Assembly (NCBI GenBank): GCA_027488515.1
Contig: JAIYBN010000001.1
Coordinates: 192,811-256,810 of the forward strand
Direction of reading: 5' to 3'
DNA length: 64,000 bases
Origin: Pseudomonadota bacterium
GTDB taxonomy: Bacteria; Bdellovibrionota; UBA1018; CAIMNF01
Shown: positions 1 through 64,000 of the stretch, one piece after another
How positions within the stretch are numbered: the first letter of the stretch is position 1
Layout of the letters: every line of letters begins with the position of its first letter
Program-made: the position numbers and the translations under genes
The notes under the pieces: generated by a model
What the model was told of the DNA's origin: nothing
The model's database searches: none
What the model saw: the letters and a program-made list of their open reading frames with translations, nothing else

Positions 1-4
1 GAGC

Positions 5-2194
5 GTGACCCGGATCGCCCCTCCGATGGCGAGAGGAACACTGGAACGTAAGATCAGGGCCCTTGGATATTCGGTCCGGATTTCCCCACAAGAGCTTTCG
101 ATCGTTCTTCACTCGACCCGTTATCCCGATTTCCTGATTCCGGACGGACACCCGACCCTCACCCTCCGCGACAAACGGATCAACTTCCAGTTCGAGGGAA
201 AGGGGCCCACTTCGTCATTGGTCACCATCCAGACGGACAACGGTCCGATCGACGACGTGTATCTGGAGCCTGAATTCGTCGGGACCTTGAGTGCCGACAA
301 GAACCAGATCCGTGAAGTGCTCAAGTTCGACGAGTTCCCCGAACAAATCCCTTTGGCCGTGATGGCGGCCGAGGACAACCGGTTTTACGAACACTTCGGT
401 ATCGATCCGCGAGGATTCCTCAGGGCGATCTTCGTCGATTTGAAAACCCTTTCGTTGTCTCAAGGCGGAAGCACGATCACCCAACAACTGGTGAAGAATC
501 TGATGGAACGGCGGAACCGGAACCTGTTCATGAAGATCAACGAGCTCTTCCTGGCTCCCGTGCTCGAACTGAAATACACCAAGAAGCAGATTTTCGAGCG
601 TTACCTGAACGAGGTTTTCCTGGGACAAATCGGATCTTTCGAAATCCGCGGATTCTCGGAGGGCGCCAAGTACTTTTACGGCAAGAGTGTGAGCGAACTC
701 AACACCGGTGAGATCGCCCTGCTGGTGGGTCTGATCAAAGGTCCGGTCTTCTATTCCCCCCACCGTCACATGGATCGCGCCAAGACCCGGCAACGCTATG
801 TCCTCGAGCGGATGCTCGAGACGGGGAGGCTCAAGGAAGACGAGTTCCAACGTGCCCTGAAACAACCGATCCGTCTGGCCAAGGCTCCGCAGGCCGGGAA
901 CCGTGCACCGTACTTCATCGATTACGTCAAAGCCGAGCTGACCTCATTGATGAAAGACCGTTTCGAGGAAAGCGAAATCCCCGAACTCGGTCTGCAAGTC
1001 TACACGACCCTCGATCTCGGATTGAACCAGATCGCCCAAGAAGCACTCCAACGCGGTCTCGAGTCGGTCGAGACCCGCCTGAAGTTGAAGGGTGTGCTCG
1101 AGCTCCAAGGCGCTGTCGCAGCGGTGGATCACACCACCGGCGAGATCCGCACCCTGATCGGAGGGAGGAACTACGCAAAGAGCAACTTCAACCGCATCCT
1201 GAACATGAAACGTCAGGCGGGCTCCACATTCAAGCCTGTCGTGTACACCACCGCATTCCGGACTTTCGAGGACGATCGGGGCAATGCGTTCACTCCGGCG
1301 TACCCGCTTCTCGATCAGGAGTGGGGATGGAACTACGATCCCAAACAACCTGTCTGGAAACCCTCCAACTACGAAAAAGAGAAGCTCGGTTGGATTCCTC
1401 TGAAGACTTCGATCGCAAAATCGATCAACACCACCGCAGCCCGTGTGGCGAAACGGGTGGGCCTCGCCGAAGTGTCCGAAACCGCCAAACTCCTCGGCAT
1501 GTCGACCCGGGTTCCCGAAGTTCCATCGATCACCCTGGGAAGTGTCGAGGTGAACCCTCTCGAGCTGCTCGAGGTGTACATGACTTTCGCCAATCACGGC
1601 AAGGGCGGGGATCCGTTTGTGATCAAGGCCATTCAGAATCCGGACGGTTCTGAGTTCTACCGCAGCGAGTACCGGGCCTCACCGAGAATCGATCCGGGCG
1701 TGGCGGACATGATGACCTACCTCCTTCAAGGGGTTTTCGCCGACGGGACCGCGTCGTTCGTCTCACAACTCGGATTCGACCGTCCCGCCGCAGGCAAAAC
1801 CGGGACCACCAACGATTACCGCGATTCGTGGTTCGTGGGCTACACCCCCCAACTCACGGCACTCGTTTGGGCCGGTCTCGACCAGGGTCTGATCGAAGAA
1901 GCCATTACAGAGGCGAGGAAGAAGGACAAAAGCATCCCGAAACGGGTCCGACTGACCGGAGCCTCGGCCGCACTCCCGGTCTGGGTCGAGATCATGAAAC
2001 GGACGCTCCAATACGAACCCGCCCTGCCGTTTCCGGAGAGTGACCACCTGGTCGACATGAGACTCGACTCACGATCCGGTCAGAAAGCGACCGACTCCTG
2101 TCCTGAGTCCCAAGTGGTTCTGGAAAAAGTGATCGTCGGTCGCGAGCCCAAGAAATCCACTTGTCTGCCCGAATACGAGAAACCCGAAGAATGA
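5..2194 (+). CDS. mrcA: Penicillin-binding protein 1A (bifunctional transglycosylase/transpeptidase). The 5' end is probably truncated by the window edge.
   Basis: GT51 motifs (EDNRFYEHFGIDPRG, GGSTITQQLVKN) followed by a transpeptidase region with STFKP and KTGTTND. The ORF runs to the window start with no TM or signal segment visible. Confidence 0.85.
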   Translation: MTRIAPPMARGTLERKIRALGYSVRISPQELSIVLHSTRYPDFLIPDGHPTLTLRDKRINFQFEGKGPTSSLVTIQTDNGPIDDVYLEPEFVGTLSADKNQIREVLKFDEFPEQIPLAVMAAEDNRFYEHFGIDPRGFLRAIFVDLKTLSLSQGGSTITQQLVKNLMERRNRNLFMKINELFLAPVLELKYTKKQIFERYLNEVFLGQIGSFEIRGFSEGAKYFYGKSVSELNTGEIALLVGLIKGPVFYSPHRHMDRAKTRQRYVLERMLETGRLKEDEFQRALKQPIRLAKAPQAGNRAPYFIDYVKAELTSLMKDRFEESEIPELGLQVYTTLDLGLNQIAQEALQRGLESVETRLKLKGVLELQGAVAAVDHTTGEIRTLIGGRNYAKSNFNRILNMKRQAGSTFKPVVYTTAFRTFEDDRGNAFTPAYPLLDQEWGWNYDPKQPVWKPSNYEKEKLGWIPLKTSIAKSINTTAARVAKRVGLAEVSETAKLLGMSTRVPEVPSITLGSVEVNPLELLEVYMTFANHGKGGDPFVIKAIQNPDGSEFYRSEYRASPRIDPGVADMMTYLLQGVFADGTASFVSQLGFDRPAAGKTGTTNDYRDSWFVGYTPQLTALVWAGLDQGLIEEAITEARKKDKSIPKRVRLTGASAALPVWVEIMKRTLQYEPALPFPESDHLVDMRLDSRSGQKATDSCPESQVVLEKVIVGREPKKSTCLPEYEKPEE

Positions 2195-3759
2195 ACATCA
2201 GGAAACCCCACTGGCTCCGGTGTTCACTCACTTTGGGCTTCCTTTTTCTTCCGGCTCCCGGGCTCCGGGCGGAGACACTCCAAGTTCACTTGCCCGCCGC
2301 CCCGGTCAGTCTCGACTGGAACGGTACTTCGACCATGATCGACGCGCCTCTGGTCCTCACCGTTCATGAAGGCCTGTTCAAACAAGGTGCGACAGGCGAA
2401 TCCCTCGTTCCGGCATTGGCCGAATCCTTCGTCCGGGAAAACGACGGGAAGACTTACATTTTCAAAATCAGAAAATCGGCGAAATGGTCGGATGGCCGAC
2501 CCGTTTACGCCAAAGACTTCGCCGACGCGTGGATCCGGCTGATCGCACCGACCTCATCCTCCATCTACACTTACTATCTTTTTGATGTTGAGAACGCCCG
2601 GGAGTTCAACGCGGGGAAAATCCAGGATCCGAACCAAGTCGGGTTCCGGGCTCTGGACGATCACACCCTGAAGGTGAGCCTGAAGCGGTCGTCAGCGAAC
2701 TGGGAACAGAACACGGCCTTTTGGCCCCTTTTTCCTGTCCGCAAGGATCTGATCGAGAAATACGGCTCCAACTGGTGGCGCGCCGGAGTGCTCGTTTCGG
2801 CGGGACCTTTCGTTTGGGACAGTTACGAACCGGGAAAATTGGCCGTTCTGAAACGGAACCCGTATCATGCCGTCGAGGGCGGGTCGAATGTCGACCGGAT
2901 CGAGTTTCACATTCTGAGCAATCACCAGGAGGCTCTCAAGCGCTACGAGAACGGTACATTCCGGTTCTTGTGGAATCTGCCTTCTGCAATCATTCCCACG
3001 GTGAAGGACCGTACCGCTCTCGTAAAACAACCTTTGATGAGGGGGCACCTGCTCACCCTGAATGCGGCCAGATACCCGATGACCAACCGGGACTTCAGGG
3101 CCGCCATCCTCCACTCCTTCGATCCGGAAGAAATCCTTCCCGAACGATCGGAACTCTTGAAGCCACACGCATCCCTGATTCTCCCTCCCCTCCCGGGATC
3201 CGCCGGAAAGCACCGTCTCCCGAAAGACGGAAAGCTCGCACGCGAGAGACTTCAAAAGTCGAGGTTCATCGTGAGCAATCAGTTCAAACTGAGGATCCTG
3301 ACCGGCATCTCGGAACCCTACATTTCGATCGGGAAGAAACTGCAGAGCAGGATCTCTGAACAATTGGGAATCGCAGTGGAACTCGACGCCCTCCCCAGCC
3401 AGGATTACACTACGTACATGGACCTGGGTGAGTACCATGCCACGCTGATCACCTGGACGGCCAAAGTCCTCTCTCCCCAGGACTTTCTTCTCCCTTACAG
3501 TGGTGAAGCCGCACACTCCCGCGTCCGCTACCGGAATCCCTTCTTCGACCAGTACATCTTCGAGGGAATCCGTTCCAAATCACCGTCTCTGGCCGCAAAA
3601 GCATTCGATCAAGCTCAAAAGCTCCTGTGCGTGGAGGAAGCGGTGATCAGCCCCCTGTTCCAGGAAACCGCCACCCACCTCATCGGGAAGTCGATCCGGA
3701 ACCTCAGATTCAACCACATGGGGCTTCCGCTCCTCGACCGGACGGTCATTAAACAATAA
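2191..3759 (+). CDS. ABC-type solute-binding protein, family 5 (peptide/nickel, OppA-like). Orphan: no permease or ATPase genes nearby.
   Basis: About 520 aa with an N-terminal signal-like segment (MNIRKPHWLRCSLTLGFLFLPAPG) and a WSDGRPVYAKDF motif typical of SBP_bac_5. ATGA start/stop overlap with the PBP gene. Confidence 0.7.
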   Translation: MNIRKPHWLRCSLTLGFLFLPAPGLRAETLQVHLPAAPVSLDWNGTSTMIDAPLVLTVHEGLFKQGATGESLVPALAESFVRENDGKTYIFKIRKSAKWSDGRPVYAKDFADAWIRLIAPTSSSIYTYYLFDVENAREFNAGKIQDPNQVGFRALDDHTLKVSLKRSSANWEQNTAFWPLFPVRKDLIEKYGSNWWRAGVLVSAGPFVWDSYEPGKLAVLKRNPYHAVEGGSNVDRIEFHILSNHQEALKRYENGTFRFLWNLPSAIIPTVKDRTALVKQPLMRGHLLTLNAARYPMTNRDFRAAILHSFDPEEILPERSELLKPHASLILPPLPGSAGKHRLPKDGKLARERLQKSRFIVSNQFKLRILTGISEPYISIGKKLQSRISEQLGIAVELDALPSQDYTTYMDLGEYHATLITWTAKVLSPQDFLLPYSGEAAHSRVRYRNPFFDQYIFEGIRSKSPSLAAKAFDQAQKLLCVEEAVISPLFQETATHLIGKSIRNLRFNHMGLPLLDRTVIKQ

Positions 3760-3799
3760 CCGTTGAACAGGGGTTCTTCCTTTACAAGCCGGTGCCATT

Positions 3800-5839
3800 T
3801 TGATACCATGCGTCACCGCGTGTATGAAGTCGCTTCTGAACTGGCTTTCCCGCATTCCCAAGACCCGAAAACCCTGGCAAGAACTGCTTCTTCCCGGGCT
3901 GCTGTCCGTCGTGATTGCGGCAACCGCATCCACCTCTCCTCTCTCGTTTCTTGAAGCCCCTCTTTACGATCTCCGGCTCTGGCTCTCCAAGAAGCATTCG
4001 GTGGATCCCGGAATCGCCATCATCACCCTCGATGACCAGACCCTGAATCAACTGAACGAGACCTCTCCCCTCACCGTCTCCTCCCATTTGAAAGCGATTC
4101 AGGCGCTGGAATCGCACGGTGTCCGGGCGGTCGGATATGCCGTCGATTTCACCCGCGTTCAACGGATCGACGCCCTGAGTTTCGAAACCGATGCGGTCAA
4201 GGAACTCTACCGGTCGATGGTCCGGATGAATGCCAAAGGTACACCCGTGGTCCTCGGCATTCCCTATGACACGACCGGAGAAGTGCTGGCTCCCTATCCC
4301 CTGAGCCAGCTCCCGCAAGCCATGGCGATGGTCCACCGCGACGGGACCGTGTTCGGTAAAGACAAAGTCACCCGCCGTGCCCTGCTCTCCCTGTATCAAA
4401 AACCTGCGTTTGAACTGGCTCTCGCCAACCTCATCGTACCGGAACAGTCTTTTCAAGAACCGCCCGGAAGCTATGCGGCCGCGGAGACGGAAGCACGCTA
4501 CTTCCTTCTCGGACTCCATCAGTCAGCCGGGAGGATCTACGAGCCGGAATACGAATCCTTCTCCTACCCCAGGTATTCTTTCGTGGACCTGGTGGAAGGG
4601 AAGATCCCGCAGGGAACCCTCCGCGACAAAATCATCCTGGTGGGCGTCTTCCACCGGGACAACCCGAACGACTACACCCTGGTGAGCGCCCCCGGGGGAG
4701 GCACCGCGGTTCCGAAGATCCTGGTGCAAGCGAACATTCTGGACTCGATTTTGAACGGGCACGGCATCCGGGAAACTCCCCACGCCGTGGTCGCCCTGAT
4801 TTCGTTCCTGCTCTCACTCCTGGTGATCCTCGCTTCCTCACGCTTCCGTCCCAGCAGGCTGATTCTCCTGACTTTCGCCCTGATCGCAGTGACTTTCACC
4901 GGTTCACTGATCCTCCTGCAGCCGCTCCCCTGGATCGGAAACGTCTGGCTTCCGCTCGGAGCCCCGTACCTGGCGATGGCCATCAGCTTCTATCTCATGA
5001 TTCCGGTCCGGCTTTACATGGAGAATCGCAAGCGGTTCGAGCTGGAAAAACAGAACCGGGCACTCCTGCAAGTCGAGGAGATGAAAACCAACTTCCTCCA
5101 ATTGGTGACCCATGACTTGAAAACCCCCGTGGCCAAGATCCAGGGCCTCACCGAGCAACTGAAGCGCTCGCTCAGCGGGCGTCTCGAGTCCCGTGACATC
5201 GAAACGATGAATCATTTGTTCTCGGCGAACGAGGAGTTGAACCACTTCATCAATTCCCTTCTCGAGCTGACCCAGATCGACAGCCAGGGGATCCGAGTGA
5301 ACCTCCAATCCCGCGATCTCAACCAACTCCTCGAACAGGTGGTCCTGAAACACCGTTTCGGCGCCCAAGCGAAACAGATCGAGGTCAGACTCGATTTCGA
5401 GCCGCTGTTTCCGATCCGGGTCGATGCGACCCTCATCTCGAAAGTTCTCTCGAACCTGCTCGACAATGCGATCAAGTATTCACCCGAGAAGACCTCGGTC
5501 ACGCTGACCACACGGGAATCCGGCGACCACGTCGAGATCACGATCGAGGACCAGGGAATCGGGATTCCCGAGGCCGAGATCGGAAATCTCTTCAGCCGGT
5601 TCTACCGGATCAACAACGACACGACCCGGAGTGTGAAGGGCACGGGGCTCGGGCTCTACCTTTCTCGTTACTTCATTGAAGCCCATCACGGCGAGATCTC
5701 CGTGGACAGCCGTCCCGGAAAAGGAACCCGGTTCCTGATCCGCCTTCCGATGGAACTCACCCAGGCCGAAGTGGTTCGTCCCGGCCTACCCCTCGACGGA
5801 ATCCAGAAAAGAAAAAACAAGGAGATGAAAAATGCGTAA
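3800..5839 (+). CDS. Sensor histidine kinase with a periplasmic CHASE2 domain.
   Basis: N-terminal TM plus a large extracytoplasmic domain and three closely spaced TM helices (CHASE2 architecture). H-box HDLKTP. HATPase_c G-boxes GTGLGLYLSRYFIEAHHGEISVDSRPGKGTRF. Confidence 0.8.
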   Translation: MIPCVTACMKSLLNWLSRIPKTRKPWQELLLPGLLSVVIAATASTSPLSFLEAPLYDLRLWLSKKHSVDPGIAIITLDDQTLNQLNETSPLTVSSHLKAIQALESHGVRAVGYAVDFTRVQRIDALSFETDAVKELYRSMVRMNAKGTPVVLGIPYDTTGEVLAPYPLSQLPQAMAMVHRDGTVFGKDKVTRRALLSLYQKPAFELALANLIVPEQSFQEPPGSYAAAETEARYFLLGLHQSAGRIYEPEYESFSYPRYSFVDLVEGKIPQGTLRDKIILVGVFHRDNPNDYTLVSAPGGGTAVPKILVQANILDSILNGHGIRETPHAVVALISFLLSLLVILASSRFRPSRLILLTFALIAVTFTGSLILLQPLPWIGNVWLPLGAPYLAMAISFYLMIPVRLYMENRKRFELEKQNRALLQVEEMKTNFLQLVTHDLKTPVAKIQGLTEQLKRSLSGRLESRDIETMNHLFSANEELNHFINSLLELTQIDSQGIRVNLQSRDLNQLLEQVVLKHRFGAQAKQIEVRLDFEPLFPIRVDATLISKVLSNLLDNAIKYSPEKTSVTLTTRESGDHVEITIEDQGIGIPEAEIGNLFSRFYRINNDTTRSVKGTGLGLYLSRYFIEAHHGEISVDSRPGKGTRFLIRLPMELTQAEVVRPGLPLDGIQKRKNKEMKNA

Positions 5840-7259
5840 GATCCTGGTGGTTGATGACGATGCAGGCCTCCGCAGCACAGTGACCTCTGCCCTCACAGAG
5901 GGGATGTATCTGGTGGATCAGGCCGCCGACGGTGACGAGGCGGTCACCCGGGTCCGGGCCGGTGAATACGACATGGTCCTCATGGACGTGAACATGCCGA
6001 AAATGTCCGGTATCGAGGCACTGAAGGAGATCAAAGCCCACGATCCCTCAATCATGGTCATCATCCTCACCGCTTTTTCGAACATCCGGGATGCGGTGGA
6101 GGCGACCCGCCTCGGCGCCTACAATTATCTCGAGAAACCCGTACGATCCGACAACCTCGTTTACATGATCGACCAGGCTTTCCGCAGTCAGAACATGGTG
6201 AAGAAGCTCTCTTACTCCGCACCGGTGTTCAACCTTCCGAGCGGGAACGAATTCGTCGGGCAGAGCAACGAGATGAAGAAGATCTTCAGCGTCATCGACC
6301 GGCTCGCACGTGTGGAGACCGCGGTTCTGATCCGGGGCGAGAGCGGTACCGGCAAGGAATTGGTCGCCCAGTCCCTGCATTACAACGGCCCGAGAAAAGA
6401 CAACCGCTTTGTCGCCGTGAACTGTTCGGCCATTCCGGAAACCCTGATGGAGAGCGAGTTCTTCGGTCACGAGAAAGGCGCGTTTACCGGTGCCGACACC
6501 CGGAAGATCGGCAAATTCCAGTATGCCGAGGGCGGAACCCTGTTCCTGGACGAAATCGGCGAGATCCCTCCCTCCATGCAGGTGAAGCTCCTGCGCGTGT
6601 TGCAGGAAAAGAAGTTCACCCCCGTCGGCTCCAACCGTGAAATCGAAATGAATGTCCGGATCGTGGCCGCAACCAATCGTGATCTGGAATCCATGATCGA
6701 GTCGGGCTCGTTCCGTGAAGACCTCTTCTACCGCCTGAATGTGCTTCCGATCCAACTCCCGCCACTCCGGGACCGGAAGAACGACATCGAATCCCTGGCC
6801 CGGTATTTTGTCGAAAAATTCAACCAGCGCTATGCCAAAGAGGTTCGTGGACTCACGCCCGAAGCCCTTGCAGCACTCCGGGTCCACCGCTGGCCGGGGA
6901 ACATCCGGGAGCTCGAGAACGTGCTCGAACACGCTTTCGTCCTGGAATCCGGCGAATGGATCACTTTGGACTCACTCCCCGAAAAGATCCGGAGGTCGGC
7001 GCCCGCCGAGGCGGTTGCCGAGATCGGTCTCGAGGAAGGCGCCGTTCCCATGGAAGGCGAAGCCATGAGTTTCCGGATGAGCATCCAGAAATTCGATTTC
7101 CAGGCGAGCAAAGAGGAGTTCGAGAAGCAGTTCCTCATCAACGCTCTCCGTGCATTCCGGGGCAAGATCAACCAGACCGCCCTCCATGCGAACATCCCGA
7201 AGAAGACCCTTCTCAGGAAACTCGAGAAATACGGAATCACCGCCAAGGATTACAACTGA
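5832..7259 (+). CDS. Sigma54-dependent two-component response regulator (NtrC family).
   Basis: REC domain (MRKILVVDDD...DVNMP), AAA+ sigma54-interaction domain (GESGTGKELVAQSLH, GAFTGA, ESEFFGHEKGAFTGA) and a C-terminal Fis-type HTH. Start overlaps the kinase stop. Confidence 0.9.
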   Translation: MRKILVVDDDAGLRSTVTSALTEGMYLVDQAADGDEAVTRVRAGEYDMVLMDVNMPKMSGIEALKEIKAHDPSIMVIILTAFSNIRDAVEATRLGAYNYLEKPVRSDNLVYMIDQAFRSQNMVKKLSYSAPVFNLPSGNEFVGQSNEMKKIFSVIDRLARVETAVLIRGESGTGKELVAQSLHYNGPRKDNRFVAVNCSAIPETLMESEFFGHEKGAFTGADTRKIGKFQYAEGGTLFLDEIGEIPPSMQVKLLRVLQEKKFTPVGSNREIEMNVRIVAATNRDLESMIESGSFREDLFYRLNVLPIQLPPLRDRKNDIESLARYFVEKFNQRYAKEVRGLTPEALAALRVHRWPGNIRELENVLEHAFVLESGEWITLDSLPEKIRRSAPAEAVAEIGLEEGAVPMEGEAMSFRMSIQKFDFQASKEEFEKQFLINALRAFRGKINQTALHANIPKKTLLRKLEKYGITAKDYN

Positions 7260-8218
7260 GCCGGCTTATTGGCCCGCTCGAGACTTTCGATGCTCTTTTT
7301 GATCTCCACCAGACGTTGACGCTTCGGCTCGATTTCGACCAATAGGTCCTTGAACTTCAAAAGCTGGGGTGACGGAAGCCCCTTCTGTTCCGGCAGGGAT
7401 TCCTGGACTTTTTCGAACAACTCAATGGTGAGCTCGAGATGGTTCAACTCATCCCGCTGCTGGATCAATACCGCCCAAGGGCTCAGGCTCTCGTCCAGAC
7501 CTGCTTGCCGGAGGAGGTTCTGCCTACGGGTCTCCAGCTCCTGATCCCTGAGTGCAAACGCCAACAGGAGTTCTTCCTTCCGGGACTCGGACCATTCTTT
7601 CATGACCTGATCGTGGAAATATTTGCGAGCCGGATAGTTCCAATACCCGAGTTCGGAAAAAGCATTCATCCAACGGATCCGGCATTCGACCGGATGTTCT
7701 TCTTGCTTGCACAGGGGAACGGACTCCTTCTCGAGGAGCTGGAAATGACTCAGCCGACACCGGTTCCCGAGTTCAAAATCCGAAAGGGCTGCCTGCGCGG
7801 GAGTCCGTAACACCTCCTGGTAAAGGCGGAGGATCGATCGACCGGCCCTGACTCCGCAGTGACCGACCAAGTCCGAGAAATCGGCCGGTTCGTGTTTCTT
7901 CAAGAGCAACTCGCGGGTGAGAACACTCTCGGCCCGGTCCACCCCCCAGAAGAGGGGTGCCAGGAGAATGAATCCCAAACCGAATGCGGTGAGACTCCCA
8001 CCGGCACGTGCCCGCAGGCACCGGAACAGGATTCCGGAACAGATCGAAGAAACCAGCAGGAATCCGAACAGGATGAAGAACGAGGAGGAACTGTCCGCGT
8101 CAGGACGCAAAGACGCCTGGAATCGGGCGGCCAAGGCACCCAGAAAAGTGAACAAGAAACCGGAAAACGCTAGAGCGGCCTCACCCGAACGGAACGAAGC
8201 CTTCCGCTTCCGGTTCAC
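7250..8218 (-). CDS. Hypothetical integral membrane protein.
   Basis: Long ORF with three predicted N-terminal TM helices and a soluble C-terminal part. No recognisable family. Confidence 0.45.
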   Translation of the reverse strand: MNRKRKASFRSGEAALAFSGFLFTFLGALAARFQASLRPDADSSSSFFILFGFLLVSSICSGILFRCLRARAGGSLTAFGLGFILLAPLFWGVDRAESVLTRELLLKKHEPADFSDLVGHCGVRAGRSILRLYQEVLRTPAQAALSDFELGNRCRLSHFQLLEKESVPLCKQEEHPVECRIRWMNAFSELGYWNYPARKYFHDQVMKEWSESRKEELLLAFALRDQELETRRQNLLRQAGLDESLSPWAVLIQQRDELNHLELTIELFEKVQESLPEQKGLPSPQLLKFKDLLVEIEPKRQRLVEIKKSIESLERANKPAQL

Positions 8219-9000
8219 TCTTTGATTTTCGCTTTACGGCGCAATTCGGTCACAAGATTCCGCAGCAATTCACGCTGCACATCCGACCGGACTTGCTGCT
8301 CGACTTCGACAAACTCGGGTGTCTTTCCGACCTTCCGGTCCACCACTTTGATGACATGGAAACCGAACGAGGTCTTCACAGGTCCCACGATCTCACCGAT
8401 CCCGGCCGAGAATGCGGCGCGAGTGAAAGCCTCGTCGAACATGTTCCGGGAAAAGTACCCGACGTCTCCACGGGTGGTCTTCGCCGACGGATCCTTGGAA
8501 CGCTGTTCGGCCAAGCGCTGGAAATCCACACCTCTCTTGGCTTCAGCCAGAACGCTGTCCGCATCGGCCTGGGTCGCGAGCAGGATGTGCTGCGCGTGCA
8601 CCTGGTCGGTCGAATAACGGGTCTTGTTTCGCTGATAGAAGTCCTTCACGGAGGCTTCGGTGACCTTCGGAGCGAGCTTCTTCGAGACCAGGAGATTCAC
8701 CAAGGCCTGCTTCCGCATCAATTGGAGAGAGTCCTTGAACTCACGGGAGGCATCCAATTTCTCACCGGCCGCCTCCTGAACCATGAGCTCCTGATCGACC
8801 AGGTCTTGGATGATGCGCTTCTTGGTGGCCGGATCCTTTTGGGCGAGTTCCCGCTGATGCATCGGGAGACCTGCGACCAAAGCCTGAAAATCCTCGTCAG
8901 TGATGCTTTTTCCGTTCACGCTGGCCAACACTCCGGCCGAAACCGGCATGGACATCCCGACTCCCCACACAAGCAACCCCAGAAAGAATGATGATTTCAT
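8215..9000 (-). CDS. Periplasmic parvulin-type peptidyl-prolyl cis-trans isomerase (SurA/PrsA/PpiD-like chaperone).
   Basis: Signal peptide MKSSFFLGLLVWGVGMSMPVSA. PpiC-type rotamase motifs (FSRNMFDEAFTRAAFSAGIGEIVGPVKTSFGFHVIKVVDRK). Confidence 0.8.
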   Translation of the reverse strand: MKSSFFLGLLVWGVGMSMPVSAGVLASVNGKSITDEDFQALVAGLPMHQRELAQKDPATKKRIIQDLVDQELMVQEAAGEKLDASREFKDSLQLMRKQALVNLLVSKKLAPKVTEASVKDFYQRNKTRYSTDQVHAQHILLATQADADSVLAEAKRGVDFQRLAEQRSKDPSAKTTRGDVGYFSRNMFDEAFTRAAFSAGIGEIVGPVKTSFGFHVIKVVDRKVGKTPEFVEVEQQVRSDVQRELLRNLVTELRRKAKIKE

Positions 9001-9043
9001 GCTCATATTATGCATGAAATCAACGATCTCCGACAATAAAGTT

Positions 9044-9082
9044 CAAACAAAAACGGTCTGGATCCGAGCCGGATCCAGACCG
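9044..9082 (-). terminator. Rho-independent terminator of the rplM-rpsI operon.
   Basis: Perfect 13-bp stem (CGGTCTGGATCCG / CGGATCCAGACCG) followed on the minus strand by TTTTTGTTTG, immediately downstream of the rpsI stop. Confidence 0.7.
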
Positions 9083-9111
9083 CCATAAAACTGACTGTCT
9101 CGATGAATCGA

Positions 9112-9513
9112 TTAACGTTTCGAGAACTGGAAGCGACGACGTGCGCCGGCGAGGCCGTACTTCTTACGCTCAACTTCACGCGCATCGCGAGTGAGGAATC
9201 CGGCTTTCTTGAGAACCGGACGGAAAGTGAGGTCCATTGCGTTCAGAACCTTCGCGATTCCGTGACGGACCGCGGTCGCCTGGGCGGAGATGCCTCCACC
9301 GGAGACGTTCACGAACACATCGTACTGACCGTTGTTGTTGGTCAGATCGAGAGACTGCATCGCAATCTTCTGGAGGGCCGGACGTGGGAAGTAGTCTTCG
9401 AGGGAACGGCCGTTCACCTGGATCGAACCCACTTCACCCTTGCGGGGACGGAGATAGACCCGGGCCACTGCAGTCTTACGCTTACCAACCTGATGAATTT
9501 CTTTTTCCAACAT
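9112..9513 (-). CDS. rpsI: 30S ribosomal protein S9.
   Basis: GKRKTAVARVYLRP, GGGISAQATAVRHGIAKVL, C-terminal KKYGLAGARRRFQFSKR. Confidence 0.97.
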   Translation of the reverse strand: MLEKEIHQVGKRKTAVARVYLRPRKGEVGSIQVNGRSLEDYFPRPALQKIAMQSLDLTNNNGQYDVFVNVSGGGISAQATAVRHGIAKVLNAMDLTFRPVLKKAGFLTRDAREVERKKYGLAGARRRFQFSKR

Positions 9514-9521
9514 ATTCTACC

Positions 9522-10034
9522 TTACGCCTTCTTTTCGACTTTTTTGGTCAGAGCCGAGCGACGCTTGGCCGCGAGCGGGAGCTCTTCGAATTTCTGTGCC
9601 TGATGAGGATGCTCGGATCCGGCATAGATTTTCAGTTTTTTCATCTGGTGACGTGCGAGGGTCGACTTGTTCGTCATGCCCCATACCGCGCGACGGATGA
9701 TTTCCTCGGGCTTGGTCGCCAACATCTGACGGGCGGTCTTTTCTTTGAGGCCGCTGATGTATCCGGAGTAGTCCCGGTAGATCTTGGTGTCCATTTTGTT
9801 CCGGGTCAGAACGACTTTGTCGGCATTCAACACGACGACGAAATCACCGGTGTCCACGCTGGGAGTGTAGGTGGTTTTGTGCTTGCCGGTGATGATCTTT
9901 GCGATCATCGAAGAAATGCGGCCTGCAACCTGGTCCTTGACGTCCACGACGTACCATTTGGGAGCGTTGGGGCCCTTGATCTCGAAGAAATGCGCGCCCG
10001 CTTTTTTAGCTAAATAAGACTTTTGTTGAAACAT
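9522..10034 (-). CDS. rplM: 50S ribosomal protein L13.
   Basis: [27 protein letters not shown] and [18 protein letters not shown]. Classic rplM-rpsI pair. Confidence 0.97.
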
Positions 10035-10079
10035 AGCCTTGAAGGATTACCGCAGGGTGGACCCACAGTCAATTCGAAA

Positions 10080-12650
10080 CTAAATCACACCGAGGGAAAA
10101 ATAAAACACGCTGGGCGACTCACCCGGCCGAGGGTGCAACTTGAATCCCCAGTCGAAGTTGACCGGCCCGACGGGCGTCAGATAACGCATCCCGACTCCG
10201 CTTCCGAGCCTCAGGTTACCGAGAGAAAAAGCATCGATCTGGAGGTTACCCGCATCCAAAAACGGACCCACTGCCAGATTGGGGTTTGCGAAAAAATCCA
10301 TTTGAGTCCGGTAGTTTACGTAGCTCAGACTCCCCTGAACCCGACGGTCCGGGTCTTGGGCCTGGACATTGATCTCCTGCTCGGCGAATCCCCGGATGGA
10401 ATTGACCCCCCCGAGGGCGAACTGTTTGATCAACGGGACCGTGATGCGGGGATCCAAAGATCCATCCTGCCGAAGGGGGCTCACGTAGTTTTTGAGCCAC
10501 CCGCCCCGTACGCTCCAGTACCAAACCAGATTCGGGATGAGATTCAGGTAATAATCCGCACGGGCCCGGAACCTACCGTAACTCACCGGAACAGGCTCGG
10601 TCTGGGTACCCAGAAAAGAATCGGCGAATTCAAAAGAGCCTGTGGCGTAGAATCCGCGCTTCGGAGAGTAAGGATCGTCGCGCAAGTCGAGCCTCAAGGT
10701 CGGAGTGATCGAACCGATCGTGATCTGCTGGTTCTGGGTCGCGTCGATCGCATTGAACTGGCGGACCCGCTCGAGTGCGTATCCAAGTGATGCGGAAATC
10801 CTGAGCGGAGAATACAGCATCCGGTCCAGATTCATGTTGAACCCGAAGGTCTCGGCATCGAACTGGATGTACTGACGTTTCTCCGCGCTCAGACTCGGCT
10901 TGAAGGTCGTGGGTCCCAGAAACGCCCAAGGCATCGTGTAGGTGACCTGGGCCGTGTACTCCATGAACCGGTAGATCGTGAGACGCCGGTTCAGGGTCGC
11001 ATCCAGCGCCCAGGTGTGGTTGAGCCCCCAGAGGTTGGAATAGGAGACCCCACCGAAGGCCCGGACCCCGAGATCGTTCCGGAAGCCGATACCGGCCGTG
11101 CTGTTCCCCGGAACCGCTTCCTGGACCGACACTCTCAGGTCGCGCACCAGAGGACGGTCAGGATCGTTACGCGACTCGAGATTGACCTGACTGAAGATTC
11201 CGAGTCGACGGAGGTTGTCCTCGGTGGCCTGGACCTGTGCTTCCCCGAGGGTCTGCCCCGGGCGGACGAGGATTTCACGTTCGATCACCTTGCGGCGGGT
11301 GGAGTCGTTCCCGTAAATCTCGAACTTGCCGAGTGAGTACCTTCCCCCCTCGTCGAATTCGAAACTGAGGTATGCGAACTGGTTTTTTTCGGAGTAGCTC
11401 ACCAGCTGCTGATCGGTTTCGTTGGTGATGAGGAAGTCCATGTACCCGAGGTTCCGGTACTCCTGTTTGATCCGGTCGATACCGTCTTCGAGCTTGGGCA
11501 GGCTCAGTGGCTCGCCTTCCGAGAACCCGAGAAGACTCAGCAACCTGGGCTGATCGATGATCACGTTTCCGCGGAAATCGACGCTCTGGATCCGGGTCTG
11601 GACACCCTCGTTCACAAAACACCGGATCTTGACCCCCGAACCGGCCTCCAACTCTTCCGTCTTGATCGCGATCAACTTGGCGGAAAGGTAACCCCGGTTC
11701 TTCAATTCCTCGATCAATGCGGCGGCGGCCTCATCCACCATTTTTCCGTTGTAGATCCTGGCCCGGATCCGGTCGGACGATACCCGGTAGAAAACATCCG
11801 TGAGCTCACCGTCACTGAAAATCTCGTTCCCTTCGAAATCGAGTGCACGGATCCTCGCGCGGGGTCCCTCCTCGATCTTGAAAATCAGTTTCTTCGGCTC
11901 GTCCCCGGTCGCTTCGAACGTCAACGGGGTGATTTGCACCTGTCTGTATCCGTGGTCGATGTATTCGTTCCGGATCCGGTCGATCAACACCCCCACATAA
12001 TCACGCCCCAAACCGACCGCCCTCTGCGATTCGATGATCGCCATCAGCTCGGCCCGTGAGAAGGCCTCGTTGCCCTGGACGGAAAGGACCACTTTTTGCC
12101 CGAGAAAAACATCGAACCGGACAACAGGGCCCTCGTTGGCAGGTTCGATGACGATGTCGATCACCCTCGAATCGATGAAGTTCTGGGAACCGAGAACCGA
12201 GTCGACGGCCCGCCGCATGTCACGGATACGGTCCCGGTCCAGAGGCTCTCCCGGTTTCCAATCCACCGCCGCCTGTAATCGCCGTAGCAACTCGGGTTGA
12301 ATCTTCCCTTCTTTGGCATCAAAACGGATCAGGGAGATCTTGAGAGGGGCGCCGAGCTTGGCCCGGAAGACCAGATCCGCCTCACCCGAATCTCTGACGA
12401 TCTCGGCGCCCACCCGCGCATCCGGATAGCCCTTCGAAATGAAATATTCGGTCAACTTCAGGCGACTCCGCTCCGCCCGGGACGACTCGTATTCGTCTCC
12501 TGCGTTGATTCCTCCGACCACCTTGGCCTGATCGATCAGCTCGGAAGGCACTCCCTCGAAACGCACCTCGGACACCGGCACGGCGAACGCCGCATCGGCG
12601 ATGAGCAACAATCCCGACAACAGGGTGATCATGGAGCACGCACCCTTCAC
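10080..12650 (-). CDS. bamA: Outer membrane protein assembly factor BamA (Omp85).
   Basis: About 850 aa with a signal peptide, repeated POTRA-like segments and a C-terminal 16-strand barrel region ending in an aromatic-rich terminus (...VFYFSLGVI). Confidence 0.85.
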   Translation of the reverse strand: MKGACSMITLLSGLLLIADAAFAVPVSEVRFEGVPSELIDQAKVVGGINAGDEYESSRAERSRLKLTEYFISKGYPDARVGAEIVRDSGEADLVFRAKLGAPLKISLIRFDAKEGKIQPELLRRLQAAVDWKPGEPLDRDRIRDMRRAVDSVLGSQNFIDSRVIDIVIEPANEGPVVRFDVFLGQKVVLSVQGNEAFSRAELMAIIESQRAVGLGRDYVGVLIDRIRNEYIDHGYRQVQITPLTFEATGDEPKKLIFKIEEGPRARIRALDFEGNEIFSDGELTDVFYRVSSDRIRARIYNGKMVDEAAAALIEELKNRGYLSAKLIAIKTEELEAGSGVKIRCFVNEGVQTRIQSVDFRGNVIIDQPRLLSLLGFSEGEPLSLPKLEDGIDRIKQEYRNLGYMDFLITNETDQQLVSYSEKNQFAYLSFEFDEGGRYSLGKFEIYGNDSTRRKVIEREILVRPGQTLGEAQVQATEDNLRRLGIFSQVNLESRNDPDRPLVRDLRVSVQEAVPGNSTAGIGFRNDLGVRAFGGVSYSNLWGLNHTWALDATLNRRLTIYRFMEYTAQVTYTMPWAFLGPTTFKPSLSAEKRQYIQFDAETFGFNMNLDRMLYSPLRISASLGYALERVRQFNAIDATQNQQITIGSITPTLRLDLRDDPYSPKRGFYATGSFEFADSFLGTQTEPVPVSYGRFRARADYYLNLIPNLVWYWSVRGGWLKNYVSPLRQDGSLDPRITVPLIKQFALGGVNSIRGFAEQEINVQAQDPDRRVQGSLSYVNYRTQMDFFANPNLAVGPFLDAGNLQIDAFSLGNLRLGSGVGMRYLTPVGPVNFDWGFKLHPRPGESPSVFYFSLGVI

Positions 12651-15600
12651 TTGAATCTCCTGTTGAACTTGAGATCGAGTCCGAAGGATGTTCGGGTTTC
12701 ACGCGAGTTCGCTTCTTCGATGTTGTTCCAGACGCCCATCATCGACATGCCGGAGGACACCTTGTATTCCGCGTTGACCTCTCGAAGGCTTCTCGAACCG
12801 ATTCCGACCGTGCTTCCGAATGAAAAGCTGAGGTTACGCCCGAGATTCCGCTTCAGCACCAGCTTGGGTGCGGCGATGTTCTCGGAAAGGTTCTGCGGGC
12901 GGAAAATACTCGCCGCGGTCTGATTGTCGACCGCTTCCTGGACGTCGAACTGGAAGCCGGTCTTTTTCTGGACGTCTTTACTGAAGTCCATCGAGTGAAG
13001 GATCAACGAGGCGGCCTCCCCCTGGTTGACCAGACTCCGGTCACGGAACTGGAAACGTCCGGCATCTCCGGACGCACTTCCTGACGACAGGACTGAAAAA
13101 ATCTCGTTCTCCGGAAGAAACGGTGTACTGCTGAACTCCAGCTTCCACTGTGTGGACTTTCCGGAAGCGAGCACCCGGATCTTGTACTGGTTCACCTCAC
13201 TGATGGCTGTCGCGGTGAAGCGCGGGTTGATCGAGTAAGGGTCGTCGAACACCACCTTGGCGCTCTCGAACACGAAGGGTCTGTCCTTGAAGAGGACCTT
13301 CCCCTGGACCAGTTGTCCCTCACCGAGCAGTTTCGGACTTTCCGGCTCACCGATCAGACGGGCCTTACCCTTGAACTCAGCGTCCAGAATCTCGTTCCGG
13401 ATGAACACCCCTTGAGGAGCGTTGACTCCGAGATCCATCACCCACCAGCCACCCGAGGTCCGCTTCTCAAGGTCCTTCGGCATGAAGCGATCGCCCCGGT
13501 TCCCGACCACCCCGCCCTGCTTGGAAAAGCTCCGGGTCCAAAGCGCATGAACCAGATCGAGCGCCCCGGTGATGAGATAGGGAGGCTCCTTGCCCTTCAG
13601 CAACAAGGTGCCCTTCGCCTGGATCAGATCGAAAGGATCCATCTTGATCTTGTTGTTGTCGAGCTGGGCCCGGAGGTCGAACTCCGGGAATCGATCGGTG
13701 AAGGTGAGGATCCTTCCTCCGAGTGAAACAACCTCCTCACCGAGGAATCCTTCGAGATTTTCGACCAGGATGTTGCCTTGCTGGAGGCGGATGATCCCGT
13801 CCAGATCCTCGACCGGTGACTGGAGTCCACGGATGGACAGCCCTCCGGAAGCGATGGCAAGCTCTCCGTCGAGGCGCAGACTCTTCAAGGGTCCGTGAAT
13901 CCGGATGTCGGGCAGGACCTTTCCTTTTGCCGAGAGGATCATCGGACTCAGAAACTCGGCCAATGCCAGATCCGCCTTGCCCCGTATCCGGACATCGACG
14001 TCGCCTCTGCGACCTTCTCCCTCGACCTCGACCTCGGAATCGTTGAATTTGAACGCCAGTGGGGGGATCTGGAAATATCCGAGCTGGATCGGAACACTGA
14101 ATGGACGGACCAAACGCATGCCCACTCCGGTTTTGGCGAGCTCGTAGCGTTCCACCGACCACTGCCCGCGGGCGAGTTCCGCCTGGGTGCTCAGGAATTC
14201 GAGGGACAACTGCCCGCTCATCACCCCTACCAGCGACAGGTCGTCGAGGAGCTTCGGATTCAGAATCAGCAACAAGGGTGAAAAGTCGAAATCATTGACA
14301 TCGAGACGGATCGAACAGGGCTGCCTCGGGAGAAGTGAGTACTTCACCTGCGCCGCCAACTGGTCGCCGAAAACACCCGCGGATGCACGAAGGGTGTTCT
14401 CGCCGGTCTCGAGGAAGAAGCTCGAGGAGTCGAAACGCTCTCCCTTGATGCGTGTCTCGAAGAAACGCCCCTCGGTCTTCGACTTCAATCGACCCATTTT
14501 CCCGTTGCCGGAGCTCGAGATCTCGACCCTGGACTTCGCGGGGATCTCGAGCCTCTCGAGAAAGTCGATGTCCGTGAAACTGAACCCATCGGTCTTGAAG
14601 TTCCAGGTCATCTCATCCGTGGTGCTTTTGAATTCGACACCTCCTCGAATGGACCCGGATGACTTGATGATGTTCGCTTCACGCGCGTAATAGGTCCCCC
14701 GGTCGTACCCGAGTGACATCTTCACTCTCCTGGCTTTTTCCCCCATCCAGGACCAGTCCGATCCTTCGATCCGGGCGGCGATGAGCATTTCAGGGAGCTG
14801 GACCTTGCCCCCGATCTCAAGATTGCCGTGGACCTCTCCTTTGAGGGAATGCGGGAACCAACTGATTTTGGAAACAAGACTGCCCAACACCTCGGCCAGA
14901 TCCTCGATCCGACCTGAGTGGATTTCAATGGGGAGGTAAAGCTCGTCCGAACCGGACAGATCGATGGATCCTTGCGGAAGTGAGTAATAGGTGTTCTTGT
15001 GGCTGGCTTGTATGCCCGTGAATCGGAGCTCCGACAAGCCGTCGTCGTAGGTCACCCTTCCCTTCAGCTTTCCGAGCTTGAGATCCAGGTACTCGGCGTT
15101 GACGAGTCGGGTGTCGAAATCGAGAATCACCCCGTCGGACTTTCCATGAATGTGCGCTTCGAGCTCCCCTTCGCCCAGAATGCGACTGCCTGCGATCTCA
15201 TGGATCTCTTTCATGTCGACCGGGCCTTTCGCCCTGAAGTCGAAACCGGTGTCACCCCTCACTCCCCCGGTCACCTTGAAACGTGTCTTTTCGATCGAGA
15301 GTCCGAGGTCCTTGAACTCGACACCATCCGGTCCGATCTCGAGTCCACCGTCCAGGCGGATGGGTTTACGGGGTCCGAGGACTCTGACCATCGGCTTCGG
15401 ATGATCGAGTGACTGGTTGGTCAGTTGGAATCCGGCGACTGTGAGTCCCACCTTCGTCTTGAGTTTCCAGTTTTTCCGTTCAGGCTGAAACCGGGCATCG
15501 ATCTTTCCCGTGACCGAGCCCTCCAAGGGAGCCAGCGCCGCAGGGACCGCTCCACCGAGCCAGTGCAGGTCCCCGTTCTCGATCTGTAACCCGACTTCGA

Positions 15601-16813
15601 ACGCCTCTCCGAGAGACAAAGGGATTCTCGAGTGCCCGAGCCGGAGTCTGCCACCTCCACCCGACCCGTTGGCATCGAGCGCTTCGAAGTGGTCGAGTTC
15701 GATCCGGTGGTTCGCGAGATCGACCGTGCCTTTTGCCGAAACCTGATCGGCCCTCATCCGACGCCACTGGATCCCCCGCCCCTCGAGCTCGAATCCCGCT
15801 TTGAGCGTTTTCATGAAATCCGACAATTGTGCCTGAACCGATGAGGTGATCCGGAGCTCGCCGGTCCAATCCTTGGCTCCGAGATTCGAAAGGAAGAAAG
15901 TGGAAAGGTCCGCTTCGGCCCTGACTTTGGCCTGAACCTTGGGTGTGGCCGAAGGATCCAGAAGGTTTCCGTCCACGCGACCCGTCACCTCCAACCGCAC
16001 CCCGGGCAACTCGGCGGAGAATGGCTCGAGTTCGAGCCCGGCGTCGTTCAACCCGAGGTTCCACTTGAGGCTGACCGCCTCACGCACCGGCAGCGGTTTC
16101 CACCCCGAAGGCGCTTGAACCCGGATCGAGTTCACTTCCGCGCGCGAGACGATTCCGTCCCTTCCTCCGACCTTGCCCCTGCCGAGGGACAGATCCTTCA
16201 CGACGAGTTCGGCACCGAGCAAGGCATTCTCATGATCGGGCATCTCGAACTCGACATCGAGCTTGGTATCCACGAAGCGGAATCCGTCGATTTGGAGCTG
16301 GAACAGGTCCTGCCAGTCGAGCTTTCCGCCCGACGCCTTCCGGCTCTTCCCTTTCCAGACCTGGGAATGGATCAAGGCTTTCACCTTCCCTGACCTGACC
16401 TCGACCTCCGAAACGTGCAAGGTCCCGGAGAGCATCTGGATGGGAGCGAACCCCACCCTCAACTCACCCGCCTCGATTTCACCGTCGACCGGCAGTCTCG
16501 AGACGTTTTCTTTCTCGATCCGGATCCGGGGATTGACCACACCGACACCGGGTGGGAACAGATACAATTTCAGATGGGAGAAATCCCCGACGATCCCGAG
16601 CTTTCTGGGAGACCTCTCGGAAATGAGTCGCTTGACGAAGTCCCCGAAGGACTGACTTTGCAGGTAGAGGATCCCTCCGGTTGTGGCAGAGCCCACAATC
16701 AGCGCGAAGCTCAAAAACGCGATGCGGAGTTTTCGGGCCGTGCTCAAAGGAATCTCTGTCGGAATTCGGCGTCCCTGAAGGAGGGCTCTGCCTGGAGCAC
16801 CTTCCCATACCAA
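12647..16813 (-). CDS. tamB: TamB/AsmA-family translocation and assembly module protein (DUF490).
   Basis: 1388 aa with a single N-terminal TM anchor, a long beta-rich repetitive body and a C-terminal DUF490-like end (...GLDLKFNRRFK). Stop abuts the bamA start (4-bp overlap). Confidence 0.75.
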   Translation of the reverse strand: MVWEGAPGRALLQGRRIPTEIPLSTARKLRIAFLSFALIVGSATTGGILYLQSQSFGDFVKRLISERSPRKLGIVGDFSHLKLYLFPPGVGVVNPRIRIEKENVSRLPVDGEIEAGELRVGFAPIQMLSGTLHVSEVEVRSGKVKALIHSQVWKGKSRKASGGKLDWQDLFQLQIDGFRFVDTKLDVEFEMPDHENALLGAELVVKDLSLGRGKVGGRDGIVSRAEVNSIRVQAPSGWKPLPVREAVSLKWNLGLNDAGLELEPFSAELPGVRLEVTGRVDGNLLDPSATPKVQAKVRAEADLSTFFLSNLGAKDWTGELRITSSVQAQLSDFMKTLKAGFELEGRGIQWRRMRADQVSAKGTVDLANHRIELDHFEALDANGSGGGGRLRLGHSRIPLSLGEAFEVGLQIENGDLHWLGGAVPAALAPLEGSVTGKIDARFQPERKNWKLKTKVGLTVAGFQLTNQSLDHPKPMVRVLGPRKPIRLDGGLEIGPDGVEFKDLGLSIEKTRFKVTGGVRGDTGFDFRAKGPVDMKEIHEIAGSRILGEGELEAHIHGKSDGVILDFDTRLVNAEYLDLKLGKLKGRVTYDDGLSELRFTGIQASHKNTYYSLPQGSIDLSGSDELYLPIEIHSGRIEDLAEVLGSLVSKISWFPHSLKGEVHGNLEIGGKVQLPEMLIAARIEGSDWSWMGEKARRVKMSLGYDRGTYYAREANIIKSSGSIRGGVEFKSTTDEMTWNFKTDGFSFTDIDFLERLEIPAKSRVEISSSGNGKMGRLKSKTEGRFFETRIKGERFDSSSFFLETGENTLRASAGVFGDQLAAQVKYSLLPRQPCSIRLDVNDFDFSPLLLILNPKLLDDLSLVGVMSGQLSLEFLSTQAELARGQWSVERYELAKTGVGMRLVRPFSVPIQLGYFQIPPLAFKFNDSEVEVEGEGRRGDVDVRIRGKADLALAEFLSPMILSAKGKVLPDIRIHGPLKSLRLDGELAIASGGLSIRGLQSPVEDLDGIIRLQQGNILVENLEGFLGEEVVSLGGRILTFTDRFPEFDLRAQLDNNKIKMDPFDLIQAKGTLLLKGKEPPYLITGALDLVHALWTRSFSKQGGVVGNRGDRFMPKDLEKRTSGGWWVMDLGVNAPQGVFIRNEILDAEFKGKARLIGEPESPKLLGEGQLVQGKVLFKDRPFVFESAKVVFDDPYSINPRFTATAISEVNQYKIRVLASGKSTQWKLEFSSTPFLPENEIFSVLSSGSASGDAGRFQFRDRSLVNQGEAASLILHSMDFSKDVQKKTGFQFDVQEAVDNQTAASIFRPQNLSENIAAPKLVLKRNLGRNLSFSFGSTVGIGSRSLREVNAEYKVSSGMSMMGVWNNIEEANSRETRTSFGLDLKFNRRFK

Positions 16814-17598
16814 CCTTTGGCGGACGCTGCGTGACCGAGGCTCTCCTCGGCCCGGCCCATCAGGTAATAAAGGCTTGTTTTGTCCTCGTGGAGGAGTTCG
16901 GGATCCGACAACACCGGCTCCAGGACCATCTTCGCATCGAAGGCCTCATTCGAAAGAATCAAGGATTCCGCGAGCAGAGCGGTTGCCGACAGCCCTGTTT
17001 CGCCCAGCACGGACGTCTCCTGCAACACCTGTCGGATGGCGTGTTTCAATTCACGTCCCGCATCCCGAAAGCAGCCCATTTCAAAAAATGCAATTCCGAG
17101 ATCGAGCGACGACCGCGCATCGAGCTCCATGGAATGTTTCCAGATTTCGCTCCCGGCATCCGACACTCCGTCAGAGCCTTCGATCCCGAGATCGGTCTCG
17201 AGCCTCCGGATCACCTCGTCGGGGTCCTCCAGTGCCGTCTTCCCTTGAGTCCGAACCGTGGAGTCGTACAGATGCTCCATCTCGTACTTGGCAATCTGCT
17301 CGAGCAACTCACGCCCTTTGCGGTAGTGAGGACTGTGAAGCAACATCCGGTAAAGGATGCGCTTCGCCTCTTCGAGCAATCCTTCCGAGACGAGAATCTT
17401 CGCGCTCGCAAGATCATCCTCGAGCGAGGGCTTCTCCGGCGCCAGAGACTTCGGCGATGATGCGCTTTCGTCAGTATTTCCAGACACTTTGGACCCGAAC
17501 CCCCATGGATTCAGGATAAGGCCTTCAAGTCCGTTTTTGGAGGAATTCTTCAATAAAGCGTGTTGTATATTTCGACTCGACAAATTCCTGACTTGCAA
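16744..17598 (-). CDS. TPR-repeat protein (start uncertain).
   Basis: C-terminal half shows TPR-like helical repeats (LGIAFFEMGCFRDAGRELKHAIR...; YYLMGRAEESLGHAASAKGWYGKVLQAEP). The ORF overlaps both neighbours, so the true start is probably internal. Confidence 0.5.
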   Translation of the reverse strand: MQVRNLSSRNIQHALLKNSSKNGLEGLILNPWGFGSKVSGNTDESASSPKSLAPEKPSLEDDLASAKILVSEGLLEEAKRILYRMLLHSPHYRKGRELLEQIAKYEMEHLYDSTVRTQGKTALEDPDEVIRRLETDLGIEGSDGVSDAGSEIWKHSMELDARSSLDLGIAFFEMGCFRDAGRELKHAIRQVLQETSVLGETGLSATALLAESLILSNEAFDAKMVLEPVLSDPELLHEDKTSLYYLMGRAEESLGHAASAKGWYGKVLQAEPSFRDAEFRQRFL

Positions 17599-18889
17599 AA
17601 ATCTGACGGTGGACCGGAATCGTGGTTTTCACGCCCTTCACCACGAACTCGTCCAGAGCTTGACGCATTTTTGCAATCGCCTCTTCACGGGTCCGACCGT
17701 GGACGATCAGCTTCGCCAGCAGGGAGTCGTAAAATGGAACCACTTTGTATTCGTCGTAAATGAAAGAATCCACACGGACCCCGAATCCCCCGGGAACGTG
17801 GAGAGCGGTGATCTTTCCGGGACAGGGATGGAAGGTCTCAGGATCTTCCGCATTCACCCGCACCTCGAAGGCATGGCCACGCAGCTGGACCTCATCCTGT
17901 GTGAAACTCAGGCGCTCCCCTGCGGCGATGCGGATCTGCTCCTGGATGAGATCGATTCCGGTCACCATTTCGGTGACAGGGTGTTCAACCTGGATCCGGG
18001 TGTTCATCTCCATGAAGTAAAAGCTACGGTCCTCGTCGACCAGGAACTCGACAGTCCCCACCGACTCGTATGCCACGTCGGCACACAAGGCCAGGGCTGC
18101 AGCTCCCATCCGCTCACGGATCTGCGGTGTCAGAACCGGACTGGGCGCTTCTTCGATCAACTTCTGGTGTCTCCTCTGGATCGAGCAATCGCGCTCGCCC
18201 AAGAACACCCGGTTGCCGTAACGGTCACAGGCCACCTGGATTTCGACGTGTCTCGGCCGTTCACAAAATTTCTCGACATAAAGGGATCCGTCACCGAAAG
18301 CGGCACGGGCCTCCTCGCTGCAACGCTGGAATGAATCCGAAAGGTCTTTCTCGTTCCGGATGATGAAGATCCCGCGACCACCCCCTCCGGCGGCGGCCTT
18401 CAGAATGACCGGATAACCGATCTCACGCGCAGCTTCGACCGCCTCGTCCACTCCCGCCACAGCACTGAGAGTCCCGGGAAGCATCGGCACCCCGGCCTGC
18501 CTCGCGCGGGCGCGCGCGCGGGTCTTTTCACCCATCGCTTCGATATTCTCGGGTGTCGGGCCGATGAAGGTGAGCTTGCATTCCCGGACCAGGCGCGCAA
18601 ACTCCGCATTCTCGGAGAGGAATCCGTATCCGGGATGAATCGCTTCGACTCCGGTGACCTCGGCCGCCGAAAGGATGCTCATCATGTTCAGGTACGACAG
18701 CTTCGGAGCCGGAGGCCCGATACAGATCGCCTCGTCAGCGAGTTTCACATGCAGGGAGCTTTCATCCGCGCTCGAGTAAACTGCGACAGTCTTGATGTCC
18801 AATTCGCGGCAGGCGCGAATGATCCGGAGGGCGATTTCTCCGCGGTTGGCGATCAGGATTTTTTTGAATGGCGGTTTCTTCGCACTCAC
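17525..18889 (-). CDS. accC: Acetyl-CoA carboxylase, biotin carboxylase subunit.
   Basis: FKKILIANRGEIALRIIRACRELDIKTVAVYS plus ATP-grasp and biotin-carboxylase C-terminal motifs. Probable GTG start at 18889 (VSAKKPPFKKIL). Confidence 0.93.
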   Translation of the reverse strand: MSAKKPPFKKILIANRGEIALRIIRACRELDIKTVAVYSSADESSLHVKLADEAICIGPPAPKLSYLNMMSILSAAEVTGVEAIHPGYGFLSENAEFARLVRECKLTFIGPTPENIEAMGEKTRARARARQAGVPMLPGTLSAVAGVDEAVEAAREIGYPVILKAAAGGGGRGIFIIRNEKDLSDSFQRCSEEARAAFGDGSLYVEKFCERPRHVEIQVACDRYGNRVFLGERDCSIQRRHQKLIEEAPSPVLTPQIRERMGAAALALCADVAYESVGTVEFLVDEDRSFYFMEMNTRIQVEHPVTEMVTGIDLIQEQIRIAAGERLSFTQDEVQLRGHAFEVRVNAEDPETFHPCPGKITALHVPGGFGVRVDSFIYDEYKVVPFYDSLLAKLIVHGRTREEAIAKMRQALDEFVVKGVKTTIPVHRQIFASQEFVESKYTTRFIEEFLQKRT

Positions 18890-18902
18890 GGTCCCACCCG
18901 TC

Positions 18903-19340
18903 TCACGCGGTGTCGATGACGAACAACGGCTCACCGAATTCCACGGGTTGCCCGTTTTCAACCAGGACCTGGATGACCCGTCCTGCGAAATCCGCCTCGA
19001 TTTCATTCATGAGCTTCATCGCCTCCACAATGCAGAGCGAGTCTCCGGGAGAAACTCGCTTCCCGACCTCGACATAAGGAGCCGAAGTGGGCGAAGGCGC
19101 CCGGTAGAAGGTGCCGACAAACGGAGACAGGACCTTTTTGTAACTGGGTGGATCGCGCTCCTCGACCGGTGCCGAGGATTGCGCCTGAGGCACTTGGACC
19201 ACGGTCTGGGTGGTCGCTTGTGCGGAAGGCTGGGCGGCATGCCCTGTCTTCAGGACCAGACTGTTCTTGCCGTCAGACCACTCGAACTCGACAATTCCAC
19301 GCTCGCGCATGAAATCGGAAATCGGAGCGAGATCCGCCAT
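18903..19340 (-). CDS. accB: Biotin carboxyl carrier protein of acetyl-CoA carboxylase.
   Basis: C-terminal biotinyl domain [11 protein letters not shown] (biotinyl-lysine AMKL motif), immediately upstream of accC. Start taken at [10 protein letters not shown]. Confidence 0.9.
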
Positions 19341-19395
19341 GGAGAACGGAAGAACACCCCGTGCAGGGGCTTTGTCCCGGGCCGGTGGTGACTTT

Positions 19396-19968
19396 TTATT
19401 TGTTCGCTTTTTCGACATAGGAAGAATCCCGGGTGTCGATCTTCAGGACGTCACCTTCGGAAATGTGGAAAGGAACCTGGACCACCGCTCCGGTTTCCAT
19501 GGTGGCGGGCTTCGACCCACCGGTCACGGTGTCTCCGCGGAAGGAAGGATCGGTCTTGACCACCTTGAGCTCGACAAAAGTCGGCAATTCCACGGTGATC
19601 GGCTTCTCGTTGTAAAACACCACCTGGACTTGCATGTTGTCCTGCATGAACAGGGCGAGCTCACCGATTTGCTCTTCGCTGATGATGGTCTGTTCGAAAT
19701 TTTCAGTGTTCATGAAATTGAAACCGCTGCCGTCCTTGAAAAGGTACTGCATGTCTTTCACTTCCACGTTGGCGGCCGGAATGCGGTCACCCGACTTGAA
19801 GGTCCGCTCGATCACGTTCCCGTTCAAAAGGTTCTTCAACTTGGTCCGGGTGAAGGCACTCCCTTTTCCGGGGCTCACATGCTGGAAATCGACAATCTGA
19901 TAGGGGGTGTTGTCGATGTCGAGCTTGATGTTTTTCCTGAACTCATTGGTAGGGTATACAGATGCCAT
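19396..19968 (-). CDS. efp: Elongation factor P.
   Basis: [28 protein letters not shown] (KPGKG loop). 190 aa. Confidence 0.95.
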
Positions 19969-19999
19969 AGATTCTCCGGTTGCCTAGGGGTATCAAGAA

Positions 20000-20599
20000 T
20001 CAGGCTTGTTTCGCAAGCCTAAAGCGCTGGACCCGGACCAGGAGGTCCTGGAGCATCTCGATGCGGGCCATCCATTCCCGTTTCCGGACAGCCGGATCCC
20101 CGGAAATCGCAGTTTCGGCAGGCTTGACTGTGTAACTCTTCAAAGGAATCGGATCTTTTTGCAGGACCAACAGTCCGTCCTCGTAGGCCTGGGATTCGAT
20201 CTCCCGCACCAGCCGGGCCACTTCGCCGTCCTGGGGCATGAAAAAGAGCAGCATCTTGTAGGCCGAGAGCGCGTCCGCCATCCGTCCCAGGATCAAGTAA
20301 CTTTCCGCGAGCAACTTCTGGGCGACCAGATTGTCCGGAGCATCGAGCACGACCGGTTCGAGCTCCTTCACGGTCTCGGCATACTGCCCCTTGTCGAACA
20401 GCGCCCGGGCCAGGGCCACCCGCCCTCCGATGAAGTGGGGGTGAATCCGGAGCCCGTCCCGACAGATCTCGATCGCCTCTTCAAGCAAGCCCGCCTTCCG
20501 GTAGGCCTCGGCCAAAGGAGCGAACACCCTGGACCTCGGATCTTCCTGGTACTTCCTCAGGTAGTGGTAAATCTGCGGAGTTCCACGGACCTGATTCAT
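20000..20599 (-). CDS. Cytoplasmic TPR-repeat protein encoded directly downstream of pilQ.
   Basis: TPR consensus residues (AEAYRKAGLLEEAIEICRDGLRIHPH...ALFDKGQYAETVKEL). No signal peptide. 4-bp overlap with the pilQ stop. Confidence 0.6.
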   Translation of the reverse strand: MNQVRGTPQIYHYLRKYQEDPRSRVFAPLAEAYRKAGLLEEAIEICRDGLRIHPHFIGGRVALARALFDKGQYAETVKELEPVVLDAPDNLVAQKLLAESYLILGRMADALSAYKMLLFFMPQDGEVARLVREIESQAYEDGLLVLQKDPIPLKSYTVKPAETAISGDPAVRKREWMARIEMLQDLLVRVQRFRLAKQA

Positions 20600-22356
20600 A
20601 GCTTCCCGGTTTCCTTGGCATCTTCCGTCGAACCCGCCGCATCGCCCACGGTCTGGTCTTTCGCCAGGTTCTTGTCCTGGTTCACAATCCGCGGAGTCAC
20701 GAAGAACACGAGCTCGGTCTTCTTGGTGTTCCCTCCGGCCTCGCCGAACAACCAGCCGATGATGGGCATTTTACGCAAGATGGGAAACCCGCCCTCGGTC
20801 GAAGTCTCATCCACACTGTGCACTCCACCGAGCACCAGGGTGTTTCCACTCTCCACGATGACCTCGGTGTTGATGCTTCTCGGCGCCGTGACGGAGGTCC
20901 CGCTGATGGTTTCGACCGTGTCCCGGGTCAGGTTCAAGTTGAGGAACACCGATCCGTCGTTCGTCACCCGCGGAGTCACTCCGAGACTGGTGTTGTAGGG
21001 AATGAAGTTCTGGGTGATCTGGGTACCGGTCGGGGTCACCGTCGAAACCGAGTTCACGATGTTCGACCCTTGGGTGATCTGTGCGCGGCGTCCGCTCAGC
21101 ACCATCACCCGGGGAGAAGAAACGACCTTGGCGGTGTTCTGGGTCTCTGAAAAGGCCAACAAAGCGTCGAGAGTTGCCGTGTTCCCGATACCGAAACGGA
21201 AGCTGTTGCTGTTCCCGGTCGAACTGGTCGGTGCACCCGTGCCTGCAGGGACACCTCCGTTGAAATCCATCCTGTTGCGATTGTCTGAAGTGAGCGACAT
21301 GCTCAAGCGGCCACCGATGGTCTTGCTGAACGACTCCAAGGCATCGATCACTTTCGCTTCGATGATCACCTGAGGGGTCTGCACATCCAGCAACTGGATC
21401 ATCTTCTTGATCCGATCCACTCCTTCGGCCGTGTCCCGGACGATCAAGGACTGGGTGTTGGCATTGGTCAGGATGGTGGCAGGAGTCCCACCCGCCGTGT
21501 TCTGTGAATTCGCAAAGTTGGTGAGGAGGGACTGGAGGGTTCCAAGCTCGGCGTAACTCACCGGAAAAATCCTCGTGATCCGTGGAGCTGCCTGAGCCAC
21601 CACACGCTTGGCGTCGATTTCCGCTTGTTTCTCGTTGATGAGCTGGTCACGAGGCATCACCCGGAGGACACTGTCTTTTCTTTCGGCTGCAAGCCGGAGC
21701 GTGGTCAACACGACATCGAGAGCCTGATCCCAAGGCACCTGCTCCAGGGACAGCGTGAGCTTGCCGCTCACCTGCGGATGGATCACGATATTGAATCCGC
21801 TTGCATCCGAAATGAGACGGAGCACCTCGTGCACATCCGCATCCTTCAACTTCAGAGTGATGGGTGATCCCGTGAATTTTTGATCGGTCTCGGCACTCAT
21901 GATGGTGGTCAAAGGATCGAGATCCGAAGGCTTCAACTCGGGCAAGCGCTCCCGCTGGGTGGCTGCGACGTTCTTTTCGGCCGAGAGCGGAATGCGAATC
22001 GTGATTTTCCGGTCACTCGTGTCGATCTTGTATTGAATCTTCGATTTGAAATCGAGGACCACACGGGCGTCCAGATCGGTCAACGGGTAACTCGACACCT
22101 GAACCAGGGGAGAATTGGGAGTCTCGGTCGAGGGGTCGAAGGTCTGCCGGGCGGCATCCGCGACAGTCGAATCCTTGAAGGTCAGGACCAATTGCGGAGG
22201 AGACGCCTTCTCTTCTTTGGCGTAATCACCGATTCTGTTTCCGACGATTTCGATCACACTCTCGTTTCCGACAGTCTTCATCTGCATCGACTGGATCTGT
22301 CCGGCTTCGGCACCAACCGCCATCATCATCAGGAGCGCCAGCATGAATGATCTCAT
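20596..22356 (-). CDS. pilQ: Type IV pilus secretin PilQ.
   Basis: Signal peptide and a C-terminal secretin domain (VLGGVHSVDETSTEGGFPILRKMPIIGWLFG...VFFVTPRIVN). Confidence 0.9.
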   Translation of the reverse strand: MRSFMLALLMMMAVGAEAGQIQSMQMKTVGNESVIEIVGNRIGDYAKEEKASPPQLVLTFKDSTVADAARQTFDPSTETPNSPLVQVSSYPLTDLDARVVLDFKSKIQYKIDTSDRKITIRIPLSAEKNVAATQRERLPELKPSDLDPLTTIMSAETDQKFTGSPITLKLKDADVHEVLRLISDASGFNIVIHPQVSGKLTLSLEQVPWDQALDVVLTTLRLAAERKDSVLRVMPRDQLINEKQAEIDAKRVVAQAAPRITRIFPVSYAELGTLQSLLTNFANSQNTAGGTPATILTNANTQSLIVRDTAEGVDRIKKMIQLLDVQTPQVIIEAKVIDALESFSKTIGGRLSMSLTSDNRNRMDFNGGVPAGTGAPTSSTGNSNSFRFGIGNTATLDALLAFSETQNTAKVVSSPRVMVLSGRRAQITQGSNIVNSVSTVTPTGTQITQNFIPYNTSLGVTPRVTNDGSVFLNLNLTRDTVETISGTSVTAPRSINTEVIVESGNTLVLGGVHSVDETSTEGGFPILRKMPIIGWLFGEAGGNTKKTELVFFVTPRIVNQDKNLAKDQTVGDAAGSTEDAKETGKL

Positions 22357-22856
22357 TGTTTGTCCTCGTCTTTCTTGGTGAGAGAGACCAACTCTCCCGC
22401 CAACCTCAATTCGTAGATGTCAGGGACGTTGCGCCCTTTTTCGTCCTGGTAATATTCGACGACCCGGACGGCATCGGTGGTGATCTGGGTGATCTTCCCG
22501 CCGCGGACTCCGATCCGGTCACCGACCTTCACAAAATAGGTTTTTCCACCGCCGCCGATCAACATGGCCCTGACCTTACGGGGACCCGAGATGATCCCCT
22601 GGAGCTTGAAATCCTTCAGTGCGAGCGTCTCCAGCTCCGACTTGGGGATCTCTTTTTTGATGATCGCACTGGTGGGAAGCTGGAACGGATCGCGCAGGGC
22701 CCGGATCAGATCCTCGTTCAAGAGGGAGTCCATGGCAGGTTCGGGCTCAGCCAAGGCCACGGGAGCGACTGGTGGCGCCGGTGGCGGCGGAGGAGCAGGA
22801 GCCGCGAACGTGATGACCGGAAGGAAAAGCAGTATTGAAAGAATCCAGGCTCTCAT
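22353..22856 (-). CDS. pilP: Type IV pilus assembly lipoprotein PilP.
   Basis: Signal peptide, Pro-rich linker and a PilP-like beta domain (GIISGPRKVRAMLIGGGGKTYFVKVGDRIG). Position between pilO and pilQ. Confidence 0.75.
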   Translation of the reverse strand: MRAWILSILLFLPVITFAAPAPPPPPAPPVAPVALAEPEPAMDSLLNEDLIRALRDPFQLPTSAIIKKEIPKSELETLALKDFKLQGIISGPRKVRAMLIGGGGKTYFVKVGDRIGVRGGKITQITTDAVRVVEYYQDEKGRNVPDIYELRLAGELVSLTKKDEDKQ

Positions 22857-23602
22857 GGTTTGCCCGGTCCTTTCGGACGGTCACCGGTGGCCGGCACGAC
22901 GGCTTTCCGTCCGGCTTTGTCATCCAACTTCGATTTCTCGTCCAGTTTCGGCTTTTCTTGCTCTTTCTTGGCCCCGGTGTCGGTCCCGACCATGTCTTTC
23001 GGAATCTCTGCGATCTGAAGCTTGTCTTCTTTGCTGAGCGTGTACTGGTAGGCACGAACCGAAAGATTCGCCGAGAGGGTGATCGCCTTCGCTGACAAAC
23101 TGGTCGAGGCGATCCGGAGGGTGACTCCCTCGATTCTCAGGATCCTCTGGAGCTGGGAAACCCGATGGACGAAGAGCAACAGGTTTTGAAAGGTCCCCCG
23201 CACCTCGAGCTTGAACTCCTGATCCAGGTAATATTCGCGCTGGTCTTTCTTACCCGGCTCGATGCGGTCGACCTTCAGGTCCGCCCGCTTGGCCTCGGTG
23301 TCGAGCAGTCGGAGCAGAACGGGCACGTCCGGAGCCTCGGACAGTGCGCCCTGATATTCGCCCAGCTTCACGATCTGGGCCCGAATCTCTTCGCGCTTCT
23401 GATCGAGCGATTTCATGAACTTGTTACCGTCGGCGAGCTTCTTCTTCAGACCTTCCAACTCCGAGTTCGCGCTGGCCATGGCCGCGCGGTGGAGTTCCAC
23501 CTCCCCCTCGGGGGAGTAGCTGAAGGTGTAATACTGGAAGCCGAGGTACCCCAGGAAGGAGAAGAGCATGAGGTAGAACGGTGTGGACTTCAAGCCCTCC
23601 AT
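22853..23602 (-). CDS. pilO: Type IV pilus assembly protein PilO.
   Basis: Single N-terminal TM, a coiled-coil and a PilO-like periplasmic domain. Conserved pilMNOPQ gene order. Confidence 0.75.
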   Translation of the reverse strand: MEGLKSTPFYLMLFSFLGYLGFQYYTFSYSPEGEVELHRAAMASANSELEGLKKKLADGNKFMKSLDQKREEIRAQIVKLGEYQGALSEAPDVPVLLRLLDTEAKRADLKVDRIEPGKKDQREYYLDQEFKLEVRGTFQNLLLFVHRVSQLQRILRIEGVTLRIASTSLSAKAITLSANLSVRAYQYTLSKEDKLQIAEIPKDMVGTDTGAKKEQEKPKLDEKSKLDDKAGRKAVVPATGDRPKGPGKP

Positions 23603-24231
23603 CAGTCTCTCCTCGCAGTCAGATCGAAGTTGATCCGTTTTTGAGTCGGATCACTCGACGAATTCCGGAGCGCGACTTCTTTGAAATAGATCGTGCGCCC
23701 CAGGCGCGACATGAAGTCACTCACCATGCTGTATTCGATCGCCCCACCCCGGATGGTGTAGTTCTTTTCGACCTGGCTGAATTCGACGATCCAAGCGTCT
23801 TTGGGCATGGCCTGCACCAGACTGATCAGCGACTTTGCCGTGAAATCGCGACCGCGGATCAGGTTTTCGATGGTGTCCATCTTGGCACGGATCACCATCG
23901 AATTTCGCTCGAGGTCCATTTTGATCGCCTCGAAACCTTTGATCTTCTGAAGTTGCTTGTTGATCTTGTCCTTGACCTCACCGACGGCGGCCAATTCCTT
24001 GGCGTGCTCGTCCCGGATCCCCTGAATGGTCTCGTCGTAAAAGTAGTTTGCTGAAAGAGCGAAAATCGCCGGTATGCCGATTTTGTAGAACAAGGGGGCC
24101 AGGGTCTTCCCGCTCCCCTGACCGACATTCCTCAGGGCATCGAGATTGATCCTCGACTTCAAGTCATCGACCTTGCCCCCGGCGCCGGCCGCGGCGACAG
24201 TACGCTTTTTGACCAAATTGACCTTGATCAT
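23602..24231 (-). CDS. pilN: Type IV pilus assembly protein PilN.
   Basis: Short cytoplasmic N-terminus (MIKVNLVKK), single TM and a periplasmic domain. Located between pilM and pilO. Confidence 0.75.
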   Translation of the reverse strand: MIKVNLVKKRTVAAAGAGGKVDDLKSRINLDALRNVGQGSGKTLAPLFYKIGIPAIFALSANYFYDETIQGIRDEHAKELAAVGEVKDKINKQLQKIKGFEAIKMDLERNSMVIRAKMDTIENLIRGRDFTAKSLISLVQAMPKDAWIVEFSQVEKNYTIRGGAIEYSMVSDFMSRLGRTIYFKEVALRNSSSDPTQKRINFDLTARRD

Positions 24232-25334
24232 GTCTTGTCCCTCGCGCGGATGGCCAGACCGATCGGGATCACAGCCTCAGGAGCGATACTGTCTAGGTAC
24301 TCTTGACTCATTTTTTTCGGATCCCCTTGGATCCGCTCGAAGGGGTTCACGATCTGAACCGGAACTCCCACATACTCCTGGACGATGGGAATCATCCCCA
24401 GCGCCCGGGATCCCCCACCCGAGAGGTAGACGGTCGAAACCGGCGGACCGAGGTTCGAGGCATTGTAGAAATCGATCGAACGCTTCAACTCGGTTCCGAG
24501 GACATGACACATCCTCGAAACGATCTCCGAAACCTCCTGGGGAAGTGTTTCGGAGATTTTCAAGGTCTCCGCATCGACGAAGGTCGGCAGCTTCAACTCA
24601 CGCTGGATCTCGTTGGTGACATTGATGCCGCCATAAGGTGCGTCCTTGGTGAACAGCGGAGAGCCGTCGGCACAAATGGTAACCTTGGTGCTCATGGCAC
24701 CGATGTCGGCGATCAAGACCGCCTCGTTGGAAGGGATCGTGTAGTTGGATTCGAAGCAGTTCTGGAGGGCGAACACCTCCACATCCATCACTTTCGTCTG
24801 GAGTCCGGCCTCCTCGATCACTCCGAGGTACTGGTCGATGTAATCGTTCTTCACCGCCACGACGACGACTTCGAATTCGTTCTTTTTCGTCTCGCGAATG
24901 GTCTGGTAGTCGATCACGACATCGTTGATGTCGAACGGAATGTATTGCTCGGCCTCCCAGTAGACCTGATCCTCGAGCTCTTTCTTGTTGTTCACGCTGA
25001 TGGTGAGGTTCTTGATGATCACGCCGCTCCCCACCAGGGAAGAGCACACCTCTTTGGCTTTGACTTTGGTCGCCGTGAAGGCTTCTTGGATGGCGAATGC
25101 GATATTCGCCGCGTTCACCACTTCCCGCTGGTCCGAGAGGACTTCCTCGACAGGGATGTTGGCGTAGGCCGTCATCATCCAGGAGTTCGATTTTTTGCGT
25201 AATTCGACCAGCTTGACGCTCGATGCCCCGATGCTCAATCCCACATAGGAACGGCCAAGTATGAAAGAGAGGTCAATGCCCCCCTTCAAACGCGCGAGTA
25301 GACTACTTCCTGCCCTTCCTTGAGCGGATGCCAT
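24228..25334 (-). CDS. pilM: Type IV pilus assembly ATPase-like protein PilM (actin fold).
   Basis: Actin/FtsA-like fold signatures (VGLSIGASSVKLVEL; DIGAMSTKVTI; VYLSGGGS). Confidence 0.85.
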   Translation of the reverse strand: MASAQGRAGSSLLARLKGGIDLSFILGRSYVGLSIGASSVKLVELRKKSNSWMMTAYANIPVEEVLSDQREVVNAANIAFAIQEAFTATKVKAKEVCSSLVGSGVIIKNLTISVNNKKELEDQVYWEAEQYIPFDINDVVIDYQTIRETKKNEFEVVVVAVKNDYIDQYLGVIEEAGLQTKVMDVEVFALQNCFESNYTIPSNEAVLIADIGAMSTKVTICADGSPLFTKDAPYGGINVTNEIQRELKLPTFVDAETLKISETLPQEVSEIVSRMCHVLGTELKRSIDFYNASNLGPPVSTVYLSGGGSRALGMIPIVQEYVGVPVQIVNPFERIQGDPKKMSQEYLDSIAPEAVIPIGLAIRARDKT

Positions 25335-25380
25335 GAATACCAGAGTATCGGGTTCGAGTAACAATTACAATTCATTGACA

Positions 25381-25953
25381 CTAGTTTATGGAAATTTTTG
25401 CCGACTCACCGTCGAGGATCACGTAAGACGCCCGGTCCAGTCGACCGACAGTCAAGTCATTGACAGGAACCACGACCACCACACTGCGGACCGCTTGACT
25501 CATGTCGAGTCCGAATACCGGGTCAAAGCAAACTTCATCCGTCGCCAATCCCAGAGAGTACTTTGCAGCATCCGCACGCGACAGGATGACCAACTCCTCG
25601 GGCCTGAGCGTCCAGGTCCCCGGCTCGAGTTCCCTCACCACCGGCCCACCTCCGCATCGCTCGAGTACCTCCACCCGGTATTGGCCACCACCGATGAACT
25701 TCAAGCGAACCGGCCTTTTTTCCTGGATGGAGAGGGTTTTCACCCGCTCGAGCTCGGTGGAGATCTCCCTCGCAGCCCGCAGGGACCTCCACTTGGGCAG
25801 ACGCTCTTTCACCACAGGTACGGCGCATAGTGAAAGAAACAGGATGAGCGCCGACCCCAGAATGAGGAATCGCTTCCGATTCTGTCGGATCCGCACCTGC
25901 TCATAGAGCTCAAAATCCCGCCACTGTACTTCTTCTTCTAAAGGCCGATCCAT
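25381..25953 (-). CDS. Hypothetical membrane-anchored protein between pilM and pilD.
   Basis: Start at an internal Met (MDRPLEEEVQWRDF...), one TM (FLILGSALILFLSLCAVPVV) and a soluble domain with no recognisable family. Confidence 0.4.
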   Translation of the reverse strand: MDRPLEEEVQWRDFELYEQVRIRQNRKRFLILGSALILFLSLCAVPVVKERLPKWRSLRAAREISTELERVKTLSIQEKRPVRLKFIGGGQYRVEVLERCGGGPVVRELEPGTWTLRPEELVILSRADAAKYSLGLATDEVCFDPVFGLDMSQAVRSVVVVVPVNDLTVGRLDRASYVILDGESAKISIN

Positions 25954-26733
25954 GCTGACACCCCGAAAAAGAGTTCTACCAGAGCCCCGAAGACCAGGAA
26001 AGGCCCATAAGGAATCTGGGTCCGAAGGACACCCTCTGAATCCCCCCCGGCAGCCCCCTGCCTCTTGGACCACGCCGCCATCGCCAGCCCCACCAGACTC
26101 CCTGTGATGGAGCTGATCAAAATCGCTGACCAGATGCCCCCGAAGCCGAGAAAAATCCCGATGGTTCCCATGAAGTTCACGTCACCTCCACCCAAACCGA
26201 CCCGTCCGGTGACCTTTTCGTAAAGCAGACCGAACAGAAAGAAAAATCCGAACCCCGCGACCGAGGCTGCCACCAGCTCCCAGGGGCCGTGCCTGAAATC
26301 GGAAAAGCAAGTCAGGAGCCCCACCCCCCAACCTCCGAAACTGAGCGTGTGCGGGATGATCCTGTGATCGAGGTCGATGAAAGTGACTGCGATACCGATC
26401 AGAATGAAAATCCAGACCCTGAACTGGTTGACCGCCTGGATCCAGTCACCCGGCAGTCCCAGATAGGAACCCCAGAACAAAAAAGCGGTCAAGAGCTCCA
26501 CCAGTGGATAACGGGGGGAGATCCTGATCCCGCAACCCGCGCACCGCCCCCGGAGCATCAGGTAACCGAGGACCGGGACATTGTGATACCAGCGGATCGC
26601 TTCCTTGCAGGACGGACAGCGACTCCCCGGATGAACGATCGACTCCTCGAGCGGCAACCGGTGAATCACCACGTTCAAAAAACTTCCCAACACCAGACCC
26701 AGAAGGACGACTCCGATCGATTCGATCATCATA
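25938..26733 (-). CDS. pilD: Prepilin peptidase PilD (A24 family leader peptidase / N-methyltransferase).
   Basis: Tetracysteine zinc motif CPSC...CAGC and polytopic membrane topology. Start placed at MMIESIGVVLLG (internal to the listed ORF). Confidence 0.85.
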
Positions 26734-27523
26734 AGTTCTTCCTGTAGAAAACCGCATTTCCGATGAGCATGAACAACAGGGCCCACGCCAGACCGTATCC
26801 CATCCGCTGGACCATCTCGAATCCGCCGAGCGCCACGTCGTAATAGACCCGGGTGTCCATCAACAGGACCTGCCCATTCGGTGTCAGTTGCATGAGAAGT
26901 GAGAAAACCGGAGATCCGTCGCCGGCCTGCTTTTTCAAGAAATCGAGCTGGTCGTGATTGTGACTCAGAAACAGGTAAGCCATGCACACCATCACCGAAA
27001 GCCCCTGTCGGAAAAACAGGGACACCAGCATTGCGATGGCGGAAACCATCAAGGACTCAATCCAGATCAACAGTGTGGCCTGAATCAAAGCCTCATTCAC
27101 CCCACCTCCGGTCACACTGAGTGCGACCCACAGCACTCCGGTCAGAAGCATCAGATTCACACCACAAAACCACGAGATTCCGATCCACTTTCCGAAAAAG
27201 TAGCTCACCCGCGAAACCGGCCTCGACAGTGGCAGGTAAGCCACCCGTTGCTCCACTTCGGACCTGAGCAATCTGGCACCGGCACCCCCTGCGACCAGGT
27301 ACACGGAAATGGCATTGATCATGATCCCCAAGTGAAGCATGACCCTGTCCTGGTGACCGTAGACCAGCAAGGCGGCGAGGTATCCGAAGAAAAGCAGAAG
27401 CAAGGACACGAAAAAAATATTGTACAGAATCCGCTCCCGGAGCAGATCTTGAAACGCCTGGAATGCGACGAACACCGTTTGTCTCGGGTACACCCCAATT
27501 CGATTCATGGCAGCGCCCTCCAC
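26729..27523 (-). CDS. ABC-2 type transporter permease (PilI-like position in a myxobacterial-type pil cluster).
   Basis: Six predicted TM helices and no ATPase motifs. Translationally coupled to the upstream ATPase and to downstream pilD. Confidence 0.65.
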   Translation of the reverse strand: MEGAAMNRIGVYPRQTVFVAFQAFQDLLRERILYNIFFVSLLLLFFGYLAALLVYGHQDRVMLHLGIMINAISVYLVAGGAGARLLRSEVEQRVAYLPLSRPVSRVSYFFGKWIGISWFCGVNLMLLTGVLWVALSVTGGGVNEALIQATLLIWIESLMVSAIAMLVSLFFRQGLSVMVCMAYLFLSHNHDQLDFLKKQAGDGSPVFSLLMQLTPNGQVLLMDTRVYYDVALGGFEMVQRMGYGLAWALLFMLIGNAVFYRKNL

Positions 27524-28179
27524 TCCGACACCGTTCCTCTGAACCGGATCTCTCCGTCCTCCAGAATCAGCACCTCGTCGGCCAACTGCTCGACATCCTC
27601 CATGACGTGGGATGAGAAGATGATGGTCTTCCCCGCCTCACTCCATTTCTGGATCTGGGCCTTCACCGCTTCACGGGATTCGGGATCGAGTCCGCTCATC
27701 GGCTCGTCCAGAACCTTGATCTCCGGATTGCCTAGGGCAGCCTGGGCTAACACCGCCTTTTGCAACATCCCCTTCGAGAAGGTACTCAACGAATCGTCGA
27801 GATGACCGCTCAAACCGACTTCACCTGCGATCTGTTCGAAGGTGGTCCGATCCCTGGGAACACCTGCCAGACGGGCATGGTAGGTCAGGAGGGAGCCGAA
27901 TTCGTGATCCAGATTCAAATACGGGCGCTCGACCACATACCCGACCGCTGCACGGGCCCGCCAATCCTCGTTCGATTTCCCCAGAATCCTGACTTCTCCG
28001 GCGGTCTGGTACTTCAAGCCGAGCAGAATATGGAAGAAAGTGGTCTTGCCGGCGCCATTGTGACCCAATACCGCAAAGACCTTTCCACGGGGAATGCTGA
28101 AGTCGAGACCTTTCAGGATGCGCTTTTTCCCGATGACGAACTCAAGTCCGACAACCTCGATAGCCACTGGTTCATTCAT
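27505..28179 (-). CDS. ABC transporter ATP-binding protein (PilH-like position).
   Basis: Walker A GHNGAGKTT, signature LSKGMLQKAVLAQAAL, Walker B ILILDEP. Confidence 0.85.
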   Translation of the reverse strand: MNEPVAIEVVGLEFVIGKKRILKGLDFSIPRGKVFAVLGHNGAGKTTFFHILLGLKYQTAGEVRILGKSNEDWRARAAVGYVVERPYLNLDHEFGSLLTYHARLAGVPRDRTTFEQIAGEVGLSGHLDDSLSTFSKGMLQKAVLAQAALGNPEIKVLDEPMSGLDPESREAVKAQIQKWSEAGKTIIFSSHVMEDVEQLADEVLILEDGEIRFRGTVSEWRALP

Positions 28180-28864
28180 AGTGCTTCAGCTTCTCCTCGT
28201 ATTTCTTCCTGACCGGACCGGCCTCGGTCGTCGAGATCATCCACTTGAGGACCTTCACCGCGAGTTTCCGATCCCCGTCCCCCTCCTGGAGCCACTTCTT
28301 CATGCTCTGGAGGTAGGCCGGAGAGCCCGGCGAATACGCGGCCTTCAGGTAGTCATTGCGGGCTTGAGCCCAATCATTCCGCATGAACGCGTTCACATAC
28401 GCACGATGCAGGTAAAGGCTGTAAGGATGGGTCCAGAACCGCTTCGGGGGACTGGCGCGCTCGTAAATCCGGATCCCTTTGTCAATGAACTCCAGTGCGG
28501 CGAAAGGGGCGTCAAACAGACACGAGAAATTGACCGCCGCCTGATCATAAATTTCGTAAAAGTAAGGATCCAACCCGGTCGACAAGCGGTAGAACCCCAC
28601 ACTTTCATTGAGCGCGTCCGCACTGAAATTCCCGGACCCGATCAACTGAAGAGTCCGGATCCAAAGGTAGTCGTGAGCCGCGGGCCAGAATCCTCCCGAG
28701 ATCAACCTGAAGAACTGAGGGGTCAGGTGATAATCCCCGGCTTTGAGCAGATGGGGGCGGTTAAAATCAACTTCTTTAATTGATAAATAAAGAGGCAAGC
28801 AAAAAACGAGGGCGACAAGCGCCTGACTGTGAAAAACACCTCGCCATTTCATAAACTTCTCCAT
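28172..28864 (-). CDS. Hypothetical protein (PilG-like position upstream of the ABC pair).
   Basis: ORF only. N-terminal hydrophobic segment. Overlaps the ATPase start. Confidence 0.4.
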   Translation of the reverse strand: MEKFMKWRGVFHSQALVALVFCLPLYLSIKEVDFNRPHLLKAGDYHLTPQFFRLISGGFWPAAHDYLWIRTLQLIGSGNFSADALNESVGFYRLSTGLDPYFYEIYDQAAVNFSCLFDAPFAALEFIDKGIRIYERASPPKRFWTHPYSLYLHRAYVNAFMRNDWAQARNDYLKAAYSPGSPAYLQSMKKWLQEGDGDRKLAVKVLKWMISTTEAGPVRKKYEEKLKHYE

Positions 28865-28923
28865 AGAATAATGGTATGGGTGGACGTAGGGAAGCCCAAA
28901 ATACCCTTTAAGGAGGGGTTCGT

Positions 28924-29607
28924 ATGGAACGTATGTTGGGAAAAAAACTGAGTCAAATGAGGAACGCCGAGGGTTTCACCTTGGTGGAACTCATGGTGGT
29001 CGTGGCAATCATCGGGATTCTGGCAACTCTCGCGGTCCCGCAGTACAAAAAGTTTCAGGCGAAGAGCCGGCAAAGTGAGGCCAGACTCTCTCTCGGTGGT
29101 GCTTACACCATCGAACAGAGCTTCGCTGCTGAAAACGCATCTTACACCACCTGCCTCGGGCAGGCCGGGTACAACCGCGACGGTGTGAGGTTCTACTACT
29201 CCGTCGGTTTCGCAGGTCCAGCCTTGAACCAGCAGACTTGCGGCCCGAACAATACCCTCGATTGCAACTTTACGGCGTGGCAGTTCGATCCAGCCACCCA
29301 GACCTATGCGGTTCAGGGTGATGCCAAGTGCGATGAGCAGGCCCAAAACATGGGGATCTTCATGGCGACTGCGGGTGAAAACGGGCAATTGGTTCCCAAA
29401 GATGCCGATACCGCTCGGGCCCGTCTGGACAAGGTAACGGTGGACGGGGGGAATGCCGTAACTGCCATTTCCCAGCAGACGTTCACGATCGGCGCCTCGG
29501 GAAGCATCCTGACTGCAGCCGGTACCGTGGCCTTGACGAACGCGTTCGACGGTTGGACCATCGACCAGAACAAGCAGTTGAAGAACAGCCAAAGCGGTTT
29601 GTTCTGA
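28924..29607 (+). CDS. pilA: Type IVa major pilin PilA.
   Basis: Strong RBS AAGGAGG 9 nt upstream. Class-III signal with G|FTLVELMVVVAIIGILA (E at +5). 227 aa with a Cys-containing C-terminal region. Confidence 0.9.
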   Translation: MERMLGKKLSQMRNAEGFTLVELMVVVAIIGILATLAVPQYKKFQAKSRQSEARLSLGGAYTIEQSFAAENASYTTCLGQAGYNRDGVRFYYSVGFAGPALNQQTCGPNNTLDCNFTAWQFDPATQTYAVQGDAKCDEQAQNMGIFMATAGENGQLVPKDADTARARLDKVTVDGGNAVTAISQQTFTIGASGSILTAAGTVALTNAFDGWTIDQNKQLKNSQSGLF

Positions 29608-29630
29608 TCCTGAGTATTCCGATTTCAGAA

Positions 29631-29666
29631 GGCCTCGGGAAGCGATTCCCGGGGCCTTTTTGTTTT
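29631..29666. terminator. Bidirectional rho-independent terminator between convergent pilA and the sigma54-activator gene.
   Basis: GGCCTCGGGAA-GCGA-TTCCCGGGGCC hairpin followed by TTTTTGTTTT on the plus strand. Confidence 0.65.
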
Positions 29667-30616
29667 CACTTGATCAACTCGAGGGCCCGTTCGGGATCTC
29701 CCTTTGCGAACACCAGGGCCTGCGCCCGGTAAAAGGCACGCACCTGCTCGATCACTTCGGCCATCTCGACGGGGCCCAGAGTGAAGTCGGCCTTCAGAAC
29801 CAGCTCACGCAATTTTCCAGCCTCTTTACGGGCGGAGAGCACCATCTCGGGAGGCAAGGTACCCACCTGGATTTTTGACCCCGACTCCAGGGTCGAGACC
29901 CGCTCCATGACATTCTCCAGCTCCCGGATGTTGCCGGGCCAACGGTGGGCCAGAATCACCTCAAGGGCTTCGGGTGTGAATCCCTCCAAGTGACGTTGGT
30001 GCTTTTCATTGAATCGTTTCAAGAACACCGATGCGAGCTCCTCGACATCCCCTGACCGGGTTCGGAGGGGTGGAGTTTCCAGGAGGATCACGTTGAGCCG
30101 GTAATAAAGGTCTTCCCGGAAGGTGCCTTTTTTCACTGCGTCTTCGAGGTTCCGGTTCGTAGCTGCGACAATGCGGACATCGATCTTGATATTCTCGTTT
30201 CCGCCGACCCGGCGGATGGTCCGGTCCTGGAGCGACCGGAGCAGTTTCACCTGCATGGTCAATGGCAACTCACCCACTTCATCGAGAAAGAGTGTGCCCC
30301 CGTCAGCCACCTGGAAGAGCCCTTCCTTGTCCGCAACGGCTCCGGTGAAGCTTCCCTTTTTATGACCGAACAACTCGCTCTCGATCAATGTCTCGGGGAT
30401 CGCCCCGCAATTCACCGCGACAAAAGGTCCGTCCTTCACCGCACTCAGCTCGTGAAGCGCACGCGCCACCAACTCTTTTCCGGTGCCACTCTCGCCGATG
30501 ATCAGGACATTGGTCTTCGAGGGGGCGACCCGCTCGATCATCTTCTTCAGTGCCGCCACTTGGGGAGACTTCCCCAACAAAGGTCTCTTGATCTGGTCGA
30601 TTGCCGCCATGGTCAC
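29666..30616 (-). CDS. Sigma54 activator domain protein (PilR-like position) lacking a receiver domain.
   Basis: AAA+ sigma54-interaction domain only (GESGTGKELVARALH, GSFTGA variant of GAFTGA, arginine-finger region). 316 aa. The N-terminus goes directly into the AAA+ domain. No clear Fis-type HTH at the C-terminus. Confidence 0.8.
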   Translation of the reverse strand: MTMAAIDQIKRPLLGKSPQVAALKKMIERVAPSKTNVLIIGESGTGKELVARALHELSAVKDGPFVAVNCGAIPETLIESELFGHKKGSFTGAVADKEGLFQVADGGTLFLDEVGELPLTMQVKLLRSLQDRTIRRVGGNENIKIDVRIVAATNRNLEDAVKKGTFREDLYYRLNVILLETPPLRTRSGDVEELASVFLKRFNEKHQRHLEGFTPEALEVILAHRWPGNIRELENVMERVSTLESGSKIQVGTLPPEMVLSARKEAGKLRELVLKADFTLGPVEMAEVIEQVRAFYRAQALVFAKGDPERALELIK

Positions 30617-31851
30617 TCCCCGCCGCCGGCGCTGCCGGCCATTTGGAATATGGGAAGGTACATGGAAATCATGAGACCACCCACAATTCCACCCATCACC
30701 ACGAGCATCACCGGCTCAATGAGCTTCAGCATGCCTTGGATCGCATTTTCCACTTCTTCTTCATAGAACTCGGCGATCTTCTCGAGCATCTTGTCGAGGT
30801 TACCGGTGTTCTCACCCACCGAGCTCATCTGGATACACATCCTCGGAAAGAGCTTGGGGAACTTGGACATGGCTGCCGTGAAGCTGGCCCCGAGTTCGAC
30901 GTCTTTCTTCATCTCGGTGATCGCGTCTTCGAACGCGACATGGGTCGCCGCCGCTTTGCAAATTTCGAGTCCGTCCACAATCGGCACACCGGATGCGAGC
31001 AGGGTCGCCAGTGTCCGGGTGAAACGGGCGACACCGCTCTTCACGATCAAGGGACCCGTGAGGGGCAAGCCGAGAGCGATGTTCTGCATCACGATCCGTC
31101 CTTCGTTGGTACGAAGGTAAGACCTCGCCATGTAGAACCCGACCCCGAGCATCCCGAGAATGGTCACGAGGTTGTCGATCACTGCGTGGGACAGCCACAA
31201 GACCACCTTGGTCGGGGCGGGCATTTCACCACCGCTGCTCAAAATCATCGACTCGAACTTGGGAATCACCACGGTGAGCATCAAGGTGATCACCCCGAGC
31301 GCGATCACCGTCACAGAAATCGGATAAGTCATCGAGCTCTTCAAGAGCTTCTTCAGTCGATAGGAGTTCTCGAGATACTTGCCGATCCGCTTCAGCATGA
31401 CATCAAGTGTTCCCGATGACTCCCCCGCCCGCACCAGGGCCACGAACACCCTTTCGAAGGTGTTCGGGTACATCGCAAAGCACTCCCAAAGGAAACTACC
31501 CCCGTTGATCCGTTCTTTGCAGGCACCGAGAATCCGGCGGAGTGTCGGATCCGTCTCCTGTTCGTGAAACAGTTCAATGGCCTGGATCAGGGGAACCCCC
31601 GAGGTGATCATGGTCTGAAGCTGTCGGATGAAGTTCATCAAGCGCTCGACATTGACCGTGTCCGAACCGCCCGCGAGGCCCTTGATGGCCGTACCGACGT
31701 TGATCTGGGTCAGGGAGGCCTTGGCGATCTTGTTGGGACGCAGTCCCTGGCCACGCAAGGCCATGCGAACTTCGCCCTCGTTGCTGGCCTCCATCTTTCC
31801 TTCGACTTTTTTCCCCGCTTTGTCCGAGGCGACGTAGACAAACTCAGGCAT
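30613..31851 (-). CDS. pilC: Type IV pilus inner-membrane platform protein PilC (GspF family).
   Basis: Two GspF-type repeats with three TM helices and the typical length. Located between pilT and the regulator. Confidence 0.88.
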   Translation of the reverse strand: MPEFVYVASDKAGKKVEGKMEASNEGEVRMALRGQGLRPNKIAKASLTQINVGTAIKGLAGGSDTVNVERLMNFIRQLQTMITSGVPLIQAIELFHEQETDPTLRRILGACKERINGGSFLWECFAMYPNTFERVFVALVRAGESSGTLDVMLKRIGKYLENSYRLKKLLKSSMTYPISVTVIALGVITLMLTVVIPKFESMILSSGGEMPAPTKVVLWLSHAVIDNLVTILGMLGVGFYMARSYLRTNEGRIVMQNIALGLPLTGPLIVKSGVARFTRTLATLLASGVPIVDGLEICKAAATHVAFEDAITEMKKDVELGASFTAAMSKFPKLFPRMCIQMSSVGENTGNLDKMLEKIAEFYEEEVENAIQGMLKLIEPVMLVVMGGIVGGLMISMYLPIFQMAGSAGGGE

Positions 31852-31863
31852 TCACCATTCTCC

Positions 31864-32925
31864 TCAGACCATCTTCCCGAGTTCGTCGGGCATGAGACTG
31901 TACGCCATGGCGTCGGCCTTGGTCAGGTTTCCTTTGCGGACCAGCTCTGCGAGCGATTGATTCATCGTTTGCATCCCGGTGCCGGCCTGTCCGGCTTGCA
32001 TGGCGCCGTAAACCTGGTGCATCTTGTCCTCACGGATCAGGTTCCGGATGGCCGTGTTCGGAGCCAGGAGTTCGAATGCGGCGGAACGCCCGGATTTCCC
32101 GGAATTCGGAACCAATTGTTGGGTCAAGACTCCGATCAATGTTGCAGCCAGCAACTGGCGGATCTGCGGTTGCTGGTGCGGAGGAAACACGTTCACCACC
32201 CGTGCGATCGTCTGAACGGCGCTGTTCGTGTGCATCGTTCCGAACACCATGTGACCGGTCTCAGCGGCGGTCAAGGCCATCTCGATCGTTTCGAGATCCC
32301 GCAACTCCCCCACCAGAATGAAGTCCGGGTCCTGCCGGAGTGCGTGCTTGAGGGCGTCGTGGAAGGTGTGTGAGTCCGCACCGATCTCGCGCTGGTTGAC
32401 AATGCAGTTCTTGTGCTGATGGACGAATTCGATCGGGTCTTCGAACGTGAGAATGTGCCCGTTGTCTTCGCGGTTCAGCAGGTCGATGATGGCCGCGAGG
32501 GAGGTGGATTTACCCGAGCCGGTGGGTCCGGTGACCAGGAACAGTCCGTTCGGCTGTTTGACGATCTTTCTGATCGCATCGGGGAGACTCAATTTGTCGA
32601 ACTCGGGAATGTTCACCGGGATCTTCCGGAAGACAGCGCCCATCGATCCACGCTGGAAAAACAGGTTTCCCCGGAATCGGGCCACATCCTTCACACCGAA
32701 CGAGAAATCGAGTTCGTTCGCGGTTTCGAACGTCTTCTTCTGCTGTTCAGTGAGGATTTCGTAGACCAGCTCCTTTATCGAGTCCGGCGTGAGGGGATCC
32801 GTCTTGGCCTTCATGAGTTTGCCATGGATCCTGAACTGCGGTGGCGTGTTGCAGGTGATGTGCAAGTCGGACGCGTCCTGATCCACCATCGCCCGGAGCA
32901 ATGCCGTGAGTGTCAGCTTTCCCAT
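31864..32925 (-). CDS. pilT: Twitching-motility retraction ATPase PilT.
   Basis: About 350 aa secretion ATPase. Walker A GPTGSGKST, Asp box, His box and the AIRNLIRE motif characteristic of PilT. Confidence 0.92.
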   Translation of the reverse strand: MGKLTLTALLRAMVDQDASDLHITCNTPPQFRIHGKLMKAKTDPLTPDSIKELVYEILTEQQKKTFETANELDFSFGVKDVARFRGNLFFQRGSMGAVFRKIPVNIPEFDKLSLPDAIRKIVKQPNGLFLVTGPTGSGKSTSLAAIIDLLNREDNGHILTFEDPIEFVHQHKNCIVNQREIGADSHTFHDALKHALRQDPDFILVGELRDLETIEMALTAAETGHMVFGTMHTNSAVQTIARVVNVFPPHQQPQIRQLLAATLIGVLTQQLVPNSGKSGRSAAFELLAPNTAIRNLIREDKMHQVYGAMQAGQAGTGMQTMNQSLAELVRKGNLTKADAMAYSLMPDELGKMV

Positions 32926-32949
32926 TTCAACGTCCCCTTCATGAATGCC

Positions 32950-34677
32950 TCACTGTTCCGCGGTCATCGAGACCGCTTCATCGACCGAGGTCCTGCCCTC
33001 GACCGCTTTCTTGAGTGCCGAAACCCTCAGCGTTTGCAGTCCGTATTGCTCGACGGCGGTCCGCTTGATCTCGATCGCTGTCCTGCCGGCCAGGGTCATC
33101 TCCTTGAGCTCGGAGAAATATTCGAGAACTTCATAGATGGCCACCCGTCCCTTGTACCCGGTGTTGTTGCACTCTTTGCAACCCTTCGGGCCGTAGAAAT
33201 TGGCGTTCGCCGCGAATTTGTTGATCCCCAGGGACTCCATTTTGTCGGCCGGAACCTTGACCGGTTGCTTGCAGTGCTGACAAAGGGTCCGGAGCAGTCG
33301 CTGGGCCACAATGGTGTTCACGGATGCGGTCACCAGGAAGGGCTCGATGCCCATGTTCACCATCCGGGTGATGGTCGAAACGGTGTCGTTCGTGTGAAGG
33401 GTGGATAAAACCAAGTGACCGGTCAGAGCCGCCTGAACCGCAACTTCACCCGTTTCGAAGTCCCGGATCTCCCCCACCAGAACGGTATCCGGATCCTGGC
33501 GGAGCAGGGCTCTCAAAACCGCGGCGAAGGTCAATCCGACATCCTTGTTCACTTGAACCTGGTTGATGCCCTCGAGGTTGTATTCCACAGGGTCTTCCAC
33601 GGTCGAAAGATTGTCAGAAACCTGGTTCAACTCCATGAGGGCCGAATAAAGGGTGGTGGTTTTCCCGCTACCGGTCGGACCCGTGACGAGCACCATTCCG
33701 TTCGGTTGGGCGATCCCCTTGCGGAAGATCTCCAATTGGCGGTCCTCGAATCCGAGCGTCCTGAGATCGAGTTGCAGGTTGCCCTTGGAGAGAATACGCA
33801 AAACCACCTTCTCACCGAAAAGGGTCGGGAGGGTGTTCACCCGGAAGTCGACTTCCTTGTTCCCGAGCTTGATCTTGATCCGTCCGTCCTGAGGCACACG
33901 GGATTCCGCGATGTCCATCCGGCCCATGATCTTGAAGCGCGCGACCACCGCACGTTTCATCTCCATCGGAATGTGTGTGACATCGATGAGCGCTCCGTCC
34001 ACCCGGATCCGGACACGGAAATCCCGCTCATAGGGTTCGACATGGATGTCCGAAGCCCCACGGCGGATGGCCTCGGTGAGTACGCTGTTCACCACAGAAA
34101 TGACCGGAGCATCATCCCCGGTGGCATTGTTCACATCGTGAACCTGGAATTGCTCGATCTGCTGGATCTGGACTTGTTCTTCCTTGCCACCCTTCGGGCC
34201 TTGGGCGTCCTTCTTGAATTGTTCGAGTGCCCGCCCGAGGTTCTGCGTTCCGGAATAATACTTCAGAAAAGCGGCGTCGAAAGCGGTGAACGTGGTCAAC
34301 ACCGCCTCGACATTCATTTTGGTCGCGAAACGGATGTCATCGAGAAATGCGATCTGTGTCGGATCAGGAACTGCCACAACGAGGATCCCCCGACTCATTT
34401 GAATCGGAATCGCTTGTGCCTTACGGGAGAGGTCCGCACTGATGGTGGCGACCACCTCGGGCTTCACCTCGAACTTGGCAAGATTGATGCTCTGGAGGGA
34501 GAACTTCTGGTTCAGGAACAGGAGCAGCTTCTGTTCCGAGAGAACTTTCTTCTCGATGAACTGACGGATGGCATCACCGTTGCTCTTGAAGATGGCCTCG
34601 GCATCCTGGTACTGGGATTGTGTGAGGAGCTTGTCCTTGTAAAGGAGCTCGACGAGTTTCCTGGACATCCCCTCCAT
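32950..34677 (-). CDS. pilB: Type IV pilus extension ATPase PilB (GspE family).
   Basis: N-terminal GspE_N domain, Walker A GPTGSGKTT, and the tetracysteine motif CQHC...CKEC. Confidence 0.92.
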   Translation of the reverse strand: MEGMSRKLVELLYKDKLLTQSQYQDAEAIFKSNGDAIRQFIEKKVLSEQKLLLFLNQKFSLQSINLAKFEVKPEVVATISADLSRKAQAIPIQMSRGILVVAVPDPTQIAFLDDIRFATKMNVEAVLTTFTAFDAAFLKYYSGTQNLGRALEQFKKDAQGPKGGKEEQVQIQQIEQFQVHDVNNATGDDAPVISVVNSVLTEAIRRGASDIHVEPYERDFRVRIRVDGALIDVTHIPMEMKRAVVARFKIMGRMDIAESRVPQDGRIKIKLGNKEVDFRVNTLPTLFGEKVVLRILSKGNLQLDLRTLGFEDRQLEIFRKGIAQPNGMVLVTGPTGSGKTTTLYSALMELNQVSDNLSTVEDPVEYNLEGINQVQVNKDVGLTFAAVLRALLRQDPDTVLVGEIRDFETGEVAVQAALTGHLVLSTLHTNDTVSTITRMVNMGIEPFLVTASVNTIVAQRLLRTLCQHCKQPVKVPADKMESLGINKFAANANFYGPKGCKECNNTGYKGRVAIYEVLEYFSELKEMTLAGRTAIEIKRTAVEQYGLQTLRVSALKKAVEGRTSVDEAVSMTAEQ

Positions 34678-34711
34678 TTTAGGACCGAAGGAAGACTTAT
34701 CGCAATTCTAT

Positions 34712-35647
34712 TTAAGAATTTCGTGAACTTAACAGATGGCCCGCCAATTCCGTGTCGGCCCGGATCTGGTGCTTCAGTTCGTCAAGCGAGGAGAACTTCT
34801 TTTCATCCCGGATCCGTTCATGAAAGGAAACCTCGAGAATCTCACCGTAGAGTTCCAGGTCCTCGAGGAGGAGATGGGTCTCCATGCGGAGCTCGGACGA
34901 GTCAAATGTGGGCCGGGTCCCGAGATTGGTGACCGCAGGGTAAGTCTTCCCCTGCCAGAAAACTGTCGTTGCATAGACTCCGGACCGCAACGGGAACTTC
35001 GTGTCACACTTCATGTTCGCCGTCGGGAAACCGATGGTCCGGCCACGTTTGTCACCATGAACCACTTCCGCTTTATAGAAAAACGGACGCCCCAGCAACT
35101 CGCAAGCCGTGCTGACCCGCCCCTCCGAAAGGGCGGCACGGATCCTCGAGCTCGAAACCGGGAGACCGTCCACTTCGACCGGAGGCAGCGCCCGTAAAGT
35201 CACTCCTGCCGCGTCGCAAAACTGTTTCAAAACCGGAATTGTCCCTTCGCGGTTACGACCGAATGTGAAGTTCTCACCCACGACGATCACTCTCGCATGA
35301 GCCCTTCCGATCAGAATCCGGTCGAAAAACTCCCGGGCCGAAAGCCCTGCAAAAGTCGAATTGAACGGTTCCTCGATGCAATAGTCCACACCCAGGCCCT
35401 GCAAGCGGATCCGCTTTTCGTCATAGGTCATGAGGAGCCTCAAGTCCGACTCGGGCTTCAGCTCAAGCGTGGGATGGGGCTTGAAAGTGAACGCAACCAC
35501 CGGAAACCCGAGCGATCGGGAATCTTCCATGGCACGTCCGAGAATGGCCTGATGCCCCAGATGAACCCCGTCAAAATTCCCGAGCGCCACCACGGTTTGC
35601 GGCGGAAAATCGGCGTCCAGAAATTGCGAACCGAAGTAGGTTTTCAT
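34712..35647 (-). CDS. ribF: Bifunctional riboflavin kinase / FMN adenylyltransferase.
   Basis: ALGNFDGVHLGHQAIL (FAD synthetase HxGH) and a C-terminal riboflavin kinase domain. Confidence 0.9.
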   Translation of the reverse strand: MKTYFGSQFLDADFPPQTVVALGNFDGVHLGHQAILGRAMEDSRSLGFPVVAFTFKPHPTLELKPESDLRLLMTYDEKRIRLQGLGVDYCIEEPFNSTFAGLSAREFFDRILIGRAHARVIVVGENFTFGRNREGTIPVLKQFCDAAGVTLRALPPVEVDGLPVSSSRIRAALSEGRVSTACELLGRPFFYKAEVVHGDKRGRTIGFPTANMKCDTKFPLRSGVYATTVFWQGKTYPAVTNLGTRPTFDSSELRMETHLLLEDLELYGEILEVSFHERIRDEKKFSSLDELKHQIRADTELAGHLLSSRNS

Positions 35648-35719
35648 GGGGTTAAAGCCATAGTTTTACACTGGATTTGACCGGAGCGACAGGATAAAGT
35701 GGGGGCTCACTTCCCGGAA

Positions 35720-35804
35720 GCGCGCGTGGTGAAATTGGCAGACACGCCAGACTTAGGATCTGGTGCCGTAAGGTGTGGGGGTTCAAGTCCCTCCGCGCGC
35801 ACCA
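35720..35804 (+). tRNA. tRNA-Leu (anticodon TAG).
   Basis: 7-bp acceptor stem GCGCGCG/CGCGCGC, long variable arm, anticodon loop CTTAGGA, T-loop GGTTCAAGTCC, encoded 3' CCA. 85 nt. Confidence 0.85.
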
Positions 35805-35871
35805 TCTTTCCTCGTAAAAACCCGTCCGGGTCAGACTGGAGTTTTTGCGCCGGAATGACGATCCGAAGGGC

Positions 35872-36576
35872 ATGAGATGGTTCCTCATTCCCCTTCTTTA
35901 CACACTCGCCACTCCGGCCTTCGCCCGCAAAATCGACCTCGACGGCCTTTGCGTGGGACTCCGGTCCGGATTCGCCCTGAGCCCGGAAGCGAAGCGCCTG
36001 CTCGGCGACAAGTCCCTCGATCGGGAACTCGATACCTCCCTGAAGGATGCTGACCGCGTGCGAGATGCCGCCTGCATCATCGGAGAAACCAAACGTTCGG
36101 TACACTTGGGAGCGTTGCTTCAGGTGCGTAACGAGCATCTGGTGCCGGAAGTGTTCCACGCCATCACCCGCGTCGCCTCTCCCAAGAACGAGGAACAGAT
36201 CCGGAATTCGCTGAAGTCCTGGATCCAATCCCCGAACCGTGAGGATCACATCCTGAGGACCCTGGGAGCGTTGCAAGTCCTGGGTACACTCCATTGGAAA
36301 CCGGGCCTCAAAGACATGGAAGGGTTGCTCGAGTCGAGCATTCCCGAAGTGAAAATGGGGAGTCATGATTTTCTGTTTCAGCGCTTCGACCAACTGAGCC
36401 CTCAAGAGCGACAGGACCTCATGAGATCCGCGCTGAAAAGGGATCCGCTCCAGGTCCGCATCAGTGCACTCCGCACCTACCGGGCACTCAAGGACGCGGA
36501 CAAAAAGCTCCTTCAAATTGACCTGAAGGACTGCAAGAAAGATCCGGAACCCGAAGTCAGGGAGGAATGCCCATGA
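35872..36576 (+). CDS. Secreted HEAT/ARM-like repeat protein of unknown function.
   Basis: Signal peptide MRWFLIPLLYTLATPAFA and helical repeats with recurring D-P-x-V-R-x-x-A-L patterns. No family recognised. Confidence 0.45.
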   Translation: MRWFLIPLLYTLATPAFARKIDLDGLCVGLRSGFALSPEAKRLLGDKSLDRELDTSLKDADRVRDAACIIGETKRSVHLGALLQVRNEHLVPEVFHAITRVASPKNEEQIRNSLKSWIQSPNREDHILRTLGALQVLGTLHWKPGLKDMEGLLESSIPEVKMGSHDFLFQRFDQLSPQERQDLMRSALKRDPLQVRISALRTYRALKDADKKLLQIDLKDCKKDPEPEVREECP

Positions 36577-37526
36577 ATGCGGGATTGATTCTATTCGGAG
36601 CCTGGCTGATCCTTCAACTCAGCCCGTCTCATGCACTCGCGGAACCGTCCTCCGCAAGCGAGGCGACGCAAACCCTCGAACAAGTCGCGAAAATCAACCA
36701 AAAGCCTGCATGTGATCCCTGGAGCTCGATGTCCAGGCTGAAAAAATGTCAGGAAAAGATGAGGCGTTTGTACCAAGACGGTGTGGCCAACATCCACCTG
36801 TTCATGGGGTATGGAGATTCCGGAGGGAGTCCACCGGTTGCCACCGATGCGGTCGAACGGGCTTACCTGGTTCAAAAGCTTTATGCCACCTGCGGAGTCG
36901 AACCTTGTGGATTCCGTGCCGATCCGAAAAACGCAAATCACGTCAGCAAATCACTGCCCGGTGGCAAAAAAATCGTGGTGAAACTTTACACCAGCGCCCT
37001 TTCCGACCGGGACGATCTCAACCGGAAAAATCCCAAACAGGCTGAACACACCAAGTGGATGAACGAGAAGTTCAAAACAGCCCTGGGATCATCGGAAGCA
37101 GTCTTTTATGTGGGCCACTCCCGTGATGGTGGTGGTCCCGACTTCGGACCGCCGCGCCTTCTCAAAGGCGGGCACACCGACTACAGCTGGTACCGGAAGA
37201 ACCGCCCCGGACTGAAGATGATCCAGGAGAACATGAAGAAGGGCCGTCCCGAAATTTACGGATCATTTTCCTGTGACTCCCTCAAACACTTCGCCGCACC
37301 CATTCGGAAAGTGAATCCGGATGTGATCTACTTCGGAACCACCCGTCTGGCCTACTACAATTACACCAGCAAGGTGGTGAACCAAGTGAGCGTTCCCGAC
37401 CGGATCGGATACAGCGAGTCCATCGACTCCGCATTGATCGCCATCGGCGGCGTCGCGGATCAAAGATGCGAGTTCAACACGACCTTCAAAAAAATGAAAC
37501 AGCCCACTGAAGCCGATTACGAGTGA
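36573..37526 (+). CDS. Secreted hypothetical protein.
   Basis: Signal peptide MNAGLILFGAWLILQLSPSHALA. Cys-containing mature protein with no recognisable motif. Overlaps the previous gene by 4 bp. Confidence 0.4.
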   Translation: MNAGLILFGAWLILQLSPSHALAEPSSASEATQTLEQVAKINQKPACDPWSSMSRLKKCQEKMRRLYQDGVANIHLFMGYGDSGGSPPVATDAVERAYLVQKLYATCGVEPCGFRADPKNANHVSKSLPGGKKIVVKLYTSALSDRDDLNRKNPKQAEHTKWMNEKFKTALGSSEAVFYVGHSRDGGGPDFGPPRLLKGGHTDYSWYRKNRPGLKMIQENMKKGRPEIYGSFSCDSLKHFAAPIRKVNPDVIYFGTTRLAYYNYTSKVVNQVSVPDRIGYSESIDSALIAIGGVADQRCEFNTTFKKMKQPTEADYE

Positions 37527-37532
37527 TCGGAA

Positions 37533-38822
37533 TCAGAGCCCGGACTCGTGACGGATCAGATCGTTGTAGGTCTCGCGCTTCCGGATCAATTTGACTTGTC
37601 CCCGGTCCACCAGAACCTCGGCCACTCTGGGGCGGGAATTGTAAGTGCTGCTCATCGAAAAGCCGTAGGCTCCGGCCGAAAGGATGGCCAGGACTTCGCC
37701 CGGGAGACCTTCAAGGGCCAACTTGCGCGATTTAGCAAAGTAGTCCGTGCTCTCGCAAATCCCGCCGACGACATCCCAACTCACCGGTTGAGGACCCTTC
37801 TGCTCCAGAGGAAGGATCTCGTGATACGCCTCATACAATGCAGGTCGGACCAGGTCGTTCATTCCGGCATCGAGGATCAAAGTGCGGTCTTTTCCGCGCT
37901 CCTTGGAATACACCACCTGACTGACCAGCGCTCCCGCATTGGCAATCAGACTGCGGCCCGGCTCGATGAGGATCTTCGGAACTCCCTTGAAGTGCTTCAC
38001 GATCAATTCGGCGTACTCAACGAGATCGATCACCTTCTCCTGGTGGTAGCGGACCCCGATCCCACCTCCGAGATCCACATAGTCGAGCTCGCGGCCCAGA
38101 TGCTCCTCCACTTCGAACTTCAGATCCGCCAACCGCTTGAATGCCCGGTCGAAGGGCCGGATGGAGGTGATCTGGCTTCCGATGTGAATGGAAAGCCCTG
38201 CAATCCTCACGAAGTCGTCGTCGCCATACGTGACCGCCAGGTCGAGGATTTCCTCACGGGTGAGGCCGAACTTGTCGTGCTTCCGTCCGGTGGAAATCTT
38301 GTCCAAGGTTCCCGCGTCGACATCCGGATTGTACCGGAACGCGACCGACACGGGGCGCCTCATGGAATTCGCAATCAGGAGGATCATCTCGAACTCCATG
38401 ACCGACTCGACATGGACGGATCCGACACCACCTTCGGGAAGGCGGAACAGACTCTCGAGCTCGCGAGCGGTCTTGGCCACACCGGAAAGAACCCTTTTTT
38501 CACGTGGGATACCGGCCCTTTCAGCCCGATCCCATTCGCCATAGGACACCAGATCGCATCCTGCACCGAGCGAGGAAAGAAGACGCAGGATGGACAGATT
38601 GGAGTTGGCCTTCACCGCGAAACAAATCTGGACAGGTGATTTTTTGAAAGCCTTCGTCAAGGCCGCATAAGACTGGCGGATCGCCCCACCGGAATACACA
38701 TACAAGGGGGACCCGTAGCGCTCCAGGATGCCCTGGAGAGGGATGCCCTCGACAGACAGTTTGCCTTTTTTGTACTCGAAGTGGTCCCGGGGTCCGGGCA
38801 GAGCGTTCAGGGATGGTTTCAT
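37533..38822 (-). CDS. lysA: Diaminopimelate decarboxylase (PLP-dependent, fold-type III).
   Basis: LYVYSGGAIRQSY...ICFAVKANSNLSILRLL (PLP-binding Lys motif) and a C-terminal beta domain. About 429 aa. Confidence 0.8.
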   Translation of the reverse strand: MKPSLNALPGPRDHFEYKKGKLSVEGIPLQGILERYGSPLYVYSGGAIRQSYAALTKAFKKSPVQICFAVKANSNLSILRLLSSLGAGCDLVSYGEWDRAERAGIPREKRVLSGVAKTARELESLFRLPEGGVGSVHVESVMEFEMILLIANSMRRPVSVAFRYNPDVDAGTLDKISTGRKHDKFGLTREEILDLAVTYGDDDFVRIAGLSIHIGSQITSIRPFDRAFKRLADLKFEVEEHLGRELDYVDLGGGIGVRYHQEKVIDLVEYAELIVKHFKGVPKILIEPGRSLIANAGALVSQVVYSKERGKDRTLILDAGMNDLVRPALYEAYHEILPLEQKGPQPVSWDVVGGICESTDYFAKSRKLALEGLPGEVLAILSAGAYGFSMSSTYNSRPRVAEVLVDRGQVKLIRKRETYNDLIRHESGL

Positions 38823-38923
38823 GCCCTGAGTATGAACGAGAACGAGTCCCCGGTCAAAGGACCATCCTTCGACCGGGGCTCATCGAGAGAGAGATGAGGG
38901 TTGAGGGGGACAGTTGGAAAAAT

Positions 38924-39409
38924 TCAGTTACGTGTTCCGTTGATGGTGATGCTCCCGAGGCATCCGTAACCATAGGAGGAGACCGGATTGAGCACTCCTT
39001 GGATGGCGTTCCCGGACACCATCAGAACACCTTGATAAGTACAATTCGTGGGAGTGGCGCCGTACATGCCACCACCGTATCCGTACATACCTCCACCCGC
39101 CTGACCATAGGCACTGGTGGCGGCGCTGACTGGCACGAGAGAGAGGGTCACATTCATTTGCCCGTTCGCAGCCCGGGTTCCGGACAAGGTCTGGTTGAAA
39201 CACGGGTTCGAGCCCGAGCCACTGATCTGACTGCTCGATTCATTCACAGACAGACGAATGGTCGAACACTGGGCGCTCGAGAACTGGGCACCACTTTGGG
39301 TCAAGGTGTAGACATTCGTGCCCTGCATTCCGCAGCCGATCCCCGAGAGCAGGGTCAGGAACATCCAGGGTCTCAGGGATTTCAGCATTTCGAACTTCAT
39401 CTTCATCAT
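38924..39409 (-). CDS. Small secreted Gly/Tyr/Ser-rich lipoprotein.
   Basis: Start at MMKMKFEMLKSLRPWMFLTLLSGIGCG (lipobox LSGIGC). Low-complexity GYG/GGGMYG repeats. Confidence 0.4.
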   Translation of the reverse strand: MMKMKFEMLKSLRPWMFLTLLSGIGCGMQGTNVYTLTQSGAQFSSAQCSTIRLSVNESSSQISGSGSNPCFNQTLSGTRAANGQMNVTLSLVPVSAATSAYGQAGGGMYGYGGGMYGATPTNCTYQGVLMVSGNAIQGVLNPVSSYGYGCLGSITINGTRN

Positions 39410-39572
39410 CGTCTCCGTGTGATCCTGATAGAGCAAAGACGATGCCAGCCCTGAATGACCCTTGGATTCGAATAAAGAGGTTTTCAGGCCTGAACAGGCC
39501 GAAAAGAGGTGTCCAAATCCGGTACAGGCGAGAGGCCCGAGTACATCAACCCGCTCACTCAACCGATTCGAT

Positions 39573-40916
39573 TTAGTGGTGGAGAGCGAGCTCCCGGGCC
39601 AATTTCAGACGAATCCGTTCGACTTCGGCATAGATGGTGGTCGGATCGAGGGTCTGGAACTGACCTTGATCGAGCAACACCCTTCCATCGCAAATGACCG
39701 TGTCGACCTCGAGCCCCTGGCAGGCGTAAACCAACTGGCTCAGAACCGAATGCATCGGCATCAGATGAGGATGATCCGTCCGGATCAGAATGAGATCCGC
39801 CCGCTTGCCCGGCTCGAGCGACCCGACGAGGTGCCCGAGACCCAGTGCCCTGGCTCCCTCATAGGTGGCGAGATTGAGGGCATCGAGTGCGACCATGGCG
39901 GTGCTGTCGTGATGGGCGACCTTCTGTGCCTTGGTTCCGAGATCCATGGCTCCGAAAAGTGACAAATCGTTGTTCGAAGCGGAACCGTCCGTTCCCAAGG
40001 CACACTCGACTCCCGCTCTCCGGAATTTGGTGATCGGAGCGATTCCTGATCCCAGCTTGAAGTTGGAATCGGGATTGTAAATCACACTGGCCCCGGTCTC
40101 ACGGAAGAGACGGATCTCCTCATCGGTGAGATGGACCCCGTGAGCCGCGAAAAAACGGGAATGCAGGGCTCCGAGATCGTACAAGCGCTGCGCCGGAGTC
40201 TTTCCGTATTTGGACACCGACTCACGGACCTCTTTTTCGGTCTCCGAGACATGCATGTGAACCGGAACCTGGAACCTGTTGGATAAAGCGGTCACCTCGC
40301 GAATCAAATCGTCACTGCAAGTGTACGGGGCGTGAGGTCCGAGAGCGGGACGGATACGCGGGTGATTCCGGTAGCGTTCATAGAACGCCTGGAACCGGGC
40401 AGGCCTGCCCGCCAAGGCTTGATCCCCGAGATGCTTCTCGTCGGGAACCGGAAAGTCCATGAACGGCCAAGCCAACGTGGCACGCAGTCCGGCGCCATCG
40501 AGAACCTTTGCGGCCGACTCGGTGAAGAAGTACATGTCATTGACCGTGGTCGTACCGAAACGGATGCACTCCAATGCGGAGAGCGACACACCGACTTCCA
40601 CGAATTCCGAATCCACCCACTTGGCTTCAACGGGGAACACCCGCTCGAACAGCCACTTGTGGAATGGAAGATCGTCCTCGTAGCCACGCAAGAGGCTCAT
40701 CGCCAGATGGGTGTGACCGTTCACGAGTCCGGGCATGACGATCCGGCTTCCGCTGTCGATGAAGCGCGAACACTCCAGGTCCCGACCTTCTTTCCAAGGT
40801 CCGGACTCGACAATCAGCCCGTCTTTGACTCCGAGGAACTGATCCTGATGAACTTTGCCTTCTCCTCCGGTCATCGGAAGAAGCGTCCTGCAGCGGATCC
40901 CGAGATCGAAGGTCAT
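39573..40916 (-). CDS. mtaD: Amidohydrolase of the 5'-methylthioadenosine / S-adenosylhomocysteine deaminase type (MtaD-like).
   Basis: Metal-binding PGLVNGHTHLAMSLLRG, downstream HxH/D motifs, about 447 aa (TIM-barrel amidohydrolase, ATZ/TRZ-like). Confidence 0.75.
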   Translation of the reverse strand: MTFDLGIRCRTLLPMTGGEGKVHQDQFLGVKDGLIVESGPWKEGRDLECSRFIDSGSRIVMPGLVNGHTHLAMSLLRGYEDDLPFHKWLFERVFPVEAKWVDSEFVEVGVSLSALECIRFGTTTVNDMYFFTESAAKVLDGAGLRATLAWPFMDFPVPDEKHLGDQALAGRPARFQAFYERYRNHPRIRPALGPHAPYTCSDDLIREVTALSNRFQVPVHMHVSETEKEVRESVSKYGKTPAQRLYDLGALHSRFFAAHGVHLTDEEIRLFRETGASVIYNPDSNFKLGSGIAPITKFRRAGVECALGTDGSASNNDLSLFGAMDLGTKAQKVAHHDSTAMVALDALNLATYEGARALGLGHLVGSLEPGKRADLILIRTDHPHLMPMHSVLSQLVYACQGLEVDTVICDGRVLLDQGQFQTLDPTTIYAEVERIRLKLARELALHH

Positions 40917-40917
40917 C

Positions 40918-41814
40918 TCATTCCCCGCAATTCTTTTCGACAGACAACAGAACCCCTCTCAGGATTCCGGTGGACGAGGTTTTACACGCATCAAGAATCG
41001 CGAAATGGTCCAATTCTTCGGGCTCGCCGTCCGCACCATCTGAAAGGCCCGCAGCGATATTGCTGATGAGGGAGACCCCGCACACCCGGGCACCGCTGTG
41101 CTTGAGGGCGACAGTTTCCCAAACCGTGGACATACCCACCGCATGAGCACCGATTTCCTGGAAGAAACGGATCTCTGCCGGAGTTTCAAATGCGGGCCCT
41201 GCGACACCGACATAGACCCCTTCATGCACCTTCAGCTTCTCGGACTGAAGGGCGATCGACACTTCACGGGTCCATTCACGGTCGAACAGACGGGTCAGAT
41301 CCTGGAATCTCGGACCCCAGGGTGTCCCGTCCGGGCGCGACGGATTGGATCCACTCAAAGGATTCTTCCCTGAAAGATTGATCTGGTCGCGAATCAGCAT
41401 CACATCGCCGGTCGAATGAGCGGGATCCATTCCGCCGGCGGCATTGGTCAAAAAGAAATGCTCGACCCCGAGTTCACGGGGGAACATGACCGTCCGGACC
41501 ACTTCCCGGGGCTCGAGGCCCTCGTAACCGTGAAGTCGCCCGACCTGGATGATTCCGCAAAGCTTCCGGGTGCGGTGACGGATGAAAACGTATTTCCCGG
41601 AATGTCCCGGCGCTGTGGAAGGATGGATTCCCGGGATTTCAGAAAACGGGACCTCTGCGGCGACGACGAATCCCGGAGGAAGTCCCTGTTCGAGTGCGTC
41701 TTTGAAACCGGAACCGAGCACCACTTGGAACGAAGGGGAAGGAAGCCTATGGCGGGACAACAGGCTCTGGATCGCACGGGCTCCATCGGACAAAACTGGG
41801 GTCATGCCACCCAC
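40918..41814 (-). CDS. Purine nucleoside phosphorylase (PNP-I / MTAP family). Possible methylthioinosine phosphorylase.
   Basis: VVLGSGFKD phosphate-binding motif. Trimeric PNP/MTAP-type sequence. 2-bp gap to the deaminase gene. Confidence 0.8.
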   Translation of the reverse strand: MGGMTPVLSDGARAIQSLLSRHRLPSPSFQVVLGSGFKDALEQGLPPGFVVAAEVPFSEIPGIHPSTAPGHSGKYVFIRHRTRKLCGIIQVGRLHGYEGLEPREVVRTVMFPRELGVEHFFLTNAAGGMDPAHSTGDVMLIRDQINLSGKNPLSGSNPSRPDGTPWGPRFQDLTRLFDREWTREVSIALQSEKLKVHEGVYVGVAGPAFETPAEIRFFQEIGAHAVGMSTVWETVALKHSGARVCGVSLISNIAAGLSDGADGEPEELDHFAILDACKTSSTGILRGVLLSVEKNCGE

Positions 41815-41841
41815 TCTAGTCTAAATCCCCTTGAAACCAAA

Positions 41842-41873
41842 TGAAAAAGGCCCCCGGACACCAGCCGGGAGCC
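41842..41873 (-). terminator. Rho-independent terminator after ftsZ.
   Basis: GGCCCCCGG-ACACCAG-CCGGGAGCC hairpin flanked by T-runs (bidirectional capable), 20 nt downstream of the ftsZ stop. Confidence 0.6.
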
Positions 41874-41895
41874 TTTTCAAATCCGGAAAAAACGA

Positions 41896-43254
41896 TCAAC
41901 CGTTGTTCGGGTTCGACTCGTTCGAGCGGCGCATGAAGGCAGGAACATCGTAGTCCTGACCTTCGGAGCTCACCATCCCGAGGCGCTTGGCGATCTCGCG
42001 GGCCCGTGCAAGTTCGGAGTTCTCGTTCCCGGCTGCGGACAGATTCTGCACCGACTGGGGATTGAAGTTCTCTGAAACCGCCCCGATACCCTGGCTGTTA
42101 TTGGCCTGGATATTATTATTGTTATTGTTGTTGGTCTGGGCGTTATTGGCAGGAGCCGCATTTGCAACATTGCCCGCTGTGTTGATTTGGGCACTGTTTT
42201 GGGCATTGCCCAGGTTCATGTTGTTCGCATTGTTGTTGTTACGAACAGCAGGATTGGCGTTCTTCATCTCGGTGATCTGGGCCGAGGCGTCGCAACCGAG
42301 TCCGGTCGCGATCACAGTGACCTTCACCTTGTCGTTCAGAGACTCGTCGATCACGGTTCCGAAAATGATCTGGGCGTCTTCATCCGCAGCTTCCTGGATG
42401 ATCGAGGTGGCTTCGTTCACTTCGTGGAGGGTCAGATTCGAGCCCCCGGTGATGTTGATGATGATGCCGGTCGCACCGTTGATCGAGATGTCCTCGAGCA
42501 AAGGAGAGGAAATGGCGGAAGTTGCGGCTTCCACGGCACGGTGGTCACCCTGACCGAAACCGATCCCCATGAGGGCCAGGCCCTTGTTTTCCATGATGGT
42601 CCGGACGTCGGCGAAGTCGCTGTTGATGTAACCGGTGTGATTGATCAGATCGGAGATGCCCTGTACGGCGTTAAGGAGGACCTCGTCAGCCTTCCCGAAA
42701 GCCTGCATCATCGAAAGCGAGGCGCCCGAGATGTTGAGCAAGCGGTTGTTCGGGATGATGATCAGGGAATCCACGCTTTCACGCAGCTGATTGATCCCTT
42801 CGAGGGCCTGCTTCATGCGCTTTTTGCCTTCGAACAGGAAAGGCTTGGTCACCACACCGACGGTGAGTGCGCCCACTTCCTTGGCGATCTTTGCGAACAC
42901 AGGAGCGGCTCCGGTTCCGGTACCGCCGCCCATTCCGGCGGTGATGAACACCATGTCGGACCCGGAAAGCATTTCAGAAATTTGAGCGTAGTCTTCGAGC
43001 GCGGCTTTACGGCCGGTGTCCGGATTGGCGCCGGCGCCGAGACCCCGGGTCAGCTCCTGACCGATGGCGATCTTGGTCGGGGCCAGAACGCTTTCGAGCA
43101 CCTGCTTGTCGGTGTTCGCTGCGATGAACTCCACGCCGGTCAGACCTGCACGGATCATGGTGTTGACAGCGTTACATCCGCCACCGCCGACTCCGACGAC
43201 CTTGATTTTAGCACCCAGAACCTTGTTTTCTTGAATTTCGAACATATGTACCAC
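41896..43254 (-). CDS. ftsZ: Cell division GTPase FtsZ.
   Basis: Tubulin signature [11 protein letters not shown] and a conserved C-terminal peptide [10 protein letters not shown]. Unusually long Asn/Gln-rich linker. Confidence 0.97.
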
Positions 43255-43285
43255 GCCTCCTTGTGTCAGTTGTTTTCGAAAAGTT

Positions 43286-44554
43286 TCAGAACAAATCCTT
43301 CATCCAGTTTTTCATCTGTCCACCGATCTTGCTGAACACCCCGTCGTCTCCGAGCAGGCCGTCAGCCAGAAGCGACGGTCCTCCTTGATGAACGCGGTTC
43401 AGCTTGTCGGCGCCGAACTTGAGCAAACCGACTGCGGTGGAGTACTTCGGAGAGTTCACCACTTCCTTGAGCCCGCCGAGACGGATCGGTGATCCGCGCT
43501 TGAGCGGCACTTCGAACAGGAAGTCGCCATACTCGACCATTCCTTGGAGAAGGGTCGTTCCACCGGTCATCACGATGCCGGCAGCGAGCAGGTCGGCGTA
43601 TCCCGAGCGGTTGATCTCCTGTTGGATCAAAGAGAACATCTCTTCGATCCGTGGCTCGACGATTTCAGCCAGAATCTTGCGGGAAACGACACGGGACTTT
43701 CCTTCACCGACCGAAGGAACTTCGATGGTTTCGTCTTCCTTCACCAGGGACGACATGGCGCAACCGTGGGCGATCTTGATTTTCTCGGCAGCATCGAGCG
43801 ATGCGCGGACGCCCACAGAGATGTCGTTTGTGATGTGCATTCCCCCGACAGGGAGGACAGCCGTGTAAAGGAGCGCGCCTTCGCGGAAAATCGCGATATC
43901 GGTGGTTCCGCCACCGATATCCACCAGTGCGACACCCAGTTCTTTCTCGTCATGGGTCAACACTGCGGAGCTCGAAGCGATCGGCTGCAAACACAATTCG
44001 GTGACACTGATACCTGCGCGATTCACGCACTTGACCAGGTTCTGAGCGGCACTGATGGCCCCGGTCACAATGTGCACCTTGGCCTCGAGACGGACACCGT
44101 TCATTCCGATCGGATCGCGGATGCCGTCCTGATCGTCAATGATGAATTCCTGGGGGATCACATGGAGAACTTCGCGGTCCTGCGGAATCATGATGGCCTT
44201 GGCGGCCTCGATCACGCGCTGGACGTCCTGTTCGGTGATTTCCTTGTCCTTGACTGCGACCACTCCCGAGGAGTTGAAAGACTTGATGTGGGTCCCGGCG
44301 ATGCCGACATAGGCGGAGCTGATCTTGACTCCTGCCATGTTCTCGGCTTCTTTGACCGCTTTCCGGATCGCCTCGACCGTGGAGTCGATGTTGATGACCA
44401 CCCCTTTACGGAGTCCGTTCGAGGGCGCTTGGCCGAACCCGATGATATCAATAGAGGAGGATTGGGTCGGAGTCGCCGGATGGACTTCCCCGACGATGCA
44501 ACACACCTTGGTTGTCCCGATATCGAGACCGATGACTAAATCTTTTTTAGACAC
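43286..44554 (-). CDS. ftsA: Cell division protein FtsA.
   Basis: [18 protein letters not shown] actin-fold phosphate-1 motif. 422 aa. Upstream of ftsZ. Confidence 0.95.
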
Positions 44555-44632
44555 TTAACCCTCCTCCTCCCATGAGCCCGGGTACCGTTCCAGCTGCGAC
44601 AAAATTCCAACTGACGCAACTTAGCTGAAAGT

Positions 44633-45457
44633 CTATGGACCCCTTGAAAATTTGACAACGATTTTCTTTCCGTCCCCCAGCCATATTTTTGACGCCGGCT
44701 GGGAACGGGTCGAGAGGTAGTCGAACACCTGCTTGAGGTGGGCCGAGGACACCCCGTTGGCCTCCTCCAGGTTGAGCCCGAGCTCGATGACGGTTCTCAT
44801 CAGTTTCTGGTTCTTCATCGGGTAAAGCACCATGGCCTTCAGACCGGATTTTTCATCGTAACTGAGAGACGACAAACGCAGACCGGGGAGACGCTCGGAC
44901 GAAAACCAGGTCCCCATGAATTGATTCAAGGCCTTCAAGGTCGGGAGGTCTGCAGCCGGGAATCCTGTCAGAATGGGAAGATCCGCCGGGTAGACCATCG
45001 CCCGATCTTCGAAAGTGGAACCGTCCTCTTCCAGATAAAGGATGCGCCCTGTGTTTTCGCTCAGGAGGGCGACCGGGGTCCGCTCGATGATTTTCAGGGA
45101 AAGGGTTCCGGGGAACTGCTTGCCGATCACCACCCCTTTGACCCAGGGGTTCCGGATCAAGCGGGTTTCCATGGGTTCCATGTCGAGATGGAACAGGGAA
45201 ACCCGTCCGATGGGCGCCTTGGCCATTTCCAGAACCGCATCCCGACTCAGCGGGTATCCGGGGGAAAGGGACTCCACTTTGACGGCTTTCAACAAAAAGA
45301 TGGACGAGCGGGATGCTTGAAGGACGCCGAAGCCCATGGCCAGAAGCACCAAACCGGCGACGCCCGCATGAAGCAGGTTCCGGTAGGACTTTCCGTCAGA
45401 AACATAACGGAAGTTCTTCTTCTGAAATGCCGCCACGGACATGCTCGATCCCCCCAA
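44633..45457 (-). CDS. ftsQ: Cell division protein FtsQ (POTRA domain).
   Basis: Single TM (VLLAMGFGVLQA) plus a POTRA/FtsQ-like periplasmic domain. Position upstream of ftsA. Confidence 0.75.
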   Translation of the reverse strand: MGGSSMSVAAFQKKNFRYVSDGKSYRNLLHAGVAGLVLLAMGFGVLQASRSSIFLLKAVKVESLSPGYPLSRDAVLEMAKAPIGRVSLFHLDMEPMETRLIRNPWVKGVVIGKQFPGTLSLKIIERTPVALLSENTGRILYLEEDGSTFEDRAMVYPADLPILTGFPAADLPTLKALNQFMGTWFSSERLPGLRLSSLSYDEKSGLKAMVLYPMKNQKLMRTVIELGLNLEEANGVSSAHLKQVFDYLSTRSQPASKIWLGDGKKIVVKFSRGP

Positions 45458-45538
45458 TCCCGAATTTAGGCCGGCCCGAGGAACGAGTCAACACATCAAC
45501 ACTGACAATCCCGAAACAATTGAAGGATAATCCTTCCC

Positions 45539-46933
45539 ATGCGCACTCATCTGTTCCTTTTGATCTGCGGAGCCCTCCCGCTCCTGTCTTCCTGCTCCCA
45601 CACCGGACCCAGCTCCAAGAAGGAGAATCGGGACGGACCCTTCGAAACCCTCCCCTTTGCGGGAAGCTTCCAGGTGAAACGGGCGATCCTCCCGAACGGA
45701 TTGCGCCTCATGATCCAGAAAGACACTTCTTCCCCGACCTTCGCCTATCAGACCTGGTTCAATGTCGGGTCGCGGAACGAAGTTCCCGGCAAGACCGGGT
45801 TGGCCCACCTCTTCGAACACATGATGTTCAAAGGAACCTCCAAATATCCGGACGGTCGCTTCGACGCGCTTCTCGAGCAGGCCGGTGCCGAAGGCGAGAA
45901 CGCCTTCACCTCGAACGATCACACCGTCTACATCCAGGAAATGCCGAAAGAAGGATTCGACCTGATCTCCGAACTCGAATCCGACCGGATGGTGAACCTG
46001 ATCGTGAACGACGCCTCTTTCAAGACCGAGCGCGAGGTGGTCCAGAACGAGCGGCGTTTCCGGAAAGAGAACTCGGCCGAAGGGACGATGTACCAGACCT
46101 TGTTTGAAACCGCTTTCAACACCCATCCCTACCGTTGGCCCGTCATCGGCTACGAGCAGGACCTCGTCTCCATGAGCGCCCAGGACGGGCGAGATTTCTA
46201 CACCCGCTTCTACAGCCCGGACCGCGCGGTGATCGTGGTGGTCGGCGATGTGGATGAGAACCGGGTTCTGAAGCGGGTGGAACGCCTCTACGGCCACCTT
46301 CCGGCACGCAAGACCGAAAACCCCGCCTATGACCAGGAACCCGAACAGACCGCCCAACGTCGTAAGCGTCTGGAGCTGAATGTGGAGGTCGAAAAAGTCT
46401 GGCTGGCGTTCAAAATCCAGGGACTGAATTCGAGCGACACCCCGGTTTTCGAAGCGATACAAGGGCTTCTGACCGAAGGCCGGAACGGCCGCCTGAACCG
46501 GGCCCTCGTCGATGCCGGAATCGCCACCTCGGTCGGCTCGGGATCGATCGCACTTCGTGATCCGAGCCTCTTTTTGGTCGAGGCCGATCTGCAAAAAGGG
46601 AAAACCGCACTGCTCGCCGAATCGGTGATCCTACGTGAGCTCGAGCGACTCAAGAACTCCCCTGTCAAAACGGAAGAATTGAAGCGTGCGACCAACGTCA
46701 TGCGCTTCCGCTTCATGAGCCGCCTCCTCACCTCCCACGGCAGGGCCCATGTGCTCGGTCAGTTCGAAACCGAGAACGGCAGCGTCGAGGCCGGTCTTGC
46801 CCAACAGGAGCAGGTCTACTCGGTGACTCCCGAGCAGATCCAGGAAACCGCCAAGCGGGTGTTCCAGACCGCAAAACTCACTGTGATCACCGGCGTACCG
46901 AAATCCGCCACCGCAGGAAAGGACCAACCATGA
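45539..46933 (+). CDS. M16 family zinc peptidase (active subunit).
   Basis: Inverted zinc motif HLFEHMMFKGT (HxxEH) followed by E-rich region. Signal/lipoprotein N-terminus LLSSCS. Confidence 0.85.
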   Translation: MRTHLFLLICGALPLLSSCSHTGPSSKKENRDGPFETLPFAGSFQVKRAILPNGLRLMIQKDTSSPTFAYQTWFNVGSRNEVPGKTGLAHLFEHMMFKGTSKYPDGRFDALLEQAGAEGENAFTSNDHTVYIQEMPKEGFDLISELESDRMVNLIVNDASFKTEREVVQNERRFRKENSAEGTMYQTLFETAFNTHPYRWPVIGYEQDLVSMSAQDGRDFYTRFYSPDRAVIVVVGDVDENRVLKRVERLYGHLPARKTENPAYDQEPEQTAQRRKRLELNVEVEKVWLAFKIQGLNSSDTPVFEAIQGLLTEGRNGRLNRALVDAGIATSVGSGSIALRDPSLFLVEADLQKGKTALLAESVILRELERLKNSPVKTEELKRATNVMRFRFMSRLLTSHGRAHVLGQFETENGSVEAGLAQQEQVYSVTPEQIQETAKRVFQTAKLTVITGVPKSATAGKDQP

Positions 46934-48270
46934 AACCCTTCATCACCCTTCTCGCCCTTCTTTCTTTCGCACCCCGGTCGGAGGCAGCGCAGTTTTTCTT
47001 TGAAAAAGACGCTTCTTTGCCACTGGTTTATGTCACGGCGGCCTTCAAGGGCGGTGCCACCCAGGATCCGGACGGCAAAACCGGGGTATCCAGCCTCATG
47101 GGCAAAATGATGCTCCGGGGAACGAAGAACAAGACCAAACAGCAGATCGACCTCGCACTCGATGCCATGGGAGGCTCACTCGACTTTGAAACCCGTGCTG
47201 AATTCATCGCCTTCAGGGGAATGGTGCTCGCGGACCAACTGCCGAACTTCCTGTCCCTGCTGGCCGAAATCCTGACCGCACCCTCGTTCCGGGCCCAGGA
47301 ACTGGACCGACTCAAGAAAGAAGAGATCTCTTCGATCCTGAACGAACTCTCGAACGACCGGAACCTTGCACGGCTCCGCTTTGATGAGACGTTTTTCAAG
47401 GGCCATCCCTTCTCCAAGCCCTCGAACGGCAAACTCAAGGACCTGAAGGACCTGTCGATCACCGACATCCAGTCCCAGTTCCAGAAGCTGATCCATGACG
47501 AGTCGATGATCCTGCTCGCCACCGGCAGCGCGGAGGAGAACACCTTCCAACCCATCCTCCAATCCATCCGACAAAAACGACCGGGGGCCGCCAAGACCCA
47601 GAGTGTTCCGGAATTCTCAGGAGAGCCGGGTAAACTCCGCGTGGTGATTTTCGACAAGCCGGACCGCACCCAGACCCAGGTGGTGATCGGACAGAAAGGG
47701 GTCTCGATCCGCCATGCGGACCTCGACGCACTCCAATTGGCCAACCATGCCTTCGGTGCGGGCGGATTCCAAGCCCGTCTCATGGTCGAACTCAGGGTCA
47801 AACGGGGATGGACTTACGGAGCGGGAAGCAACTTCAGACTCGGAACCACCCCTCACTCGTGGAAGGTGTCCTTCTTTCCGAAGAATGCCGACACTCCGGC
47901 AGCCATCCGTGAGGCCCTCCGGATGATCGAAGACCTGGGCAAAAGCGGTTTGACCGAGCAGGAATTCGAAAACTCGAAGAAAAGCCTCCTGAACGGAGCC
48001 GGGTTCAGCTTCAACACTCCTGCCAAAAGGATGGAGAACCGTCTGACCGAAATCCTCTTCGGGCTCCCGGACGGATACTTCCGTGATTTTGCGAATCGAC
48101 TCTCGGGAATCACCCGCGAACAAGTGAACACGGCCCTGGCCGCCTTCATCCGCCCCGACCGGCTGATGGTCGGCTTGGTGGGCACCGCGAAGATCTCGAA
48201 GCCTGCCATCGCCAAAGCGCTCGAGCTCCCCGAATCCCGGATCGAGGTCCAGAACTATCAGAAAGAGTGA
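46930..48270 (+). CDS. M16 family peptidase-like protein (second, probably non-catalytic subunit).
   Basis: M16 fold-length protein with a signal peptide. Lacks an intact HxxEH motif. 4-bp overlap with the upstream M16 gene. Confidence 0.75.
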   Translation: MKPFITLLALLSFAPRSEAAQFFFEKDASLPLVYVTAAFKGGATQDPDGKTGVSSLMGKMMLRGTKNKTKQQIDLALDAMGGSLDFETRAEFIAFRGMVLADQLPNFLSLLAEILTAPSFRAQELDRLKKEEISSILNELSNDRNLARLRFDETFFKGHPFSKPSNGKLKDLKDLSITDIQSQFQKLIHDESMILLATGSAEENTFQPILQSIRQKRPGAAKTQSVPEFSGEPGKLRVVIFDKPDRTQTQVVIGQKGVSIRHADLDALQLANHAFGAGGFQARLMVELRVKRGWTYGAGSNFRLGTTPHSWKVSFFPKNADTPAAIREALRMIEDLGKSGLTEQEFENSKKSLLNGAGFSFNTPAKRMENRLTEILFGLPDGYFRDFANRLSGITREQVNTALAAFIRPDRLMVGLVGTAKISKPAIAKALELPESRIEVQNYQKE

Positions 48271-48827
48271 GCGACCTGGTAGAGGACCTTGAGGCCGACC
48301 CCGCCCACCAACAGGTAGGCGAAGGTTTCGATTCTCGGGAACCGGTTCAGAAGAGCGATCATTTTTTCGGCTGCAAATCGGATCAGGATCACTCCGAGGA
48401 TTCCCCCTACGACAATGCTCCAGTAATCCGTGGTCACCGCCACCGCCGCAAGGATGGAGTCGACCGCAAAAATGAGATCCGTGACCTCGATCCAGAAGAC
48501 CACCACCCAGAAATTGGCCGAGGTCTTCCGGGACTTCGACTCTTCTTCACCTTTCCGAAGGAAATACTTGATCGCCAACCAAAGCAGATAGGCCCCACCG
48601 ATGGCTCGCAACCAAGGGTACTTCACCACCTCCGTGGCCAACGCCACAGCGATCAGTCTCAACACCACCGCACCGATCAAACCGTAACGAAGGGCCCGCT
48701 TCTGGAGCTCCGGCTTCAACTCACGGGCCATCAAGGCCAGGATGACGGCATTGTCGATCGAGAGAAGGGCCTCCAGCAGAGCCAGGGAAAGAACGGTGAC
48801 GCCGGTTTGGATCAGGGTGGGTTCCAC
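48258..48827 (-). CDS. TerC-family integral membrane protein.
   Basis: LSIDNAVILALMA motif and multiple TM helices. 189 aa. Confidence 0.8.
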   Translation of the reverse strand: MEPTLIQTGVTVLSLALLEALLSIDNAVILALMARELKPELQKRALRYGLIGAVVLRLIAVALATEVVKYPWLRAIGGAYLLWLAIKYFLRKGEEESKSRKTSANFWVVVFWIEVTDLIFAVDSILAAVAVTTDYWSIVVGGILGVILIRFAAEKMIALLNRFPRIETFAYLLVGGVGLKVLYQVAHSF

Positions 48828-48875
48828 AGTGAAATGAGTTAATCAGGCCGGAAGTGTTTGAAATGACTTTGAAAG

Positions 48876-48951
48876 TGGTGAGTCCAGAAGGATTCGAACC
48901 TTCGACCCTTTCATTAAAAGTGAAATGCTCTACCAACTGAGCTATGGACTC
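48876..48951 (-). tRNA. tRNA-Lys (anticodon TTT).
   Basis: Minus-strand sequence GAGTCCATAGCTCAGTTGGTAGAGCATTTCACTTTTAATGAAAGGGTCGAAGGTTCGAATCCTTCTGGACTCACCA. 7-bp acceptor, D-loop AGTTGGTA, anticodon loop CTTTTAA, encoded CCA. Confidence 0.88.
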
Positions 48952-49021
48952 ATCTACATTGTGAAAGGAGCCTCAGGAATAGCAGAAGGTCGAAATCCGA
49001 TCAAGGGATTTTTCATCAAAA

Positions 49022-50893
49022 ATGGGTTATCCTGAAAGGGTGGGTATTCGTGGTCTGCCGGTGAGTCTGATCGGGTCCCTGGTGCTGCTCAGCGCCTGCA
49101 GTCTCGATTCATTCCGCTTCAAGGAACCGGCCATCGCCAGAATCTCTCCCGAGACCCCCGAAGCCGCTCCGGGAGGGGATTCCTCCCCGGGCTGCCTTTC
49201 CATGCTGAACGAATACTGCGACTCCTTGTACCAGCCGGGGGTCGAAGGGAATCTCATCATCCAGAAGAAAAAAGGGGGCTCACTCCGGGTACTTCAGGGG
49301 AAGACCGTGAACGGGTTCAGCCAGGTGTTTGTGGAGTTCGCCCGGAGCAAGCTCCGGAACCGCCGCCACCTGCCTCCCGACCTTCAACTCATCCTGAACG
49401 CCCATCAGTACTTCGAGCGCCTCGAGCAACTCCTGAACCGGACCCCCTTCGAACACATGACCTTGATGGATCGGGTGGAGGCTCACGAGGAGGAATCGGG
49501 AATCTCCCACACCTGGGATCTCGCGATCCGGGACACCCTCATCATCCGGATGAGCCGACGGTTCAAGGAATACGCCCGGACCCCGGCCGACCTCCAGCCC
49601 CCGGAAGTGATTCACGCCGAGGGGATGGAGAGAAAGATCCTCTTGGCCCAGATCTCATCTGCGATCTGGAAAGACCATCGGAACTGGAAGAAGGTCCAGT
49701 CAACATTCGAGACACTGAGGAAGAAAACCCTCCTGCTGATCGACACCTTGCCGGTCGAAGGGGGCCTCCGGAGGGAATGGAAGGAAAGGATCGCCTCGGT
49801 CAGACTCGTCCTGCCTGGAAGCCTGCCTGAGATCGTCGATCGTGACTGTTCGACCACCATGATGAACGCTTATTACTACACTCCGCTGAACGTCATCACG
49901 GTCTGTGCGGGAGACTTCAACAGCGAGGAAATCCTCCCCACCCTGGCTCACGAACTTTCGCATGCCCTCGACAACGACCGGAGCCTCCACCTCTTCTTCA
50001 AGAACAGCCGGATCAGCCGCTCCCTCGAAGAGTTCAACCGGAACATGTGCTCCCCCCGTCCGACGGACCTGTCTTGCGAACGCTGGCGTGAATTCAAGTC
50101 GGGCATTCCGGAATTGCTTTCCGAGCTCGGTTCCTACCGTCCGAACCTCCCGGAACTCCAGCGCTGCCTCAAAAAAGACCGTGACACCGAGACTCCGGGA
50201 GCCGATGCCGTCCGCAGGATCGCAACGACCACGGTCCGCGAAACCATCCGTGATCTTGCTGCCGAGGACGCCTTCATCCGGATCACCCAGGACAAGCTTC
50301 CGCTGAACAACGGGAAGCGGGTGGAGAACCCCTCCTACATGAACCCCTGCCTCTTCTTGCAAACCCACTGGAGCGACGAGACCCTCGACAGCGAGCTCTC
50401 ACTGCTGACTGCATTCGCGGCCGAATACCGTTGCAGCACCGAACGCGACAGCGGGCTCCGTCTCGAACAATCCATCCGTGCCACCCAGGTCCTTTTTGAC
50501 GGACTCCTCGAGGGAATGATCCTCTCGGAAGGCGAATTTTCGGACAGGAAGGCGATGATCGCCGAGGGGTACAGTTCTTCTCCCGCGGAGCGGTTCGCGG
50601 ACTTTTTCGGAAGCCGGCTGATCGCCTCGCAACTCGAGGACTCCCCTTCCCTTTGGGACCGACGCATGACCTTTCTCGCAGGGAACTCCTGGCAATGCCC
50701 GGGCCCCTCCCTTTCCCAGGCTTTCCCGAAGGAGAGCTCGGTCCTCAGGCGCTACCTGCTGAACGCCCACACGGACGGCCAGGACAGGCGTAAAGAATCC
50801 TTCTCCGCTCCGCTACGGGAAGTGCTCGGATGCGAAAAAGACTTCGAGTGGCCCGAGTGTTCTCTCAGCGGGAGCTCTCGCGATACGCCTTGA
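49022..50893 (+). CDS. Lipoprotein with an HExxH motif (putative zinc metallopeptidase of unknown family).
   Basis: Lipobox LVLLSACS. TLAHELSHALDND (HExxH). About 620 aa with no recognisable family otherwise. Confidence 0.5.
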   Translation: MGYPERVGIRGLPVSLIGSLVLLSACSLDSFRFKEPAIARISPETPEAAPGGDSSPGCLSMLNEYCDSLYQPGVEGNLIIQKKKGGSLRVLQGKTVNGFSQVFVEFARSKLRNRRHLPPDLQLILNAHQYFERLEQLLNRTPFEHMTLMDRVEAHEEESGISHTWDLAIRDTLIIRMSRRFKEYARTPADLQPPEVIHAEGMERKILLAQISSAIWKDHRNWKKVQSTFETLRKKTLLLIDTLPVEGGLRREWKERIASVRLVLPGSLPEIVDRDCSTTMMNAYYYTPLNVITVCAGDFNSEEILPTLAHELSHALDNDRSLHLFFKNSRISRSLEEFNRNMCSPRPTDLSCERWREFKSGIPELLSELGSYRPNLPELQRCLKKDRDTETPGADAVRRIATTTVRETIRDLAAEDAFIRITQDKLPLNNGKRVENPSYMNPCLFLQTHWSDETLDSELSLLTAFAAEYRCSTERDSGLRLEQSIRATQVLFDGLLEGMILSEGEFSDRKAMIAEGYSSSPAERFADFFGSRLIASQLEDSPSLWDRRMTFLAGNSWQCPGPSLSQAFPKESSVLRRYLLNAHTDGQDRRKESFSAPLREVLGCEKDFEWPECSLSGSSRDTP

Positions 50894-52016
50894 GAACGGC
50901 TCCGACCCCTTTACCGAACTCGACCGAATGACCGAGCTCTTGAAGGGCCAACTCGAGCGCCCCGATCCCGGTGGCGACATCGAACACGTCGCAATACCCG
51001 AAATGGGAGAGTCTCAAGATCTTTCCTTGGAGTTCATCCTGGCCTCCCATGATGATCACCCCGTATTTTTCCTGCATCAGTTTCTGGATCGCCTTGCCTT
51101 GATCGACCGAAAAAGTGGCGGGAACCCTCACCGTGGTGAGTACAGGGGATGGAGCCTTCGAGAACAACTCGAGCCCGAGAGCCGAGGCGGCCTCGCGGGT
51201 GCACTTGGCCAAAACCTCATGACGGGCGAACAGGGTCTGCAAGCCCTCTTCACGGAGGAGTCCGAGCGACTCGACTCCGCCCTCGATCAATGAAATGGCA
51301 GGAGTCCAGGCGGTCTGCTGTTTTTCCTGCATCTTCTTTTCGCGGGTGAGATCGAAATAAAAACGGGGACTCTTGGAAACGGCAACCGCCTGCCAGGCAC
51401 GGGCACTCAGGGCGATGAAGGCCAGCCCCGGCGGGAGCATGAGTGCCTTCTGCGAACCGGTGATCAGGACATCGATTCCCCAGTCGTCCATCGGCAGGTC
51501 GAGAATCCCGACGGCCGTGATTCCGTCACACACACTCAGGACCCCGTGCTCCCTGCAAAGATCCACGATGGCTTTGACCGGATTGAGGGCGCCGGTGGAG
51601 GTCTCGGAAGCTTGGAACAGGACCGCTTTCGCGGCAGGATGAGCGGTCAACAATCTTTTCACTTCGGCCGGATCGGCGGCCGAGCCACGATCCACCACGA
51701 GTTCATGAACCGTGAGACCGTAGGTCTTCGCAAGCTTGGTCCAACGTTCCCCGAACTTTCCGAGATTGAGAACGAGGACTTCGTCCGCCGGTGAAAACAA
51801 ATTGGCGACGGCGGCCTCCATGGCTCCGGAACCGGTCGCGGTCAAAGTCAACACGGGTTCCCGGGTCTGGAAGAGCCATCCCAGATGGTCTTGAAGCTTC
51901 TTGAAGCGCGCCTCGAATAACGAGGTGCGATGATGGATCACAGGCTCCGCGAACTTGGAAAGGACAGACTCGGGAATGGCGGTCGGTCCGGGCGTCAAAA
52001 GACGGATCTTCTTCAT
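50865..52016 (-). CDS. Class V aminotransferase (serine-pyruvate / alanine-glyoxylate aminotransferase-like).
   Basis: Start at MKKIRLLTPGPTAIPESV (typical AGT N-terminus). PLP-Lys region LITGSQKALMLPPGLAF. 383 aa. The listed 938-aa ORF upstream of this start is antisense to acs and is discarded. Confidence 0.8.
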   Translation of the reverse strand: MKKIRLLTPGPTAIPESVLSKFAEPVIHHRTSLFEARFKKLQDHLGWLFQTREPVLTLTATGSGAMEAAVANLFSPADEVLVLNLGKFGERWTKLAKTYGLTVHELVVDRGSAADPAEVKRLLTAHPAAKAVLFQASETSTGALNPVKAIVDLCREHGVLSVCDGITAVGILDLPMDDWGIDVLITGSQKALMLPPGLAFIALSARAWQAVAVSKSPRFYFDLTREKKMQEKQQTAWTPAISLIEGGVESLGLLREEGLQTLFARHEVLAKCTREAASALGLELFSKAPSPVLTTVRVPATFSVDQGKAIQKLMQEKYGVIIMGGQDELQGKILRLSHFGYCDVFDVATGIGALELALQELGHSVEFGKGVGAVLKAYRESSR

Positions 52017-52094
52017 GGGTCGAAGGTACCACAGTCCCCCGCGTCGGTGCACTTCCTTCTTGCCCGCTCCGGTCACCGCCCGTAACCTGAAACC

Positions 52095-54059
<1,965 letters not shown>

Positions 54060-54066
54060 ACCCGGC

Positions 54067-55308
54067 ATGAAGGCCTCGATCCTCACCATCGGCGATGAAC
54101 TCCTGATCGGACAGGTCCTGAACTCGAATGTTCAATGGATCAGTGAGCGTCTGACCGCCATCGGCGTCACGGTCACGCGGCACCTGAGTGTCGGTGACGA
54201 GATGGACGAGATCACGGGCGCCCTCCGGTTTTTACAAAGCTCCTGCGATATCTTGATCATCGGAGGGGGCTTGGGCCCCACCCACGATGACCTCACTGTC
54301 GAGGCATTGTCGCGGTACTTCAAAATCCCGCTCCGGTACGACGAAGAATGGGTCGGCAAGATCGAGGAATTTTTCAAATCGCGTGGTCGCCCGATGACCG
54401 AGAACAACAAGAAACAAGGCTACCTGCTCCGGGACGCTGTGCGGATCGACAATGACTGTGGAACCGCTCCGGGGCAATTCTTGATGGAAGGTCGGACCCG
54501 GATCTTCGTGGTACCCGGCGTGCCTCACGAAATGAAGAGCATGATGGATCGGGTGATCCTTCCCAAGCTTTTGAATGACCCCTCGCTCGGCTCGACGCGG
54601 ATCCTGAAAGAAACCCTCCTCACTTCCGGCGTCGGTGAGAGCGCACTCGCCCAGAGGATCGAAATGGATGTGGAGCGGATCCGGAACATCGAGGGAATGA
54701 GTCTCGCCTTCCTCCCTTCGAACACCGGAGTCCGGCTCCGGCTCCAAATGCGGGCCTCCACCCCCGAGGAAGAGGCCACGTTCCGAAGTGAATTCACGGC
54801 TCTCGAGAAAGCTTGCGGGTCCGATGCCTACGGTATCGAACCGGGCACGATCGAGGAGTGCGTTCATCGATTGTTGATGGATCGCGGGGAGACGCTTGCC
54901 ATTGCAGAGAGCTGCACGGGTGGACTCGTTTCACAACGGCTCACCCGGATCGCAGGAGCCTCGAAGATCTTGCGAGGCACACTGATTCCGTATCAGACCG
55001 AACTGAAGACCCGGGAACTCGGAATCCCGGCCACCCTTTTCGAACAGTCGGGAGTGGTGTCCGAGGCGAGTGCGAGAGCCATGGCCGAGAACATCCGCAC
55101 CAAATGGGGAACCACTTGGGGACTTGGAATCACCGGCTACCTGGGCCCGGAAGGGGACGCCTTCGCGCCGGGCGGGACCGTCTGGATTGCGGTGGCCCGG
55201 GAAAACCGGACCCTGGCCCGTGAGTTCCACTTCGAAAATCACCGGGAGCGGGCGCAGGAACGGGCGGCCGCTTATGCCCTTGACTCACTCCGTCGAGCCT
55301 TGACCTGA
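54067..55308 (+). CDS. cinA: CinA-family competence/damage-inducible protein (MoCF-binding domain plus CinA C-terminal domain).
   Basis: MKASILTIGDELLIGQVLNSN and CinA_C region ESCTGGLVSQRL. Confidence 0.85.
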   Translation: MKASILTIGDELLIGQVLNSNVQWISERLTAIGVTVTRHLSVGDEMDEITGALRFLQSSCDILIIGGGLGPTHDDLTVEALSRYFKIPLRYDEEWVGKIEEFFKSRGRPMTENNKKQGYLLRDAVRIDNDCGTAPGQFLMEGRTRIFVVPGVPHEMKSMMDRVILPKLLNDPSLGSTRILKETLLTSGVGESALAQRIEMDVERIRNIEGMSLAFLPSNTGVRLRLQMRASTPEEEATFRSEFTALEKACGSDAYGIEPGTIEECVHRLLMDRGETLAIAESCTGGLVSQRLTRIAGASKILRGTLIPYQTELKTRELGIPATLFEQSGVVSEASARAMAENIRTKWGTTWGLGITGYLGPEGDAFAPGGTVWIAVARENRTLAREFHFENHRERAQERAAAYALDSLRRALT

Positions 55309-55429
55309 CCCCACCCCGGTGCCAATCCGCACTGGAGAATTTCGGGGTCAAAGGGTCACCAGTGGGCCCACCCCCGGGTAGGAACCCTTTGAGTCATTGA
55401 AATCATTGACTAATCTTTTGATACGATTT

Positions 55430-55445
55430 TGGCACGTGCCTTGCT
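55430..55445 (+). promoter_or_regulatory. Sigma54 (RpoN) -24/-12 promoter.
   Basis: TGGCACGTGCCTTGCT matches TGGCACG-N4-TTGCW exactly. It lies 54 nt upstream of the lipoprotein ATG, which has a strong G-rich SD. A TCATTGA-AA-TCATTGA direct repeat sits 20 to 35 nt upstream. Confidence 0.7.
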
Positions 55446-55498
55446 ATTTGCCTGACTGACGTGAACCACACGATGCCGACACAAGGGGGGGCATCTCT

Positions 55499-56263
55499 AT
55501 GAAAACGATCTCTCAATTACTCTGCAATGCCGGACTCCTCATCTTGACCCTGTTCTCTCTGACCGCCTGCGAAACGGTGATTGTTCAAGGAGGCGGGGGA
55601 GTCTATGTCGACCCTTATCGCCGGGCTTGGTACGACGTTTATGGAAACCAATGCACCTCCTATGGATACCCGATGGCGGGTTGCAACTTCTACGCAGACG
55701 GGTCGAAGATCACGGCCAATCAAGATCCGTACGCTTCCACTCGCTCCATTTATTTCGATTATTGGACCTACACGGACTCTTACGGATTCCGCAGGGACTA
55801 CATGGGTTACGCGTGGCTGAGCAGTACCGGCATTCTCTATGACTCATTCGGAAACGCATTGAACGAAATGGACGACGGCTCTTCGCAATCCGCGGACATC
55901 ATCGCTGCCGCGGCCGAACAGGAAGAGGCCAGCTCCCGGGCAGCCGGACGCACCCTTTCCCAAAAATACGCACTGGCTGAATCGGCCGGAGTGAGCATTG
56001 CAAAAACCCTCCAGGACTGGGCGGTGCTCGGACGTGACCGCGCCAGAACCCAGGCCGATGTCGAAGACTTCAGCAAGCGCCTGTATGGCGTGAATCTGTC
56101 TCGAGCCACCCTCGCAGTGAAGGAAGCCGCAAAAGGCAACCGTCAAGCCCTCACCGAGGTCAACATCGATGTCGCGGCTCACTGGGGCACGAATCCTGAA
56201 ACCTCAAAGCAAATCTTGAGCGAATGGTACCGCGAGGAGCTTGCCCGACTCGGAGCGAAGTGA
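55499..56263 (+). CDS. Lipoprotein of unknown function (sigma54-dependent, monocistronic).
   Basis: Lipobox LFSLTACE. Gly/Tyr/Asp-rich N-terminal half. Flanked by a sigma54 promoter and a strong terminator. Confidence 0.6.
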   Translation: MKTISQLLCNAGLLILTLFSLTACETVIVQGGGGVYVDPYRRAWYDVYGNQCTSYGYPMAGCNFYADGSKITANQDPYASTRSIYFDYWTYTDSYGFRRDYMGYAWLSSTGILYDSFGNALNEMDDGSSQSADIIAAAAEQEEASSRAAGRTLSQKYALAESAGVSIAKTLQDWAVLGRDRARTQADVEDFSKRLYGVNLSRATLAVKEAAKGNRQALTEVNIDVAAHWGTNPETSKQILSEWYREELARLGAK

Positions 56264-56288
56264 ACCTTTTGACAGCTCAAACCATTGG

Positions 56289-56326
56289 CACCTGAAACAC
56301 CTTGTGTTTCAGGTGCTTTTTTTTTA
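56289..56326 (+). terminator. Rho-independent terminator.
   Basis: CACCTGAAACAC-CTT-GTGTTTCAGGTG perfect 12-bp stem followed by T9. Confidence 0.85.
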
Positions 56327-56347
56327 CCGAGCCTTTAACCTTGTAGC

Positions 56348-56959
56348 ATGGATCAAGCAAAGGAGTTCCTCCTCCAGTACCAGGGGATTCAGGCCTATCT
56401 GGTATTTTATTTCACACTGATCGGATGTGGAATCGGCATGCCGATCAACTCCGATCTCACCTTGATTGCCGCCTCGGTGCTCGCTGCACTCGGTTTCTTC
56501 AAACTGCCGATCCTGATTCCGGTCGCCTTCCTCGGTCTCCTGAGCGGAGACACGATCAATTATCTCGTCGCGCGCAAGTACGGGCCGAGAATCCTGAAGA
56601 AGGCTCCCTTCAAGTGGATCCTCACGCCAGGCAAGGTCGCCGCTGCCGAACGTTATCTCGAAAAACGGGGAACCCGGTTCCTGTTTCTGGTCCGGTTCCT
56701 TCCCTTGATCCGGACGGCACTGTACTTCACCGCGGGCTCCTTGCAAGTTCGCGCCCGGACCTTTTTCCTTCTGGATGCGATTTCGACCGTGATCTACCTG
56801 CTCGGGCTCATGAATCTCGCCCATACCGCCGGTGCGAACATCGACTCCCTGATTGAGGGCTTCAAACGCTTCCAGTTCGGCTTGCTCGGATTCCTGCTCA
56901 CCGGATCCCTTTTCATCCTCTACCGGAATCGCCGGACAAAAAGGACTCTCGCCTCATGA
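56348..56959 (+). CDS. DedA-family (VTT/SNARE-associated domain) membrane protein.
   Basis: DedA signature region LVARKYGPRILKKAP...FLFLVRFLPLIRTALYFTAGS. About 200 aa with 4 to 5 TM helices. Confidence 0.8.
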   Translation: MDQAKEFLLQYQGIQAYLVFYFTLIGCGIGMPINSDLTLIAASVLAALGFFKLPILIPVAFLGLLSGDTINYLVARKYGPRILKKAPFKWILTPGKVAAAERYLEKRGTRFLFLVRFLPLIRTALYFTAGSLQVRARTFFLLDAISTVIYLLGLMNLAHTAGANIDSLIEGFKRFQFGLLGFLLTGSLFILYRNRRTKRTLAS

Positions 56960-59316
56960 ACCGTCTCCTGCTCTGGGTCTCGGCCCTCCCCTTGGTCCTC
57001 ATCGCGGCCTTCTTCCAGATCACACTCGATCTGGGGGAGCGCGGAGAACTGGAATCCAAATTCCTTCGGGGAACCATCTATCCGATCGCACGATCGGTGA
57101 CGGGAGCGCTGACCAACATCAAGTTCCGCTTGCGCGGACCCGAGTCCGGCAACCAGAAGATCGTGATTCTTGCGGCGGATGAGGAATCAATCGTTGCACA
57201 TGGCCGCTGGCCCTGGCATCGGGAGGTCTACGCCAAGATCATCGACCGGCTCCTCGCAATGGGAGTCAAGACCATCGGATTCGACATGGTGCTCTCGGAG
57301 CCTGAGGAGCGGATCCACCAAAAGGCCTACAAGCTCGTCGAAAAACACAACCCCTCCCTCTTGAAGGATTTCCTCGAACTTGAGAGCGATCCGCAACTGG
57401 CTCAAGCGATCGCTCGAGCAAAAGATAAACTGGTATTGGGCTACGCCTACGACGGGGCCTGCCAGCCCAGGTATGAGAAAGATGAATCTTGTCCACTCTC
57501 CGCAGCTGGAACCTCGGCGAAGATCCGGAATAGCATCGGAAAGTTCGCCATCGAGCAACCCTATCCCTTTCCCAAAGAAACCCTTTGGGGGACCTCGCTC
57601 AGGAACCTGTATCACTTAATCCCGAATATCGATCTCTTCAGTGACAATGCCCGTTATGCCGGGATCTTCAACGCGGATCTTGACCCGGACGGTTACATCC
57701 GGCGCTACGGATTGTTCTCCTTTTCCGAAAACCTCATCCTTCCTTCACTTGCAGTGAAGATGGCGGAGCTCGCCCGGGATGATCAGATCCAAATCGAATT
57801 CCGTCCGGACGGTCTCATCAAGAAAGCCTATTTCAAGAAGGACCCCGCAAATCCGATTCCGGTGACCCCGCTCGGGTACATGGATATCAACTTCAAAGGG
57901 CCGAACCATTACCAGCTCGAGAAAGAGATTCCGGGATACGAACCGTACTACTACATTCCGGTCCATCATTTGCTGGACAAAAAACTCACCCCCATCGATG
58001 AAGCAGAGCTCCAAGAAATCCTCTTTGACTCACATGTGCTGTTCGGTGCGACGGCTCTCGGGGTTTATGACATGAGGGCCTTCCCCTTCGATTCGAACAC
58101 CCCCGGGGTCGAAGGTCACGCGACAGCCCTCGACAACCTGATTGCCGGCAACCAACTCCGCTCGGCCAGCGCCATCCACATGAGCTGGTTGCCTTTGACC
58201 TTGATCGTGGTCTTCGGCCTGGTTTTCATCTTTCTGTTTTCGAGCCTGGACGCCATCCCGAGCATCCTCGTCTTCATCGGATTCTTGAGCGTCTTGGGTT
58301 GGATCGACATCCGCATCTTGTTCAAGAATCACATCAACCTGTCGACTGCTTTCCTCCTGATCGAGACCTTTCTCATTTTCGTCACCCTGCTCTCGATCCG
58401 GTACATCTTGGAGGAAAAGAAGAAGAAATTTGTGAAAGAGGCGTTCTCCAAATACCTCGCCCCGCAAGTCGTGGAACTGGTCCTCGAGGATCCGAGCAAG
58501 CTCCAGGTCGGCGGTGAGCGGAAGGAAGTCACCATCCTGTTCAGCGATCTCCGTGGCTTCACGAACTTTTCGGAGAACATGGACCCGAAGGTGCTCACCC
58601 AGTTCCTGAACGAGTACCTCTCCGAAATGACCGAGATCATCTTCCAACACGAGGGGACCCTCGACAAGTACATCGGGGACGCGATCATGGCCTTCTGGGG
58701 CGCACCCATCGACCAGAAGGATCATGTGGAGCGTGCGTGGCGGGCCGCCGTGGCCATGAAAAAGCGTCTCGACGAGATCGCACCGGACTTCAAAAAACGT
58801 TACGGGATCGACGTCAGTGCCGGGATCGGCATCAACTCGGGACTGGTCAGCGTCGGAAACATGGGCTCCAAGAGGATTTTCGAGTACACCGTGATCGGAG
58901 ATCACGTGAACCTCGCATCCCGACTGGAAAGCCTGACCCGATTGTACGGTGGAGACATTCTGAGTACCGAGGTGACCCGGGAGAGGCTCCCGGAAGGGGT
59001 CCAGGGACAATTCCACACCCGGATTCTCGACTCGGTGATCGTAAAGGGGAAGACCAAGGCGGTCGATCTGATCCAGATCTCCGAAGTGGAGTTCGACCCC
59101 GAGCTGATCCGCAACTTCACCGAGGCCCGCGAAGCATTCAAACACCGGGAATGGGAAGTGGCCCGGACCAAGTTCACGCTCGCCAGTGAAATCCAGAAAG
59201 CCCGCACCGGTTCGGTTGATCCGGTCTCCGAGATCTACCTCTCGCGTTGCGTGGAGTTCGAGAAAAATCCCCCTCCGCCCGACTGGGATGGAACGATAGA
59301 AATGCGCAGGAAATGA
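56956..59316 (+). CDS. CHASE2-domain membrane-bound class III adenylate/guanylate cyclase.
   Basis: N-terminal TM and periplasmic CHASE2-like domain, three TM helices, then a cyclase homology domain (EVTILFSDLRGFT; YIGDAIMAFWGAP; VGNMGSKRIFEYTVIGDHVNLASRLES). Confidence 0.85.
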   Translation: MNRLLLWVSALPLVLIAAFFQITLDLGERGELESKFLRGTIYPIARSVTGALTNIKFRLRGPESGNQKIVILAADEESIVAHGRWPWHREVYAKIIDRLLAMGVKTIGFDMVLSEPEERIHQKAYKLVEKHNPSLLKDFLELESDPQLAQAIARAKDKLVLGYAYDGACQPRYEKDESCPLSAAGTSAKIRNSIGKFAIEQPYPFPKETLWGTSLRNLYHLIPNIDLFSDNARYAGIFNADLDPDGYIRRYGLFSFSENLILPSLAVKMAELARDDQIQIEFRPDGLIKKAYFKKDPANPIPVTPLGYMDINFKGPNHYQLEKEIPGYEPYYYIPVHHLLDKKLTPIDEAELQEILFDSHVLFGATALGVYDMRAFPFDSNTPGVEGHATALDNLIAGNQLRSASAIHMSWLPLTLIVVFGLVFIFLFSSLDAIPSILVFIGFLSVLGWIDIRILFKNHINLSTAFLLIETFLIFVTLLSIRYILEEKKKKFVKEAFSKYLAPQVVELVLEDPSKLQVGGERKEVTILFSDLRGFTNFSENMDPKVLTQFLNEYLSEMTEIIFQHEGTLDKYIGDAIMAFWGAPIDQKDHVERAWRAAVAMKKRLDEIAPDFKKRYGIDVSAGIGINSGLVSVGNMGSKRIFEYTVIGDHVNLASRLESLTRLYGGDILSTEVTRERLPEGVQGQFHTRILDSVIVKGKTKAVDLIQISEVEFDPELIRNFTEAREAFKHREWEVARTKFTLASEIQKARTGSVDPVSEIYLSRCVEFEKNPPPPDWDGTIEMRRK

Positions 59317-59317
59317 T

Positions 59318-60313
59318 ATGAGCGCCAAAGAAGTCAACCTGAAACAGAAAGACATCCTTTTCGAGGAGGGCGACCCCTCGAAAAACCTCTACTTTGTCAA
59401 AAAAGGGGCGATCCGGCTCTTCCGCAGGAAGGGGGACGGGAAGATCGAGATCGACACCGTCCGCGCAGGCTCCGTATTGGGTGAGTTGGCGTTTTTCGAC
59501 GGCCAACCCCGCTCGGCTTCGGCGGAGGCCTTGCTTCCGACCGACCTGATCGAGATCTCCAAAGGGTCTCTCGACGATGCGCTTTCCAAGATCCCCGAGT
59601 GGCTGGTGACTTTGATCAAGACCATCAGTTCGCGCCTGAGGGCCGCGAACAACAAGGTCCGGATTCTGGAGAGCCTTTCGACCGAGTACGAAGTGGACAA
59701 GCACGGGAACCGTTCGAAGGAGTACTGCTTCGTGACCACTCCCGAATTGCTGAAGTTCTCGACCGCGCTGCTCACAGTGGCCTCCCGCTACGGCAAGAAC
59801 GAGAAGCCGGACGGAATCGAGTTCACCTCCGCCATGCTCGAGCGCTTCGCGACCCAGATCCTCCAGGTTCCCTCGGCCAAAGTGTTGAGCCTGATCGAGC
59901 TCATGAAGACGGTCAAGATCCTGAAAGACGATCTCATGCTCACCGACATCCGGTTCCTCGACCAGTTCATCCAATTCGTGAATGAACAGAACCTGACGGC
60001 CCACGAGAAGAGACAAACCCTTTCGGAATCCGGATTCAAGATCCTGGGCCTCATGGTCCAGAACAGGGCTCAAGCCAAGCCTCTCGCCGACTCGGTCGAA
60101 CGTCTCAACATCGGACCCGCCATTCAACAGGCCAAGATCCCCGTGGGACAGATCCAGGAGTTGCAGGACCAGGGCTTCATCAAGAACATCACGCTTGTCT
60201 CGGCGAACGAGGTACTGCTCGACTACGAGGGAAGTAACCTGCTGTTCCTGTACCGCGTGTACTGGGTTCTGACCGAGATCGACCGCCTCAACGAGGAGAA
60301 GCGGAAGAAATGA
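59318..60313 (+). CDS. Cyclic-nucleotide-binding domain protein with a C-terminal domain of unknown function.
   Basis: N-terminal cNMP-binding cassette (ILFEEGDPSKNLYFVKKGAIRL...GSVLGELAFFDGQPRSASAEAL). About 200 aa C-terminal region without a recognisable HTH. Start 2 nt after the cyclase stop. Confidence 0.75.
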   Translation: MSAKEVNLKQKDILFEEGDPSKNLYFVKKGAIRLFRRKGDGKIEIDTVRAGSVLGELAFFDGQPRSASAEALLPTDLIEISKGSLDDALSKIPEWLVTLIKTISSRLRAANNKVRILESLSTEYEVDKHGNRSKEYCFVTTPELLKFSTALLTVASRYGKNEKPDGIEFTSAMLERFATQILQVPSAKVLSLIELMKTVKILKDDLMLTDIRFLDQFIQFVNEQNLTAHEKRQTLSESGFKILGLMVQNRAQAKPLADSVERLNIGPAIQQAKIPVGQIQELQDQGFIKNITLVSANEVLLDYEGSNLLFLYRVYWVLTEIDRLNEEKRKK

Positions 60314-60992
60314 CGACGAAGCTCTCGATCTTGCGCTTCGAGACGAGTTCCTTGCCCTTCGCTTCAGCGGCCTTGCGGGATTTGAATCCCGAAAGCACGA
60401 CCCGATAACGGGTCTCCCCGTTCACCTTTGCAGTCCGGACCTCGGTCTTCAGTCCGCGTTTGGTGAAGACCCCCGTTTTTTTACGGGCGGCCTGGATGTT
60501 GGGGTAAGAGCCCAGTTGGACCGCAAAAGTTTCAGCGGGCGCCGCGTGCTTCTCTGTGTTTTTTTCTGCAGTTTTTTCCGCGACCTCTTCCTCTTCTTCT
60601 TCCTCTTCTTCAGCGACCGGAGGATGGGTCACCGCTGTCGGGAGGGCCATGGGCGGATGCACGGTTTTCTCGGTCGGGAGCTCGACCGGCTTCGGATGAT
60701 CCAACTTGATCCCGGATTCAGCCGCAGCCTTCTCGGTGGCACCCTCGATCGCGTCTTTGGTCGCCTGATCCACGTATTGGGCACCCTGATCCAGAACCGC
60801 ACGAGGAGGAGTCGACTCATGCCCACCCTCGACCTTCGGAGCGGGAGCCTCGGCCACCGGATCGTCCACGCGGATCTGCTTTCCGTAGTGCAGTCCGAGC
60901 GTGAAGCAGAATCCGAGGGCGGTCACCACGAGAAGTCCGAGAACGAACAACTCTTTCCAGCTGAAAATGAAAAATTTCTCGCTCTTTTGCAT
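60288..60992 (-). CDS. SPOR-domain (peptidoglycan-binding) membrane-anchored protein with an acidic linker.
   Basis: Start at MQKSEKFF, TM (LFVLGLLVVTALGFCF), poly-Glu tract (EEEEEEEEEE), and a C-terminal SPOR domain (FAVQLGSYPNIQAARK...RYRVVLSGFKSRKAAEA). Confidence 0.7.
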   Translation of the reverse strand: MQKSEKFFIFSWKELFVLGLLVVTALGFCFTLGLHYGKQIRVDDPVAEAPAPKVEGGHESTPPRAVLDQGAQYVDQATKDAIEGATEKAAAESGIKLDHPKPVELPTEKTVHPPMALPTAVTHPPVAEEEEEEEEEVAEKTAEKNTEKHAAPAETFAVQLGSYPNIQAARKKTGVFTKRGLKTEVRTAKVNGETRYRVVLSGFKSRKAAEAKGKELVSKRKIESFVVISSASPR

Positions 60993-61013
60993 CAAGTTCG
61001 AGTCTACTCCCGT

Positions 61014-61029
61014 TGGCGCGGTTTTTGTA
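61014..61029 (+). promoter_or_regulatory. Possible sigma54-type promoter upstream of the Flp-like pilin gene (imperfect).
   Basis: TGGCGCGGTTTTTGTA versus consensus TGGCACG-N4-TTGCW (2 mismatches). Predicted TSS falls within a few nt of the ATG at 61042, which would imply a leaderless or near-leaderless transcript. Confidence 0.3.
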
Positions 61030-61041
61030 GACCAAAGAAAC

Positions 61042-61218
61042 ATGAATCGAATCTCTTTGAAACGTCCCGACCGGAGCGGCCAAGGCCTGAGCGAATACAT
61101 CATTCTCGTCATGCTGATCGCGGTATGTTCGATCGCCGCTTCCCGGACGGTGGGCTCCACCATCAAAACCAAGCTCGACACCATCAACCAGAAACTCCTC
61201 GAGATCCACATCCCCTGA
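61042..61218 (+). CDS. flp: Flp/Fap-family (type IVb, Tad-type) prepilin.
   Basis: 58 aa. Basic leader (MNRISLKRPDRSG) followed by QGLSEYIILVMLIAVCSIAA, i.e. the G|XXXXEY class-III signal with a hydrophobic helix, then a short polar tail. Size and motif are typical of Flp pilins. Confidence 0.55.
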   Translation: MNRISLKRPDRSGQGLSEYIILVMLIAVCSIAASRTVGSTIKTKLDTINQKLLEIHIP

Positions 61219-61577
61219 ACCGGAGATGCGGACAAAGCCTGATCGAATTCCAGTGGGCGATGTTGCTCATCCTGCTTCCATTGGCCGGGGGGGCGGTCCG
61301 GATGGGTTGGATCGAATTCGCCCGGATCCGATGCGGACTCCGTGCCTTCCAGGCCGCCCGGGAAGAACTCCTCCATACCGCCGCCCCTGTGGTCCGTCTG
61401 GAGCCCTGCGGAGGCGGAATGGAGGAGCGGATCCGTCTCCTGCCCCTGGAACGCCTCGACCGGACCGGGCGGGATTCTCCGTCCTCGGTGGAATTCTCCT
61501 TCTCATGGCTCTCAGCGGGGGAACAGGCCTCTGGATTGCCGCCCGACACCTCCGCGCCATCACGGAGCGCCAGGTGA
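61215..61577 (+). CDS. TadE-like pseudopilin candidate (start codon uncertain).
   Basis: Frame translates ...NRRCG|QSLIEFQWAMLLILLPLAGGAV...IEFAR, resembling the TadE N-terminal motif (G|xxxVEFAL... / IEFGR). The only in-frame start upstream of the Gly is CTG at 61215, overlapping the flp stop. An ATG at 61260 would remove the motif. Confidence 0.35.
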   Translation: MNRRCGQSLIEFQWAMLLILLPLAGGAVRMGWIEFARIRCGLRAFQAAREELLHTAAPVVRLEPCGGGMEERIRLLPLERLDRTGRDSPSSVEFSFSWLSAGEQASGLPPDTSAPSRSAR

Positions 61578-62038
61578 ACTTCGATCGCTGTACGGGAATG
61601 GCGGTTCTCCGCGTGCGTTCCTGGATCACCGCACACGAAAAGTCCTGGAAACGGATCGAGTCGGCGCGAAGGATCACACTGGGCTTGCTCCCGACACCGG
61701 CCGGCCCGACCGCGGTCGAATCCTTCCGGATCCTCCTGGTGGCGGAACGGGGGATCCAGGAAAAATTCCGTCTGGAATGGATTCAAAGCTCCCTGCGCTG
61801 GAATCTCCTCACCGGGGTCGGTTGCCGCTTGCGCCGGCGCCCCGAGCGGAGTGACTTCCCGGAATACGATTTGATCCTGGTGGAGCCGGATGCGGAGGCA
61901 ATGCTGACCGGTGCCGGGTCCCGGATTCCGATTCCACGCGACGAATACCGGGTCAGGATCGCCTCCCGGAATCAAAACTCTTCCGCGGTGGCATGGAGGT
62001 CTCCCGATGAAACTTGGAAGGTCCGATGGATTCCCTGA
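61505..62038 (+). CDS. Hypothetical protein with an N-terminal hydrophobic segment (frame-2 ORF, real coding part only).
   Basis: The listed 270-aa ORF has a P/R/G-rich, non-protein-like N-terminal 90 aa. Protein-like sequence begins near MALSGGTGLWIAARHLRAITERQ... and continues to the stop. It overlaps the 3' end of the TadE-like ORF by about 70 nt. Confidence 0.3.
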   Translation: MALSGGTGLWIAARHLRAITERQVNFDRCTGMAVLRVRSWITAHEKSWKRIESARRITLGLLPTPAGPTAVESFRILLVAERGIQEKFRLEWIQSSLRWNLLTGVGCRLRRRPERSDFPEYDLILVEPDAEAMLTGAGSRIPIPRDEYRVRIASRNQNSSAVAWRSPDETWKVRWIP

Positions 62039-62186
62039 ACGCCAGCGGGGATCCGTATTCCTGGAGGTGGCACTGTGGGCAGGCCTGATCGTGTTCGTTC
62101 TGGTTCTTTGTGGCAATCGCTTCGCCCGGACCTATCGGGGCTTTTATCGCGCCTTGGAGCACCAGCGGTCGACCCTGCATTACTGA
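62007..62186 (+). CDS. Second small Flp/TadE-like prepilin-type protein.
   Basis: 59 aa. Good SD (GGAGG, 7-nt spacer). Leader MKLGRSDGFPERQRG followed by SVFLEVALWAGLIVFVLVL (G|XXXXEV-AL class-III-like motif plus hydrophobic helix), then a short tail. Confidence 0.45.
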   Translation: MKLGRSDGFPERQRGSVFLEVALWAGLIVFVLVLCGNRFARTYRGFYRALEHQRSTLHY

Positions 62187-62191
62187 GACAA

Positions 62192-62614
62192 GTGCGGGCC
62201 CTGCTGGGCCTGCTCGCGGGCCTCGTTCTGGTGGCACTGGCCCATCGAGGGTCCTTCGAGGCGGGGGCACGCCGGTTTCATGAGGAACACCTCCTCCCCG
62301 GAGAGGCCTGGCGTTCCGTACTGGCCACCCGCGGATTCCGTCCTCTTGCTTTGAACCGGGGTTCTCCGGGGGACGGCAAGGTCCGGATTTCACAGGATGG
62401 CCGGATCATCGAGTTTCCCGGTGGGATTCCTGACCTACCCACGGGGGTCCACATCCGGGGGGTCCCTGCCCCCAAACCGGATTGGATCGAGCTCAGCCCC
62501 GGAATTGCCGGTTTCGAAGCCTGGATCCGGAGCCTGGAAGCCCATCCGATTCCCCGGGCAAAGTCGACGAAGCCCCAGGTCAATTCGATTGACCCCAAAG
62601 AGTTCCGCTATTAG
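62192..62614 (+). CDS. Small membrane-anchored protein at the end of the pilin-like operon.
   Basis: GTG start 6 nt after the previous stop. N-terminal TM ALLGLLAGLVLVALA followed by a roughly 120-aa soluble domain. No family recognised. Confidence 0.35.
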   Translation: MRALLGLLAGLVLVALAHRGSFEAGARRFHEEHLLPGEAWRSVLATRGFRPLALNRGSPGDGKVRISQDGRIIEFPGGIPDLPTGVHIRGVPAPKPDWIELSPGIAGFEAWIRSLEAHPIPRAKSTKPQVNSIDPKEFRY

Positions 62615-62624
62615 AATCCCGGCC

Positions 62625-63575
62625 ATGCACACACGCCCCACCCGTCCGATTCTGACCGTCGGTTCCATGGCCTTCGACTCCGTTCGCACCCCAGCCGGGA
62701 AAGCGGACCATGTCCTCGGAGGCTCGGTGAATTATTTCTCTTTGGCCGCCTCACTGTTCACGCCGATCAAGATCGTCGCTGTGGTCGGTGATGACTTCCC
62801 GAAGGAGCACCTCGGATTCCTGAAAGAACGCAATGTGGACGTCTCCGGCGTGCAAGTCGCAGCCGGCAAGACCTTCCACTGGGTGGGTGAATACGACACC
62901 AACCTGAACGAGGCCAAGACCCTCGCCACCGCTCTGAACGTGTTCGAGCATTTCGACCCCAAACTTCCGGAAACCCACACCGACTGCCCCGTGGTCTTCC
63001 TCGCGAACATCGACCCGGTCCTGCAACTGCAGGTCCTGAACCAGGTTCGCGGTCATGAGTTCGTGGCCTGCGATTCGATGAACTTCTGGATCACCGGAAA
63101 GCCTGCGGAACTCAAGGAGACCCTGAAACAGGTGGATCTCCTCTGCATCAACGAAAAAGAGGCGTTCCTGCTCTCTGACGAAAAGAGCCTCGAAAAAGCA
63201 GCCCGCAAGATCCAGTCCATGGGCCCTTCCAACATCATCATCAAACGTGGTGAATACGGCTCGGCCCTCTTCACCCCGACCGGTACTTTCCTCGCCCCTG
63301 CATTCCTGGTCGACGAAGTCATCGATCCGACCGGAGCCGGAGACAGCTTTGCCGGAGCCGTGATGGGTTATCTGGCCGAGGCCGGAGCCAATCGTGCGAT
63401 GATGAAGAACGATCCCCAAGCCTGGGATCAACTCCTCCGCCGTTCGGTCGTCTACGGAACCGTGATGGCGAGCTTCACCATCCAGGATTTCAGTATCGGC
63501 CGTCTGAAGACCCTCTCCCGCGAAGACCTGATGCACCGGAGAGAGAAATTCATGAGAATGATGAGCGTCGGATGA
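62625..63575 (+). CDS. PfkB-family carbohydrate/nucleoside kinase (ribokinase-like).
   Basis: PfkB signature DPTGAGDSFAGAVMGYL and a ribokinase-like fold. Start at MHTRPTRPILTVGSMAFD, internal to the listed ORF. Confidence 0.8.
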   Translation: MHTRPTRPILTVGSMAFDSVRTPAGKADHVLGGSVNYFSLAASLFTPIKIVAVVGDDFPKEHLGFLKERNVDVSGVQVAAGKTFHWVGEYDTNLNEAKTLATALNVFEHFDPKLPETHTDCPVVFLANIDPVLQLQVLNQVRGHEFVACDSMNFWITGKPAELKETLKQVDLLCINEKEAFLLSDEKSLEKAARKIQSMGPSNIIIKRGEYGSALFTPTGTFLAPAFLVDEVIDPTGAGDSFAGAVMGYLAEAGANRAMMKNDPQAWDQLLRRSVVYGTVMASFTIQDFSIGRLKTLSREDLMHRREKFMRMMSVG

Positions 63576-63582
63576 TCCGAAG

Positions 63583-64000
63583 ATGAGTCACGCGAACCTG
63601 ATCCGATTCGCGCTCTTCTTCACGACGATCTCCTTCCTGGTCTCCTGGCTGACCTACCGTCTGCTCCGGAGACGACTCGGTCTCACCCCTGTCGGAAACC
63701 GCAGGATGCTGGCCTTTTTCATGGCCTCAGCGGGACTCATGACCCTCGGGCCCTTTTTGTACCGCTGGCTCGAGGCACCGGCAGGATCCCTGCCCGACCT
63801 GGTGTTGCAATGGACCCAGTTCAGCCTGCTCGGCTGGATCGGATCGGTCTTCATCGTGTTTTTATTCGTCGAAGTGATCCAGTCCGCCTCAAAAAGATTC
63901 GATCCTCAAAAGCGGATCTTCCTGACCGAGGGTGTGGGACGAACCCTTCTGGCCGGCACCACCCTGACTTCGGTGGCGGGTTTCTTCGAAGCGACCTCCG
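63583..64000 (+). CDS. Integral membrane protein, 3'-truncated by the window end.
   Basis: ATG at 63583. Four or more hydrophobic helices (FALFFTTISFLVSWL; MLAFFMASAGLMTLGPFL; FSLLGWIGSVFIVFLFV). Open to the window end. Confidence 0.5.
   Translation, partial: MSHANLIRFALFFTTISFLVSWLTYRLLRRRLGLTPVGNRRMLAFFMASAGLMTLGPFLYRWLEAPAGSLPDLVLQWTQFSLLGWIGSVFIVFLFVEVIQSASKRFDPQKRIFLTEGVGRTLLAGTTLTSVAGFFEATS

Follow-up and report, generated by a model that had tools for sequence, protein, structure and literature searches.

A putatively PilR-derived sigma-54 activator without a receiver domain or a recognition helix in the type IV pilus cluster of uncultured Bdellovibrionales

Introduction

PilR activates the pilin gene pilA via sigma-54 in Myxococcus, Pseudomonas and Geobacter. 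In the stretch of DNA analysed here – 64,000 nucleotides, hereafter the window – the PilR position after pilC is held by a protein of 316 residues, which a first-pass annotation described as essentially an AAA+ sigma-54-interaction protein, with neither a receiver domain (REC) nor a usable DNA-binding helix-turn-helix (HTH), and with no PilS kinase in the cluster. The question raised by this locus is what such an activator controls, and what controls the activator.

Departures from the full architecture are documented among bacterial enhancer-binding proteins (bEBPs): some lack the DNA-binding (D) domain (FlgR, CtcC), some lack the regulatory (R) domain (PspF, HrpRS), and FleT lacks both (PMC7175178, PMC3162934). 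FleT is the only known bEBP without both domains according to a 2020 review (PMC7175178), and is entered likewise in PMC3162934.

Results

The regulator closes the pilus motor operon

The regulator and its surroundings comprise the following features:

34712..35647, minus strand: ribF, first gene of the ribF-pilB-pilT-pilC-regulator string (its L001 orthologue carries FAD_syn and Flavokinase domains)
32950..34677, minus strand: pilB (ORF and translation; the L001 pilB and pilT orthologues carry T2SSE and MshEN domains)
31864..32925, minus strand: pilT (ORF and translation; same L001 evidence as for pilB)
30613..31851, minus strand: pilC, with two T2SSF matches reaching residue 400 of 412
29666..30616, minus strand: the regulator, a putatively PilR-derived sigma-54 activator with AAA+ core, lid and two-helix tail (Pfam, homologues, AF2 model)
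29627..29660, no strand assigned: 15-bp hairpin lying between the regulator and pilA, which converge here; it probably serves both as terminator (terminator scan)
28924..29607, plus strand: pilA, type IV pilin gene, converging on the regulator (N_methyl, E 9.7e-9; GFTLVELMVV signal)
20000..28864, minus strand: rest of a Myxococcus-type pil cluster (ORFs, Pfam matches of the syntenic L001 and L003 genes, a TPR match)

The regulator has a fixed position as the last gene of the ribF-pilB-pilT-pilC string, in which the intergenic gaps upstream of pilC, pilT and pilB measure 12-34 nt; linkage of ribF to pilB has been reported for Myxococcus-type pil clusters (PMC6060248). The junction with pilC is the same in 15 related loci, the regulator either overlapping or abutting the pilC stop, and the assignment to the PilR position is borne out. 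A detail of the first-pass annotation needs correction: pilC does not end 4 bp upstream, rather the GTG start of the regulator and the pilC stop share 4 nt (GTGA). The figure of 316 residues is counted from this GTG, and an ATG at 30610, giving 314 residues, is the more likely start; a GGAG sits 5 nt 5′ of it, and a database protein of 314 residues with 100% identity (P0001) agrees with this choice. No N-terminal extension is possible. The ORF is already maximal in its frame, and a full-length PilC is encoded by the DNA upstream; the idea of a mis-called start with a receiver domain upstream is rejected on these grounds.

The remainder of the cluster encodes a pilG-like protein, an ABC ATPase and permease (pilH/I-like), PilD, a hypothetical protein, PilMNOPQ and a TPR protein. 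Across 15 loci the conserved neighbours of the regulator are pilus structural genes plus two proteins devoid of Pfam matches. No kinase or receiver gene was found within about 10 kb of the regulator in the window and syntenic loci, and no HisKA/HATPase_c gene within 10 kb in the window-equivalent loci, so that the reported absence of PilS from the cluster stands; the canonical relatives L006 and L017 carry pilS between pilC and pilR.

An intact AAA+ core

Almost the whole protein is an AAA+ engine of the sigma-54 type. Residues 14-179 match Sigma54_activat (PF00158) with E 2.8e-74, the match taking in 166 of the 168 positions of the profile, and residues 185-265 match AAA_lid_14 (E 6.8e-24); the AAA+ domain thus begins after just 13 N-terminal residues. 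Neither Response_reg nor HTH_8 gave a Pfam match at E <= 1. Two motifs can be placed directly on the DNA:

30473..30496, minus strand: Walker A, GESGTGKE, residues 41-48 (translation; invariant or nearly so in the alignment)
30338..30355, minus strand: GSFTGA loop, the sigma-54 contact motif, residues 88-93 (translation; invariant in 32 aligned homologues)

The Walker B DE (residues 112-113), the TN at 153-154 and the arginine fingers R167 and R231 are likewise invariant in the 32 homologues, and this set of sensor, arginine-finger and Walker elements, together with the PF00158 match, places the protein among bEBP AAA+ domains. The GSFTGA variant also occurs in the full-length PilR of L017. 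An AF2 model (mean pLDDT 85.5) finds its top PDB matches in the AAA+ cores of ZraR, FleQ, NtrC1, LuxO and PspF, all bEBPs, and superposes on the NtrC1, FleQ and ZraR cores with an rmsd of 1.5-2.3 A. Inspection by eye for FleQ-like c-di-GMP binding residues turned up just the generic arginine that follows Walker A. The description of the protein as essentially an AAA+ sigma-54-interaction domain, lacking a receiver and a usable HTH, is upheld.

The tail is a truncated Fis-type HTH in a conserved family

The C-terminal 60 or so residues had been considered unlike a Fis-type HTH; here our reading departs from the earlier one. About 50 of them align with helices 1 and 2 of HTH_8, as seen both in REC-less relatives bearing HTH_8 and in full-length PilRs. 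A comparison of the tail with the DNA-binding domain by hhalign gave a probability of 78% (E 1.8e-5), covering the first 36 of 62 domain columns only. The AF2 model places tail helices at 285-303 and 308-315, and the stop codon follows directly upon the 'AAxLLG' helix, where the recognition helix would begin:

29669..29776, minus strand: predicted vestigial Fis-type HTH, helices 1-2, without recognition helix, residues 281-316 (alignment, hhalign, AF2)

On these alignments the tail is a vestigial, truncated HTH rather than an unrelated sequence.

This truncation belongs to a whole family. Homologues of the same architecture (313-326 aa, 68-100% identity) form 77 clusters from uncultured Bdellovibrionales, all of which stop 0-10 residues past the 'AAxLL' helix and all of which are free of frameshifts and internal stops; since the truncation is common to all 77, we regard this as a conserved family and not a pseudogene. 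The members derive entirely from uncultured MAGs, a metagenome scan with an alignment of the tail alone proved specific for the family, and the genomic context was taken from homologues at 57-87% identity. A recent pseudogene arising by a stop inside the HTH was considered separately and rejected, given the identical end point and conserved tail in the 77 clusters; moreover no helix-3-like sequence lies 3′ of the stop in any frame, and the 58 nt that follow hold the terminator, after which comes pilA. The recognition helix is missing in 77 of 77 clusters.

What remains of the HTH is strictly maintained. Across 78 sequences conservation is at least 94% at F278, G281, V292, F295, A300, A311 and L314 and rises to 100% at some tail residues, and a conserved N-terminal peptide is also present; the conserved two-helix stub probably retains a role in protein–protein contact, either dimerisation or docking. 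The AAA+ core is the best-conserved part, the mean frequency of the commonest residue being 0.91. These figures bear upon the proposition that transcription activation has been lost altogether, leaving a decaying relic, a dominant-negative poison of bEBP rings, or an ATPase recruited to some pilus-related job. The loss of two of three ancestral domains, the disappearance of the former target promoter (see below) and the strict linkage to pilus motor genes speak for it. But a relic or a poison has no need of GSFTGA, of both Walker motifs or of the arginine fingers, all of them invariant, and the conservation of the core as well as the intact reading frames of the 77 clusters weigh against decay; we consider the proposition improbable.

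Probable descent from PilR

In the slot occupied here by the regulator, Pseudobdellovibrio (L017) and a MAG of the Bacteriovoracaceae (L006) carry pilB-pilT-pilC-pilS-pilR, as does the operon of B. bacteriovorus HD100 (PMC4237445). The position after pilB-pilT-pilC is kept in all syntenic loci compared – the PilR proteins of Bdellovibrio, Pseudobdellovibrio, Bacteriovoracaceae and Myxococcus occupy it – and the JGI orthology group labels the family as PilR. Identity of the AAA+ core to the syntenic PilRs is 51-57%, which is no higher than the identity to the other bEBP of the window (56%), and the GHKKGSFTGA signature is held in common with L017. A neighbour-joining tree recovers the REC-less clade as monophyletic (56 of 60 bootstraps) with the syntenic PilRs as its sister, but the sister relationship in just 13 of 60. 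The hits of a contig scan with universal bEBP motifs (SGTGKELVA, NCGAIPE) were for the most part unrelated loci of the NtrC family in many phyla; they were used solely as outgroups and, where pilin promoters were concerned, as positive controls. We infer, mainly from synteny, that the regulator descends from PilR, from which it differs in lacking the receiver domain, PilS, the recognition helix and a sigma-54 promoter at pilA.

The relatives fall into grades: REC-less proteins with a full HTH_8 (332-359 aa), proteins with a degenerate third helix (315-324 aa) and the truncated proteins (313-326 aa). A plausible sequence of events is that an ancestor of the uncultured Bdellovibrionales clade lost pilS along with the PilR receiver domain, and that in a sub-clade including the window the Fis-type HTH would then have been deprived of its recognition helix, leaving a sigma-54-remodelling AAA+ ATPase and a conserved two-helix stub.

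The first of these grades, the sister clade, has an AAA+ domain followed by HTH_8 and thus precisely the architecture of PspF and HrpR/HrpS. These REC-less bEBPs of group 4 lack an N-terminal regulatory domain, as the regulator does, and are controlled in trans (PMC7175178 table). By analogy the regulator would be an intrinsically active ATPase restrained by a separately encoded anti-activator like PspA, HrpV or FleN. This protein would attach to either the AAA+ domain or the stub and might signal the condition of the pilus machine; possible binding surfaces are the tail of the regulator and its conserved N-terminal peptide. PspF and HrpRS, however, keep both a working HTH and a dedicated anti-activator gene, whereas the regulator has a truncated HTH and, in the 15 loci, no conserved neighbour resembling PspA, HrpV or FleN/MinD. 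We judge this form of control unlikely; it is compatible with the explanation that we prefer (see Discussion) and not exclusive of it.

pilA lacks a sigma-54 promoter

The first-pass annotation proposed atypical sigma-54 control of the pilin gene, namely that the regulator still drives a sigma-54 promoter at pilA, dispensing with phosphorylation and enhancer binding. The conserved place between pilC and pilA and the promoter of a related pilA speak for it: in L006, with its canonical pilS-pilR, pilA has a sigma-54 site, TGGCACGTAGTGTGCA, 41 nt from its ATG. But in none of the 15 REC-less loci, the window among them, is there a GG-N10-GC (-24/-12) site within 350 nt of pilA, and the same scan recovered a site at 8-9 of 12 pilins beside full-length bEBPs, that of L006 included. 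Nor does any match to TGGCAC-N5-TTGCW occur near pilA with up to two mismatches allowed. What is present instead is a candidate promoter of another type:

28841..28869, plus strand: sigma-70-type promoter candidate of pilA, TCGCCA-17-TAGAAT (promoter scan)

A -10-like TAnAnT upstream of pilA is conserved across 11 HTH-less loci. In the 59-nt leader region of pilA a single GG-N10-GC arrangement occurs, TGGACGTAGGGAAGC (28881..28895); as a cryptic sigma-54 promoter it was rejected, having five mismatches to the consensus and being deleted in L003.

As pilA has no -24/-12 promoter and keeps a sigma-70-type -10 element, direct control of pilA by the regulator is unlikely, and the specific proposal of a phosphorylation-free, enhancer-free pilA activator is in our estimate very improbable. 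The regulator probably controls something other than pilA.

Sigma-54 promoters elsewhere in the window

Candidate targets exist in the window at some distance from the pil cluster:

39432..39447, minus strand: sigma-54 promoter TGGCATCGTCTTTGCT; a lipoprotein gene, with lysA after it, lies about 25 nt downstream
55430..55445, plus strand: perfect sigma-54 consensus TGGCACGTGCCTTGCT, 0 mismatches, 53 nt upstream of a lipoprotein-like gene
55499..56263, plus strand: lipoprotein-like gene, 254 aa (translation)

The site at 39432 is identical in L001 although the flanks diverge, and L097 retains its -24 and -12 elements around another spacer. By chance alone, 128 kb (both strands) would yield about 0.06 perfect sites. 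Judged by these sites, and by the presence of a second, complete bEBP in the window (see below), sigma-54 promoters appear to be in use in the lineage of the window. A further sigma-54-like site, antisense within pilB (34569..34584) and also present in L001, was set aside as chance: it lies in conserved coding sequence and has no gene ahead of it. Neither an RpoN box nor rpoN was found in the 64 kb window or the related loci examined; cultured relatives encode rpoN (PMC3464611, PMC3526173), and we infer its presence in the source genome.

A complete kinase–regulator pair 22 kb away

The window encodes a second bEBP, a full NtrC-type regulator preceded by a kinase, 22 kb from the truncated regulator:

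3800..5839, plus strand: CHASE2-HisKA-HATPase_c kinase (Pfam)
5832..7259, plus strand: REC-AAA+-HTH_8 regulator (Pfam)

Orthologues of this pair adjoin ribF-pilB divergently in the basal relatives L087 and L088, whose pair genes are the best matches to the window's across their full length; the DNA-binding domain of the 5832..7259 regulator also matches in L087, the locus that covers that part. This placement is the PilS2/PilR2-type position of Myxococcus clusters, and in M. xanthus two PilSR pairs serve pilus control (both PMC6060248). The window's genes are accordingly candidates for a PilS2/PilR2-type pair and for a partner of the truncated regulator.

The pair bears on one claim of the first-pass annotation, that the regulator's action is not phosphorylation-dependent. 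The protein itself has neither a receiver of its own nor an adjacent kinase; but given a pair in the window whose orthologues stand beside the pil cluster in L087 and L088, a phosphorylation-dependent input through a partner is possible.

Discussion

Our preferred explanation, to which we assign a probability of roughly 0.45, is that the regulator is a PilR-derived sigma-54 activator which, stripped of regulatory and DNA-binding domains, acts without enhancer binding of its own and at a dose tied to pilBTC. The receiver and linker, which act negatively, are gone, and an active hexamer would form whenever the protein is made; being unable to bind an enhancer, it would engage closed complexes of the sigma-54 holoenzyme from solution, as do FlgR, CtcC and HTH-deleted PspF. 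Given an active hexamer free of a receiver and of enhancer binding, activity would be set by the concentration of the regulator and so by how strongly the pilus motor operon is expressed. Sigma-54 promoters outside the pilin gene would be its targets – for example the two, at 39432 and 55430, that precede envelope lipoprotein genes – and pilA, having apparently switched to a sigma-70-type promoter, would not be among them.

FlgR of Helicobacter and CtcC of Chlamydia, the group 5 proteins, are instructive on this point. They likewise have no DNA-binding domain and must act without enhancer binding (PMC7175178 table), but keep a phosphorylatable receiver and a cognate kinase, neither of which the regulator has. 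The genome from which the regulator comes encodes at least two bEBPs, unlike the hosts of FlgR and CtcC, for which a single bEBP each is known.

An observation that sits uneasily with our preferred reading is that, with at least one other bEBP in the genome, a DNA-independent activator would cross-activate that protein's promoters, which calls for some form of targeting or restraint. The stub poses a related difficulty. In FlgR and CtcC, the natural solution-acting bEBPs, no remnant of the DNA-binding domain is known; the strict conservation of two helices here suggests interaction with a partner, which a simple model of action from solution leaves unexplained.

The main rival to autonomous action is a hetero-oligomer like that of FleT. 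The regulator would on this account be a co-activator that enters mixed AAA+ rings with a full-length bEBP, the latter contributing enhancer targeting and phosphorylation control, and the vestigial helices may help in docking. FleT acts as a FleQ/FleT hetero-oligomer and is encoded, like the regulator, within the operon of a surface-appendage machine. The best candidate for the partner is the 5832..7259 regulator with its CHASE2 kinase (3800..5839): a second complete bEBP with its kinase lies inside the window, its orthologues have the divergent placement beside ribF-pilB described above, the precedent of two PilSR pairs in M. xanthus is close at hand, and a stub that is strongly conserved though unable to read DNA would find an explanation. 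Against this, the pair is located more than 10 kb from the pil cluster in the window as well as in L001, L003, L090, L091, L096 and L097, and in the pil cluster no conserved enhancer or sigma-54 promoter was detected. We regard this as a possible but tentative alternative.

The comparison with FleT of Rhodobacter (Cereibacter) sphaeroides rests on described architecture and a common AAA+ core. The likeness is that R and D domains are both absent from an intact, conserved protein; the differences are that the regulator keeps a conserved vestige of the D domain, 36 residues forming two helices, and that FleT works with FleQ in a flagellar hierarchy while the regulator belongs to a type IV pilus cluster and by synteny comes from PilR. 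It is conceivable, if doubtful in its full extent, that sigma-54 activators lacking R and D domains evolved a second time and independently, here from PilR and not from a flagellar regulator. On this view, once pilA as the old target had gone over to sigma-70, the protein would have been retained either as a DNA-independent activator or as a subunit docking to a PilR2-type regulator. With its dose hard-wired to the motor operon, the building of the pilus machine in predatory Bdellovibrionota would gate envelope proteins of a sigma-54 regulon.

A whole conserved family joins an architecture represented by FleT; its ancestry is another one, probably PilR, and its setting is the type IV pili of Bdellovibrio-like bacteria. 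The pipeline labels given to such proteins, 'two-component response regulator PilR' and 'Fis family transcriptional regulator', are both wrong in substance. The relatives of the regulator form an evolutionary series, from full PilS-PilR through REC-less proteins with an HTH and proteins with a degenerate HTH to the truncated form, and the series is accompanied by a switch from a sigma-54 to a sigma-70 promoter at the former target gene. The series amounts to a natural experiment on the minimal parts of a bEBP, on specificity after the loss of DNA binding and on repurposing after the loss of a target.

Results

The regulator gene between pilC and pilA (29666..30616, minus strand) is the longest open reading frame of its frame, with 316 aa counted from a GTG that the pilC stop overlaps (GTGA). 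An ATG two codons inside is the likelier start: GGAG lies 5 nt upstream, and the position agrees with the 314-aa database protein P0001, which is 100% identical to the window protein. The product contains the following elements.

Residues 14-179: sigma-54 interaction domain (Pfam, E 2.8e-74)
Residues 185-265: AAA+ lid (Pfam, E 6.8e-24)
30338..30355, minus strand: GSFTGA sigma-54 contact loop, read from the translation

The loop, together with Walker A (GESGTGKE), Walker B (DE), sensor I, R167 and R231, is invariant across 32 aligned homologues, and the protein has the sequence features that define the core of a bacterial enhancer-binding protein (bEBP). The first-pass annotation had described a regulator with neither receiver domain (REC) nor standard HTH, and Pfam searches at E <= 1 indeed matched neither a receiver domain nor HTH_8; the NCBIfam NifA, AtoC, NtrC, PspF and other models matched the central domain only, at scores far under their own cut-offs. 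A receiver domain hidden behind a mis-called start is impossible because the DNA ahead of the GTG is taken up by an entire pilC, whose stop overlaps it. The regulator stop and the 3′ end of pilA are 58 nt apart, with a 15-bp hairpin inside; pilA lies on the opposite strand and is therefore convergent, not tandem.

A protein search shows a conserved family rather than a broken gene. It returned 77 clusters of 313-326 aa, 68-100% identical to the window protein, all without REC and HTH_8 and all ending 0-10 residues past an 'AAxLL' helix; the few organism-named clusters are labelled Bdellovibrionales MAGs. The AAA+ core is the best-conserved part (0.91), and we regard loss of activator function as improbable. 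In the tail, F278, G281, V292 and A300 are 100% conserved, and F295, E299, A311 and L314 94-97%. Remoter relatives form a graded series, from 315-324 aa with a degenerate third helix to 332-359 aa with a full HTH_8, the receiver being absent throughout. An NJ tree built from the AAA+ cores unites the entire REC-less group in a single clade (56 of 60 bootstraps).

The C-terminal residues had been thought not to be of Fis type. Residues 281-316 (GPVEMAEVIEQVRAFYRAQALVFAKGDPERALELIK) nevertheless align with helices 1 and 2 of the Fis-type domain in relatives keeping Pfam HTH_8 (pattern GPI.L..VL..VE..YL..AL...GG....AA.LLG); it is the recognition helix that is missing, the window protein stopping exactly at its expected start (..SRSTLYRKLKK..). 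When profiles of the tails were compared with profiles of full-length regulators' DNA-binding domains, the match had a probability of 78% (E 1.8e-5) and was confined to columns 1-36 of the 62-column template, and AlphaFold2 (mean pLDDT 85.5) placed two helices at 285-303 and 308-315. A search of every frame 3′ of the stop found no third-helix-like sequence. The tail is, then, a shortened HTH rather than unrelated sequence.

The ancestry of the regulator is suggested by its surroundings. All 15 REC-less loci recovered share the string ribF-pilB-pilT-pilC-regulator, followed by pilA, a pilG-like gene, ABC ATPase and permease, pilD, a hypothetical gene, pilMNOPQ and a TPR protein, an order of Myxococcus type (PMC6060248); the regulator and pilA converge as a rule, sometimes with additional genes between. 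As had been noticed at the outset, no PilS kinase adjoins the regulator, which occupies the slot after pilC alone, whereas in the Pseudobdellovibrio locus L017 and the Bacteriovoracaceae MAG locus L006 that slot holds pilS (509-535 aa) and a full REC-AAA-HTH PilR (468-495 aa), as likewise in B. bacteriovorus HD100 (PMC4237445). Among full-length matches to the window protein these PilRs rank first, and they form its sister group in the NJ tree. That grouping is weakly supported (13 of 60 bootstraps), and at 51-57% identity these PilRs are no closer to it than the window's other bEBP (56%); we therefore consider the window protein PilR-derived mainly on synteny.

Several neighbouring features deserve record. 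The pilG-like 230-aa protein (28172..28864, minus strand, divergent from pilA) and a ~190-230-aa protein between pilD and pilM (25381..26073, minus strand) match nothing in Pfam at a cut-off as loose as E 0.1; kept in every related locus, they could be uncharacterised pilus components. Two proteins between lysA and ribF (35845..37526, plus strand; 243 and 319 aa) also lack a match at E 0.1. In L004, an HTH_8-bearing relative, ~55 nt of the regulator 3′ end (GGAGTATTCGTTACCG..GGTAAGCTCGGGATGGAT) are duplicated ~720 nt downstream (11075..11795), and a 20-nt inverted repeat (AATAATGCCTATAATAAACG / CGTTTATAGGCATTATT) opens the insert between the two copies; a mobile element has apparently inserted here and duplicated the gene end. 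AAA_14/DUF4143 ATPase genes occupy the regulator-pilA junction in L087, a basal HTH_8-bearing locus, and in the contig of P0042, and the junction may be an insertion hot spot.

The pilin gene had been expected to be under atypical sigma-54 regulation. We scanned every pilin-like gene in the recovered loci for GG-N10-GC with <=2 mismatches to TGGCAC-N5-TTGCW. Sites were found at 8-9 of 12 pilins beside full-length bEBPs, as in L006 (TGGCACGTAGTGTGCA, 41 nt 5′ of the pilA ATG), and at none beside REC-less regulators (0/15 loci, HTH_8-bearing ones included). The window offers instead:

28841..28869, plus strand: candidate sigma-70-type pilA promoter, TCGCCA-17-TAGAAT (promoter scan)

A -10-like TAnAnT is retained at this position in 11 loci while the surroundings diverge. 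The pilin gene of the REC-less group is thus no longer a sigma-54 gene, and the loss accompanies that of PilS and REC, not the later HTH truncation, because HTH_8-bearing REC-less loci also lack the site. Direct control of pilA by the regulator is very improbable, its former target promoter being gone.

Elsewhere, in the pilA upstream region of L087 (~10540..10570, plus strand), an extended -10-like TGTCATAAT is overlapped by the perfect palindrome TGACACGGTGTCA, a possible operator to which a repressor, or the HTH-bearing regulator, would bind. Canonical L006 has two sigma-54-like sites (TGGCACGAAACTAGCT and TGGCATGAATCTAGCT, 309 nt apart; 10214..10572, plus strand) in the stretch separating the pilG-like gene from convergent pilA, each followed after 34 nt by GGGCACAAAGTTTTCA; these copies may be repeated small sigma-54-driven units.

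Sigma-54 itself appears to be in use in this lineage. Two sites stand out in the window:

39432..39447, minus strand: sigma-54 site TGGCATCGTCTTTGCT, 25 nt 5′ of a lipoprotein-lysA pair
55430..55445, plus strand: perfect sigma-54 consensus TGGCACGTGCCTTGCT, 53 nt 5′ of a lipoprotein-like gene

The 39432 site is identical in the related locus L001 despite differing flanks, and L097 keeps its -24 and -12 blocks with a changed spacer, the pattern that marks a working promoter. Near the pil cluster of L003 and L096, a perfect site precedes the gene of a secreted 446-aa protein. No rpoN was found in the window or the recovered related loci; cultured relatives possess it (PMC3464611, PMC3526173).

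The lipoprotein after the 39432 site (158-167 aa, lipobox LSGIGC) precedes lysA. Upstream, a block at ~39490..39520 (CTGTACCGGATTTGGACACCTC, containing a TGT-N11-ACA dyad), nearly identical in window and L001, is a possible enhancer. All of the lipoprotein, lysA, ribF, pilB, pilT, pilC and truncated regulator genes of L097 are co-oriented, making sigma-54-driven read-through, and with it positive feedback, conceivable there; in the window it is not, because two opposite-strand genes intervene. The gene after the 55430 site (254 aa, lipoprotein-like, no Pfam match) is followed by those for a DedA/VTT protein, a CHASE2-adenylate/guanylate cyclase (56956..59316) and a cNMP-binding protein (59318..60313); the stretch 55430..60313 (plus strand) possibly forms a cyclic-nucleotide signalling module linked to sigma-54. 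A further one-mismatch site (TGGCATCACCGTTGCT, 34569..34584, plus strand), antisense in the 5′ part of pilB, is probably chance: it recurs in L001, but as conserved coding sequence (SNGDAI of PilB, other strand) with no gene ahead.

Discussion

A critical issue is how such a protein would work. In full-length relatives a long helical linker joins REC to AAA, as is typical where the receiver represses assembly, so that loss of the receiver would be expected to leave a constitutively active ring. Lacking a recognition helix, this ring would reach sigma-54 holoenzyme from solution or via a DNA-binding partner. FleT reportedly takes the latter route, through FleQ. FlgR and CtcC act from solution (PMC7175178). 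The regulator always closes the pilus motor operon, its start touching or overlapping the stop of pilC. We favour, at a probability of a little under one half (roughly 0.45), an autonomous sigma-54 activator controlled by dose. Additional control by an anti-activator is a minor contender.

The strictly conserved stub is the feature that autonomous action explains least well. A hetero-oligomer with a DNA-binding partner, as for FleT, is possible though rather unlikely, and a candidate for that partner, by association, is encoded in the window:

3800..7259, plus strand: CHASE2-HisKA-HATPase_c kinase and complete REC-AAA+-HTH_8 sigma-54 regulator, in translational overlap

Its closest matches are the L057 and L081 orthologues and the pairs of the basal loci L087 and L088 (regulators 53% identical over full length); the DNA-binding domain of its regulator matches L057, L081 and L087 only, next-best regulators reaching 41-48%. 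In L087 and L088 the pair (HisKA/HATPase kinase, REC-AAA-HTH_8 regulator) is divergent from and adjoins ribF-pilB, the place of a second pilSR pair, PilS2/PilR2-like. The window pair is surrounded by PBP1, SBP_bac_5 protein, SurA, BamA and TamB genes; the L057 orthologues likewise accompany PBP1, SurA and BamA.

Whether acting alone, as we favour, or with a partner, the window protein should not be filed as PilR, current annotations notwithstanding: four defining features of PilR – receiver domain, HTH, adjacent PilS and a sigma-54 promoter at pilA – are missing. According to reviews, FleT is the only known bEBP without regulatory (R) and DNA-binding (D) domains (PMC7175178, PMC3162934). The window protein has the same architecture, but its ancestry and context are other, and its vestigial HTH is not shared with FleT. 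Known only from uncultured bacteria, it would add to FleT a second minimal sigma-54 activator, one whose evolution can be followed.

Follow-up and report, generated by a model that had tools for sequence, protein, structure and literature searches.

Classical sigma-54 promoters that depend on an enhancer-binding protein (bEBP) and on IHF include nifH of Klebsiella, activated by NifA; Pu of Pseudomonas putida, activated by XylR; and pspA and glnAp2 of E. coli, activated by PspF and NtrC, respectively. The NtrC site is TGCACC-N5-GGTGCA and the NifA site is TGT-N10-ACA, and at sigma-54 promoters the IHF site usually lies between -30 and -80. Francke et al. (2011, PMC3162934) proposed sigma-54 as the 'central controller of the bacterial exterior', a role that extends to lipoproteins, and in Borrelia burgdorferi the Rrp2-RpoN-RpoS pathway controls surface lipoproteins (PMC3037356). 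Our literature searches for a sigma-54 regulon of Bdellovibrio or its relatives found none described.

The locus reported here lies in a 64-kb stretch of DNA from an uncultured member of the Bdellovibrionota, which we call the window; its features are collected in Table 1. We conclude that a functional sigma-54 promoter probably drives a monocistronic lipoprotein gene in this window, and put the probability of this reading at roughly 0.8. The conclusion is drawn from comparative data, because the promoter element is conserved upstream of homologues of the gene.

Table 1. Positions of the observed and predicted features in the 64-kb window; negative numbers are promoter positions.
Feature	Position	Strand	Details
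Sigma-54 core promoter TGGCACGTGCCTTGCT (predicted)	55430-55445	+	GG 55431-55432 (-25/-24); GC 55443-55444 (-13/-12)
Conserved upstream block GGTGCCAAtCCGCACtgG-N8-TCGGGGyCAAAGGGTCACC	55317-55362	+	about -139 to -94; candidate enhancer (UAS)
Direct repeat TCATTGA-AA-TCATTGA	55394-55409	+	copies 55394-55400 and 55403-55409; -62 to -47
Conserved box TTGAAATCATTGA	55397-55409	+	from the alignment with L001-L003
TATCAAAAGATTA, perfect match to the E. coli IHF consensus WATCARNNNNTTR	55411-55423	-	-45 to -33
Predicted 43-nt 5' UTR	55456-55498	+	start inferred; contains the G7 Shine-Dalgarno run
Lipoprotein gene, 254 aa	55499-56263	+	signal peptide, lipobox LTAC (Cys24), N-terminus MKTISQLLCNAGLLILTLFSLTAC
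Intrinsic terminator	56288-56325	+	hairpin 56288-56316, 3-nt loop, T9 56317-56325
bEBP gene 1, NtrC/AtoC-like	5832-7259	+	REC, AAA+, HTH_8; GAFTGA; adjoins CHASE2 histidine kinase
bEBP gene 2	29666-30616	-	AAA+ core only; GSFTGA motif
Second sigma-54 promoter (predicted)	39447-39432	-	intergenic; 22 nt upstream of the 161-aa ORF
Small lipoprotein-like gene, 161 aa	38924-39409	-	signal peptide, possible lipobox

The core promoter matches TGGCACG-N4-TTGCW at all 12 of the 12 specified positions, with GG and GC exactly 10 nt apart, as had been reported in an earlier, sequence-only reading of this DNA, and neither strand of the window contains any other match without mismatches to TGGCACGNNNNTTGCW. 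No perfect match to the consensus arose in 100 dinucleotide-preserving shuffles (0 expected). Sites with a single mismatch were absent from the window, and the ten with two mismatches are within the range of chance; those at 34476 and 34569 were considered as promoters and discarded, being antisense within pilB. Between the end of the promoter and the ATG at 55499 lie 53 nt, among them a G7 Shine-Dalgarno run at 55484-55490, in agreement with the earlier description of a promoter about 54 nt upstream of a gene with a strong SD. From the usual spacing between -12 and +1, with C55444 taken as -12, transcription would start near 55456, the same position that had been proposed before. The sequence of the resulting leader is near-invariant between the window and its three closest relatives, loci L001-L003. 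An Rfam search of the leader for an RNA element gave no match, and a structured leader was discarded, its predicted fold being insignificant (z = -1.2). Neither rpoN, sought as an ORF with an RpoN box, nor the IHF genes are encoded in the 64-kb window, and the presence of both in the genome is therefore an assumption.

To follow the promoter beyond the window, we compared 24 homologous loci from species-representative genomes and 36 from metagenomes, 57 of which had sufficient upstream sequence. The strict pattern TGGCA[CT]-N5-[CT]TGC[AT], on the coding strand and no more than 300 nt upstream of the homologue, was found in 27 of the 57 loci (26 of 55 when identical upstream sequences are counted once), compared to a single match in the rest of these loci (650,142 strand-positions). 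Under a looser criterion, a score of at least 10/12 in which GG and GC had to be present, an element was seen in about 39 of 57 loci versus 2.8% of control windows, a control figure that includes the promoters themselves; the loci are phylogenetically related, and enrichment statistics of this kind therefore overstate their independence. In an ungapped alignment anchored on TGG, information content peaked at TT-TGGCAY-N5-YTGCW. The gene order of the window's clade is acs, cinA, lipoprotein, dedA, CHASE2 cyclase and cNMP-binding protein; many promoter-bearing loci have none of these five neighbours of the lipoprotein gene, and the -24/-12 element is retained at the non-syntenic loci L011-L013, L016-L024, L034, L037, L040, L041 and L043. 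About one third of the homologous loci have no recognisable -24/-12 element (for example L005, L014, L015, L020, L023 and L036), indicating that sigma-54 control is not universal in this lipoprotein family.

Upstream of the core lies the TCATTGA direct repeat to which the sequence-only reading had drawn attention. The repeat exists, although its coordinates had been given 2 nt too low, as 55392-55407. A scan of the window for the heptamer yielded 14 copies against 10.9 expected, and TCATTGA is thus not over-represented. We aligned the window with L001-L003, whose proteins are 89-96% identical to that of the window (96% for L001, on contig JAIXWV010000020.1), and found that the first copy of the repeat varies in these relatives (ACATTGA, CCCCTGA and GCTTTGA), whereas the second is conserved, inside the box TTGAAATCAYTGA and in fixed register with the -24 element. 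The direct repeat is therefore partly fortuitous. The conserved sequence reaches well beyond the closest relatives: in 13 loci, some with proteins as little as about 56% identical, AATCAYT begins at a distance of 28-29 nt upstream of the T of TGG, and AAATCATT is present at 10 of 38 family promoters versus 10 of 1042 control windows. In the window and L001-L003, a semi-conserved A+T-rich run spans the distance from the box to the core promoter.

Several observations point to a possible bending site in this region. On the minus strand, the box reads TCAATGATTT, with the TCAA-N4-TT that forms the core of the IHF consensus WATCARNNNNTTR; its match to the E. coli consensus, at only 6-8 of 9 positions, counts against such a site. 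Neither strand of the window has an exact IHF consensus match other than the one at 55411-55423, although this match is degraded in L001-L003. As a class, matches of at least 8/9 within 70 nt upstream of -24 were found at 23 of 35 family promoters, an enrichment of about fourfold over the shuffle control (5.4 +/- 2.1, maximum 11). Besides agreeing with the E. coli consensus, the sequence at 55411-55423 is flanked by an A/T tract and lies between the candidate enhancer and the core. Box and perfect match together occupy -62 to -33, and we incline slightly towards the most economical reading of this interval, that it is an IHF-type DNA-bending site, over a repressor operator. The sequence-only reading had offered both options for the repeat, a repressor site or an IHF-like site, and the perfect match and the enrichment of 8/9 matches lend better support to the second.

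A rival interpretation, which we consider somewhat unlikely, is that the sigma-54 promoter is real but is gated by a sequence-specific protein that is not IHF, either a repressor or a co-activator, which recognises the TTGAAATCATTGA box. Such a protein would account for a box that is conserved and positioned more strictly than an architectural site needs and that fits the IHF consensus imperfectly. It would also be consistent with the nearly palindromic form of TCATTGA (TCA-N-TGA), with the box of locus L025, a 10-bp inverted repeat (AATCACTCAG-CT-CTGAGTGATT), and with a related TTCATTGATGTC box that recurs in the second sigma-54 promoter family considered below, about 105 nt upstream of the promoter (L061 and L064). 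Across loci, however, a second half-site is not consistent, IHF-like matches are enriched as a class, and the box, by its orientation and with the upstream block on one side and the core on the other, suits the IHF-type bending site that we prefer.

In the sequence-only reading, the repeat was said to lie far closer to the promoter than a typical enhancer, but the conserved block that does occupy the typical position, from -139 to -94, went unmentioned. This block is conserved in the window and L001-L003, and the next 30 nt or so downstream vary freely. It contains GGTGC...GCAC and GGGTCA-AA-GGGTCA-like elements, and related k-mers are frequent upstream of the family promoters: GCACCA/TGGTGC occurs at 15 of 38 promoters versus 53 of 1042 control windows, TGCACCA at 8/38 versus 7/1042, and TTTCGCAC at 6/38 versus 1/1042, while GGTGCCAA is likewise enriched. 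Because the phylogenetic footprint and the k-mer enrichment both point to this block, we regard it, at about even odds, as the candidate enhancer of a bEBP. A dyad with constant spacing was sought in the block across the family, and none was consistent; the spacing of GCACC...GGTGC differs between loci. Inverted repeats in 55290-55460, such as TCAAAGGGT/ACCCTTTGA (55348-55356 and 55384-55392), were discarded because they are not conserved in L001-L003.

It is conceivable, if very unlikely, that the activator's own site is instead the box at -62 to -47, acting as a promoter-proximal enhancer, and that the upstream block has been kept for the 3' end of cinA, for termination or for similar reasons. 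The box is the most widely conserved element outside the core, and the upstream block can be aligned among close relatives only, both of which would fit such an arrangement. However, GCACC-type elements are independently enriched farther upstream in many loci, and a bEBP hexamer at about -55 would be too near the closed complex for looping without severe bending. To our knowledge, the known enhancers all lie more than about 80 nt upstream.

With regard to the activator, the window encodes two bEBPs, as had been recognised from the sequence at the outset: a REC-bearing regulator at 5832-7259 and an AAA+-only protein at 29666-30616, which match Pfam Sigma54_activat with E = 5e-73 and 3e-74, respectively. 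Their intact GAFTGA and GSFTGA motifs speak in favour of the core promoter. The REC-bearing regulator scores under every NCBIfam equivalog cut-off, and it is a candidate activator solely for having an HTH. The other protein is indeed REC-less, as previously described, and it also has no helix-turn-helix, a point that had been missed: Pfam detected no HTH_8 in it, and the protein ends before the recognition helix. Because it is without a DNA-binding HTH, this bEBP could not bind an enhancer by itself. In 60 related loci, no bEBP, sought as a GAFTGA-type ORF, was found within 3-4 kb of the lipoprotein gene.

The transcription unit appears to be delimited at its other end by the intrinsic terminator, whose G+C-containing stem (GCACCTGAAACAC/GTGTTTCAGGTGC) is made of 13 Watson-Crick pairs and a G-U pair and folds with -22.6 kcal/mol (z = -7.4). 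The T9 run agrees with the sequence-only reading, whereas the stem is one pair longer than the perfect 12 bp given there. A hairpin followed by a T-run lies 3' of the gene in 23 of 25 loci, and because the terminator is both strong and present in so many of them, a monocistronic unit is supported. Together with the retention of -24/-12 across homologues, this bears out the central proposal of that reading, a sigma-54 promoter on a monocistronic lipoprotein gene. Across the syntenic clade, in which the proteins are about 57-96% identical, the stem TTGGCACCTGAAA...TTTCAGGTG is unusually conserved in its nucleotides. We recognised no terminator between the stop of cinA at 55308 and the lipoprotein gene, and some read-through from cinA may therefore occur. 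That the consensus match is fortuitous, the gene being transcribed from a sigma-70-type promoter or as an extension of cinA, is nevertheless extremely improbable given that a perfect consensus has 0 expected matches, that the element is kept in dozens of loci, some of them without cinA upstream, and that a search of the + strand near the gene found no sigma-70-like promoter. As a separate observation, TTGGCACC occurs only twice in the window, on either side of the gene: the upstream block has it in inverted orientation, the terminator in direct orientation.

The predicted product of the gene has a match to the lipobox pattern [LVI][ASTVI][GAS]C after its N-terminal signal peptide, and Cys24, C52 and C62 are invariant in 115 of 115 homologues. 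A homologue search returned 202 sequences at E <= 0.001, all of them unnamed or 'hypothetical', and the few that carry an organism label are Bdellovibrionales metagenome-assembled genomes. Searches of Pfam and NCBIfam with the lipoprotein gave 0 matches each, a profile search of the PDB had a best E of 0.4, and two Foldseek searches against the PDB, the second of them with the model of mean pLDDT 77, reached a best E of about 1. These results accord with the original description of the product as a lipoprotein of unknown function. The AlphaFold model, built with 115 sequences, has a mean pLDDT of 77, rising to about 90 in the C-domain, and consists of a tether rich in Gly, a small N-domain that is aromatic and beta-rich and contains C52 and C62, and a C-domain of six helices. 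Among 1.8 billion representatives, a profile search detected 364 relatives, and those that were sampled are unannotated. The C-terminal domain is also present by itself in lipoproteins of 160-190 aa, and a 1062-aa protein has two copies of it; when ten distant relatives were compared to Pfam, none scored above cut-off and one had a weak sub-threshold OmpA match. The product is probably an envelope-located, disulfide-stabilised lipoprotein.

The looser pattern TGGCAY-N5-YTGCW has three matches in the window versus 0.09 expected. One of them is the putative second promoter in Table 1, and the third was discarded, being antisense within pilB. Orthologues of the 161-aa ORF downstream of the second promoter, which are 49-72% identical, retain the -24/-12 element, suggesting that sigma-54 drives at least two small envelope-protein genes. 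It is a further step, and a quite unlikely one, to propose that both lipoprotein genes belong to one sigma-54 envelope regulon under a single bEBP in these uncultured freshwater Bdellovibrionota. TCATTGA-type boxes are present in both promoter families, and TT-N-G-N(1-2)-ACC is found about 66-71 nt upstream of -24 at 4 of 4 second-family promoters and in one subclade of the first family. The conserved terminator stem and the two copies of TTGGCACC would also fit this reading, in which the terminator palindrome might serve in addition as a binding site for a protein. The shared -70 element was considered as a common signal and discarded, as the window's own lipoprotein promoter does not have that form, which in the first family holds for the subclade.

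The arrangement as a whole suggests a classical three-part sigma-54 (RpoN) promoter that would place one envelope lipoprotein gene under on/off control. Directly visible in the sequences are the elements themselves, that they are unique in the window, and that homologous loci keep them in register; the binding events, the start site, the identity and signal of the activator and the role of the protein are parts of this model that we infer from sequence. Sigma-54 RNA polymerase would occupy the -24 GG and the -12 GC as a closed complex, unable to open alone. An AAA+ enhancer-binding protein, with its gene at another place in the genome, may bind the region from -139 to -94, through its GGTGC/GCAC-type half-sites, and IHF or a related protein may bend the A+T-rich interval from -62 to -33, bringing the activator to the polymerase. 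ATP hydrolysis would then open the promoter, and the transcript would be about 870 nt long, begin with the 43-nt leader and end at 56288-56325. The product would be exported, lipidated at Cys24, and act in the envelope.

The locus thus offers a well-supported, testable sigma-54 target in uncultured Bdellovibrionota. If the predicted control applies, this orphan family of about 200 lipoproteins, together with the wider family that shares its C-terminal helical domain, would be tightly switched components of the envelope. The conserved promoter could also be used as a reporter to find the activating signal.

The proposed mechanism is a textbook one, and the locus adds a new regulon member but no new mechanism. 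Like nifH, Pu, pspA and glnAp2, it has GG and GC 10 nt apart, an A+T-rich region with an IHF consensus, and a block about 95-140 nt upstream. Unlike them, it has no activator encoded nearby, its target is an orphan lipoprotein in place of a metabolic or stress operon, and the case for it is built entirely on sequence evidence. The GCACC/GGTGC half-sites resemble the NtrC site, but the spacing between the half-sites is unlike that of NtrC, NifA or the other named activators. The word Bdellovibrio is absent from PMC3162934, and the lipoprotein family considered here is not described there; the theme of that study is nevertheless echoed by our results, as the target here is an envelope lipoprotein and the second promoter in the window precedes a secreted lipoprotein-like ORF. 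The comparison with Borrelia is similarly two-sided. In that organism, it is rpoS that has the sigma-54 promoter, and control over the lipoproteins is indirect, whereas here the -24/-12 element lies directly upstream of the lipoprotein gene. In both cases, on our reading of this locus, sigma-54 would ultimately govern the expression of lipoproteins.

The lipoprotein gene lies within the order acs, cinA, lipoprotein, dedA (VTT domain), a CHASE2 adenylate/guanylate cyclase and a cNMP-binding protein (331 aa), and this arrangement is kept in one clade of the lipoprotein family. A CHASE2 sensor domain also begins the histidine kinase that adjoins the NtrC-like sigma-54 enhancer-binding protein (bEBP). 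The ATG of dedA follows the T-run of the lipoprotein terminator by 22 nt, and no recognisable Shine-Dalgarno sequence precedes it (56326-56350, +). A TTAAACT motif 5-12 nt upstream of the ATG is conserved in relatives (alignment A4), which suggests a -10 element and a dedA mRNA that is leaderless or nearly so.

Features of the window and their coordinates
Feature	Position	Strand	Setting
Histidine kinase	3800-5839		adjoins NtrC-like bEBP
316-aa bEBP, AAA+ core and lid only	29666-30616	-	end of pilB-pilT-pilC cluster
Third loose sigma-54 match, TGGCATCACCGTTGCT	34569-34584	+	antisense, within first 110 nt of pilB
161-aa ORF	38924-39409	-	22 nt downstream of TGGCATCGTCTTTGCT
Second sigma-54-type promoter, TGGCATCGTCTTTGCT	39432-39447	-	gap between amidohydrolase gene and lysA
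acs to cNMP-binding protein	52095-60313	+
TTGGCACC, first copy	55318-55325	-	conserved upstream block
Predicted 5' UTR	55456-55498	+	lipoprotein gene
Six-helix C-terminal domain	55886-56260		lipoprotein residues ~130-254
TTGGCACC, second copy	56285-56292	+	terminator stem
Terminator stem and T-run	56285-56325	+
dedA ATG	56348	+

The terminator stem, TTGGCACCTGAAA ... TTTCAGGTG followed by the T-run, shows conservation of its nucleotide sequence downstream of homologues in related loci (L001, L003, L004, L006, L007, L009, L010, L026, L031, L032 and L035) whose proteins are only ~57-96% identical. Unlike the stem, the loop varies across these loci, and one compensatory change was found, in L009. 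Since this conservation far exceeds the need of a plain terminator, the stem may have a second role, either as a protein-binding palindrome or as part of the dedA promoter. Only two copies of TTGGCACC occur in the 64-kb window, and they flank the lipoprotein gene in inverted orientation; TTGGCAC is also the -24 element of the lipoprotein promoter.

The predicted 5' UTR of the gene is near-invariant between the window and its closest relatives (L001-L003). Short TGCC...GGCA pairing surrounds its G-rich Shine-Dalgarno run and is also present in L004 and L010. Statistically, the fold of this leader was not significant (z = -1.2), and the leader had no match in Rfam.

The six-helix C-terminal domain of the lipoprotein, for which Pfam holds no model, is a separate and widespread module. 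Lipoproteins of 160-190 aa contain it by itself, other proteins carry it after unrelated N-domains, and a 1062-aa protein has two copies (P0199, P0208, P0214, P0224, P0229, P0244 and P0258 show these other settings). Some genomes carry two lipoprotein paralogues in different contexts. In MAG CANBTI01 (L007, L012) each of the two carries a sigma-54-type element; in MAG CALPVV02, L014 has none, and the upstream region of L008 falls beyond the contig end.

The loose sigma-54 pattern matched three times in the window, against 0.09 expected. The small ORF behind the second promoter encodes a Gly/Tyr-rich product that has a signal peptide and may have a lipobox (LLSGIGC); it matched nothing in Pfam or NCBIfam. 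Its orthologues in L061, L062/L063 and L064 are 49-72% identical, and these loci keep both a TGGCAY-N5-YTGC element and, ~70 nt upstream of it, a TTTAGACACC motif. No plus-strand gene follows TGGCATCACCGTTGCT, ribF being on the minus strand; this third match may be fortuitous, or it may mark a sigma-54 site within a gene or the start of antisense transcription.

The gene for the bEBP of the pil cluster begins with a GTG that shares bases with the stop codon of pilC (GTGA). The protein lacks a receiver domain and any other sensory domain. It also has no HTH_8 match, its C-terminus stopping short of a recognition helix. FlgR and CtcC are bEBPs without a DNA-binding domain, and such proteins are presumably its nearest comparison, with the difference that here the regulatory domain would be missing as well.

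Follow-up and report, generated by a model that had tools for sequence, protein, structure and literature searches.

Bd2879 of Bdellovibrio bacteriovorus was crystallised (PDB 9SFA, 2025; CASP16 target T1298), and the authors of the structure described both of its modules as winged helix-turn-helix (HTH) domains and regarded it as a putative transcription factor (PMC12750041). Bd1971 is a cAMP-activated EAL phosphodiesterase (PDB 6HQ5), in the crystal structure of which E58, R67, S68, and R108 contact cAMP (PMC6717892). In Sinorhizobium meliloti, the cyaD1 locus unites a CHASE2 cyclase, CyaD1, with the CRP-like regulator Clr and a gene that Clr targets, smc02178 (PMC4222275, PMC13001267); generator, receiver, and target are thus clustered, which sets a precedent for the circuit proposed below. 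The locus described here lies in a 64-kb window (i.e., the whole stretch of DNA that was analysed) and comprises three tightly packed plus-strand genes, encoding a DedA/VTT protein, a CHASE2 class III cyclase, and a cNMP-binding protein (henceforth called receptor). With a probability of roughly 0.6, the whole is an operon for cAMP signalling, lineage-specific and belonging to an uncultured bacterium of the Bdellovibrionota, in which an envelope signal would be passed via cAMP to a CRP-like regulator encoded in the same operon.

All three open reading frames (ORFs) have homologues and are genuine genes rather than chance ORFs, and their coordinates in the first-pass annotation were confirmed (Table 1). 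The DedA stop and the cyclase start share the sequence ATGA (overlap 56956-56959), and the spacer between cyclase and receptor, previously given as 2 nt, is 1 nt (TGA at 59314-59316, receptor ATG at 59318), with AGGA located 6 nt upstream of the receptor ATG. The stretch between the DedA start and a lipoprotein-like ORF upstream of it contains a hairpin (RNA fold -22.6 kcal/mol, z -7.3), which is likely that ORF's intrinsic terminator and marks the operon's 5' boundary; the two arms, CACCTGAAA and TTTCAGGTG, showed unusually high sequence conservation, were kept in loci L001, L002, L004, L007, L008, and L009, and had no second copy in the window.

Table 1 Features of the operon and its flanks (positions in the 64-kb window)
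Feature	Position	Strand	Basis
Hairpin, 14-bp stem followed by a T9 run	56287..56317	+	Terminator scan
DedA/VTT-domain membrane protein, 203 aa	56348..56959	+	Pfam VTT_dom, E 2.4e-18
Receptor-type class III adenylate cyclase (predicted), 786 aa	56956..59316	+	Pfam CHASE2, Guanylate_cyc
Periplasmic CHASE2 domain, cyclase residues 55-422 (predicted layout)	57118..58221	+	Pfam
Cytoplasmic catalytic domain, cyclase residues 523-702 (predicted layout)	58522..59061	+	
cNMP-binding protein (receptor), 331 aa	59318..60313	+	Pfam cNMP_binding
cNMP-binding beta-roll and long C-helix, receptor residues 1-119	59318..59674	+	Pfam, AF2
Beta-hairpin insertion STEYEVDKHGNRSKEY, receptor residues 120-139	59675..59734	+	AF2, hhalign, conservation
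Winged helix 1 and linker helix, receptor residues 140-230	59735..60007	+	AF2, hhalign, Foldseek
Winged helix 2, C-terminal helix, and stop, receptor residues 231-331	60008..60313	+	AF2, Bd2879 alignment
SPOR-domain membrane protein, convergent (context only)	60288..60992	-	Pfam SPOR, E 1.7e-10
Flp-like prepilin candidate, 58 aa, G/QGLSEY motif (context only)	61042..61218	+	Pfam Flp_Fap

DedA, for which the NCBIfam DedA and UptA matches fell under their cutoffs, had been counted as part of the module, but its linkage is limited to the nearest clade (L001-L007, L009-L013, and L024, with L008 as an exception lacking DedA), and it may be a clade-specific passenger of the operon. The SPOR gene downstream, whose start at 60992 was chosen by us inside a 362-aa ORF (60288-61376), is conserved in most loci; because it lies on the opposite strand, converges on the receptor gene, and overlaps its 3' end by 26 nt (60288-60313), it was treated as a neighbour outside the operon. 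Divergent from it lies the Flp-like gene, a candidate with a sub-threshold Flp_Fap score (19.5 bits vs a Pfam cutoff of 32.2) and tblastn matches in 43 of 80 loci. The adjacency to SPOR and Flp/TadE-like genes noted before holds as a conserved neighbourhood, but the genes belong to separate transcription units and no TadE domain was detected; the suggested control of envelope or fibre functions by the module was not supported beyond this neighbourhood.

The cyclase matched Pfam CHASE2 (E 4.4e-44) and Guanylate_cyc (E 2.5e-25). A first transmembrane (TM) helix was predicted at residues 4-22, and a hydrophobic region spanning about residues 412-485, in which a hydropathy scan gave two peaks (416-434 and 463-481), was read by eye as three TM helices. 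The nearest solved relatives are purine cyclases with E-values of about 1e-33, namely Cya2 (2w01, E 6e-33) and Pseudomonas aeruginosa CyaB (3r5g, E 3e-32). The first-pass annotation had called for a check of catalytic and substrate-specifying residues, and the cyclase does not lack essential ones, since all six (D531, K571, D575, T645, N652, and R656) are present; they are invariant wherever aligned among the linked cyclases of 48 loci, including the adenine-specifying Lys/Thr pair K571/T645. Judging from these residues, the cyclase should make cAMP.

In the receptor, the Pfam cNMP_binding match (E 6e-21) spanned residues 6-90 only, and the canonical cNMP cassette motif GELAFFDGQPRSASAEA reported earlier was found at residues 55-71. 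The phosphate-binding cassette is formed by G55-E56...R65-S66-A67, and the C-helix (residues 94-119) bears R106 and N111; G55, R65, S66, A67, R106, and R108 are invariant in the family and E56 is nearly so. The domain matched the cNMP domains of CRP, GlxR, and Bd1971, and since the contact residues are conserved, the receptor likely binds cAMP in a CRP/Bd1971-type domain.

The C-terminal domain (CTD) had been taken for a novel one, with structural modelling proposed as a check; the AlphaFold (AF2) model (pLDDT 88, pTM 0.81) instead gave two winged-helix modules and a terminal helix, homologous to the CTD of Bd2879 (PDB 9SFA). The latter was the only significant fold match in the PDB (Foldseek TM 0.69, rmsd 3.8 Å, E 2.9e-7), and 9sfa was matched by the full-length receptor profile (A1) at E 2.3e-20 (chain residues 4-334) and by the CTD-only profile at E 1.2e-4. 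Between the C-helix and winged helix 1 stands the family-specific hairpin insertion, 19 residues in excess of ordinary CRPs (hhalign), which was modelled at low confidence (AF2 pLDDT <50 at 119-132) and in which G130 and R132 are nearly invariant. Winged helix 1 occupies the place taken in CRP by the DNA-binding domain (DBD) and has its topology in the AF2 secondary structure (alpha, beta-hairpin, alpha, alpha, wing), and over 82 columns Foldseek aligned it locally with chains of GlxR and CRP (probability 0.93-0.98). Lys or Arg is found in 97% of 93 superfamily representatives at K146, the basic position of CRP alpha-D, and in 99% at K188, where the recognition helix starts. Winged helix 2 (residues 231-304) has a third helix of conserved acidity, which bears E281, and the long terminal helix (305-330) closes with a conserved LNExKRK motif including the conserved N325 and K328. 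Across the family, both winged helices are acidic to neutral, with median pI values of 5.0 (winged helix 1) and 6.1 (winged helix 2).

As stated in the first-pass annotation, the receptor is not a standard CRP/FNR protein: HTH models of Pfam and NCBIfam gave no match on it, Pfam HTH_45 was touched by only two of 21 relatives, and the CTD alone was not significantly similar to the CRP HTH region (hhalign probability 4%). The converse possibility of a diverged CRP-type HTH proved partly right, because winged helix 1 shares CRP-DBD topology, stays in register across the CRP HTH region in hhalign, and keeps the basic K146 and K188.

Full-length relatives of the receptor (n = 82) were 28-93% identical to it. 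The CTD, which begins about 100-200 residues into every full-length protein, is a rare one, with 141 clusters in a set of 1.84 billion representatives, and nearly all related genomic loci carry a Bdellovibrionota label. The proposed pairing of generator and receiver was borne out: of 63 evaluable loci, 44 have a same-strand cyclase directly 5' of the receptor, even where receptor identity is as low as 33%, and the gap between the two genes has a median of 9 nt overall and is 0-1 nt in the close clade. An adjacent cyclase is absent from the other 19, and the SPOR, Flp-like, and pfkB neighbourhood is kept even at loci without it. One clade of receptor paralogues is sited after thiolase and CoA-transferase genes.

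In the proposed circuit, the CHASE2 domain would sense a periplasmic or envelope cue, upon which the cyclase would, according to its residues, produce 3',5'-cAMP to be taken up by the co-translated receptor; the C-helix would then relay the signal to the Bd2879-type module of two winged helices. As the output, cAMP-dependent binding of winged helix 1 to DNA, with control of transcription, is most likely, whereas winged helix 2 might, together with the terminal helix, pack the dimer or contact partners. Candidate targets are the promoter of the operon itself and the neighbouring conserved SPOR and Flp-like genes. Against this reading stand the acidic to neutral winged helices, the missing HTH-model matches, the non-significant similarity of the CTD alone to the CRP HTH region, and the 19 loci that have no adjacent cyclase; moreover, an operator sequence was not identified, and the searchable literature gave no demonstration of DNA binding by any member of the receptor family, Bd2879 included.

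Winged helices often mediate protein contacts, which lends support to a non-transcriptional output, with the tandem winged helices acting as a cAMP-switched protein-interaction adaptor for envelope, division, or fibre machinery (e.g., the SPOR or Flp-like proteins) or for a signalling enzyme as with Bd1971. The family-wide acidic to neutral character of both winged helices, the conserved acidic third helix of winged helix 2, the failure of HTH sequence models, and the persistence of the SPOR, Flp-like, and pfkB genes at loci that lost the cyclase would all suit an adaptor, as would Bd1971, where a cNMP domain already governs a non-DNA output in Bdellovibrio (PMC6717892). We nevertheless consider it rather unlikely: winged helix 1 sits at the exact position of the CRP DBD with identical topology and register, the basic residues of alpha-D and of the recognition helix start are retained, Bd2879 was read as a transcription factor by the structure's authors (PMC12750041), the SPOR and Flp-like genes belong to separate transcription units, and the paralogues behind thiolase and CoA-transferase genes hold a typical local-regulator position.

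Chance proximity of an ordinary CRP/FNR regulator to an unrelated cyclase, in which case the two would form no dedicated circuit, is improbable. Relatives are automatically annotated as "CRP-like cAMP-binding protein" or "Crp/Fnr family transcriptional regulator," and about 30% of the evaluable loci have no adjacent cyclase, but the close same-strand adjacency persists to 33% receptor identity, the receptor falls below the Pfam and NCBIfam CRP-family cutoffs, and the extra winged helix, hairpin insertion, and terminal helix set it apart. A Pycsar-like anti-phage system, i.e., an infection-triggered cyclase with a CNBD-containing effector, is hardly credible: the two-gene arrangement, the PADLOC matches of PycC models to the cyclase domain (best E 9.9e-30) and of PycTIR models to the receptor CNBD (E 1.5e-8), and N111, an Asn at the base-recognition position as in PycTIR (PMC11224242) but one that reads adenine in Bd1971, are outweighed by the confinement of these matches to generic cyclase and CNBD folds with the TIR or TM effector part unmatched, the invariant purine-specifying K571/T645 (48 loci), the weak similarity to solved PycCs (6yii and 7r65, about 1e-4, vs 1e-33 to 1e-36 for AC/GCs; PMC11224242), the CHASE2 membrane-receptor nature of the cyclase, and a chromosomal position beside housekeeping genes that is conserved in related loci, unlike a mobile defence island.

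The preferred reading, a cyclase feeding a CRP-like regulator, can be set against the known systems as follows. Escherichia coli CRP/CAP and actinobacterial CRP/GlxR share with the receptor the beta-roll cNMP domain, the G-E...R-S-A cassette, the C-helix, and a following domain of the order alpha, beta-beta, alpha-alpha, wing, as in winged helix 1. The receptor differs in its extra winged helix and C-terminal helix, which lengthen it by about 120 residues in all, the hairpin inserted after the C-helix, and a recognition helix with few basic residues, and it scores under all NCBIfam CRP/FNR cutoffs (44.8 bits vs 266). Clr, as a member of the CRP family, has one HTH domain and was described as a canonical regulator of that family, whereas the receptor has two winged helices and a terminal helix. 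The likeness to the S. meliloti system of CyaD1, CyaD2, CyaK, and Clr lies in a CHASE2 class III cyclase feeding a CRP-superfamily cAMP receptor (PMC4222275, PMC13001267, PMC5498481), although lineage and biology differ. Bd1971 is among the closest matches of the receptor's cNMP domain (profile E 1.1e-20), its cAMP-contacting E58, R67, S68, R108, and N113 corresponding to E56, R65, S66, R106, and N111, but its output is an EAL enzyme instead of winged helices.

Bd2879 shares with the receptor the bacterial lineage, an N-terminal cNMP domain of about 118 residues, the C-helix, two winged-helix modules, and a final helix of the form (E)IEK(W/L)NE(K), the alignment of its HTH2 including EIEKWNEK. 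It nonetheless branches far from the receptor within the superfamily (identity only 12-16% in fold alignments; against the CTD profile, E about 1e-4), with a degenerate P-loop (T65/S66 and D54/Q55) where the receptor family has the canonical E56 and R65/S66, and with a disordered C-terminal tail carrying a zinc-finger motif, which is absent from the receptor as the latter ends at residue 331. The 19-residue beta-hairpin after the C-helix is in turn a feature of the receptor family that distinguishes it from Bd2879, and an operonic CHASE2 cyclase is demonstrated for the receptor family. The fold of the receptor's C-terminal part is already known through a crystallised relative, and the cyclase-receptor pair is a conserved feature of predatory bacteria of the Bdellovibrio type.

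A CHASE2-sensor class III cyclase and the cNMP-binding protein encoded directly behind it (hereafter the receptor) were interpreted as a paired generator and receiver of cAMP, a reading to which we assign a probability of about 85%. The observation stands, and conservation speaks strongly for the pairing. The coordinates of the three open reading frames (ORFs) in the first-pass annotation were exact, and the cyclase-receptor gap, given there as 2 nt, is a single base (TGA-T-ATG). An AGGA is located 6 nt upstream of the receptor start, the end of the DedA gene overlaps the cyclase start in ATGA, and cyclase and receptor are predicted to be co-transcribed and are probably translationally coupled. 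The DedA protein contains the hydrophobic segments (hydropathy scan) of a VTT/DedA family member and scored far under the cutoffs of the NCBIfam DedA and UptA equivalogs, so the assignment stays at family level.

Features of the operon and its flanks, with positions in the window
Feature	Positions	Strand or location	Basis
ORF, 254 aa, lipoprotein-type signal (LTAC lipobox)	55499-56263	+	no Pfam or NCBIfam match
Terminator-like hairpin, 14-bp stem + T9	56287-56317	5' of operon	RNA fold -22.6 kcal/mol, z -7.3
-10-like box (TAACCT)	56334-56347		about 7-12 nt before DedA ATG
VTT/DedA membrane protein, 203 aa	56348-56959	+	Pfam PF09335, E 2.4e-18
CHASE2 + class III cyclase, 786 aa	56956-59316	+	Pfam CHASE2, Guanylate_cyc
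cNMP-binding receptor, 331 aa	59318-60313	+	sole Pfam match cNMP_binding (PF00027), residues 6-90, E 6e-21
Overlap of convergent SPOR gene 3' end with receptor gene, 26 nt	60288-60313	- (SPOR)	no terminator between the 3' ends
Flp-like ORF, prepilin candidate, 58 aa, G/QGLSEY motif	61042-61218	+	Flp_Fap match below threshold
ORF 3' of Flp-like ORF	61226-62038	+	no Pfam match
ORF 3' of Flp-like ORF	62075-62614	+	no Pfam match

In the cyclase, the predicted extracytoplasmic CHASE2 domain (residues 55-422, PF05226, E 4.4e-44) is placed between an N-terminal transmembrane helix and a transmembrane cluster, as in CHASE2 receptors, and the catalytic domain spans residues 523-702 (Guanylate_cyc, PF00211, E 2.5e-25). 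Transmembrane segments were located at residues 4-22, 416-434, and 463-481 by hydropathy scan, and the hydrophobic block after CHASE2 (about 412-485) was read by eye as three putative transmembrane helices, so that the catalytic domain would be cytoplasmic. The closest solved relatives were Synechocystis Cya2 (2w01, E 6e-33) and P. aeruginosa CyaB (E 3e-32). In class III cyclases, a Lys combined with Thr or Asp specifies adenine, and a Glu-type pair specifies guanine. The metal-binding aspartates D531 and D575, the substrate pair K571 (in DKYIGD) and T645 (in EYTVIG), and the transition-state residues N652 (Asn) and R656 (Arg) are all present, and in the cyclases from 48 related loci none of them varies where aligned; the concern raised in the first-pass annotation that essential catalytic residues might be lacking therefore falls away. 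K571 is positioned opposite the Glu of the guanylyl cyclase Cya2 (TIDEFMGD), the residue that makes Cya2 a guanylyl cyclase, and T645 is positioned opposite the Thr of CyaB. By its residues, the protein qualifies as a class III adenylate cyclase, and cAMP is the predicted product.

The receptor's nucleotide-binding domain (NBD), at the N-terminus, has the beta-roll, phosphate-binding cassette, and C-helix of CRP/FNR proteins. Residues 2-123 matched CRP, GlxR, and NtcA, with the cNMP domain of the Bdellovibrio protein Bd1971 (PDB 6HQ5) among the closest, and a helix was modelled by AlphaFold at residues 94-119 (putative dimerising C-helix). Residues invariant in the 45 family members include G55, R65, S66, A67, R106, and R108, with E56 almost invariant as well. 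The profile alignment pairs E56, R65, S66, R106, and N111 of the receptor with E58, R67, S68, R108, and N113 of Bd1971, which contact the ribose and phosphate, cap the base, and contact its edge in the cAMP complex (PMC6717892), and because these contact residues have equivalents, the NBD looks ligand-competent. Bd1971 and Bd2879 (a second Bdellovibrio protein with a cNMP domain, PDB 9SFA) have a crossover, domain-swapped C-helix dimer; by reading of the profile alignment, the Ala94-equivalent position is Ile92 in the receptor.

The C-terminal domain (CTD) of about 200 residues had been called novel in the first-pass annotation, where nothing was recognised because a single-sequence search of the C-terminal 200 residues gives no Pfam, NCBIfam, or PDB sequence match. 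By Foldseek and profiles, it is a tandem winged helix, and a homologue, Bd2879, has been crystallised. The receptor's departure from a standard CRP was borne out and the novelty of the domain was not, the domain consisting of two winged helices and a helix. The full receptor was modelled by AlphaFold with a 45-sequence alignment at pLDDT 84, and the CTD alone at pLDDT 88 and pTM 0.81. The model comprises a low-confidence beta-hairpin (120-139), a module of alpha, beta-hairpin, alpha, alpha, and wing (140-230, winged helix 1), a second module of the same topology (231-304, winged helix 2), and a long terminal helix (305-330). Internal duplication of the winged helices was rejected for want of sequence evidence (hhalign 1 vs 2, probability 0.1%). 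In Foldseek searches against the PDB, Bd2879, whose entry is titled 'cyclic nucleotide binding transcription factor', ranked first for the full-length model (E 2.7e-19, 339-346 columns) and was the sole significant match for the CTD model alone (TM 0.69, rmsd 3.8 A, E 2.9e-7). The receptor family profile aligned to Bd2879 residues 4-334 (E 2.3e-20), including the terminal EIEKWNEK motif, and the CTD-only profile still matched Bd2879 (E 1.2e-4). Among the 80 related loci, no close Bd2879 ortholog was present (best 31% identity in short N-terminal segments, about 22% over the full length), and cluster look-ups, whose entries were all unnamed or MAG-derived, identified no ortholog in B. bacteriovorus HD100.

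Aligned with HTH-containing CRPs by hhalign, the family stayed in register from the NBD through winged helix 1 to residue 215, the hairpin (120-139) being a 19-residue insertion relative to ordinary CRPs. For the CTD alone against the CRP HTH region, the register was unchanged at a non-significant probability of 4% (E 0.009), and local Foldseek matches of the CTD to GlxR/CRP chains covered 82 columns (probability 0.93-0.98, weak E of about 0.4). K146, aligned to the conserved alpha-D Arg of CRPs, and K188, at the start of the recognition helix, are Lys or Arg in 97% and 99%, respectively, of 93 full-length superfamily representatives (including the window protein and Bd2879). HTH models, including the CRP-type PF13545 and PF00325, gave no match to the receptor, and the NCBIfam CRP model scored 44.8 bits vs a cutoff of 266, covering residues 8-119 only; neither the single recognised C-terminal HTH nor the above-cutoff score of CRP/FNR proteins was found. 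The alternative that the receptor is an ordinary CRP homologue with a diverged HTH finds partial support in winged helix 1, which is in CRP register in the full-length alignment, and fails on the presence of two winged helices and on the below-cutoff score. The CTD groups with Bd2879 and is probably an elaboration of CRP; the system as a whole, which overturns nothing, would amount to a CRP-type circuit whose output domain has been elaborated.

DNA binding via winged helix 1 is a plausible prediction, and a transcriptional output of the receptor is considered fairly probable. A periplasmic cue would act on the CHASE2 domain, activation of the cyclase would raise cAMP, the receptor dimer would shift conformation via the C-helix, and the winged-helix module would then alter its DNA binding. 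A non-transcriptional adaptor output is fairly unlikely; in its favour, the winged helices are acidic to neutral (family median pI 5.0 for winged helix 1 and 6.1 for winged helix 2), the third helix of winged helix 2 is conserved-acidic, and Bd1971 offers a precedent. Somewhat more doubtful is the specific proposal that the tandem winged helix is a cAMP-switched, non-DNA-binding adaptor that ties an envelope-sensing CHASE2 cyclase to envelope or fibre machinery, with partners such as the conserved neighbouring SPOR and Flp-like genes; if true, it would add an output class, neither transcriptional nor enzymatic, that is new for bacterial cAMP receptors in predators. In a milder candidate version, the receptor would bind DNA, its two winged helices per subunit recognising an operator of unusual length such as the conserved CACCTGAAA-N9-TTTCAGGTG palindrome 5' of the receptor's own operon.

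The arms of this palindrome are those of the terminator-like hairpin, and they were found once in the 64-kb window, by which a genome-wide repeat was ruled out. The hairpin was present at the equivalent position in the related loci L001, L002, L004, L007, L008, and L009, with arm sequences kept across loci whose receptors share only 56-98% identity; L006 and L024 have lost the left arm and retain the right arm and T-run. The hairpin is centred about 46 nt upstream of the DedA ATG and so may also serve as a promoter or operator element. A look-alike palindrome at 38480-38506 was dismissed as imperfect and located inside a 429-aa ORF, one-mismatch half-sites occurred at chance frequency (20 found vs 15.7 expected), and an Rfam scan of 55000-63000 returned no match at E <= 1. 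The -10-like box is conserved upstream in L001-L013 and L024, with relatives reading TAAAAT or TAAACT, and there is no obvious Shine-Dalgarno sequence; the operon may be transcribed with a very short leader or none. Close-clade loci keep the 254-aa ORF 5' of the operon (58-96% identity).

An exhaustive HMM search of 1.84 billion representatives with the CTD profile yielded no more than 141 clusters; hits of 300 aa or longer all measured 305-420 aa, with the CTD beginning at about residue 100-200 and presumably preceded by one NBD. The Arg-Ser phosphate cradle is kept in 77/93 full-length representatives and lost in the Bd2879 branch (representatives P0224, P0229, P0219, and P0222). Related loci originated almost entirely from Bdellovibrionota-labelled assemblies (e.g., Bdellovibrionales, Bacteriovoracaceae, 'Oligoflexia'), and one locus from a pond MAG, 98% identical, is evidently from the window's species. 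The contig of L009 (CALPVV020000058.1), which carries a full Bdellovibrionota-type locus, bears the label 'Nitrosovibrio sp. Nv4' MAG, probably through misbinning or mislabelling in the public record.

A CHASE2 cyclase is encoded immediately upstream of the receptor on the same strand in 44 of the 63 evaluable loci (gaps of -4 to 115 nt, median 9), and the linkage persists down to 33% receptor identity. DedA is linked only in L001-L007, L009-L013, and L024 and is missing from L008, which leaves cyclase plus receptor as the conserved core. That an ordinary CRP came to lie beside a cyclase by coincidence is improbable, as the tight linkage persists. A Pycsar-like anti-phage defence system is highly improbable: PADLOC PycC models match the cyclase and PycTIR models match the receptor, but the PycC matches reflect the generic cyclase fold, the purine K/T pair is invariant in linked cyclases, solved PycCs (6YII, 7R65) match the cyclase at about 1e-4 vs 1e-33 for adenylate and guanylate cyclases (PMC11224242), the PycTIR models cover only the cNMP-binding domain (receptor residues 5-115), the C-terminus is a tandem winged helix without TIR or transmembrane segment, and the chromosomal position is conserved.

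Variants of the arrangement were also observed. In L021 (6411-7712, minus strand) and L037 (6403-7782, minus strand), a divergent HisKA/HATPase histidine kinase occupies the cyclase position, and the downstream SPOR and pfkB genes are retained. Distant receptor paralogues (L059, L064, L066, and L067; 32-35% identity) have no upstream cyclase; in L066, thiolase and CoA-transferase A/B genes (5408-7951, Pfam) precede the paralogue, the upstream ORFs in L059, L064, and L067 match these in size (about 394-420/231/219 aa), and L069 and L072 have ORFs of similar size. By gene context, the position of this clade is that of a putative local metabolic regulator. A single-domain response-regulator receiver gene divergent from the CHASE2 cyclase (L023, 5131-5526, minus strand) is common to most loci from L014 on (Bacteriovoracaceae-type), with a very short intergenic region, and suggests cross-talk with a two-component pathway.

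Downstream of the receptor, the SPOR gene (minus strand), the Flp-like ORF, and the pfkB kinase gene recur, sometimes with other genes between, and this neighbourhood is conserved synteny; the Flp-like ORF lies between the SPOR and pfkB genes in 43/80 loci. The stretch from the SPOR gene to pfkB showed no notable inverted repeats, and no TadE domain was detected by Pfam near the operon, where TadE-like genes had been proposed.

Signalling by cAMP is barely charted in Bdellovibrio-type predators, in which Bd1971 is the single published cAMP-binding protein structure and the cyclases serving as cAMP source were deferred to "ongoing study" (PMC6717892, PMC12750041). For Bd2879, a structure is available, with no ligand, partner cyclase, or target assigned. 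Across the Bdellovibrionota-labelled loci examined, genes for ligand-competent members of the wider Bd2879-type family usually follow directly after a CHASE2 receptor cyclase gene. The locus supplies a specific cyclase-receptor pair with a candidate neighbourhood of targets and allows a clean comparison of canonical-cassette and degenerate-cassette branches. By titles and abstracts, the papers found on Bdellovibrio, adenylate cyclase, and CHASE2 together did not concern this module, and within the literature searched, the shared operon of the canonical-cassette branch and a CHASE2 adenylate cyclase, seen across the related loci examined, appears to be unreported.

Judged from alignments and models, the receptor joins an apparently ligand-competent cNMP domain of the CRP/Bd1971 type to a tandem winged helix of the Bd2879 type. 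As described by the authors of its structure, Bd2879 begins with an NBD (1-118), continues with two winged HTH domains at 125-228 and 237-335, and closes with a disordered tail that carries a zinc-finger motif; they regard it as a putative transcription factor whose C-helix crosses over as in Bd1971 (PMC12750041). The receptor is homologous to it over the full length, with NBD, C-helix, both winged helices, and terminal helix in common, but lacks the zinc-finger disordered tail (Bd2879 residues 343-380); it ends at residue 331 with LNEEKRKK and is thus placed in a different subfamily. The best functional precedent for the pair is the S. meliloti cyaD1 locus, which groups a CHASE2 cyclase with the CRP-like Clr and Clr's target smc02178 (PMC4222275, PMC13001267).
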